This document shows, piece by piece, positions 1 through 31,377 of a stretch of 31,377 nucleotides of DNA. The stretch is from positions 1 to 31,377 of IMG/VR virus record IMGVR_UViG_3300031519_000135. The stretch is one strand, 5' to 3'. Within the stretch, counting starts at the first letter, position 1, and the number at the start of each line of letters is the position of its first letter. The notes under the pieces are model-generated. The model was not told the origin of the DNA, made no database searches, and saw only the letters and a program-made list of their open reading frames with translations. A program made the translations under genes and the position numbers. This DNA is from a virus (Duplodnaviria; Caudoviricetes).

Positions 1-2
1 CT

Positions 3-3000
3 ACACAAAACTGGCAAGAAAACAGTGTTATTACATTAAGTCCGGCAGCTGAAACTATTAAGTTCTACAAAGACGATTATATTGTAGACAATATTTTTAA
101 TGAACTATATGCTGCTATTCCGCTTAACAGTAATGGCAAGCCTATCACACCTGCTAATTTAACTTATAGTAGAATTAACAAAGAATTTATATTACAACCT
201 AAAGATACTTTAGAAGGTATTTATTTTGCTAAGTTGCCTATTACACAAAAAGAACATATCATATTATTAGATAATGAAACAATATTTAAAGATGTAATAT
301 ACAACAAAGCTCAAGGGTATAGACAAGAAAGAATTAAAGTATTAGGTTACAGATCTAGCAACTGGGACGGTAGTATTAATGTTCCGGGATTTATTATTGA
401 AGATATATCAATCCACGATTGGGAAGAAAATACTGATTATAGTATTGGTGACATAGTAAAGTATAAAAGAGATTATTTCGTTGCTCTTGAAAATGTCCCC
501 GGTACACTTACATTAAATCTAGCAAACTGGGCACGATTACAAGACAAGCCTGAATCAGGTCTATATCCTAACTTTGAATACAAGATTAATCAGTTTGCTG
601 ATTTCTATGATCTTGATACAGATAACTTTGATGTTGAACAACAAACCTTTGCTCAACACCTTATTGGATATCAAAAAAGAAAATACTTACAAAACATTAT
701 TAAAGATGATGTAAGTCAGTATAAATTCTATCAAGGGTTTATTCAAGAAAAGGGCACAAAAAATGCATTAACAAAACTGTTTGATGCGTTAAGCAGTGCA
801 GGCGAAGATAGTTTAGAATTCTACGAAGAATGGGCATTGCGAGTAGGAACATACGGAGCAATTGACGGCGTTAAAGAGCTAGAATATATTTTAGATGAAT
901 CTAAATTTAATTTAAGTCCGCAACCTATAGAAATTGCAACAACTGCTCCTGTAGATAGTCTTGACTTAATCTACAGACAGCCTTTAACAGATGTGTATGT
1001 TTCACCGGAAGGATACAATCCGTTAAGAGCATTTCCGACACAAACAACTATTAACGAAGTTATTCCAACAGCAGGTTATGTGCATAGTGAAGATGTAGAC
1101 TACGAAGTTGCAACTTATGCAAGTATATTAGACTTAACAGCTACAGATTTATTAAACGGACAGTATATTTGGGTAGGTAACCGTGACGGTGAGTGGGATG
1201 TATTAAAATTTGTTAACACAGATCTAGTACCTACAATTTTCGATAGCGGCATTGATTCAAAGTTAATTTTTAATAATGCACATAACTTAGCAGTAGGTGA
1301 AATTTTTGTTATTTCAACAGAAGTATCTGGATCAGAAATTTTAAGAGCTGTAAAAAAGGTAGAAAACAATGCAGTCATAGTTAGTAAAATTACTATTACC
1401 GAAACTACTATGCCTATTAGAGTTTTTGTATCTAGAAGATTTGCTAACCTAGAAGCATTTTCTAACAGTATTAATCTTACTACAATTAATGATAAAATTT
1501 GGGTCGACCAAACAGACACCAACTGGGGTGTATATCAGCGTACGGAAGATAATTTTTCTAAAGTTTACACTAACACAGGTATTAACACTTGGTTGTCTGA
1601 CTACGATATTAACAGACGAAACACTGTTTTAACAGTAGGTAATAGTGCTGAGGATAAAGTTGAAGTATATGCTAGAGGTACAGATTCTATAGGTTACATA
1701 CTTGAAGGTGAAATTCTAGCAGATTCTAATTTAGCTGATACACAGAATTTTGGTAACACAGTTGCAATATCTCAAGACGGAAAATATATTGCAGTAGGAA
1801 GTCCAAGTGCAACAAATATTAAAACTAATATTATTGCAGATCCTTGGAATGAAACAATTGCTTATGATGCAGGCAATATTGTTTTACACAATAATTCTTA
1901 TTGGACTGCCACACAAGAGATTTTACCAGTTATTGGTTCACAAAATTACGGAACATTTGTAGCTTATCCAATTTTAAAAGATAACTTAGCAGATAGTACA
2001 CAGGGCAATTTCCTTGTTGCAGGTAACTATCCGATTGCTAATACAACAGCCAATCATTTCTTAATACGAGCTACTATTGAACAATATCGCGGGGTTCGTG
2101 TAGGAAGTGTACTAGAATTAGTATGGAACAGATATAGTGTAAGTAATATTAATCCCTTGTTGCAAACACAACCTTTTGAAAATACAGTTTCTGGATTAGA
2201 CTATAATTGGTTAACAGGTAGTCACATTGTTACAGACAGAGTTGATATGATCGTAACAGTCAACTTGGCACTAAATCAACCAGCAGTTGGTACTATTGTA
2301 GAAACAGGAACAGGTAAAGGAACAATTAGCTATCTTCATCCTACTGGCAACGGATATGTAATTTATCTAAACCAAACTTCCGGCAACTTTAGTGCCACTG
2401 GCTCATTGTCAACTGCACTCGGAGTTGTAATTGGCAATTACGAGTATGAAATTCCAGACGACACTCATGTTGAATTGGGCGGTTACTGGATGATTAGTAC
2501 TGATAGTATTTCTCCTAGTGGTGTTGAATTTAGAGATGTTATTATTGATAATACTCCAGGATTAGTTATTGTAGACATTGTTGATCCAGCTGACATAGGC
2601 AGAGCAACTGACACGTACTATTCAATTGGCGAAGACATTGGAGTTGTTGGTACAGCGCAGTCTGGAAACGACAAGGTTTCGTTGATTGGTAGATTTGAAG
2701 CATCTGCTGTAGAATACCCAATAGGATACGATGTTGGACATTTATGGTTTATTAGACTAGGTAACACTGCACCTAGTTTTGCACTAAATGATACTATTAG
2801 ACTGCAAGAAAATACCTTCTTGCAAAATATAAATTGGCCGGAGTTCGGCTTAGTTGGTCTTAGTAGCGAACCTATTTTTAATAACATTCATACAATTGGT
2901 TACGACAACAACAGCGTTGGTTTCCTTGACGGGTACATTAAAGTACAATTACAAGCTGACCAAGTTGGCTTACATAATTTTGTAAGAGGCGATGTATTAG

Positions 3001-6000
3001 AAGATGTAAACACAGGTGCCCTCATAGAGATATGGCATGCAAGTATAGATGCAGGCTCGCAAACACAAACATTGTATGTCAATTTTGCAGGAAATACTCC
3101 TACTTATGATTTAAGTTTAGGATCAGCGTACTCTAACAGTACTAGAATTGTAAGAAAGCGTGCCGGAGAAGTAGATCGCGATGCTGGATTTATGGTAGAA
3201 TCTAGTGTATACACATCTACTAATAATATTGGAAAATTAATAATATTCAATAGCAGAGAACAAACTAGTCCAATATATGATCTACCGCCAATAACTAATG
3301 ACCAATTTACTAGCTTAATTGAAAATTATGAATATTGGATTGTACCTGAACCAAAAGTACAAGCAGGTGAAGGCAGATTAGCAAATGAACCACTACCTAA
3401 TAATAGCGATTGGATATTTACAAATAGCATTCCAGTAGTTGCAGGCGGAAGTACAAACTTTCCTAATACAGGGTTTGTTTCAGTTTACGAAAGAATAGAA
3501 GCAGGCGCTTACTTCCCTGTATCAAAGTTTGTAATTCCAGGCGGATTTGATAATGTAGGTAAAACTTTAGAGTTTAGAAATGTAGACGAATTATATATTC
3601 TATACGTCGGATCAGATGACAAGATTATATTTGTTAAAAATGGCAGCGAAAATGGCATTACGTACAATTGGGAAATAAGTTTAGATAAAAACTTTAGAAA
3701 TACATTTAGCAATGTTGCTAATTATTATGTCGGTGACATTGTAATATATGATAATACAATATTTAAAGCATTATATCAAGCAATGACTAATATTGCTGCT
3801 GGTTCATGGAATGACAGTAATTGGCTACAATTAAGAGACGATATTGACTACACTGGCTACATTCCTAAAGATATAGCAGTCGGCACAGACACTAAATTGA
3901 TAACGGGGTTTGATGCTTTTGGAGAAAAATATTCAATTAGCGATGACGGAAAGGTATTAGCAGCATATGTTACTAGAGATGATGCAAGTGCTGATATAAA
4001 AGAAGATGATGAGATTGCTATCTACAGATATGTTAATAACAGTTATAGATTTTCAGACACTATTGTTATAACTGATACTTCTGTTAATGATCAAGAATAT
4101 ACACACAGCTTTGCAATGGATGCCTCTGGCACACATATTGCAATAGGGTCGTATAAAGAAGACACTATTAATGGTTATGATTCGGGATTTGTAAAACTTT
4201 ACAAGTATAACAATTTAACTTGGTCAGTAATTGATACAATTTACAGTCCAGAAACCGACAACGGCGAAAACTTTGGATACAACATTACGTTTGTTGGAAC
4301 AACATTAATAGTTTCAAGTCTATATGGCGACACTGTAACTGAAAGAGTGTTTACAGACGGCACATCATTTGATAATGGATTTACTAGATTTGTAGAAAAC
4401 GAGTACAACGTCGGAAGCATATATGTATTTGACAATATTAATGATGTATATGTTTATTCTAATAAAATTGATTCAACTGTTGATATTACAAAAGGACTAA
4501 CATCAAATGGTCTACATCTGTATGCTTCTAATAAAAGCGACACTACTACATTAGTAGATTATAGATTTACTGGAACCAGCACTTGGAATAAATTTAGAGA
4601 ACAACTTCCTATTGTTAATATTAATAAATTTAAAGGAACATTCCTTTATAACAAAAACTTAAACGAATTTATTTCTTACATTGATATTATTGATCCTATC
4701 CAAGGCAAGATTGCTGGACCTGCTGAACAAGAGCTTCGCTATAAATCAAGTTGGGATCCTGCTATCTTTACTAACGTTAGTGAAAATGATACAGTTAACG
4801 TTGATAAATTTAAATCCTGGGGCAAAGAACAAGTTGGTCAGTTATGGTGGGACATCAGTACTGCAAGATTTAAAAACCCGTACCAAGGAGATGCAGTATA
4901 CCAAACAAACACATGGAACACACTATTTAAAGGTAGTAGTATTGATGTATATGAATGGGTTGAAACAAATTACTCTCCTTCTGTATGGAACGAGATTGCT
5001 GATACCGAAGAAGGATTATCGTCAGGAGTAAGTGGACAAACAAAATACGACATTGACACTTATGTTCTTAAAAAGAAATATGATGCAATAACACAGAATT
5101 TTAGTAACAAATATTATTTCTGGGTTAAAAATAAAAAATCTATTCCGAATGTAAATGAAAGAGTAACGTCTTGCTATGATGTTGCTCAGTATATTATTGA
5201 TCCAAGAACAATAGGATACAAATATGCAGAATTGCAAACATCTAATAGATATGTTATTAATAATGTATTAAACGATATTAAAGGTAGAGACACTGTTGTT
5301 AACTTTACATGGTGGACTATACCAAATCAAGAGCTAAACATACACAATCAATATCAATTAGTAAGCGATGGTTTATATACCAGCAAACCTAATCAAGAGT
5401 TAGTAAATAAATGGATTGATAGTTTAGTTGGGTTTGATAAAAATCTTAAAGAAGTTCCGGATCCTGCATTATCACCTAAATTAAAATACGGAACATTATC
5501 TCGTCCTAGACAAAGTTGGTTTATTAATCGTCTTGAAGCACTTAAAACTGTAATTGAAAGAGCAAACTTAGCATTGCGTAAAACAATCGTTGTCGACGAC
5601 TTTGATTTATCAGATTTCTATAAGAAAGACGATGCTCCTTTAATCAGTAGTAGAATGTACGATTATGTAATTGCTGCTGATATTGATCTGCAATTTATTG
5701 GAACAAGCAAATATATAAAAGCAGTATTAACTCCTGTATTTGAAAACGGCAAACTAATAAGTGTTACAATTGCTAATCCGGGTAAAGGATATATAGACTT
5801 ATCTTATGAAGACGGCATAAGTATTGTCAGAAAAGGTCCAAAGATTACAGTCACAGGTAACGGGCTTGGCGCAGAAGTTGAATGTACTATTGATGCGCAA
5901 GGATCAGTTAATAGTGTCACTATTATAAAAGCCGGTACTGGATATAATCAAAATAGTTCGCTAGAAGTAAGAGCACTTGCTGCATTAATTAATAGTGATA

Positions 6001-9000
6001 TAACAATTGGCAACAAATGGTCGCTTGCTGAATTTAATCCAACGCTTAAAGTGTGGCAGCGCACAGTTACGCAAAACTATGATGTAACACTGTATTGGAG
6101 TTTTGTAGACTGGTATGCTACTGGATATACTCAATTTACAGATAAAAACTATATCATTGATTATGCATATGAGCTAGAGCAATTAAATGATAGAATAGGC
6201 GATGTAGTTAAAATTAACAATGTAGGCACAGGCGGTTGGTTGCTACTTAAAAAAGTAGATGACAAATCAGCAGTTGACTACAGCATAAACTACGAAACTA
6301 TTGGTAGAGAAAACGGTACTATTGAAATAACAAGGGGACTATATGACTTTGAAGATACAATAAGTGGTTATGACGGTTACAGTTACGACATTTCAATATA
6401 TGACGGCGTTCCTGTAACTGAAACAAGAATTATATTAAATGCACTACTTGATAAAGTCTTTGTTGATAATTTAGAAATTGAATACAATAAAGTATTCATG
6501 GCAAGTTTAAGATATGTATTAAGTGAAGGACAAAAGCCTGATTGGTTGTTTAAAACTAGTTTTGTAAAAGCAAAATATAACTTTGGTGAACTAGAGCAAA
6601 AAACACATTATCAAAATGATAACTTGTCAAGTTATCAAGACTATATTAATGAAGTTAAACCCTATAAGACAACTATAAGAGAATATATAAGTTCTTACAA
6701 CAAGGTAGACGAATATAGTTCACAAATCAGTGACTTTGATTTAATGCCTTGGTATAGCGAAACAAAAGGAAAAATATCTCCACAAAATGCTAGAGTAGTA
6801 AACGGCTCTATTGTATTAGAAGGTGCAGATGCGTATCCGTGGAAAAGCTGGTTTGACAATGCAACTTATTATGTAGAAAAAATTGAAATAAGCAATGCAG
6901 GTTCTAACTTTACATCAACTCCTATAATTACACTTCAAGGCGGCGGTGGCACTGGTGCCACAGCAGTTGCATACATCAGCAGAGGAAAAATTACAAGTAT
7001 TGATGTAGTAACCGTAGGACAGGGATACACAAGTGCTCCAACAGTTATAATCAATGGCAGTCAAACAGAAGGCGGCATTACTGCTAGTGCAACTGCCATT
7101 ATTAACAACGATACTGTTAGAAAAATTAAAACTACATTAAAGTTTGACAGAACTAGTGGTGAAATTGTTTATCTAGCCCTTAACAAATCACAAAGTTTTG
7201 TATCTACAAGTAATCAACAAAAATTTAATTTAACTTGGCCCTTAGATCTAAAACAAAACTTGATTCAAGTAACAGTTGATGGCGAAGAGGCATTGCGTAG
7301 CGAATATACATTTGGCAATGTTATAGATACAACAGCTTCGCATACTATCTATAGAGGTTACATACAATTTACAGATCCGTTAATTCAAAATAAAACGGTC
7401 ATTATAACATACAGTATTGATCCAGCAATGTTATCGGCTGCTGATAGAATACATAATCTTTACAAGCCAATGTCTGGTATGCCAGGTTACAATCAACTAG
7501 TTAAAGATCTAAGTCAAGTTCTTGACGGAGTTGATTACGGTGGTGTAGAAATTACTAGCTTTGACTTTGATACAGAAGCTGGATGGGACGCTAACGAGTG
7601 GTATACTACAACATGGGATACATTTGGCGGAACTTACGAGGATGAGTTATTTACAATTACAACTGGACAACAAGAAGTTACTCTAGCAGCACCCCTTGAA
7701 GTAGGAGTAGTTTACACGCTTTATGTAAACGAAGTTAGAATAGACGATCCTCAATTTGATGCAGCTACTCCGACTAACCCAGATGCTATTACTAATAGTA
7801 TAACCGGTGACGGTACAACTACTACTGTTAATATTAGTACATTTGGATTAACAACTGGTGATAAACTTATTGTGCGCAAAATAACCAGTGATGGAACATT
7901 CCTTCCTGATGGCACTAGTTACGATGCCCAATTGTCAGGCGGCACATTTGCATACGGTAATGCAAAAGGTATTGCAGCCGGCGAAATCATTGTTGACGGT
8001 GACGGATTTGTTACTCCTACTACATCTCGTAGTACAGACGAGCATGTTCCTGGACAAGTACTAGATACAGTAGATATTAAAGTATATGACAGAACTGGAT
8101 CAGGACAAGGCGTAGTAGTAACTAGAACACATTGGTTTAATGCAGATGCAGAGTATACAACTCTTGCACTAAAACACCAGCAGCTTGATATACTACAGCA
8201 ACAGTATAATGAAAACTTAGAAGACGAAAACTTACGAGACGCTGTAATTGCTAAACAACTAGAAGTAGATCAAGCACAAGCAGCATTAGATGCACTTCTA
8301 GTTCCTTTAGATATAGGATTAACACCTTTAAAACAAGAAAACTTAATTGTAAGAATTAGCAACAGCACAAATGCTAATACTGTACTTAGAAAAACAGACT
8401 ATACAATTGACTATGTTAACAAAACAGTTACGTTAAATGTTGCTCCAGCAAGTAGAACAACAATTACTACGTTAGTTATAGGGGTCAACGGAACTGATAT
8501 TATTAGTAGCGGTACATTTACAGGTGACGGTAATACAACGCAATTCCTAACTTCGTTAACTTATCAAGAAGGATTAACTTCTATAATAACAGTAAACGGA
8601 CAAAAAAGAAGTACGATTGTGTCATCGGGTGAAGTAGCAGACGTAGTGTTAATACAGAGCACAAGCGAGTACGAAATTGAAAATGCAGTAATACTTGAGT
8701 TTGGCGAAGCACCTGAAGCCGGAAGTTTAATTAGTTATGCAGTATATTCAAACGAAACGCAAACATTTAGTGAAATTACCGTCGATGAACTACAAGCAGA
8801 CGGAAGTACAACTACCTACACATTAAGTCAACAGCCGTTTAATAAACTACCTGCAGACATACATACGTTAGTTATTGTAAATGGTGCATTGCTAGATACC
8901 GGTTATAACACTAGATTTACAACTACAATAGATACCTTTTATCCGTTAACCCAGTGGAACGTTCCGTATTTTAGTAAAACGCCTGAGCAAATTGACGTTT

Positions 9001-10205
9001 ATATTAATGGTATATTACAATCGCACACAGTAAGCTATAGATGGTATACAGAAAACAGTACACTAGAAATATTCACTGGATACTTTGAAATAGGCGATAC
9101 CATTGAAGTATATACTAGAAACGACAACTACAGAATATCTAATAGTGAGTTAGAATTGTTAAGCATAGTGCCGTCAGGTATGATACTAGTTTATCAATTT
9201 AGTAATCACGATGTTTTAGATATTAAAAGATCTACAACTGAATCGCTAAGACGCAATTCACTAGTAGTAGGATCAGAAGAATGGAAAGCATATAGTGAAT
9301 CGTCGCTAGGTATAATTCCATTAGGATCTAGCGTAATTAATGAAGGATATGTTTGGATCGCACTAAATGGTGAATTACTAAGTCCAACTGTAGATTACGG
9401 TCTGCTTCCGGACTACACCAGTGTTAAGATCTATAGAGATATTCCTTACGGTGCTAAAATTGATGTTATTCATTTTAGTGGAGCAGTATCTACTAACAGA
9501 TTTGGCTACAGACAGTTTAAGGATATTCTAAATAGAACACACTATAAGCGTATTAACAGCTTGAGTGAAACTAAGTTGGCCCAAGACCTAAGTATTACTG
9601 ATTTAAGAATCTATGTTGATGACGGGTCTAAACTAGATGCTCCTAATAAGAATTTAAATCTTCCAGGGATTATATTTGTTAACGGAGAGCGTATAGAATA
9701 TTTTGTTAAAGAAGAAAATATTCTAAGACAAATCCACCGCGGAACATTGGGTACTGGTGTTAACGCACTAGTAACAGCCGGAACAACAGTAAGCAGTCAA
9801 GGTGCAGGAGAAACTGTTCCTTATAGAGATCAGACATTAATTACTAATTTAATCGGCAATGGCGTTAGCAATGAGTTTGAGTTAGACTTCTCGGCACAGT
9901 ACGGAGTTAATCAATTTGAAGTATTTGTTGAAGGCAAGAGATTGCGTAAAACAGAAATACAAAAATTTAATTCTACAATTGACCAAGTAAGTCCTGAAGG
10001 CGACGAAACATTGCCGGCAGAATTTAGCGTAGCTGGTACAGAAGACAATATTTTAAGATTATTAAATGTTCCAAATGCAGGTGCGCAAATTAAAGTTGTA
10101 AGAAAAGTAGGAACACAGTGGAGACAAGAAGGTGTGTCCTTAAAAGACAGTAAAACAAAAATTGGCTCGTTCTTAAGAAACGGGGTTGCGGGTTTACCCG
10201 AATAA
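3..10205 (+). CDS. Giant virion structural protein (baseplate wedge/adhesin-like), 5'-truncated, at least 3400 aa
   Basis: The frame is open from position 3 (TQNWQENSVITLSPAA...), so the TTG at 234 is not the true start; stop TAA at 10203-10205. It contains CBM5/12-like motifs (WEENTDYSIGDIVKY, WNETIAYDAGNIVLH, FSNVANYYVGDIVIY), FG-GAP-like propeller blades (FGNTVAISQDGKYIAVGSP), Gly-rich repeats typical of T4-like virion proteins (GGGGTGATAVA...ITSIDVVTVGQGYTSAPTV) and C-terminal GDG-T-x-x-F beta repeats. It lies directly upstream of the tail fibre genes. Confidence 0.8.
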   Translation, partial: TQNWQENSVITLSPAAETIKFYKDDYIVDNIFNELYAAIPLNSNGKPITPANLTYSRINKEFILQPKDTLEGIYFAKLPITQKEHIILLDNETIFKDVIYNKAQGYRQERIKVLGYRSSNWDGSINVPGFIIEDISIHDWEENTDYSIGDIVKYKRDYFVALENVPGTLTLNLANWARLQDKPESGLYPNFEYKINQFADFYDLDTDNFDVEQQTFAQHLIGYQKRKYLQNIIKDDVSQYKFYQGFIQEKGTKNALTKLFDALSSAGEDSLEFYEEWALRVGTYGAIDGVKELEYILDESKFNLSPQPIEIATTAPVDSLDLIYRQPLTDVYVSPEGYNPLRAFPTQTTINEVIPTAGYVHSEDVDYEVATYASILDLTATDLLNGQYIWVGNRDGEWDVLKFVNTDLVPTIFDSGIDSKLIFNNAHNLAVGEIFVISTEVSGSEILRAVKKVENNAVIVSKITITETTMPIRVFVSRRFANLEAFSNSINLTTINDKIWVDQTDTNWGVYQRTEDNFSKVYTNTGINTWLSDYDINRRNTVLTVGNSAEDKVEVYARGTDSIGYILEGEILADSNLADTQNFGNTVAISQDGKYIAVGSPSATNIKTNIIADPWNETIAYDAGNIVLHNNSYWTATQEILPVIGSQNYGTFVAYPILKDNLADSTQGNFLVAGNYPIANTTANHFLIRATIEQYRGVRVGSVLELVWNRYSVSNINPLLQTQPFENTVSGLDYNWLTGSHIVTDRVDMIVTVNLALNQPAVGTIVETGTGKGTISYLHPTGNGYVIYLNQTSGNFSATGSLSTALGVVIGNYEYEIPDDTHVELGGYWMISTDSISPSGVEFRDVIIDNTPGLVIVDIVDPADIGRATDTYYSIGEDIGVVGTAQSGNDKVSLIGRFEASAVEYPIGYDVGHLWFIRLGNTAPSFALNDTIRLQENTFLQNINWPEFGLVGLSSEPIFNNIHTIGYDNNSVGFLDGYIKVQLQADQVGLHNFVRGDVLEDVNTGALIEIWHASIDAGSQTQTLYVNFAGNTPTYDLSLGSAYSNSTRIVRKRAGEVDRDAGFMVESSVYTSTNNIGKLIIFNSREQTSPIYDLPPITNDQFTSLIENYEYWIVPEPKVQAGEGRLANEPLPNNSDWIFTNSIPVVAGGSTNFPNTGFVSVYERIEAGAYFPVSKFVIPGGFDNVGKTLEFRNVDELYILYVGSDDKIIFVKNGSENGITYNWEISLDKNFRNTFSNVANYYVGDIVIYDNTIFKALYQAMTNIAAGSWNDSNWLQLRDDIDYTGYIPKDIAVGTDTKLITGFDAFGEKYSISDDGKVLAAYVTRDDASADIKEDDEIAIYRYVNNSYRFSDTIVITDTSVNDQEYTHSFAMDASGTHIAIGSYKEDTINGYDSGFVKLYKYNNLTWSVIDTIYSPETDNGENFGYNITFVGTTLIVSSLYGDTVTERVFTDGTSFDNGFTRFVENEYNVGSIYVFDNINDVYVYSNKIDSTVDITKGLTSNGLHLYASNKSDTTTLVDYRFTGTSTWNKFREQLPIVNINKFKGTFLYNKNLNEFISYIDIIDPIQGKIAGPAEQELRYKSSWDPAIFTNVSENDTVNVDKFKSWGKEQVGQLWWDISTARFKNPYQGDAVYQTNTWNTLFKGSSIDVYEWVETNYSPSVWNEIADTEEGLSSGVSGQTKYDIDTYVLKKKYDAITQNFSNKYYFWVKNKKSIPNVNERVTSCYDVAQYIIDPRTIGYKYAELQTSNRYVINNVLNDIKGRDTVVNFTWWTIPNQELNIHNQYQLVSDGLYTSKPNQELVNKWIDSLVGFDKNLKEVPDPALSPKLKYGTLSRPRQSWFINRLEALKTVIERANLALRKTIVVDDFDLSDFYKKDDAPLISSRMYDYVIAADIDLQFIGTSKYIKAVLTPVFENGKLISVTIANPGKGYIDLSYEDGISIVRKGPKITVTGNGLGAEVECTIDAQGSVNSVTIIKAGTGYNQNSSLEVRALAALINSDITIGNKWSLAEFNPTLKVWQRTVTQNYDVTLYWSFVDWYATGYTQFTDKNYIIDYAYELEQLNDRIGDVVKINNVGTGGWLLLKKVDDKSAVDYSINYETIGRENGTIEITRGLYDFEDTISGYDGYSYDISIYDGVPVTETRIILNALLDKVFVDNLEIEYNKVFMASLRYVLSEGQKPDWLFKTSFVKAKYNFGELEQKTHYQNDNLSSYQDYINEVKPYKTTIREYISSYNKVDEYSSQISDFDLMPWYSETKGKISPQNARVVNGSIVLEGADAYPWKSWFDNATYYVEKIEISNAGSNFTSTPIITLQGGGGTGATAVAYISRGKITSIDVVTVGQGYTSAPTVIINGSQTEGGITASATAIINNDTVRKIKTTLKFDRTSGEIVYLALNKSQSFVSTSNQQKFNLTWPLDLKQNLIQVTVDGEEALRSEYTFGNVIDTTASHTIYRGYIQFTDPLIQNKTVIITYSIDPAMLSAADRIHNLYKPMSGMPGYNQLVKDLSQVLDGVDYGGVEITSFDFDTEAGWDANEWYTTTWDTFGGTYEDELFTITTGQQEVTLAAPLEVGVVYTLYVNEVRIDDPQFDAATPTNPDAITNSITGDGTTTTVNISTFGLTTGDKLIVRKITSDGTFLPDGTSYDAQLSGGTFAYGNAKGIAAGEIIVDGDGFVTPTTSRSTDEHVPGQVLDTVDIKVYDRTGSGQGVVVTRTHWFNADAEYTTLALKHQQLDILQQQYNENLEDENLRDAVIAKQLEVDQAQAALDALLVPLDIGLTPLKQENLIVRISNSTNANTVLRKTDYTIDYVNKTVTLNVAPASRTTITTLVIGVNGTDIISSGTFTGDGNTTQFLTSLTYQEGLTSIITVNGQKRSTIVSSGEVADVVLIQSTSEYEIENAVILEFGEAPEAGSLISYAVYSNETQTFSEITVDELQADGSTTTYTLSQQPFNKLPADIHTLVIVNGALLDTGYNTRFTTTIDTFYPLTQWNVPYFSKTPEQIDVYINGILQSHTVSYRWYTENSTLEIFTGYFEIGDTIEVYTRNDNYRISNSELELLSIVPSGMILVYQFSNHDVLDIKRSTTESLRRNSLVVGSEEWKAYSESSLGIIPLGSSVINEGYVWIALNGELLSPTVDYGLLPDYTSVKIYRDIPYGAKIDVIHFSGAVSTNRFGYRQFKDILNRTHYKRINSLSETKLAQDLSITDLRIYVDDGSKLDAPNKNLNLPGIIFVNGERIEYFVKEENILRQIHRGTLGTGVNALVTAGTTVSSQGAGETVPYRDQTLITNLIGNGVSNEFELDFSAQYGVNQFEVFVEGKRLRKTEIQKFNSTIDQVSPEGDETLPAEFSVAGTEDNILRLLNVPNAGAQIKVVRKVGTQWRQEGVSLKDSKTKIGSFLRNGVAGLPE

Positions 10206-10208
10206 ATA
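10201..10208 (+). promoter_or_regulatory. T4-like late promoter variant (AATAAATA)
   Basis: 7/8 match to the T4 late consensus TATAAATA. It overlaps the upstream stop codon and lies about 30 nt before the ATG at 10239, the same placement as at 14702 and 16197. Confidence 0.55.
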
Positions 10209-10238
10209 CAGTAGTAAACTGAAAGTGAGAAATTAACT

Positions 10239-10841
10239 ATGTTGCATGATAAACACGGTGTTATGGTTCAAGGTCATATTAAAATACATGATCCGGAGTC
10301 TGGAGAAGTCTTAATAGACAAAAGAAATGCTATTCATTATGAAAATATGAGTATAGCATTAGCAGAGAGTATTGCTAACCAAGGCAACGGCTTTATTTGG
10401 AGCATGGATTTTGGCAACGGCGGTACTAATTTAGATCCTAGCGGTGTTATTACATATCTAACTCCTAACAGTACAGGCACTAATGCAAGCCTTTATAATA
10501 AAACTTTTGGCAAAATAGTTGCAGATAGTCCATCTAATACAGATAAAGTTAGAAATAAGATTGAAACACGCCATGTTAGTGGTACTAATTACACCGATGT
10601 GTTTATTACTTGTTTATTAGACTACGGTGAGCCAGAAGGGCAGTCGGCTTTTGATACAACAGACAGTAATGAAAGTCTGTATGTATTTGACGAATTAGGA
10701 TTACGTAGTTATTCTGCAACAGGTGAAGGAAAATTAATTACTCACGTTATTTTTCACCCTGTACAGAAGTCTCTTAACAGACTGATTCAAATTGACTATA
10801 CAGTTAGAATACAGAGTTTAACTGGATTTAACGAGGGATAA
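10239..10841 (+). CDS. Virion structural protein, possible baseplate/tail-fibre attachment protein
   Basis: 200-aa ORF between the giant protein and the fibres. The C-terminal FDELGL...GKLITH...QK pattern resembles baseplate-attachment domains of the P2 gpH/DUF3751 type (judged by eye). Confidence 0.6.
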   Translation: MLHDKHGVMVQGHIKIHDPESGEVLIDKRNAIHYENMSIALAESIANQGNGFIWSMDFGNGGTNLDPSGVITYLTPNSTGTNASLYNKTFGKIVADSPSNTDKVRNKIETRHVSGTNYTDVFITCLLDYGEPEGQSAFDTTDSNESLYVFDELGLRSYSATGEGKLITHVIFHPVQKSLNRLIQIDYTVRIQSLTGFNEG

Positions 10842-10844
10842 TAG

Positions 10845-12893
10845 ATGTCATATACACTAAACCATACAGACGTACCAAACAACGGATCTATTATAGTCGA
10901 TGATAGAACAGTTGATGACAGTACTAGTTTAAATTTTCCAGGAAAAAATGTTCCTAGCTACGGTCCTATTATTGGTGAAAACTTTTTACATTTACTTGAA
11001 AATTTTGCAGCAACAACTGCACCAATTAATCCGACACAGGGACAACTTTGGTACGACAGCACACCGGGCTCTAATACACTGAAAATATACGACGGCTCAA
11101 CGTGGTCGGCAGCAGGCGGAGTTAAGCGTGCAGGATCGCAGCCCGAAGCTGCAACTAGCTTGGTTGGCGATTTATGGGTCAACACAGTTAGTCAGCAATT
11201 ATATTTATTTACAGGATCAACATGGATATTAATAGGTCCAGATTTTAGTGAAGGCCTTTCTACAGGATTTAAAATACAAAATATTTTAGGTAAAGACAAC
11301 GTCAGCTATACTGTAATGACTATTGAAGTTAAAGCAAGTCCGGTTGTTATAATTTCTACTAATAGTTTTGAACCTAAAGCAGTTATTAACGGATTCTTAA
11401 CTATAGAGCCGGGCATTAATTTAAGTACTGCAAACATCAGCGCACAGGGCGCAGCAGAATATGTAGGCCCCGCAAAAACAGCAAATAACTTATTAGTAGG
11501 AACAACTACTGTTCCGTCTACTAGTTTTGTAAGAAATGATACAGAGAATACACTTGCAGAAAAGATAAAAATTAGAAACGACAATGGTATAGCTATTGGT
11601 GAAGCGCAAAGCTATACTTTAACAGTAGACGGTGCTAGTGCTAGTCTTACTAACTCGGCTCCAACATCAAGTATCGATTTACGACTTAATACAGGAACCA
11701 ATGTTTCGCCAGTAGTTAGAATTAACTATGATAAAACAGTTGGCATAAACAAACTTGATCCTCAAGAAGCGCTGGATGTTAACGGAAATATAAGAACTAA
11801 TCAGCATTTACTTGTTACAGGAACTACAAATGCTACTGGTCTATCAACTGGCAGTATACAAACAGCAGGCGGCATAAGCATTGCTCAAGATTTATTTGTC
11901 CAAGGTACTACTAAAGTCAACGGTACAATTACTGCTAATAACATTGTACCGGTTACTAATAACACTGCGTCTCTAGGATCTGTATTAAAACAATATAGCG
12001 CAGTATATGCATCAAACTTTTACGGAAACTTTATAGGTAATATTAGTGGTACACTGACAGGAGTCATGAATGGCCCTGCTACTAAACTAGCAAGCCCAAC
12101 AGTGTTTAGTTTAGCAGGAGATGTATCTAGTAATAGCATTTCTTTCGATGGCCAAGGATCTGGTACAGCAACATTTACAACAAGCATTGACCCTAATTTT
12201 ATTAATAACAAAAGTACAGCAACAGTTATCAGACCAGATGACGAAGTACTTTTAAATACTCCTGGTGATGTTAATGAACCGCTAAAGAAAGTTACGCATG
12301 CACAGTTTTTAGGAAGTATACCTAAAATGCCTGCAGGCGTTATTCTACCATACGGTGGCAATACTGATCCTGATCCAACACTATTGGGTGGCGGCGTTTG
12401 GCTACTGTGTGATGGTCGAGAAGTATTAATAGGCGCATATCCAACGTTGTACGCAGTTATTGGCAATAAATTTAAAGGAGCACCTTCAGCTTCATATTTT
12501 GGCTTACCTGATATGAGAGGTAGAATGCCTCTAGGTGCTGATAACATGGGCGGTGTGAGTGCAAATAGAGTTACTGCAAATGAAGCAGATATTGTAGGTA
12601 ATGCAGGTGGCGGCGAAACACACAGCATCACTCAAGCAGAATTGCCAGATCACGTACACGATATGTATAACGATACAAATCAAAGACAGTACTATGCTAC
12701 TAGATCAACACCAGAGACTGCAACATCAGGAACAGTGCAAATTCCTACGCCTTCAGGAGTTAGTACACAAAATTCAAGTGCTATTACAGATAGTGGTGGA
12801 ATTAAAAGCTGGAGTAGTCAAACTCCGATGGATATTATGAGTCCGTTTTTGACTACTAGCTATATTATCTATACGGGTAAGGATGTAACATAA
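10845..12893 (+). CDS. Tail fibre protein with C-terminal phage tail collar domain
   Basis: 682 aa, SD GAGGG at 10833-10837. The N-terminal ENFLHLLENFA...P.P..GQLWYD anchor is shared with the next two genes. A tail-collar motif (MPAGVILPYGG...WLLCDG...YPTLYAVIG...LPDMRGRMPLG) lies at about 12327-12539, followed by an ELPDHVH metal-binding-type motif. Confidence 0.85.
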   Translation: MSYTLNHTDVPNNGSIIVDDRTVDDSTSLNFPGKNVPSYGPIIGENFLHLLENFAATTAPINPTQGQLWYDSTPGSNTLKIYDGSTWSAAGGVKRAGSQPEAATSLVGDLWVNTVSQQLYLFTGSTWILIGPDFSEGLSTGFKIQNILGKDNVSYTVMTIEVKASPVVIISTNSFEPKAVINGFLTIEPGINLSTANISAQGAAEYVGPAKTANNLLVGTTTVPSTSFVRNDTENTLAEKIKIRNDNGIAIGEAQSYTLTVDGASASLTNSAPTSSIDLRLNTGTNVSPVVRINYDKTVGINKLDPQEALDVNGNIRTNQHLLVTGTTNATGLSTGSIQTAGGISIAQDLFVQGTTKVNGTITANNIVPVTNNTASLGSVLKQYSAVYASNFYGNFIGNISGTLTGVMNGPATKLASPTVFSLAGDVSSNSISFDGQGSGTATFTTSIDPNFINNKSTATVIRPDDEVLLNTPGDVNEPLKKVTHAQFLGSIPKMPAGVILPYGGNTDPDPTLLGGGVWLLCDGREVLIGAYPTLYAVIGNKFKGAPSASYFGLPDMRGRMPLGADNMGGVSANRVTANEADIVGNAGGGETHSITQAELPDHVHDMYNDTNQRQYYATRSTPETATSGTVQIPTPSGVSTQNSSAITDSGGIKSWSSQTPMDIMSPFLTTSYIIYTGKDVT

Positions 12894-14701
12894 TGAGTTA
12901 TAAAATAAACAAAACAGACGGCACCTTACTATTAAATTTAATAGATGGTATAAAAAATACCAGTGCAACTGATCTGACATTAGTGGGAAAAAATTCTACA
13001 GCATTTGGTGAATCGTTTAATGAAAACTTTATTAAATTATTAGAAAATTTTGCTGCAACTAGCGCCCCGGCAAATCCGTTAGAAGGCCAACTTTGGTTTG
13101 ATACAACAACAGACACTCTAAAAGTATACGACGGTGCAGATTTTAAATCAGCAGGCGGCGCATATGTACAATCATCTCAGCCTGCAATGAGCGAAGGTGA
13201 TTTTTGGTATAACACAACTACTAAGCAATTATTTTCATGGGACGGCGATAATTTACAACTAGTAGGACCTCTTTATACAGGAACACAAGGAATTACTGGA
13301 GAAATTCCAGATACAATCCAAGATATACAAGGATTTCCCCGTAGTGTAATTAAACATTATGTAGGTGGAACGTTGTTAGGCCTGTGGAGTAATCTAGAAT
13401 TTAAGATTGCTAGTACCAACACAGACGAGGTTATTCAAGGGTTAACATTAGATACAACTAACAATCGTATTGTTAAACGTGGATTTAATGTTCTTGACAG
13501 CGGATATTTAATTAGAGGAACAGTAACTAATGCACAGGGCATTGGCGGCGTAGATATCAGCAAACTAGTTAGAACAGATGTAACAAGTACAATTGATGCA
13601 AATTTAATAATTCGTGGATCTGAAGGTTTAAAATATTCTACTGTACATAATCAGCGATATGATTCGGCTAATTTTATAATTTCAAACTTAATTACAAACG
13701 ACGATATTTCTATTAGAGTGTACGGAGCAGCAACAGGTGTAAATGCAGTTGACGCAATAAAGATTGATTCTAGTGAAGCATACGTTGGAGTCTATAATAG
13801 TACTCCGGAAGCAATGCTACATGTAGGAACTAGTGTTAGTCCTGGCGATGTTATTATCGAAGGTAACTTAACCGTAAAAGGTAACAATACATTTATTGAT
13901 GCTGCTACTATTCGAGTTGAAGACAAAAACATCGAACTTGGAATTTTAAGTGACGGAACAACAGGCGACGATATAGCAGTTGACGGCGGTGGTATAACAC
14001 TAAAATCATCTGATGGCGATAAAACATTAGCTTGGCAAGGGTCAACTACAGCGTGGACCAGTAATCAAGATATTAATGTTAGTACCGGAAAAACATATAA
14101 AATTGATGGGACAACTGTATTAAGCGGAAGTGTATTAGGAAGCAGCATTACAAGTGCGCCCGGATTAACTTCACTCGGAATACTAACAAGTTTTGGAACA
14201 ACATTTTTAACAATAGCAGACACTACTATTACAACATCAAATGGACAACATTTAAATCTAAATGCTGCTGGCGATATTGTTGTTAATAGTAGTTCAATTA
14301 AAGGAATCATTGATAGTGTTGATTCTACTAGTGCAACTACTAAAGCATACGTTGATCTTGAAGTTAAAAAATCTGACGTTGCAATAGAACTAGATATTAC
14401 AGACTTATCAAATTCAGAAATTGTAAGCTACTTAAATGATTTATTTCCTAACAATGCAACTAACAGACTATGTAGAGTACTAGGCATAAGTTATGTCTTT
14501 GCAAGTACAACTGATGTTGAAGGTGCAAAAAATGTAACTACAGTAAACGTTGATAGAAATGCTCAATTAGAATTTCAACCAGTTGTTGCAACTGTAACTT
14601 TTCCATCACCGGCTACTACAACAATTACAAGAACAATCACAAGAACCGTCAAAACATATGTATGGGACGGCGCGGCCATTACTTGGCTTTTACAACCATA
14701 A
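12893..14701 (+). CDS. Tail fibre protein (paralogue 2)
   Basis: 602 aa, TAATG overlap with the upstream gene. Same N-terminal anchor (VGKN...FGE..NENFIKLLENFA...GQLWFD), with a Thr/Ser/Gly-rich beta shaft (IIEGNLTVKG, VEDKNIEL, ATTKAYVD). Confidence 0.8.
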   Translation: MSYKINKTDGTLLLNLIDGIKNTSATDLTLVGKNSTAFGESFNENFIKLLENFAATSAPANPLEGQLWFDTTTDTLKVYDGADFKSAGGAYVQSSQPAMSEGDFWYNTTTKQLFSWDGDNLQLVGPLYTGTQGITGEIPDTIQDIQGFPRSVIKHYVGGTLLGLWSNLEFKIASTNTDEVIQGLTLDTTNNRIVKRGFNVLDSGYLIRGTVTNAQGIGGVDISKLVRTDVTSTIDANLIIRGSEGLKYSTVHNQRYDSANFIISNLITNDDISIRVYGAATGVNAVDAIKIDSSEAYVGVYNSTPEAMLHVGTSVSPGDVIIEGNLTVKGNNTFIDAATIRVEDKNIELGILSDGTTGDDIAVDGGGITLKSSDGDKTLAWQGSTTAWTSNQDINVSTGKTYKIDGTTVLSGSVLGSSITSAPGLTSLGILTSFGTTFLTIADTTITTSNGQHLNLNAAGDIVVNSSSIKGIIDSVDSTSATTKAYVDLEVKKSDVAIELDITDLSNSEIVSYLNDLFPNNATNRLCRVLGISYVFASTTDVEGAKNVTTVNVDRNAQLEFQPVVATVTFPSPATTTITRTITRTVKTYVWDGAAITWLLQP

Positions 14702-14709
14702 GATAAATA
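14702..14709 (+). promoter_or_regulatory. T4-like late promoter variant (GATAAATA)
   Basis: Immediately after the stop at 14701. It is followed by GTATAT, then an AGGGG SD and the ATG at 14735. Confidence 0.6.
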
Positions 14710-14734
14710 GTATATACACCAGGGGTAACATTAA

Positions 14735-16201
14735 ATGGCATATCAGATTGATAACTTTAGAGGGCAGTTTTTAACTACAGTTGAAGACGGGACTCTCAAT
14801 AACGCTACAGATTTAAAACTTGTAGGAAAAAACTATGCAGGATACGGTGAAGTTCAAAATGAAAATTTTATAGCATTGCTAGAAAATTTTGCAAGTTCTC
14901 AAGCACCGGGCAAACCTATACAAGGACAGTTATGGTTTGATGCTACATCTGGCGCAGAAAAATTAAAATTTTATGATGGCACTGCTTGGAGAACAGCAGG
15001 CGGCGCAGAAGTAGGACCACAACCTGGGCCTACAGGACTAGTACCAGGCGACTTTTGGTGGGATACTACTAATGAACAGTTATATGCTAAAGGTGCAGGC
15101 GGATTTGTTTTAGTTGGACCGCAAAGTACTGGCGCAGGCAACGTTACACAGATGCGCAGTTTAACCCTTAACGATAATGCATCTCCTAGTGTTGCGCATA
15201 GTGTTATTGCTGCAACCATTAATAATGCTGTAGTGTATATTATTAGTAACGACACATTTACAATAGCACTGTCTGATGCAATTGCTGGGTTTGATACAGT
15301 GCGCCAAGGCTTGACACTAGTTAATACTCAAAACGCAGCTGGCGGCAAAACAACAAGTGCCTTTAGGTTTCACGGCACAGCAACTAATGCTGACAAATTA
15401 AACGGAATCTCGGCATCAGAATATGTAACAAGTTCGGGGTCATTAAACTTTACCCAAGAAGTAGGATTTGACGATCCAGGATTAGTAGTAGGCGATGATA
15501 GCGATTTTAAAATTACAGTTGACGGTAATACTGCTACTATTGCACAATCAGTTGGTGATAGTATTTTATTTAAAGTTAATAACGGCGGCAGCTTAACTAA
15601 TTCTTTAATAGTTAAGGCACTTTCAATTGAACCAGGCACACCCACTACTACGCTAGGCACATCGTCTAATCGTTGGGACATTGTATACGCTAATACATTT
15701 GACGGAAATGCAACTAGTGCTACTGGTTTAAAACTATCAGGAACTGTTTACTACCCAACATCAGTTTCGACTGCAAGTACATTAGTAATGCGTGATGCAA
15801 ATTCTGATATATTTGCAAGAAAATTCCAAGGCGTTGCTACTAGTGCGCAATATGCAGACTTAGCAGAAGTATACTCAACCGATAAAGAGTATCCAACAGG
15901 AACTGTAATGGCAGTTGGCGGCGAATCCGAAACACGAGCTGCAAAAGTAAGTGATCATGCAATTGGTGTTATATCAGCAGAACCTGCTTATTTAATGAAC
16001 AGTACTGCTGAAGGACAAGCTATTGCACTAAAAGGTCGAGTACCGGTTAGAGTAACAGGACCTGTTTCAAAAGGAATGGCAGTATATGCTTGGCAAGACG
16101 GTGTTGCTTCTACTATTGCAAGCACAGGATTAGTTGGCATTGCACTTGAATCAAGTACAGATGTTTCAGAGAAGCTAATTGAATGCGTCTTAAAAGTATA
16201 A
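14735..16201 (+). CDS. Tail fibre protein (paralogue 3) with C-terminal intramolecular-chaperone/peptidase G2-like domain
   Basis: 488 aa with the shared N-terminal anchor. The C-terminal YADLAEVY...GTVMAVGG...IGVIS..PAYLMN...IALKGRVPVRV pattern (about 15851-16198) matches the autocleaving chaperone domain type. Confidence 0.75.
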   Translation: MAYQIDNFRGQFLTTVEDGTLNNATDLKLVGKNYAGYGEVQNENFIALLENFASSQAPGKPIQGQLWFDATSGAEKLKFYDGTAWRTAGGAEVGPQPGPTGLVPGDFWWDTTNEQLYAKGAGGFVLVGPQSTGAGNVTQMRSLTLNDNASPSVAHSVIAATINNAVVYIISNDTFTIALSDAIAGFDTVRQGLTLVNTQNAAGGKTTSAFRFHGTATNADKLNGISASEYVTSSGSLNFTQEVGFDDPGLVVGDDSDFKITVDGNTATIAQSVGDSILFKVNNGGSLTNSLIVKALSIEPGTPTTTLGTSSNRWDIVYANTFDGNATSATGLKLSGTVYYPTSVSTASTLVMRDANSDIFARKFQGVATSAQYADLAEVYSTDKEYPTGTVMAVGGESETRAAKVSDHAIGVISAEPAYLMNSTAEGQAIALKGRVPVRVTGPVSKGMAVYAWQDGVASTIASTGLVGIALESSTDVSEKLIECVLKV

Positions 16202-16204
16202 ATA
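16197..16204 (+). promoter_or_regulatory. T4-like late promoter TATAAATA
   Basis: Exact T4 late consensus overlapping the TAA stop of the upstream gene. SD GAGGT at 16221-16225 and ATG at 16234. Confidence 0.75.
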
Positions 16205-16233
16205 TAGTATAGTTTAATTAGAGGTATGATATA

Positions 16234-17214
16234 ATGGCAACAGTAAGCGTCGGCGACTTAATCACAGCAGCCCAATATAATGATTTGCAAATAAGAGTAC
16301 AGACACTTTTAGGTAACGGGGCTGCAGATTACGGATACGGCCAAACAGTGCAAAGTCAAGCAGTTGCAATCGGAACTGTTATTCTTGCAAGCCATATGAA
16401 TGACCTGTATGCTGATATTGTAAAATGTTATCAACACCAGCAAAATGCCAATCCTACTACAATTGCTCAGTTGGTTGTAACTAACTTAATTGGCGCAAAT
16501 GCTTCAACTGATCCTAGCTCTACTATTAAAGGCTATAACGATTACAATGTTATAATTGGTACTTTAGAATCCGGTAGATTAACTGCTTCATCACATATTA
16601 ATCAATCAACTGTAGAATCTAAAATTTCAAGTGCTCGTAGTGTACTATGGGGCAATAATCCAGACGTTATTACGCACGAAGTTAGTGTTACATATCCAGG
16701 AGCATACGCAACAGTTAATACCAACGGTACAGCATATGCTTCTGTGTCAGGTGCTGATCATATGAGACACTGGTTTAACGCAGGTGGCCAAATAAGATTT
16801 AGTGCTGCACTTGCAGGTGGCTCCGGAGCAAAATATAACGACTGGAATACAATACTTACTAACATGGGGACAATTGTATTTGGTTATACTGGCACTACTG
16901 CAACGGGTACAGGAACTACTTCTGCAATTGGTTACGTTGATCTTACTACATCATATCAACAAATATTTATTAAAGCAGGCAGCGGTGTATACGCTGAAAA
17001 CGATTATGTTGTTAGTGCTAAAAAAGTAGGCACTACAGCAATTTATTTTAAAATTGACTTCCGTGATGATGACGCAGGAGACCAAACAGGACTTGGTGCA
17101 GCAGTTGACGAAAACGTAAGTGGAACACTTACTAGTACCGTAGGGCAGCTTCGTCCAAGCGGTTCTTATGTTTCTATTATTACTCCAACTTACGCAAACA
17201 CACTCGCATTATAA
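16234..17214 (+). CDS. Virion structural protein (tail-associated, function unknown)
   Basis: 326-aa Thr/Gly/Ala-rich ORF with its own late promoter and strong SD. It is the last gene of the structural block. Confidence 0.65.
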   Translation: MATVSVGDLITAAQYNDLQIRVQTLLGNGAADYGYGQTVQSQAVAIGTVILASHMNDLYADIVKCYQHQQNANPTTIAQLVVTNLIGANASTDPSSTIKGYNDYNVIIGTLESGRLTASSHINQSTVESKISSARSVLWGNNPDVITHEVSVTYPGAYATVNTNGTAYASVSGADHMRHWFNAGGQIRFSAALAGGSGAKYNDWNTILTNMGTIVFGYTGTTATGTGTTSAIGYVDLTTSYQQIFIKAGSGVYAENDYVVSAKKVGTTAIYFKIDFRDDDAGDQTGLGAAVDENVSGTLTSTVGQLRPSGSYVSIITPTYANTLAL

Positions 17215-17225
17215 TCAGATAATAC

Positions 17226-17254
17226 TTGACAACACACTCCTATGACTATATAAT
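17226..17254 (+). promoter_or_regulatory. Consensus sigma70-type promoter
   Basis: TTGACA at 17226-17231, a 17-nt spacer, and TATAAT at 17249-17254: a perfect match to both hexamers with optimal spacing. Confidence 0.85.
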
Positions 17255-17280
17255 AGTATATAAGTCATAGGAGTTTTTTT
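17236..17280 (+). terminator. Intrinsic terminator-like hairpin that also sequesters the Shine-Dalgarno of the next gene
   Basis: ACTCCTATGACT (17236-17247) is the exact reverse complement of AGTCATAGGAGT (17263-17274). The stem extends by ATATA/TATAT around an ATAG loop and is followed by a T run to 17280. The SD AGGAG (17269-17273) lies in the 3' arm. Confidence 0.75.
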
Positions 17281-17281
17281 A

Positions 17282-17629
17282 ATGGATGAACGTTTAAGCA
17301 AAGCGTTAGATTTCTCAAATTACATGGTTACATTAAATAATCAAAAACGAGTAATTAAAGAACAATACGAACAAGATTTAATATTTTATTATAACGGTGG
17401 ACAGTTTACTCTTACTCAAGAGTTTATTAGTTTTTGTCACACATTAATATCATTAGATCAGTCAACTGCTATTCTAACAGATGACAACAGTACTCCTATT
17501 GAAGTTAATGATTTAGCAAACTTTACAATAGACGTAACTAGTCAATACTTTGAAGCATCTAATAAGTATCACGCAGAATATGTAAAACTAAAAACAACAA
17601 GAAGTGTTGAAGGAATTGTAAAAGTATGA
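17282..17629 (+). CDS. Hypothetical protein, possibly tail-fibre-assembly (DUF4376-like)
   Basis: 115 aa with SD AGGAG 8 nt upstream. The YNGGQF...LTDDNSTPIEV..L..F pattern loosely resembles fibre-assembly chaperone domains, a weak assignment. Confidence 0.5.
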   Translation: MDERLSKALDFSNYMVTLNNQKRVIKEQYEQDLIFYYNGGQFTLTQEFISFCHTLISLDQSTAILTDDNSTPIEVNDLANFTIDVTSQYFEASNKYHAEYVKLKTTRSVEGIVKV

Positions 17630-18480
17630 CGCAAGGCGTAATATTATTTGCAAGAAACAATCCGCAAGTTGATTATGTTAAGCAAGCTCATTTTCTTGCA
17701 AAACGAATTCGTAAATATTTAGATCTTCCTACTACTATTGTTACAGATAGTGAAGAATACTTAATAAATGCATATCCTGATTACACTGATGTGTTTGACA
17801 ACGTAATATCTATTCCTTGGAAATTAGGAACTAGTATGAAACGGTATCACGACGGTGCTATTACACAAAAAAAACTAGATTTTAGAAATGATGCAAGGTG
17901 TATGGCATACGATCTTTCGCCTTACACTGAAACACTGCTATTAGATACTGATTATGTTGTTTCGGATTCTATATTTAAAAATTGCTTTACTCAAAACGGA
18001 AACTTTTTAATCTATAAAGATGCATATGATTTAGCAAACTTTAGAGATTATTCAGAATTTAAATATATTTCAGATACTAGTGTAGATTTTTATTGGGCTA
18101 CTTGTGTATTTTTTAGAAAAACAGAAGTAAATAAAATATTTTTTGATCTAGTTGCACATATACAAGATAACTGGCAGCACTATAACAGTATATTTCAAAT
18201 AAACTCCTCTGTATTTAGAAACGATCATGCATTCAGTATTGCTATTCATATTATGAACGGTTACCAATCAGGACCTTTTGCAAATATTATGCCTGGAAAG
18301 TTATTTTATACTACAGATAAAGATTTATTAGTTAAACTTAAGGATGAACAATTTTTATTTTTAACGGAAAAAGAAAAACATTTAGGAGAATATGTTCCTA
18401 TTAAATTTGCAAACTCCAGTGTGCATGTTATGAACAAATTTAGTTTAAATCGAGTAATTGACGAGGCCCAAAATGACTAA
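17626..18480 (+). CDS. GT-A fold glycosyltransferase (GT8/GT71-like)
   Basis: 284 aa, ATGA overlap. DXD motif in SPYTETLLLDTDY, a later RND motif and a C-terminal VHVMNK His. Confidence 0.7.
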   Translation: MTQGVILFARNNPQVDYVKQAHFLAKRIRKYLDLPTTIVTDSEEYLINAYPDYTDVFDNVISIPWKLGTSMKRYHDGAITQKKLDFRNDARCMAYDLSPYTETLLLDTDYVVSDSIFKNCFTQNGNFLIYKDAYDLANFRDYSEFKYISDTSVDFYWATCVFFRKTEVNKIFFDLVAHIQDNWQHYNSIFQINSSVFRNDHAFSIAIHIMNGYQSGPFANIMPGKLFYTTDKDLLVKLKDEQFLFLTEKEKHLGEYVPIKFANSSVHVMNKFSLNRVIDEAQND

Positions 18481-19321
18481 AGGTTACTTAATGCTTGCAC
18501 AAAACAATTCTGTAGATGACTATGTTCTTCAGGCCTGCGTGTGTGCAATGAGTATTCTTGCACACAATCCAAATTCAAAGATATCACTAGTAACTAATGA
18601 TGCAGTAGATACGATTTATTTAGAATTATTTGATAATATTATCCCCATTCCGTGGACTGATTCAGCAGCTGATACTGAATGGAAGGTCAAAAATCGCTGG
18701 AAGTTATATCATGTAACTCCTTACGATGAAACTATTGTCCTAGATACAGACATGTTAATTTTAGAAAACATAGATCACTGGTGGAATTTTTTGTCGAGGT
18801 ACGAGTTATACTTTCCAACATCTGTTTACACTTATCGAAAAACAAAGATAGTTGATACATATTATAGAAAAGCATTCGTCTCAAATAATTTGCCTAACAT
18901 ATATGTAGGATTTCATTATTTTAAAAAATGCGACAGAGTTCATGAGTTTTATAAATGGGTAGAAGATATATCTAATAACTGGGAATTATTTTACGGACAA
19001 TACTGCAAAACAAATTATCCTAAAAGAATGAGCATGGATATAACATGTAGCATTGCTGTTAAAATTATGAACTGTGAAAACGAAATTACTAATAAAGTTG
19101 TTAAAAATCCTACCTTTGTTCATATGAAACCGTATATTCAAGATTGGAACGATATTAAAACACGTTGGCAAGACAAGGTAGGCACTTATTTAACTCCTAA
19201 TTTAAAGTTAATGATAGGCAATCATCTACAGTCGGGTGTGTTTCATTATACCGAGAACGATTTTATTACAGATGAAATTGTAGAAATTTATAAAAATTAT
19301 ATTGGATTAAGTAATGAGTGA
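18473..19321 (+). CDS. GT-A fold glycosyltransferase (paralogue of upstream gene)
   Basis: DXD motif in TPYDETIVLDTDM and FVHMK. The ATG at 18473 (SD GAGG at 18463-18466; MTKGYL aligns with the paralogue's MTQGVI) is preferred over the TTG at 18458. Confidence 0.7.
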   Translation: MTKGYLMLAQNNSVDDYVLQACVCAMSILAHNPNSKISLVTNDAVDTIYLELFDNIIPIPWTDSAADTEWKVKNRWKLYHVTPYDETIVLDTDMLILENIDHWWNFLSRYELYFPTSVYTYRKTKIVDTYYRKAFVSNNLPNIYVGFHYFKKCDRVHEFYKWVEDISNNWELFYGQYCKTNYPKRMSMDITCSIAVKIMNCENEITNKVVKNPTFVHMKPYIQDWNDIKTRWQDKVGTYLTPNLKLMIGNHLQSGVFHYTENDFITDEIVEIYKNYIGLSNE

Positions 19322-19934
19322 AGAAATAATCTGGCAAGCTAATATAATTGAAGTAGAATATATCTATAGGGTATACTTTGATCCTGAAACTACTGTAGTA
19401 ATGCGAGTATCGAGTAATTATGAAGCTGATACAGATTACCCAAGTTTTGAAGTCAACTATTATGATATTGAAGACATTGTATCTGGCGCCGAACCAATAG
19501 CAAATTGTAAGGTGTTTTTTAATATCAAAGCTAAACAATATGAACTTGTAAAAAATACAATTGCACCAGTAATTTATACTGTTTCTCAAGAAATTTATAA
19601 ATGCAAAAAAATTAAAAATGCTGATATTCAAATTATACAAGATATAAAAAATACATGTTGGAAAATTTTAATGAGTAACGAGTTAAAATATAAATTAGCA
19701 GCTCAACGGGTTTCTGTTACAAATATTAAAGATAATCAAATTACCTTTAGTGTGACGGCAAAAAATAATCCTAATATTTTATATCGATTATTATCATTTC
19801 CGTTCAGTGATCTACTTGACGATAATTATGTTGTATTAGATTTTAAAGATCAATATGAGTTTGACGGATTGCCAATAAGCGTGTATACTATACAAAAGTT
19901 TGATACATATTCTTACGAGATGATACATGAGTAA
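19314..19934 (+). CDS. Hypothetical protein
   Basis: 206-aa ORF with 8-nt start/stop overlaps at both ends and no recognisable motif. Confidence 0.7.
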   Translation: MSEEIIWQANIIEVEYIYRVYFDPETTVVMRVSSNYEADTDYPSFEVNYYDIEDIVSGAEPIANCKVFFNIKAKQYELVKNTIAPVIYTVSQEIYKCKKIKNADIQIIQDIKNTCWKILMSNELKYKLAAQRVSVTNIKDNQITFSVTAKNNPNILYRLLSFPFSDLLDDNYVVLDFKDQYEFDGLPISVYTIQKFDTYSYEMIHE

Positions 19935-20856
19935 AAAATTTAAAGTTGTCGATTACGATATTATATATTTGTCGTATGATGAGCCTAATGCAGAAAAAAA
20001 CTATGCAGATTTGTGTAGTAAAGTACCTTGGGCTAAACGTGTACACGGTGTTAAAGGCAGTGATGCAGCACACAAGGCCTGCGCAGAAATTAGCGAAACT
20101 GATCGTTTTATTACAGTTGACGGTGATAACGTTATTGATCAAGACTTTTTAAATCAAGAAATTGATTTTCAAGAATATTCTAATTTAGAACGTAGTGTTA
20201 TTAGCTGGTGCGGTCAGAATGTAATTAATAATCTTATGTACGGAAACGGCGGCCTAAAATGCTGGCCAAAGGAATATGTACTTAACATGCGTACACATGA
20301 AAACGCCGATCCTAACAATGGACATGCTCAAGTAGACTTTTGTTGGGATGCAAACTATATACAGATGACTAGTTGTTATAGCACTGTTCATAATAACGCC
20401 ACAGCACAACAAGCATGGCGTGCAGGTTTCCGCGAAGGTGTTAAAATGGCACTTGATAGAGGCATTCGACCTAGTAAACAAGATTTTTTAAACGGACATT
20501 GGAAAAATCTCCATATGCTGTATGTTTGGAATATGATAGGTGCTGATGTAAAAAACGGCCTTTGGGCAATCTACGGAGCAAGAGAAGGTCTTTACAAAAC
20601 AATGTGTACAGACTGGGACTATGTGCAAGTACGCGACTTTGAATATTTAAATAACTTATGGAATAACAAATATAGTAAAGTTACCGAAGATATGTTATGT
20701 TATGAAATTATGGGATTAGGTGAAACACTAATTTATGAACTTGGTATTCCTATTGCATCTTCTCCTTTAGATGCACAACAAAGTAAGTTTTTTAAAACAT
20801 TATATCAAAGCCCTCCTGGCAGACGTAAATCACAACTTATAATCGACCAGGAATAA
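19927..20856 (+). CDS. GT-A-like (GT2-like) glycosyltransferase/nucleotidyl-sugar transferase
   Basis: 309 aa with YDIIYLSYDEP...RVHGVKG..AAHKACA...FITVDGDN (DXD after a hydrophobic strand). Paralogous to 29918-30595. Confidence 0.6.
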   Translation: MSKKFKVVDYDIIYLSYDEPNAEKNYADLCSKVPWAKRVHGVKGSDAAHKACAEISETDRFITVDGDNVIDQDFLNQEIDFQEYSNLERSVISWCGQNVINNLMYGNGGLKCWPKEYVLNMRTHENADPNNGHAQVDFCWDANYIQMTSCYSTVHNNATAQQAWRAGFREGVKMALDRGIRPSKQDFLNGHWKNLHMLYVWNMIGADVKNGLWAIYGAREGLYKTMCTDWDYVQVRDFEYLNNLWNNKYSKVTEDMLCYEIMGLGETLIYELGIPIASSPLDAQQSKFFKTLYQSPPGRRKSQLIIDQE

Positions 20857-20860
20857 CTAT

Positions 20861-22423
20861 ATGAAAAAAGATAATATTAATTTTATTAAAGATAAAAATG
20901 GTGAACTAACTAGCGATCCCATCAATCTTGAAAATGTACAAACTCTATTAAATTCTACTGGTTGCGGCTTTTGTCTAGCAAAATTTACACAAGTTACTAT
21001 GCATCTTGGAACAGGGTATGTACACAGTTGCCACCATCCAAAGATGCATAAGATTTCTGTTGAAGAAATTGAAAAAGATTATAGGGCACTATTTAATACT
21101 AGGCATTTAAAACAAGTGCGCAAAGAGATGCTTAATAATCAAAAGCCTTCAGAGTGTGATTATTGCTGGCGTATAGAAGATGACAAAAATCTAAGTGATC
21201 GCACTTTTAAGAGTAGCAAGCGGTTTGCGTTTGACTACCATGACGAGATTTCACAGTATAAGGGAGATGAAATTATTTCTCCTACTTACTTAGAAGTTAG
21301 CTTTTCTAATGTATGTAATATGAACTGTCTATACTGCGGTCCCGAGTTTAGCAGTAAGTGGGTTGAAGACTTAAAACAAAACGGTCCTATAAAGGTCTTA
21401 GAAAACACAACAAAAGAACGCTGGGTCCAAGGCTGGCAAGATCTTGATAATTTAAATATTCCTAATAGGGAGTACAATCCGTATATTAATGCGTTTTGGA
21501 AATGGTTTCCTGAAGTTTATCCTAAATTAAAAACATATCGCATTACAGGCGGCGAGCCTCTAATGAGTAAAGAAACATTTCGAAGTATGGATTGGCTTGC
21601 TGCAAACCCAAATCCAGGACTAGACTTTAGTATTAATACAAATCTAAGTGTACCAGATAAACTATGGAATACATTTATAGAAAAATTAGTAAAAATTAAA
21701 GACACAACGGGCGTAACCGTGTTTACAAGTATCGAAGCCTGGGGCAAACGTGCAGAATACTTGCGCCGCGGACTAGACGTTGATGTATTTAAAAAACGTT
21801 ACGAACAATTAGCACAACTTGGCAATGTAAAAGTTGTTACTATGGCAGCATATAATGTACTAAGTATTTCTAGCTTTCAACAATTTCTAGAATGGCAACT
21901 AGAAATGAAACAGACATACAACTATAACAGTGCAGTATTATGGTGGGAAGATAACACATCTTATAAATTTAGAGAAGGCCCTAGCAATAGAGAATTAAAG
22001 AGCATATCACACTCGCATATTATTCCAATAGGACTTGATATAGCCTATGTGAGGCATCCACCGTTTCTTGACGCACAAATCTGTACAGACAAAATGACAC
22101 AAGAGTATATGATTCCTACAATGAACTTTATGGCAAATAATACTGTAGATAACAAATGGTCTATGCACACTTCGTTTGAATTGAGTGAAATGTATAAATT
22201 AAAAAATATTACAGAACATAAAATGTCTGTAACACATTCTGTACATCCTGGAACAGAACACTATTTTAAAAAGATAACGCATCCTAGAGCAGAGTTTTTT
22301 GACTTTATTAATACAAAGGACCGTCGCGACGGCACTAACTTCTTAGAAGTATTTCCAGAAATGGAAGAATTTTACGAAGAATGTAAAACTGCTAACGACT
22401 TAGTACGAGCTAAATCGATATGA
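20861..22423 (+). CDS. Radical SAM enzyme with N-terminal twitch-like Cys cluster
   Basis: CNMNCLYC (21314-21337) and ITGGEP motifs. The N-terminal FC...SCHH...CDYCW residues are candidate auxiliary Fe-S ligands. Confidence 0.9.
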   Translation: MKKDNINFIKDKNGELTSDPINLENVQTLLNSTGCGFCLAKFTQVTMHLGTGYVHSCHHPKMHKISVEEIEKDYRALFNTRHLKQVRKEMLNNQKPSECDYCWRIEDDKNLSDRTFKSSKRFAFDYHDEISQYKGDEIISPTYLEVSFSNVCNMNCLYCGPEFSSKWVEDLKQNGPIKVLENTTKERWVQGWQDLDNLNIPNREYNPYINAFWKWFPEVYPKLKTYRITGGEPLMSKETFRSMDWLAANPNPGLDFSINTNLSVPDKLWNTFIEKLVKIKDTTGVTVFTSIEAWGKRAEYLRRGLDVDVFKKRYEQLAQLGNVKVVTMAAYNVLSISSFQQFLEWQLEMKQTYNYNSAVLWWEDNTSYKFREGPSNRELKSISHSHIIPIGLDIAYVRHPPFLDAQICTDKMTQEYMIPTMNFMANNTVDNKWSMHTSFELSEMYKLKNITEHKMSVTHSVHPGTEHYFKKITHPRAEFFDFINTKDRRDGTNFLEVFPEMEEFYEECKTANDLVRAKSI

Positions 22424-23637
22424 TAGAATTAGCATATGACTGGATAGGTCCTGAAGGACCGTGGCCGAACGGACAAAATCTAGACTTATTAGCTTCGCCC
22501 AATAATTATAAACATGCACAATATGCTATTAACAATAACATCTATAATCTTGAAAGCAGACGTCATCCTTTTACTTACTCTAAAATACAATCAATTTTAG
22601 GTAACCGCAATACAATACAAAAACATATATTGCAGTGCAAAGGAAAGTTTGTATACGAACTAACACCCTTGCTCAAGCCATACCAATGGACGGATACAAC
22701 ATTTGATAACGTAAGTAGTGTAGCAATACAAGCACAGCAAACTGGAAAATGTTTATTTGTTATTAATGACATGAATGAAGGGTATTCAAATAAAGAATAT
22801 AATTTCTTTGAAAATATCCATCTTCAAATTGAAAAATATTTGTTAAATCCTATTAATGTTATGTATATTACAATGAATTCTGTTGCTAAAACTGAATATG
22901 CAAAATGGGCAGCTCGCAATAATATTTATAAACAAATTAATATACAAGAAGTTTATCTATACGAATATGCAGATAATAAAAATTTAGACATTGCTAATCC
23001 TTCAACCCATTTTATATGTTTAAATAGGCAACCAAATCCTTTAAGGCAATGTTTAATTTATGAACTATGGCGCCGCGATTTACTAAAATACGGTCATGTT
23101 AGTATGCCATCTCCGAGTGATAAATTAGACTTTAATTTTGATAAAGATAATCTTAAACTTTTTGATATAGATGATAGTCAATGGGATGAATTTTTAAATA
23201 CATTACCTTATATTGCAGATGGTAGGAGTTTTTTAGACCAAACATGTAACACTAACTCAATAACAGACTTTTATTTTGATAGCGTATATAGTGTTATTAC
23301 AGAAAATACGTTAGGTGATATTGATTGTGTTAAATTATCTGAAAAGACTTTTAGAAGTTTAGGAAATTATTGCTTACCGTTGTATATGTATAGTCCGGGC
23401 ATAGGACAGTCGCTAACTAAATTAGGGTATGAAGTTGATGCAGATATCATTATAAATGACGCTAAGAGATTTTGGGCATTGATTAATAAGTTAGAACGCA
23501 TATGCCAAATAAATATTAAACAGTTACATAAGAAAACTAAAAAAATTAGAATAAAAAATAACAAGAATTTGTTAGCTCGAGAAAAATTAACGATACTGCA
23601 AACACGGAGAGATATCCAAACATGGCTAGCTACTTAA
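22420..23637 (+). CDS. Putative glycosyltransferase (GT10/GT-B-like C-terminus)
   Basis: 405 aa. The C-terminal YSVITEN......LSEKTFRSL....LP resembles the GT10 fucosyltransferase nucleotide-sugar-binding motif (FEN....Y.TEK). It sits directly upstream of an NDP-sugar epimerase. Confidence 0.45.
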   Translation: MIELAYDWIGPEGPWPNGQNLDLLASPNNYKHAQYAINNNIYNLESRRHPFTYSKIQSILGNRNTIQKHILQCKGKFVYELTPLLKPYQWTDTTFDNVSSVAIQAQQTGKCLFVINDMNEGYSNKEYNFFENIHLQIEKYLLNPINVMYITMNSVAKTEYAKWAARNNIYKQINIQEVYLYEYADNKNLDIANPSTHFICLNRQPNPLRQCLIYELWRRDLLKYGHVSMPSPSDKLDFNFDKDNLKLFDIDDSQWDEFLNTLPYIADGRSFLDQTCNTNSITDFYFDSVYSVITENTLGDIDCVKLSEKTFRSLGNYCLPLYMYSPGIGQSLTKLGYEVDADIIINDAKRFWALINKLERICQINIKQLHKKTKKIRIKNNKNLLAREKLTILQTRRDIQTWLAT

Positions 23638-24515
23638 TAACAGGCAGTAGTGGATTTTTAGGACAAGAAACTGCAAAACGATTAATACAGCAAGGGCATA
23701 ATGTTGTTGGAGTTGATCTTATTCCAGGAAATTATACTTCGCATGTTCAATCTATTGAGACATTTGATATATCGATTTCGTACGATGCAATATTTCATTT
23801 TGCTGCATATGTAAAAGGACGAGAAGTTATCGAAAATAGTTTTTTGTCAATTGCAAAAAATATAGAAATTGATAGAATAGTATTAGAGAAGATTCTAAAA
23901 TATCCTCCTAAACGGTTTGTGTATCCAAGTAGTAGCGCAGTATATCCGACTACGTTTCAACAAACTAATCATAAACCATTATCTGAAATTGATATTGATT
24001 TTTCTAAAAATAACATCGGAGTAAGTGATCATCTATACGGCTGGTCCAAATTAACTACTGAACGTATGTTATGGGAAATAAAGGATAAAATTAATACTAG
24101 TATTTCGATAATACGTCCATTTAGTGGATACGGCCCAACACAGAGTTTAGACTACCCTATTCCTAATCTTATTAACATTGTAAAAAATAATCCAAGTAAT
24201 ATAGAAGTTTGGGGAACAGGCGAACAAACTAGAGACTTTGTTTATATTGATGATATTATTGATACACTTGAATGGTGTTTAACTGATACTGCTAAATTTA
24301 GAGTTGTTAACATAGGAACAGGTGTAGCAACTAGTTTTAATGAAGTAATACAATTAGTACATTTATTAATATACAATAAATCAGCACAAACAATTAATAA
24401 TATTTTAGAGAAACCAGTAGGGGTATTAAATCGTTATTGTGATCCTGTGCTCCAACAACAACTTGGGATTCATCCTAAAATTTCTTTAGAGCAAGGCTTA
24501 AAATTAATGTTATGA
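23622..24515 (+). CDS. NAD-dependent nucleotide-sugar epimerase/dehydratase (extended SDR)
   Basis: ITGSSGFLG Rossmann motif, HFAA, SSSAVY, catalytic YGWSK and GTGEQTRDFVYIDD. Confidence 0.92.
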   Translation: MASYLITGSSGFLGQETAKRLIQQGHNVVGVDLIPGNYTSHVQSIETFDISISYDAIFHFAAYVKGREVIENSFLSIAKNIEIDRIVLEKILKYPPKRFVYPSSSAVYPTTFQQTNHKPLSEIDIDFSKNNIGVSDHLYGWSKLTTERMLWEIKDKINTSISIIRPFSGYGPTQSLDYPIPNLINIVKNNPSNIEVWGTGEQTRDFVYIDDIIDTLEWCLTDTAKFRVVNIGTGVATSFNEVIQLVHLLIYNKSAQTINNILEKPVGVLNRYCDPVLQQQLGIHPKISLEQGLKLML

Positions 24516-26299
24516 AAAATATATATTTCTTTCAAGTTAACTTTCCCATAGGATTTGGCAAATTTCAAACACATTGGCTTCCTTATGCAGTTGCCCGCTT
24601 GTGGAGTTATGCTAGAACAGACTTGTATATCAACAGTACCTATATTGCAAAAGATTTTGTATTTGAACGATTACCTATAGATAACTTTGTAGAAAGTATT
24701 GATAGTATTGAAATTGCTGCGTTTAGTTCGTATATCTGGAATGAAAATTATAATTTAAAATTAGCTAAAAAAATTAAAGAAAAATTTCCTAATTGTTTAA
24801 TTGTATTTGGCGGCCCGCAGGTACCTGATAATACTGCACAATTTCATAAAGACAATCCGTTTATTGACCACACGTTTCACGGTGAATCAGAGTACTTGTT
24901 TAAGGAGTTTCTTTTAGATAACAATAAACCAAAGCGTATAATAGGGCCACGGGTAGATAATTTAGATACACTTTGTAGTCCATTCACTGACGGAATACTT
25001 GATAGTATTGTTAACAAGCATAAAACTAAAAACTTTAGCATAACACTTGAAACCAACAGAGGATGTCCATATGCTTGTACTTTTTGTGATTGGGGTAGTT
25101 TAACATTCAACAAAGTTAAAAAGTTTAATACTAATTTAGTTAAACAAGAAATAGAATGGATTAGTAAGAATGGTATTAAGTTTGTTGATGTAGCTGATGC
25201 AAACTTTGGTATATTTAAAGATAGAGATTTTGAGTTGTTAACTTACATGGTTGAACAAAAACAAAAATACGGATATCCTGAAACCTACAGTTTTAATTGG
25301 CAAAAAAATAGCACCGAGCATACGTTAAAAATGGTTGAATATCTTACTAATAATAACAGTGCAAGAGGGTTTACACTAAGCGTTCAAAGTATGTCAGACG
25401 AAGTACTAACAAACATAAAAAGAAAAAACATGGAAGTTAGTAATTTTCAAAATATAATGCAACAATGTAACATAAAAAACATACAAACATATACTGAGCT
25501 AATTTTAGGTTTGCCAGGAGAAACATATGAATCTTGGATAACTGGTATAGACAAACTGTTAACAGCAGGGCAACATAATAATATTGAAGTATGGCTGTGT
25601 CAACTGCTAGTTAATGCTGAACTCAGTAATAAAAAAAGTTTAGAAAAATATAATATACAAACTTCTAATATAAAAAATTATATCAGTGGTGATACAAGCG
25701 AAGAAGGTCAAGAAGGTATACAAGTTATTAAAAGTACTAATACGTTGTCGTATACTGAATTATTAGATTGTTATATGTATAGCTGGATGATTACTAATTT
25801 TCATAGCTTTGGTTGGACACAAATTATTAGTAGATGGTTGTATGTTACTAACGGTATACCCTACAAAGAGTTTTATAATAATTTGTTAGAAAAATTAAAA
25901 CATCATCCATTCTATAAAGAAGTTAGACATGATGTTGATTACGCATATCAAACTGGTCTTATACAACAAAAGGGCATGCATTATTATATTGCAGAATCGC
26001 AAAAAAAATTGCATATGAATAGAGAAGATACATTTGCATTTATTAAGGATATGAATTATGATATACCGGACGACATTTATAATTTTACCAATTTGTATGT
26101 GACCAACTTTAACAATCCAGTAAATACATCAGTAGAGTTTGATATCTCTGTTTGGAATATTATCAACAACATTGGTAGTGATTGCACTACATATACTTTC
26201 AAATGGACTGAAGATGTTACCGACGAACAGGAATATTATGATAGTTTTTATTTTAGACGGAGAAAGGGGTGGGGTAAATGCATAGTAACATTATTGTAG
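24512..26299 (+). CDS. Cobalamin-binding radical SAM enzyme (class B type)
   Basis: N-terminal B12-binding-like domain (FSSYIWN...LAKKIKEKFPNCLIVFGGPQ...GESE), ETNRGCPYACTFC (Cys at 25064-25087), DANFG and ELILGLPGET. Confidence 0.88.
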   Translation: MKNIYFFQVNFPIGFGKFQTHWLPYAVARLWSYARTDLYINSTYIAKDFVFERLPIDNFVESIDSIEIAAFSSYIWNENYNLKLAKKIKEKFPNCLIVFGGPQVPDNTAQFHKDNPFIDHTFHGESEYLFKEFLLDNNKPKRIIGPRVDNLDTLCSPFTDGILDSIVNKHKTKNFSITLETNRGCPYACTFCDWGSLTFNKVKKFNTNLVKQEIEWISKNGIKFVDVADANFGIFKDRDFELLTYMVEQKQKYGYPETYSFNWQKNSTEHTLKMVEYLTNNNSARGFTLSVQSMSDEVLTNIKRKNMEVSNFQNIMQQCNIKNIQTYTELILGLPGETYESWITGIDKLLTAGQHNNIEVWLCQLLVNAELSNKKSLEKYNIQTSNIKNYISGDTSEEGQEGIQVIKSTNTLSYTELLDCYMYSWMITNFHSFGWTQIISRWLYVTNGIPYKEFYNNLLEKLKHHPFYKEVRHDVDYAYQTGLIQQKGMHYYIAESQKKLHMNREDTFAFIKDMNYDIPDDIYNFTNLYVTNFNNPVNTSVEFDISVWNIINNIGSDCTTYTFKWTEDVTDEQEYYDSFYFRRRKGWGKCIVTLL

Positions 26300-26904
26300 T
26301 TGCGCAGCCCCGTAGTGGAGGAGTAGTTACTACGCAAGTACTGAATAAAATTTATCCGTTGCACAAAAATCTATATGAACACTTTAATTCTCATAGATAC
26401 GGATATAATATAAATGATCAACTAACCTCTGCACGCGACCAACAACCGTTTATTGTTAAAGTGAGTTATTTTGATTTAAAAGATGTATTTGACCAATTAA
26501 CTACCTTTGATGCTATATGGTATCATGTACATCGATTGAATCCTGTTGAGATGGTGTGCAGTAGTTATTTGTCATCGGTTACAGGCATATTTCATTTAGA
26601 TCAAGATAACCTACATATACCGTTAACAGATGTTGTTGTAGATAAAGATTTTGTGCAATGGTTTTTTTCTAAAGAAAATCCTGGAGGCTGGCACTATAAC
26701 TCTGCCAAAAATATTCCTTTTTTAAACAGTATAGATTACAAACAAGTAACGTATGACGATCAAACAACTTCATCAGATATCTACAAGCAACTAACTTGTG
26801 TTAACAAACAAATAACACTTGGTATACAAAAACTATATCCGAACAAAGATACTACTATAAAAAATTTAAAACAAGTAGCAGAATGGGTAATAGAATATGT
26901 TTAA
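26278..26904 (+). CDS. Sulfotransferase-like P-loop protein (Stf0-like)
   Basis: N-terminal VVAQPRSG resembles the 5'-phosphosulfate loop and HRLNPVEMVCSS resembles the 3'-phosphate-binding R..P....S motif. The loop is degenerate (PRSGGV instead of PRSGS/T). Confidence 0.5.
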   Translation: MHSNIIVVAQPRSGGVVTTQVLNKIYPLHKNLYEHFNSHRYGYNINDQLTSARDQQPFIVKVSYFDLKDVFDQLTTFDAIWYHVHRLNPVEMVCSSYLSSVTGIFHLDQDNLHIPLTDVVVDKDFVQWFFSKENPGGWHYNSAKNIPFLNSIDYKQVTYDDQTTSSDIYKQLTCVNKQITLGIQKLYPNKDTTIKNLKQVAEWVIEYV

Positions 26905-27658
26905 AAATAAAAGTACTCTAGTAGTTTTTGGAGACAGTAATGTTTGGGGAGCAGAAATGGCAAACTGTCCTGAATTACAAAGAGATTTCAAAACTATAGT
27001 CTACGATCCTAGTAATATTGAAATTTGGCCCCACCATATTAGATATAGTTTTTCAGGATTACTTGCTGAAAGACACGATATGAAACTTTTAAATTTAAGT
27101 ATACCAGGATCTAGCAACGATACAATCTTTAGAAGAATAAATAATTTTTTACAAGGACAATATCCTGTAGACCTCGACGAGTGTTTTGTTATGATTTTTT
27201 GGACATCTGTTGAAAGAAGAGAATTCCGTCAGCCAGTTACATATGAAGACAAATACTTTAATTATTCTCCTACCTGGGCCCATCTTTATCGCGAAAGCTC
27301 TAAAATAAAGTTTCACAAAATTTATTCTAGATTTATTTTTTCTGAGGAACACGATCTAATAAAAACTTTTAATTATATATATTCTATAAACGGTTTGTTG
27401 TGCTATAAAGGAATTGAATTTGTCCAAGGTTATTCATTATTTAAAAACGAATTATACGAGTTAGTAAAAGAACATAAGTTACCAAATTTTATATCTAACT
27501 ATTTTGAAGATTCTATTCATAGTATCGCAGCAGTAGCTGCCGATCACCGGCCCTGTCCTAATCTTTATCAGTTTACAGGTAGTCATCCTACAGAACTAGG
27601 TCATGTAGCTATTGCAGATAGATATGAACAACTGCTTAAACAAAGACAGGCAACATAA
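26897..27658 (+). CDS. SGNH/GDSL-fold protein (esterase or O-acyltransferase)
   Basis: VFGDSNVWG block I, NLSIPGSSN block II and C-terminal GSHPTELGH. Confidence 0.75.
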   Translation: MFKNKSTLVVFGDSNVWGAEMANCPELQRDFKTIVYDPSNIEIWPHHIRYSFSGLLAERHDMKLLNLSIPGSSNDTIFRRINNFLQGQYPVDLDECFVMIFWTSVERREFRQPVTYEDKYFNYSPTWAHLYRESSKIKFHKIYSRFIFSEEHDLIKTFNYIYSINGLLCYKGIEFVQGYSLFKNELYELVKEHKLPNFISNYFEDSIHSIAAVAADHRPCPNLYQFTGSHPTELGHVAIADRYEQLLKQRQAT

Positions 27659-27661
27659 ATT

Positions 27662-29101
27662 ATGAACGATGATTATAAAAAATATAAAGAAGATGTACTA
27701 GACAGCAAAAGCGAAAGTTTTTGTGGCGCAAAATGGTACAATGCAACAACTTGGTTAGGTAGCGGCACTACTACTAGTTGTCATCATCCTCCTGCACACA
27801 AAATTCCTTTAGAAGAAGTAGAAGCAGATTATACTGCTATTCATAATACTGCCCATAAAAAAGAAATGCGCCGCCAAATGAAATGCGGCGACCGGCCGGG
27901 CGAGTGTGAGTACTGCTGGAAAGTAGAAGACATGGGCAAGGATGCAGTAAGTGATCGTGTTTTTAAAAGTATTATATATAGTGACAAAGATTTACAGAAA
28001 GCATATGACTTAGATCATAATGCAAATGTTGATTTAAAAACATTTGAAATAGCCTTTGATAGAACCTGTAATCTAGCGTGTAGTTATTGCAATGCTAGTT
28101 TTAGTACTACTTGGGCTAAAGATATTAATACTAATGGCCCGTACGAAAACTTAGTTAGTGACGGAGCAGGAGCGTTTAAGCAAAACGGCGACTGGACGCA
28201 GCCTTACAAAAATGATGAAGATAATCCGTATATACAAGCATTTTGGAAATGGTGGGACAATGGATTATCAGATAGTTTAGAAGAGTTACGTATTACAGGC
28301 GGTGAACCTCTTATGTCGGGTAATACTTGGAAACTATTTGATTGGTTTGAAAAACAAAACTCTAATATGCGATTTGCTATTAATAGTAATCTTATTGCAA
28401 AAAATAGTATCATTGACAAGCTAGTATCGAAAGCAAAAAATATTAATAATTTTAGTATATATACTAGTTGCGAAGCAACAGGTAAGCAAGCAGAATATAT
28501 TCGCGACGGTCTTGATTACGATCAATGGAAGTCTAATTTAGTTCGTATGTTATCAGAAACAAATGCACAGATGAACATAATGATGACTATTAATAGTTTA
28601 TGCTTGTTTAGTATTACAGATTTCTTAGATGAGATATACGAACTTAAAGGCAAATATAGAGATAATCAATTAGCAGTAAGTTTAAATTTATTACGTTTTC
28701 CAAGTTTTCAAAGTCCATTAGCATTACCATTACATCTTAAAGATTACTGTTATAATAATCTAAATGATTGGTATCAAAAAAATAAAGACGGCGAACTTTG
28801 GCATGCTCATGAACTTGCAAGTATTGAACGGTTAATTGATTACTTAGTTACTGTTGATTCTCCACATAGGCGCACTAGTAATCCTATAACATTATGGCGC
28901 GACTTCAAAACATTTTATCAACAATATGATATTAGAAGAAACAAAGACATAAAAGTATTTCCAAAAATACTTACGGATTGGGTTGATTCTATTCCTAATA
29001 CGGTTAAGGAAATCAATGACCTTGCAATACAAGAAGGGTGGGTATTGAATCCAGATAATAAAAATATAAGCGACCCTTTAGCAATTTATACTCAGGATTA
29101 A
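27662..29101 (+). CDS. Radical SAM enzyme with N-terminal twitch-like Cys cluster (paralogue of 20861-22423)
   Basis: CNLACSYC (28067-28090), ITGGEPLMS, N-terminal FC...SCHH...CEYCW, and NPYI.AFWKW shared with the paralogue. Confidence 0.9.
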   Translation: MNDDYKKYKEDVLDSKSESFCGAKWYNATTWLGSGTTTSCHHPPAHKIPLEEVEADYTAIHNTAHKKEMRRQMKCGDRPGECEYCWKVEDMGKDAVSDRVFKSIIYSDKDLQKAYDLDHNANVDLKTFEIAFDRTCNLACSYCNASFSTTWAKDINTNGPYENLVSDGAGAFKQNGDWTQPYKNDEDNPYIQAFWKWWDNGLSDSLEELRITGGEPLMSGNTWKLFDWFEKQNSNMRFAINSNLIAKNSIIDKLVSKAKNINNFSIYTSCEATGKQAEYIRDGLDYDQWKSNLVRMLSETNAQMNIMMTINSLCLFSITDFLDEIYELKGKYRDNQLAVSLNLLRFPSFQSPLALPLHLKDYCYNNLNDWYQKNKDGELWHAHELASIERLIDYLVTVDSPHRRTSNPITLWRDFKTFYQQYDIRRNKDIKVFPKILTDWVDSIPNTVKEINDLAIQEGWVLNPDNKNISDPLAIYTQD

Positions 29102-29105
29102 AAAA

Positions 29106-29918
29106 ATGTATAGCAGTATTCAAACATCAAAATGCACACTTGATACTATTTGCATGCAAAATGTTCAAGTACATAGATGTGCATCAAGGACAAAAAATAT
29201 AGGCAAGGAGTTCGTTACTGATCACGTTGGCCGTCCTGAAAAGTTTTTTAATAAAGATCCTTGGCTGTATAAAATTAACAAATACGGGTTTCGAGGAGCC
29301 AACTGGAATTTTAAGCCTAGTATTGCAGTATTTGGGTGTAGTAATATATTTGGTATAGGGGTCAAAAAAAGTGTTGCTGATGTAATGGCAGAAACACTAA
29401 ATCAACCAGTTCATAATTTAGGAATACCAGGCGGTAGTTCGACGAATATCATAAAAACATTTGCAAGTTTTGCAAATTTGCATCCTATGACAGATGCAAT
29501 TATATCGCTTCCTGCTATACAACGAGTATTTCAACCAGAAATAAATTATGATGCTAACGCCTGGATCTGGCAAAATAAAATACACTGGGATGGCGAAACT
29601 GATTATAAACTTATGAAAGCAATTGACCGCGTATGGAAAAATGATGTAACAATATCTCATATTGTTGATTTGATTGACTGGGCTGAATTAATAGCAAAAT
29701 CAAAAGGGATTAATCTTCATTGGACTAGCTGGAGCCCGCATAATCCATCATCAACTAATAAAAATATCGATTTTTACATAGGAGACTTATCTAGTAATTT
29801 TTTTATGTGGCCCGATACAAAAAATGAAAACAATGGTGCTCGTGATGCAATGCACCCAGGACCTGCGGTAGTAAAAGATCTAGCATCAATTTTTATTAAT
29901 GCCATAGAGAATGTTTAA
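29106..29918 (+). CDS. SGNH-fold protein
   Basis: AVFGCSNIFG, NLGIPGGS and C-terminal ARDAMHPG (DxxH). Confidence 0.7.
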   Translation: MYSSIQTSKCTLDTICMQNVQVHRCASRTKNIGKEFVTDHVGRPEKFFNKDPWLYKINKYGFRGANWNFKPSIAVFGCSNIFGIGVKKSVADVMAETLNQPVHNLGIPGGSSTNIIKTFASFANLHPMTDAIISLPAIQRVFQPEINYDANAWIWQNKIHWDGETDYKLMKAIDRVWKNDVTISHIVDLIDWAELIAKSKGINLHWTSWSPHNPSSTNKNIDFYIGDLSSNFFMWPDTKNENNGARDAMHPGPAVVKDLASIFINAIENV

Positions 29919-30595
29919 TGTACGATATTGCATTCATAAGTTATCAAGAACCTAGTGCCGACGCTAACTACGCTGCACTAAAGGCACGATTTCCTATGGC
30001 CAAACGTGTACACGGAGTTAAAGGAATACATCAAGCACACATTGCTGCTGCTAAAAAATGTTTTACTAAGATGTTTTGGATTGTCGATGCTGATGCACAA
30101 TTAGTAGACACGTTTAACTTTGATTATAAAGTAGACGAATGGAATTTAGAAACTGTACATGTATGGAGCAGTATAAATCCAATCAATAACTTAGTATACG
30201 GATATGGCGGCATAAAATTGTTTCCACGTAAACTAACAATTGATATGGATTTAACAAATACCGATATGACTACAAGCATATCAAATAAGTTTAAAGCAAT
30301 GGAACAAATATCAAATATTACTGCATTTAATACAGATGAATTTAGTACATGGCGTAGTGCATTTAGAGAATGTGCAAAACTTGCAAGTAATATAATTGAC
30401 AGGCAGAATGTAGAAGAGACTAACACAAGATTAGCAGCATGGTGTAATGCCACTGGCAGAGATCAACAGTTTGGAGATTACGCTATTCAAGGTGCAAGAG
30501 CAGGTCGAAAATACGGTATTGATAATCAAGGTAACATTGAAGCACTAAAAAAAATTAATGACTTTGAATGGTTGAAAGAAAAATTTAATGAGTAG
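29918..30595 (+). CDS. GT-A-like glycosyltransferase (paralogue of 19927-20856)
   Basis: YDIAFISYQEP...AKRVHGVKG..AH...FWIVDADA, N.IN.L.YG.GG.K..P and WR.AFRE, all shared with the 309-aa gene. TAATG overlap with the upstream gene. Confidence 0.6.
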   Translation: MYDIAFISYQEPSADANYAALKARFPMAKRVHGVKGIHQAHIAAAKKCFTKMFWIVDADAQLVDTFNFDYKVDEWNLETVHVWSSINPINNLVYGYGGIKLFPRKLTIDMDLTNTDMTTSISNKFKAMEQISNITAFNTDEFSTWRSAFRECAKLASNIIDRQNVEETNTRLAAWCNATGRDQQFGDYAIQGARAGRKYGIDNQGNIEALKKINDFEWLKEKFNE

Positions 30596-31208
30596 ATTAC
30601 TAGCATTTGGGTGTAGCTATACATACGGTGAAGGATTATGGGATTGTTTAAATATCGCTAGCAATCCAGGCTTTAAAGCAAAACACCCTAGTAAGTTTGC
30701 TTGGCCTACTTTATTAGGTAAAAATCTAGATAGAAAAAATATAAATCTTAGTCAACCTGGCTGCTCAAATCGTTATATAGCTAACGAAATACTAAACACA
30801 CACATTCAAAAAGATGATATAGTAGTGGTGTTATGGACTCATCCTGATAGATCTATTATATTTGGCAAGGAAAATTATACAAATCAACACATACACGCTA
30901 CAAGAAATAATAAAATGAATAGAGCATACTTTAAATATATATATGATCCTTATAATTGTTTTTTAGAATCACAACACTCTATACATTATACAAATTTGTA
31001 TCTCAGTAGCAAAGGAGTCACTATTTATAATTTTCAGGCTGAACATAGATTGTCTATACCTGCTTATGCTACTCCGGACTGGAATATAGTTAAAGTTATT
31101 AGTCAACACTTATACTATATAGATATGGCAGCCGATGGTGATCATCCGGGCATTGAATCACAAAAGCTAATAGCACAAGATATGGAACGATGTATTAGAG
31201 AGAATTAA
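30588..31208 (+). CDS. SGNH-fold protein
   Basis: AFGCSYTYG, NLSQPGCSN and C-terminal DGDHPG (DxxH). Confidence 0.7.
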   Translation: MSRLLAFGCSYTYGEGLWDCLNIASNPGFKAKHPSKFAWPTLLGKNLDRKNINLSQPGCSNRYIANEILNTHIQKDDIVVVLWTHPDRSIIFGKENYTNQHIHATRNNKMNRAYFKYIYDPYNCFLESQHSIHYTNLYLSSKGVTIYNFQAEHRLSIPAYATPDWNIVKVISQHLYYIDMAADGDHPGIESQKLIAQDMERCIREN

Positions 31209-31377
31209 ATTTGCCTACTAGCATGTAACGTGTACCACGAGTATCTTCTACTTCTTCTTCAAATAGAACTTCTGCTCTTTCAGGTAGTTGGTCTTTAAAC
31301 TCTTGTAAGCTGTTAACACAATTCACATGCCCTTCAATACCGAACATATTATTTGACTGAAATGCAAAATAACAATT
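31195..31377 (-). CDS. C-terminal fragment of a convergent gene, possibly a SAM-dependent methyltransferase-like protein (absent from the ORF track)
   Basis: The minus strand is open from the window edge: NCYFAFQSNNMFGIEGHVNCVNSLQEFKDQLPERAEVLFEEEVEDTRGTRYMLVGKFNSL*, with the stop at 31197-31195. It overlaps the 3' end of the last SGNH gene by 14 nt. The functional call is from recalled resemblance only. Confidence 0.55.
   Translation of the reverse strand, partial: NCYFAFQSNNMFGIEGHVNCVNSLQEFKDQLPERAEVLFEEEVEDTRGTRYMLVGKFNSL

Follow-up and report, generated by a model that had tools for sequence, protein, structure and literature searches.

What would an uncultured marine T4-like jumbo phage make with 15 tightly packed genes placed directly behind its fibre genes, and to which acceptor would the product be attached? 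The question is raised by positions 17282-31208 of the window (the whole 31,377-nucleotide stretch of DNA that was analysed, covering 31 kb of the genome), where all 15 ORFs lie on the plus strand, spaced by no more than 4 nt or overlapping by 1-22 nt, which confirms the close, co-oriented spacing described in an earlier note on this DNA. Literature searches also agree with that note that no phage pathway of such composition has been characterised, although islands of a similar kind have been described (PMC7824862, PMC5332604 and, in extracts, PMC7029224 and PMC12619734).

The extracts of PMC7029224 describe a host recognition cluster of pelagimyophages and cyanomyophages, a non-syntenic island between VrlC and gp14 that contains fibres, glycosyltransferases (GTs) and radical SAM enzymes and is read as O-chain modification. 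As far as those extracts go, the present locus resembles it in being hypervariable and located beside tail fibres in a marine T4-like phage, and in its GT8-like GTs, NDP-sugar enzymes and radical SAMs, but differs in its syntenic core, unnamed GT families, two non-enzymes and tie to one structural gene, and the present phage comes from a jumbo lineage with RsoM2USA, PA5oct and Atu_ph07 as relatives. That GT islands lie beside fibre genes in marine myoviruses was known already, whereas the anatomy of core plus cassette and the fixed link to the structural gene str5 are new. Our leading interpretation, which we regard as evenly poised between right and wrong, is that the operon is a conserved jumbo-phage set of predicted soluble enzymes that would glycosylate a virion tail protein (str5 or a fibre).

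Gene content of the locus

Genes were assigned with Pfam, NCBIfam and phrog profiles, hhalign, Foldseek and structure models (Table 1), and the enzymes proposed in the earlier note mostly hold at the fold or profile level.

Table 1. Features of the window and the evidence for their assignment
Feature	Position	Strand	Assignment	Evidence
Giant structural protein	3..10205	+	Virion structural protein, 5'-truncated, baseplate region	phrog_10938, E 3e-125
g1	10239..10841	+	Conserved structural gene of RaK2/PA5oct/Atu_ph07-like jumbo myoviruses	93 phage records
fib1-3	10845..16201	+	Three Ser/Thr-rich fibre or tail-pin proteins, common N-terminal anchor	Collar domain, E 6.5e-14
str5	16234..17214	+	Ser/Thr-rich (21%) virion protein by homology, candidate acceptor	PA5oct homologue gp360
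Promoter	17226..17254	+	Sigma-70, perfect consensus TTGACA-17-TATAAT	12/12 match
A	17282..17629	+	115 aa, fixed first gene, no enzyme motif	Nearest named Atlas cluster DUF4376, 0.89
B	17626..18480	+	Predicted GT-A/GT8-like GT, core	Invariant D107-x-D109; C paralogue
C	18473..19321	+	Predicted GT-A/GT8-like GT, glycogenin-like N-terminal half, core	Glycogenin match; invariant D91-x-D93
D	19314..19934	+	Two-domain non-enzyme, core; small N-domain, Ig-like C-domain	Model pLDDT 87
E	19927..20856	+	Predicted GT-A fold GT, unnamed family, core	Fold model
F	20861..22423	+	N-terminal-twitch radical SAM (NF033640), core position	292 bits, cut-off 170
G	22420..23637	+	GT10-like (fucosyltransferase-type motif) protein, variable cassette	hhalign; Atlas lead 0.81
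H	23622..24515	+	NDP-sugar epimerase/dehydratase	PF01370, E 1.6e-35
I	24512..26299	+	Radical SAM, probable B12-binding domain, methyltransferase-like	PF04055, E 6e-13
J	26278..26904	+	Stf0-like sulfotransferase-fold protein	hhalign vs Stf0
K	26897..27658	+	SGNH-motif protein	GDS and GSHP; GDSL E 0.022
L	27662..29101	+	Second N-twitch radical SAM (NF033640)	295 bits, cut-off 170
M	29106..29918	+	SGNH-motif protein	GCS and AMHP; DUF6473 E 5.5e-4
N	29918..30595	+	Short GT-A paralogue of E	E 1e-27 to E
O	30588..31208	+	SGNH-motif protein	GCS and GDHP; K paralogue, E 3e-6

Four GT-A glycosyltransferases had been claimed. B, C, E and N each carry a DxD motif, invariant in the B, C and E/N families, yet none matches a Pfam GT family; the fold is predicted for E from its model and for B, C and N by homology, and is also common to nucleotidyltransferases. 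B and C are paralogues (hhalign 99.6%), as are E and N. The C profile matches glycogenin across some 100 positions (E 1.8e-4) and PF11051 was found on 3 of the 120 C homologues listed, while the B profile gave no match to the glycogenin/GT8 family. The E model superimposes on B4GALNT1 (Z 10.3, rmsd 2.9, 139 aligned), its top Foldseek matches are the peptide S-glycosyltransferases SunS and ThuS (SunS E 7e-5), and its fold neighbours, which are tied, include the PBCV-1 capsid GT and STIV A197 as well as polysaccharide and nucleotidyl transferases. N is 43% identical to RsoM2USA ORF348 and forms its own clade.

The three radical SAM enzymes are confirmed, and F, I and L all contain CxxxCxxC. In F and L, which belong to NF033640, the motif is preceded by an N-terminal cysteine cluster, and L is 56% identical to RsoM2USA ORF202. 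The B12-binding (PF02310: E 0.0028, 17.9 bits) and KedN5 (E 5e-67, 226 bits) matches of I fall below their cut-offs of 32.1 and 700 bits. We know of no reaction for the NF033640 family; BtrN and NeoN, for example, are twitch radical SAMs that oxidise or epimerise sugars.

Among the remaining enzymes, the NDP-sugar epimerase H is well supported. The GT10-like and sulfotransferase-like calls stand at the profile level: G aligns with GT10 (hhalign 76%, E 2.2e-5, 62 columns) and J with Stf0 (PF09037; 90%, E 1.6e-6, 152 columns), with reversed and unrelated control alignments at 2% or less, but no match to Pfam, where GT10 is PF00852, was found in 32 G members and none to Pfam or PDB for J. The PAPS-binding-loop position of J reads PRSGG, that is, RSGG where the Stf0 alignment has RSGS. 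The SGNH-motif proteins K, M and O combine G(D/C)S, in two of them GCS, with a C-terminal xxHP, while their Pfam matches are weak and below cut-off.

Genes A and D had received no explanation earlier, and the promoter, the only 12/12 site among the 93 sigma-70 sites found, had been overlooked. A is a possible fibre chaperone or adaptor, as yet an unconfirmed lead; its assignment as a DUF4376 tail-fibre chaperone (PF14301) was not confirmed: beyond the Atlas lead no Pfam match was found in 35 A members and hhalign gave 0.1% against 120 close, mostly Pseudomonas-type, DUF4376 members. The D N-domain fits the Mu fibre chaperone 5yvq_B, of the Tfa/Mu gpU kind, with a Z of 4.4, which is within background (rmsd 2.3, 55 residues), and this is the sole top-50 match that covers it; the C-domain matches Ig/FN3 folds (Z 3.6-5.6), and a Foldseek search of PDB with the D model returned nothing at E 0.001.

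A fixed core and a variable cassette

In many related phages the order A-B-C-D-E-radical SAM is fixed, a hypervariable cassette lies behind it and N recurs after the cassette. The 15 genes had been regarded as one unit, which the synteny of relatives bears out for A to F and N, the remainder being variable cassette. The clade comprises an estimated 880 or so IMG/VR stretches and 2,342 protein clusters, and the core order is the same in the cultured soil phage RsoM2USA of Ralstonia. Relatives' cassettes contain UDP-glucose dehydrogenase, GDP-mannose dehydratase-like enzymes, DegT aminotransferase, carbamoyltransferase and methyltransferases. Such swaps of sugar enzymes, together with the GT folds, favour the proposed phage-made, elaborated glycan, but 'methylated, acylated, sulfated' goes back to sub-threshold matches.

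Unrelated insertions, such as uroporphyrinogen decarboxylase, and the separation of the RsoM2USA tailoring genes from its core would fit a landing zone for auxiliary metabolic genes that lack a common product; across 30-70% identity, however, the core keeps its order, its overlapping start and stop codons and its invariant DxD motifs, which makes this reading highly implausible.

Phage DNA could instead be the target, and its hypermodification with a tailored glycan would protect it from restriction. GT-A enzymes are known to glycosylate the DNA of other phages, soluble enzymes with a host-type promoter would suit this role, and some relatives' cassettes include 2OG-Fe(II) oxygenases. We nevertheless consider it very unlikely, as no TET/JBP or hydroxymethylase match was found among the 15 ORFs (in 31 kb of genome), the operon is fixed to structural genes, the polymerase, thymidylate synthase, FolE and DNA methylase of the closest relative, G006, all lie outside the operon region, and hypervariable capping with sulfate, acyl and methyl groups is closer to what is seen in surface glycans.

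G006 also has a 42-kb island with 10 N-twitch radical SAM copies, and one 30-kb island in Bdellovibrionota has 13; many Asp/Asn beta-hydroxylase-family genes, a halogenase, desaturases and nitroreductases accompany them. These islands, the peptide S-glycosyltransferase matches of E and the metabolite suggested for a cyanophage cluster (PMC7824862) favour a division of labour in which the GT core glycosylates a virion protein while the radical SAMs and cassette enzymes modify side chains of proteins or produce a small glycosylated metabolite. The cassette of this window is nevertheless sugar-centred (H, G, N), and neither an exporter nor a peptidase nor a conserved short precursor ORF was found in the core; this version appears unlikely.

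Host surface or virion

E homologues occur on Bdellovibrionota and roseobacter chromosomes, and E, N and the radical SAMs are common to phages and Bdellovibrionota, with NF033640 genes adjoining E/N-type GTs in both; in bacteria they lie among GT2/GT4 genes. A-B-C-D was seen only in phage contexts, and B and C were found in none of the five Bdellovibrionota genomes that have E/N and N-twitch radical SAMs, in a search with a positive control.

The bacterial neighbourhood favours a host surface target, in which the operon would edit glycan (LPS core, O-antigen or capsule precursors) at the cytoplasmic face, use host flippases and block superinfection. Soluble GT8 and GT10 enzymes act on LPS precursors, which provides a precedent, and DAHP/KDO8P synthase-family, UDP-glucose dehydrogenase and DegT genes occur in relatives' cassettes, the first in some cases inserted within the core, which fits LPS or capsule chemistry. 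A sigma-70-type promoter precedes the operon here and in 47 of 82 relatives (background 18/67) and points to earlier, separate transcription. This is also the published reading for jumbo cyanophages (PMC7824862) and, in extracts of PMC7029224, for pelagimyophages. It leaves the fixed str5 link and the non-enzymes A and D without explanation, however, and the core order is the same from marine phages to the soil Ralstonia phage, where differing host LPS would need differing first enzymes. Nor is there a flippase, polymerase or Gtr-type membrane protein among the 15 ORFs: none has a membrane segment (highest hydrophobic score 1.33), while 6 of 833 ORFs scored in 80 loci and the window reach at least 1.9. 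We rate a host surface target as rather unlikely. GtrABC serotype conversion, also phage-borne glycan modification, requires a membrane flippase and a membrane GT, and the operon was rejected as such a system.

The earlier note had left the target open between fibres or baseplate, host surface and DNA; the evidence leans towards virion protein, with the Ser/Thr-rich str5 the most likely acceptor of a glycan whose outer chain would vary between phages. In 126 of 132 loci with B, str5 and then A directly precede it. In RsoM2USA, str5 is fused to a fib-type anchor (ORF355) and still precedes the core, the other fibre genes having moved away. The PA5oct homologues of the giant structural protein (gp355), g1 (gp357) and str5 (gp360, HMM E 3e-46) are annotated as virion proteins with ESI-MS/MS; fib1-3 are mutual paralogues with 19-22% S+T. 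In a set of 28 non-redundant phages, the best correlate of B distances is str5 (rho 0.70; A 0.26, C 0.54, D 0.65, E 0.23, fibres 0.47-0.58), in linked genes at loci chosen through B; str5 kept this rank in 77% of 300 subsamples and is likewise the best correlate of C (0.56), and it correlates nearly as well with fib3 (0.67) as with B. The structural-gene motif TAAATA, found before g1 in 54 of 54 cases and before the internal gene E in 0 of 67, precedes the operon in 29 of 82 relatives. The lack of hydrophobic segments and the failure to find B and C in the five Bdellovibrionota genomes with E/N lean the same way, as would, by analogy, the protein-acting GTs near C (glycogenin) and E (SunS/ThuS, PBCV-1, STIV A197) and, at model level, the Mu chaperone fit of D.

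Against virion glycosylation, 11 PA5oct-like records have str5 with no match to B or N, and A and C were not found in PA5oct, so str5 does not need the core; the sigma-70 promoter, the activity of E, N and radical SAMs in cells without virions, the failed DUF4376 lead, the background-level Z of D and the tied neighbours of E also count against it.

Related glycosylation systems

Mycobacteriophage GTs decorate virion proteins, reportedly capsid and tail tube, in the cytoplasm (Freeman et al. 2023, as cited in extracts of PMC12619734 and PMC12801897). The likeness to the present locus, as far as those extracts describe it, lies in phage-encoded GTs. We know of no radical SAM or sulfotransferase tailoring in that system. 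The PBCV-1 capsid, STIV A197 and mimivirus fibril systems likewise use virus-encoded GT-A enzymes, but these viruses are eukaryotic or archaeal and the enzymes resemble each other only in fold (6-16% identity). Their donor synthesis and capping genes cluster. According to extracts of PMC12619734, the moraphages, a clade without a cultivated member, have four putative GT orthogroups in their core genome, with virion glycosylation as one option; they too are aquatic jumbo phages with four putative GTs, compared here by description.

Proposed mechanism and implications

If a virion protein is the target, the phage-restricted A-B-C-D would handle the acceptor: the GT8-like pair B and C would attach the initial sugars in the cytoplasm, while A and D would serve as non-catalytic chaperones or adaptors. 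The E-twitch radical SAM-N block, common to cells, would add further sugars and edit them radically. In the cassette, H would supply donors, and caps may arise by GT10-like transfer (G), C-methylation (I), sulfation (J) and O-acyl handling (K, M, O). Cassette swapping would then change the type of glycan on the virion, much as O-antigen loci act in cells, and may affect adsorption or shielding.

More tentatively, and with somewhat greater doubt than belief, jumbo phages of a large clade from water and soil may carry a complete, host-independent protein glycosylation pathway, in which a phage-specific priming module (two GT8-like enzymes and two fibre-chaperone-like adaptors) would load a tail protein and an exchangeable radical SAM cassette would produce an O-antigen-like 'virion serotype', a counterpart of giant-virus fibril glycans. 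The cultured RsoM2USA, with its minimal core, and the cultured PA5oct group, with str5 but without the core, make the question directly testable. GT islands beside marine myovirus fibres have so far been read, as proposals, as tools acting on host LPS; if the core decorates the virion, this reading would change for a very common clade, and NF033640 radical SAMs, together with two unnamed GT families that predatory bacteria also have, would for the first time be placed in a substrate context.

Organization of the island and its relatives

The co-oriented 15-gene block described in the earlier note is confirmed as 15 plus-strand ORFs (A to O), separated by gaps of at most 4 nt or overlapping by 1–22 nt. 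In the window, which is part of a phage record, they follow a cut-off gene for a 3,400-aa virion protein, the structural gene g1, three fibre-like genes and str5, a Ser/Thr-rich virion protein gene by homology. The structural genes place the phage with jumbo myoviruses of the RaK2, PA5oct and Atu_ph07 type. G006, its nearest IMG/VR relative (275 kb, 77% complete by CheckV), has matches to family B polymerase, terminase, sheath and T4-like gp15 and gp32. In G006, A to K occur in the same order and the island extends to some 42 kb, holding 10 of the 11 NF033640 (N-twitch radical SAM) genes that G006 has. The window island is much shorter, since a convergent ORF ends the operon.

Two IMG/VR scans and one GTDB genome scan yielded 132 loci with B, redundant loci counted. 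In 126 of them str5 and then A lie immediately 5' of B, and 77 have the exact order B-C-D-E-twitch radical SAM, the others being truncated, interrupted by an insertion or occupied at the D position by a gene that was not recognised. Co-conservation among related phages, a condition set in the earlier note, stands for the core, whose order is fixed, but not for the content past the first radical SAM gene, which is variable. In relatives, N often reappears farther along, past this variable cassette, whose genes include UDP-glucose dehydrogenase, GDP-mannose dehydratase-like, DegT, carbamoyltransferase, methyltransferase and 2OG oxygenase genes. Several relatives carry str5 in tandem copies (L059, L069, L072, L075, L078-L080). 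G006 also encodes sugar-supply enzymes off the island (an epimerase, a UDP-glucose dehydrogenase-like protein, a eukaryote-type phosphomannomutase and a cytidylyltransferase-mannose-6-phosphate isomerase fusion). MAGs spread over many unrelated phyla include contigs with fibres plus core (phage-like contigs L117, L119, L120, L122, L124-L129, L132, L133, L136, L140 and L146), therefore MAG names provide no host evidence.

Positions of the features discussed in the window, related phages and bacteria
Feature	Locus	Position	Remark
str5	window	16234-17214	just before A
TTGACA-17-TATAAT, exact match	window	17226-17254	sole 12/12 site of 93 found
ORFs A to O	window	17282-31208	plus strand
Convergent ORF	window	31195-31377	minus strand
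DAHP/KDO8P synthase-family or uroporphyrinogen decarboxylase gene	L011	12488-13258	inserted within core
Same families	L038	10849-11619, 12617-13555	inserted within core
Far end of G007 island	L210	2690-19299	
GTP cyclohydrolase I and radical SAM genes	L198	13976-15817	G006, off-island
Sugar-supply genes	L199	2956-5216	G006, off-island
Sugar-supply genes	L207	4683-5438	G006, off-island
ORF199-203	L081 / L219	123467-129043	RsoM2USA
Bdellovibrionota island	G598:C1 (L265-L267)	745000-775000	
N-type homologue region	L188	8774-16291	Photorhabdus

The operon has a separate promoter. Upstream of A in 82 relatives, a sigma-70-type site is present in 47 (background 18/67) and a TAAATA motif in 29, with both in 8 and neither in 14, and the TAAATA motif also precedes g1 in 54 of 54 cases; judging from these motifs, promoters of the sigma-70 or the TAAATA class seem to serve alike. 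Metatranscriptome contigs from four marine runs of one study span the greater part of the region (in X1, 28 of 30 bins), but contigs from RNA libraries are uninformative on transcription, strand or level, and DNA carry-over is possible. In such libraries, ends of contigs close to 17230 and starts close to 17290 amount to a weak hint at best.

Predicted enzymes and accessory proteins of the operon

H is an NDP-sugar epimerase/dehydratase (Pfam E 1.6e-35), F and L pass NF033640 with 292 and 295 bits (cut-off 170), and I is a radical SAM enzyme with a B12 domain below threshold. Pfam gave no GT-family match for any of the glycosyltransferases; the profile of C finds glycogenin (E 1.8e-4), B is a paralogue of C, and the DxD motif is invariant in both. 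The E model (pLDDT 87) has a GT-A fold, for which Foldseek ranks SunS/ThuS and the PBCV-1 capsid glycosyltransferase at the top. Comparison with VIA reached Z 10.3 (rmsd 2.9, 139 aligned), numerous matches being tied. The short protein N is paralogous to E. G scored 76% against GT10 over its motif and J 90% against Stf0 (controls at most 2% in both cases), and K, M and O carry SGNH motifs. Among PDB sequences, no useful match came up for the profiles of B, E/N, G, str5 or J. SGNH and twitch radical SAM genes are adjacent in 35 of 58 cases compared to 29.7 +/- 3.4 after shuffling, which is not significant (p 0.07). Since none of the ORFs contains a hydrophobic stretch of membrane length, the reactions are predicted to take place in the cytoplasm.

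The nearest named Atlas cluster of A is DUF4376 (0.89), a domain of demonstrated fibre chaperones (PMC7289586, PMC10579305). As a DUF4376 chaperone, A failed against Pfam, against one member and against 120 members, and the assignment remains a lead only. D consists of an Ig-like C-domain and a small N-domain, for which the Mu fibre chaperone is the sole match in the top 50 (Z 4.4). With the D model, Foldseek returned nothing at E 0.001 from the PDB, and three unnamed phage proteins and no others from BFVD.

Candidate targets

The reading we prefer, to which we give an even chance, is that the operon glycosylates a tail protein in the cytoplasm, with str5 as the probable acceptor, although we infer all of the chemical steps. 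B and C would prime the glycan on an acceptor presented by A and D, E, N and the twitch radical SAM enzyme may extend and edit it, and the cassette would provide the cap. In a non-redundant set of 28 phages out of 53, the gene whose distances correlate most strongly with those of B is str5 (0.70), followed by D (0.65); for C it is again str5 (0.56), but for E it is not (0.29). Linkage of the genes and the choice of loci via B make these values suggestive only. Against modification of the virion, str5 is present in eleven PA5oct-like records that lack the core, and E, N and the radical SAM enzymes serve cells too.

Action on a host surface glycan is rather unlikely. In some relatives the otherwise fixed core is interrupted by a DAHP/KDO8P synthase-family gene, which fits LPS, or by a uroporphyrinogen decarboxylase gene. 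Tailoring of a protein or metabolite, which we regard as quite unlikely, is favoured by the longer islands, which are rich in Asp/Asn hydroxylase-family genes and include a halogenase, so that side chains of proteins, or a metabolite, may be what the radical SAM enzymes modify. At its far end, the G007 island has a tryptophan-halogenase-family gene along with six Asp/Asn beta-hydroxylase-family genes. DNA as the target is improbable, and a set of genes with no common product is more improbable still. In G006, a GTP cyclohydrolase I gene adjoins a radical SAM gene, possibly belonging to a deazaguanine pathway apart from the island.

Cellular homologues

A quick tree, which gives no transfer direction, separates E and N into two deep clades, both of which contain sequences from phages as well as from Bdellovibrionota, and several Bdellovibrionota chromosomes have E-N in tandem, often with twitch radical SAM genes. 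The B/C profile, which matched RsoM2USA as positive control, had no match in five Bdellovibrionota genomes that all hold NF033640 genes; A to D are phage-restricted with respect to these five genomes and the loci seen, GTDB having been queried with E/N alone. The scanned proteins of the Bdellovibrionota islands include no flagellin, pilin, Wzx or Wzy match, hence these islands reveal no target. One of them (G598:C1) encodes 13 N-twitch radical SAM enzymes, two Asp/Asn beta-hydroxylase-family proteins, a UDP-glucose pyrophosphorylase and a methyltransferase, with several genes homologous to phage-island genes. In Photorhabdus, the neighbours of an N-type homologue are GT4/GT2 genes, HlyD and an ABC exporter; a SPASM radical SAM gene lies upstream.

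Cultured phages and earlier interpretations

Among 50,697 phage records, the cultured phage RsoM2USA is the sole match to B and N. Its order is str5-A-B-C-(184 aa)-E-radical SAM-N, with 31–44% identity for the matched genes, and ORF351 is taken as the D homologue by position and size alone, as BLAST gave no match. Its str5, fused to a fibre anchor domain, has kept its place beside the core, unlike the other fibres. A separate cluster, ORF199-203, lies some 90 kb away from the glycosyltransferase core and encodes three SGNH-motif proteins, a carbamoyltransferase and an N-twitch radical SAM enzyme with 56% identity to L. In the passages found of the RsoM2USA paper, ten gel bands are named, ORF355 not among them, and the core genes are not discussed (PMC8504454). 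The record of cultured PA5oct carries the annotation ESI-MS/MS for its homologues of str5, g1, the giant protein and the fibres.

The island is real, widespread and uncharacterised; we found no characterisation of this core in the literature, in which our coverage of subscription journals was thin. According to the sections seen of the respective papers, fibre-adjacent islands of pelagimyophages, with GT8 enzymes and radical SAM cassettes, have been interpreted as O-chain modifiers (PMC7029224), as have clusters of jumbo cyanophages (PMC7824862), and a T4-like genome carries 12 radical SAM genes (PMC5332604). Moraphages are described, in the part available, as having four core glycosyltransferases, which could be identical with this core (PMC12619734). 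With a fixed core, its link to a virion protein, and phages in culture of which some have the core and others lack it, a long-standing untested assumption now becomes testable.
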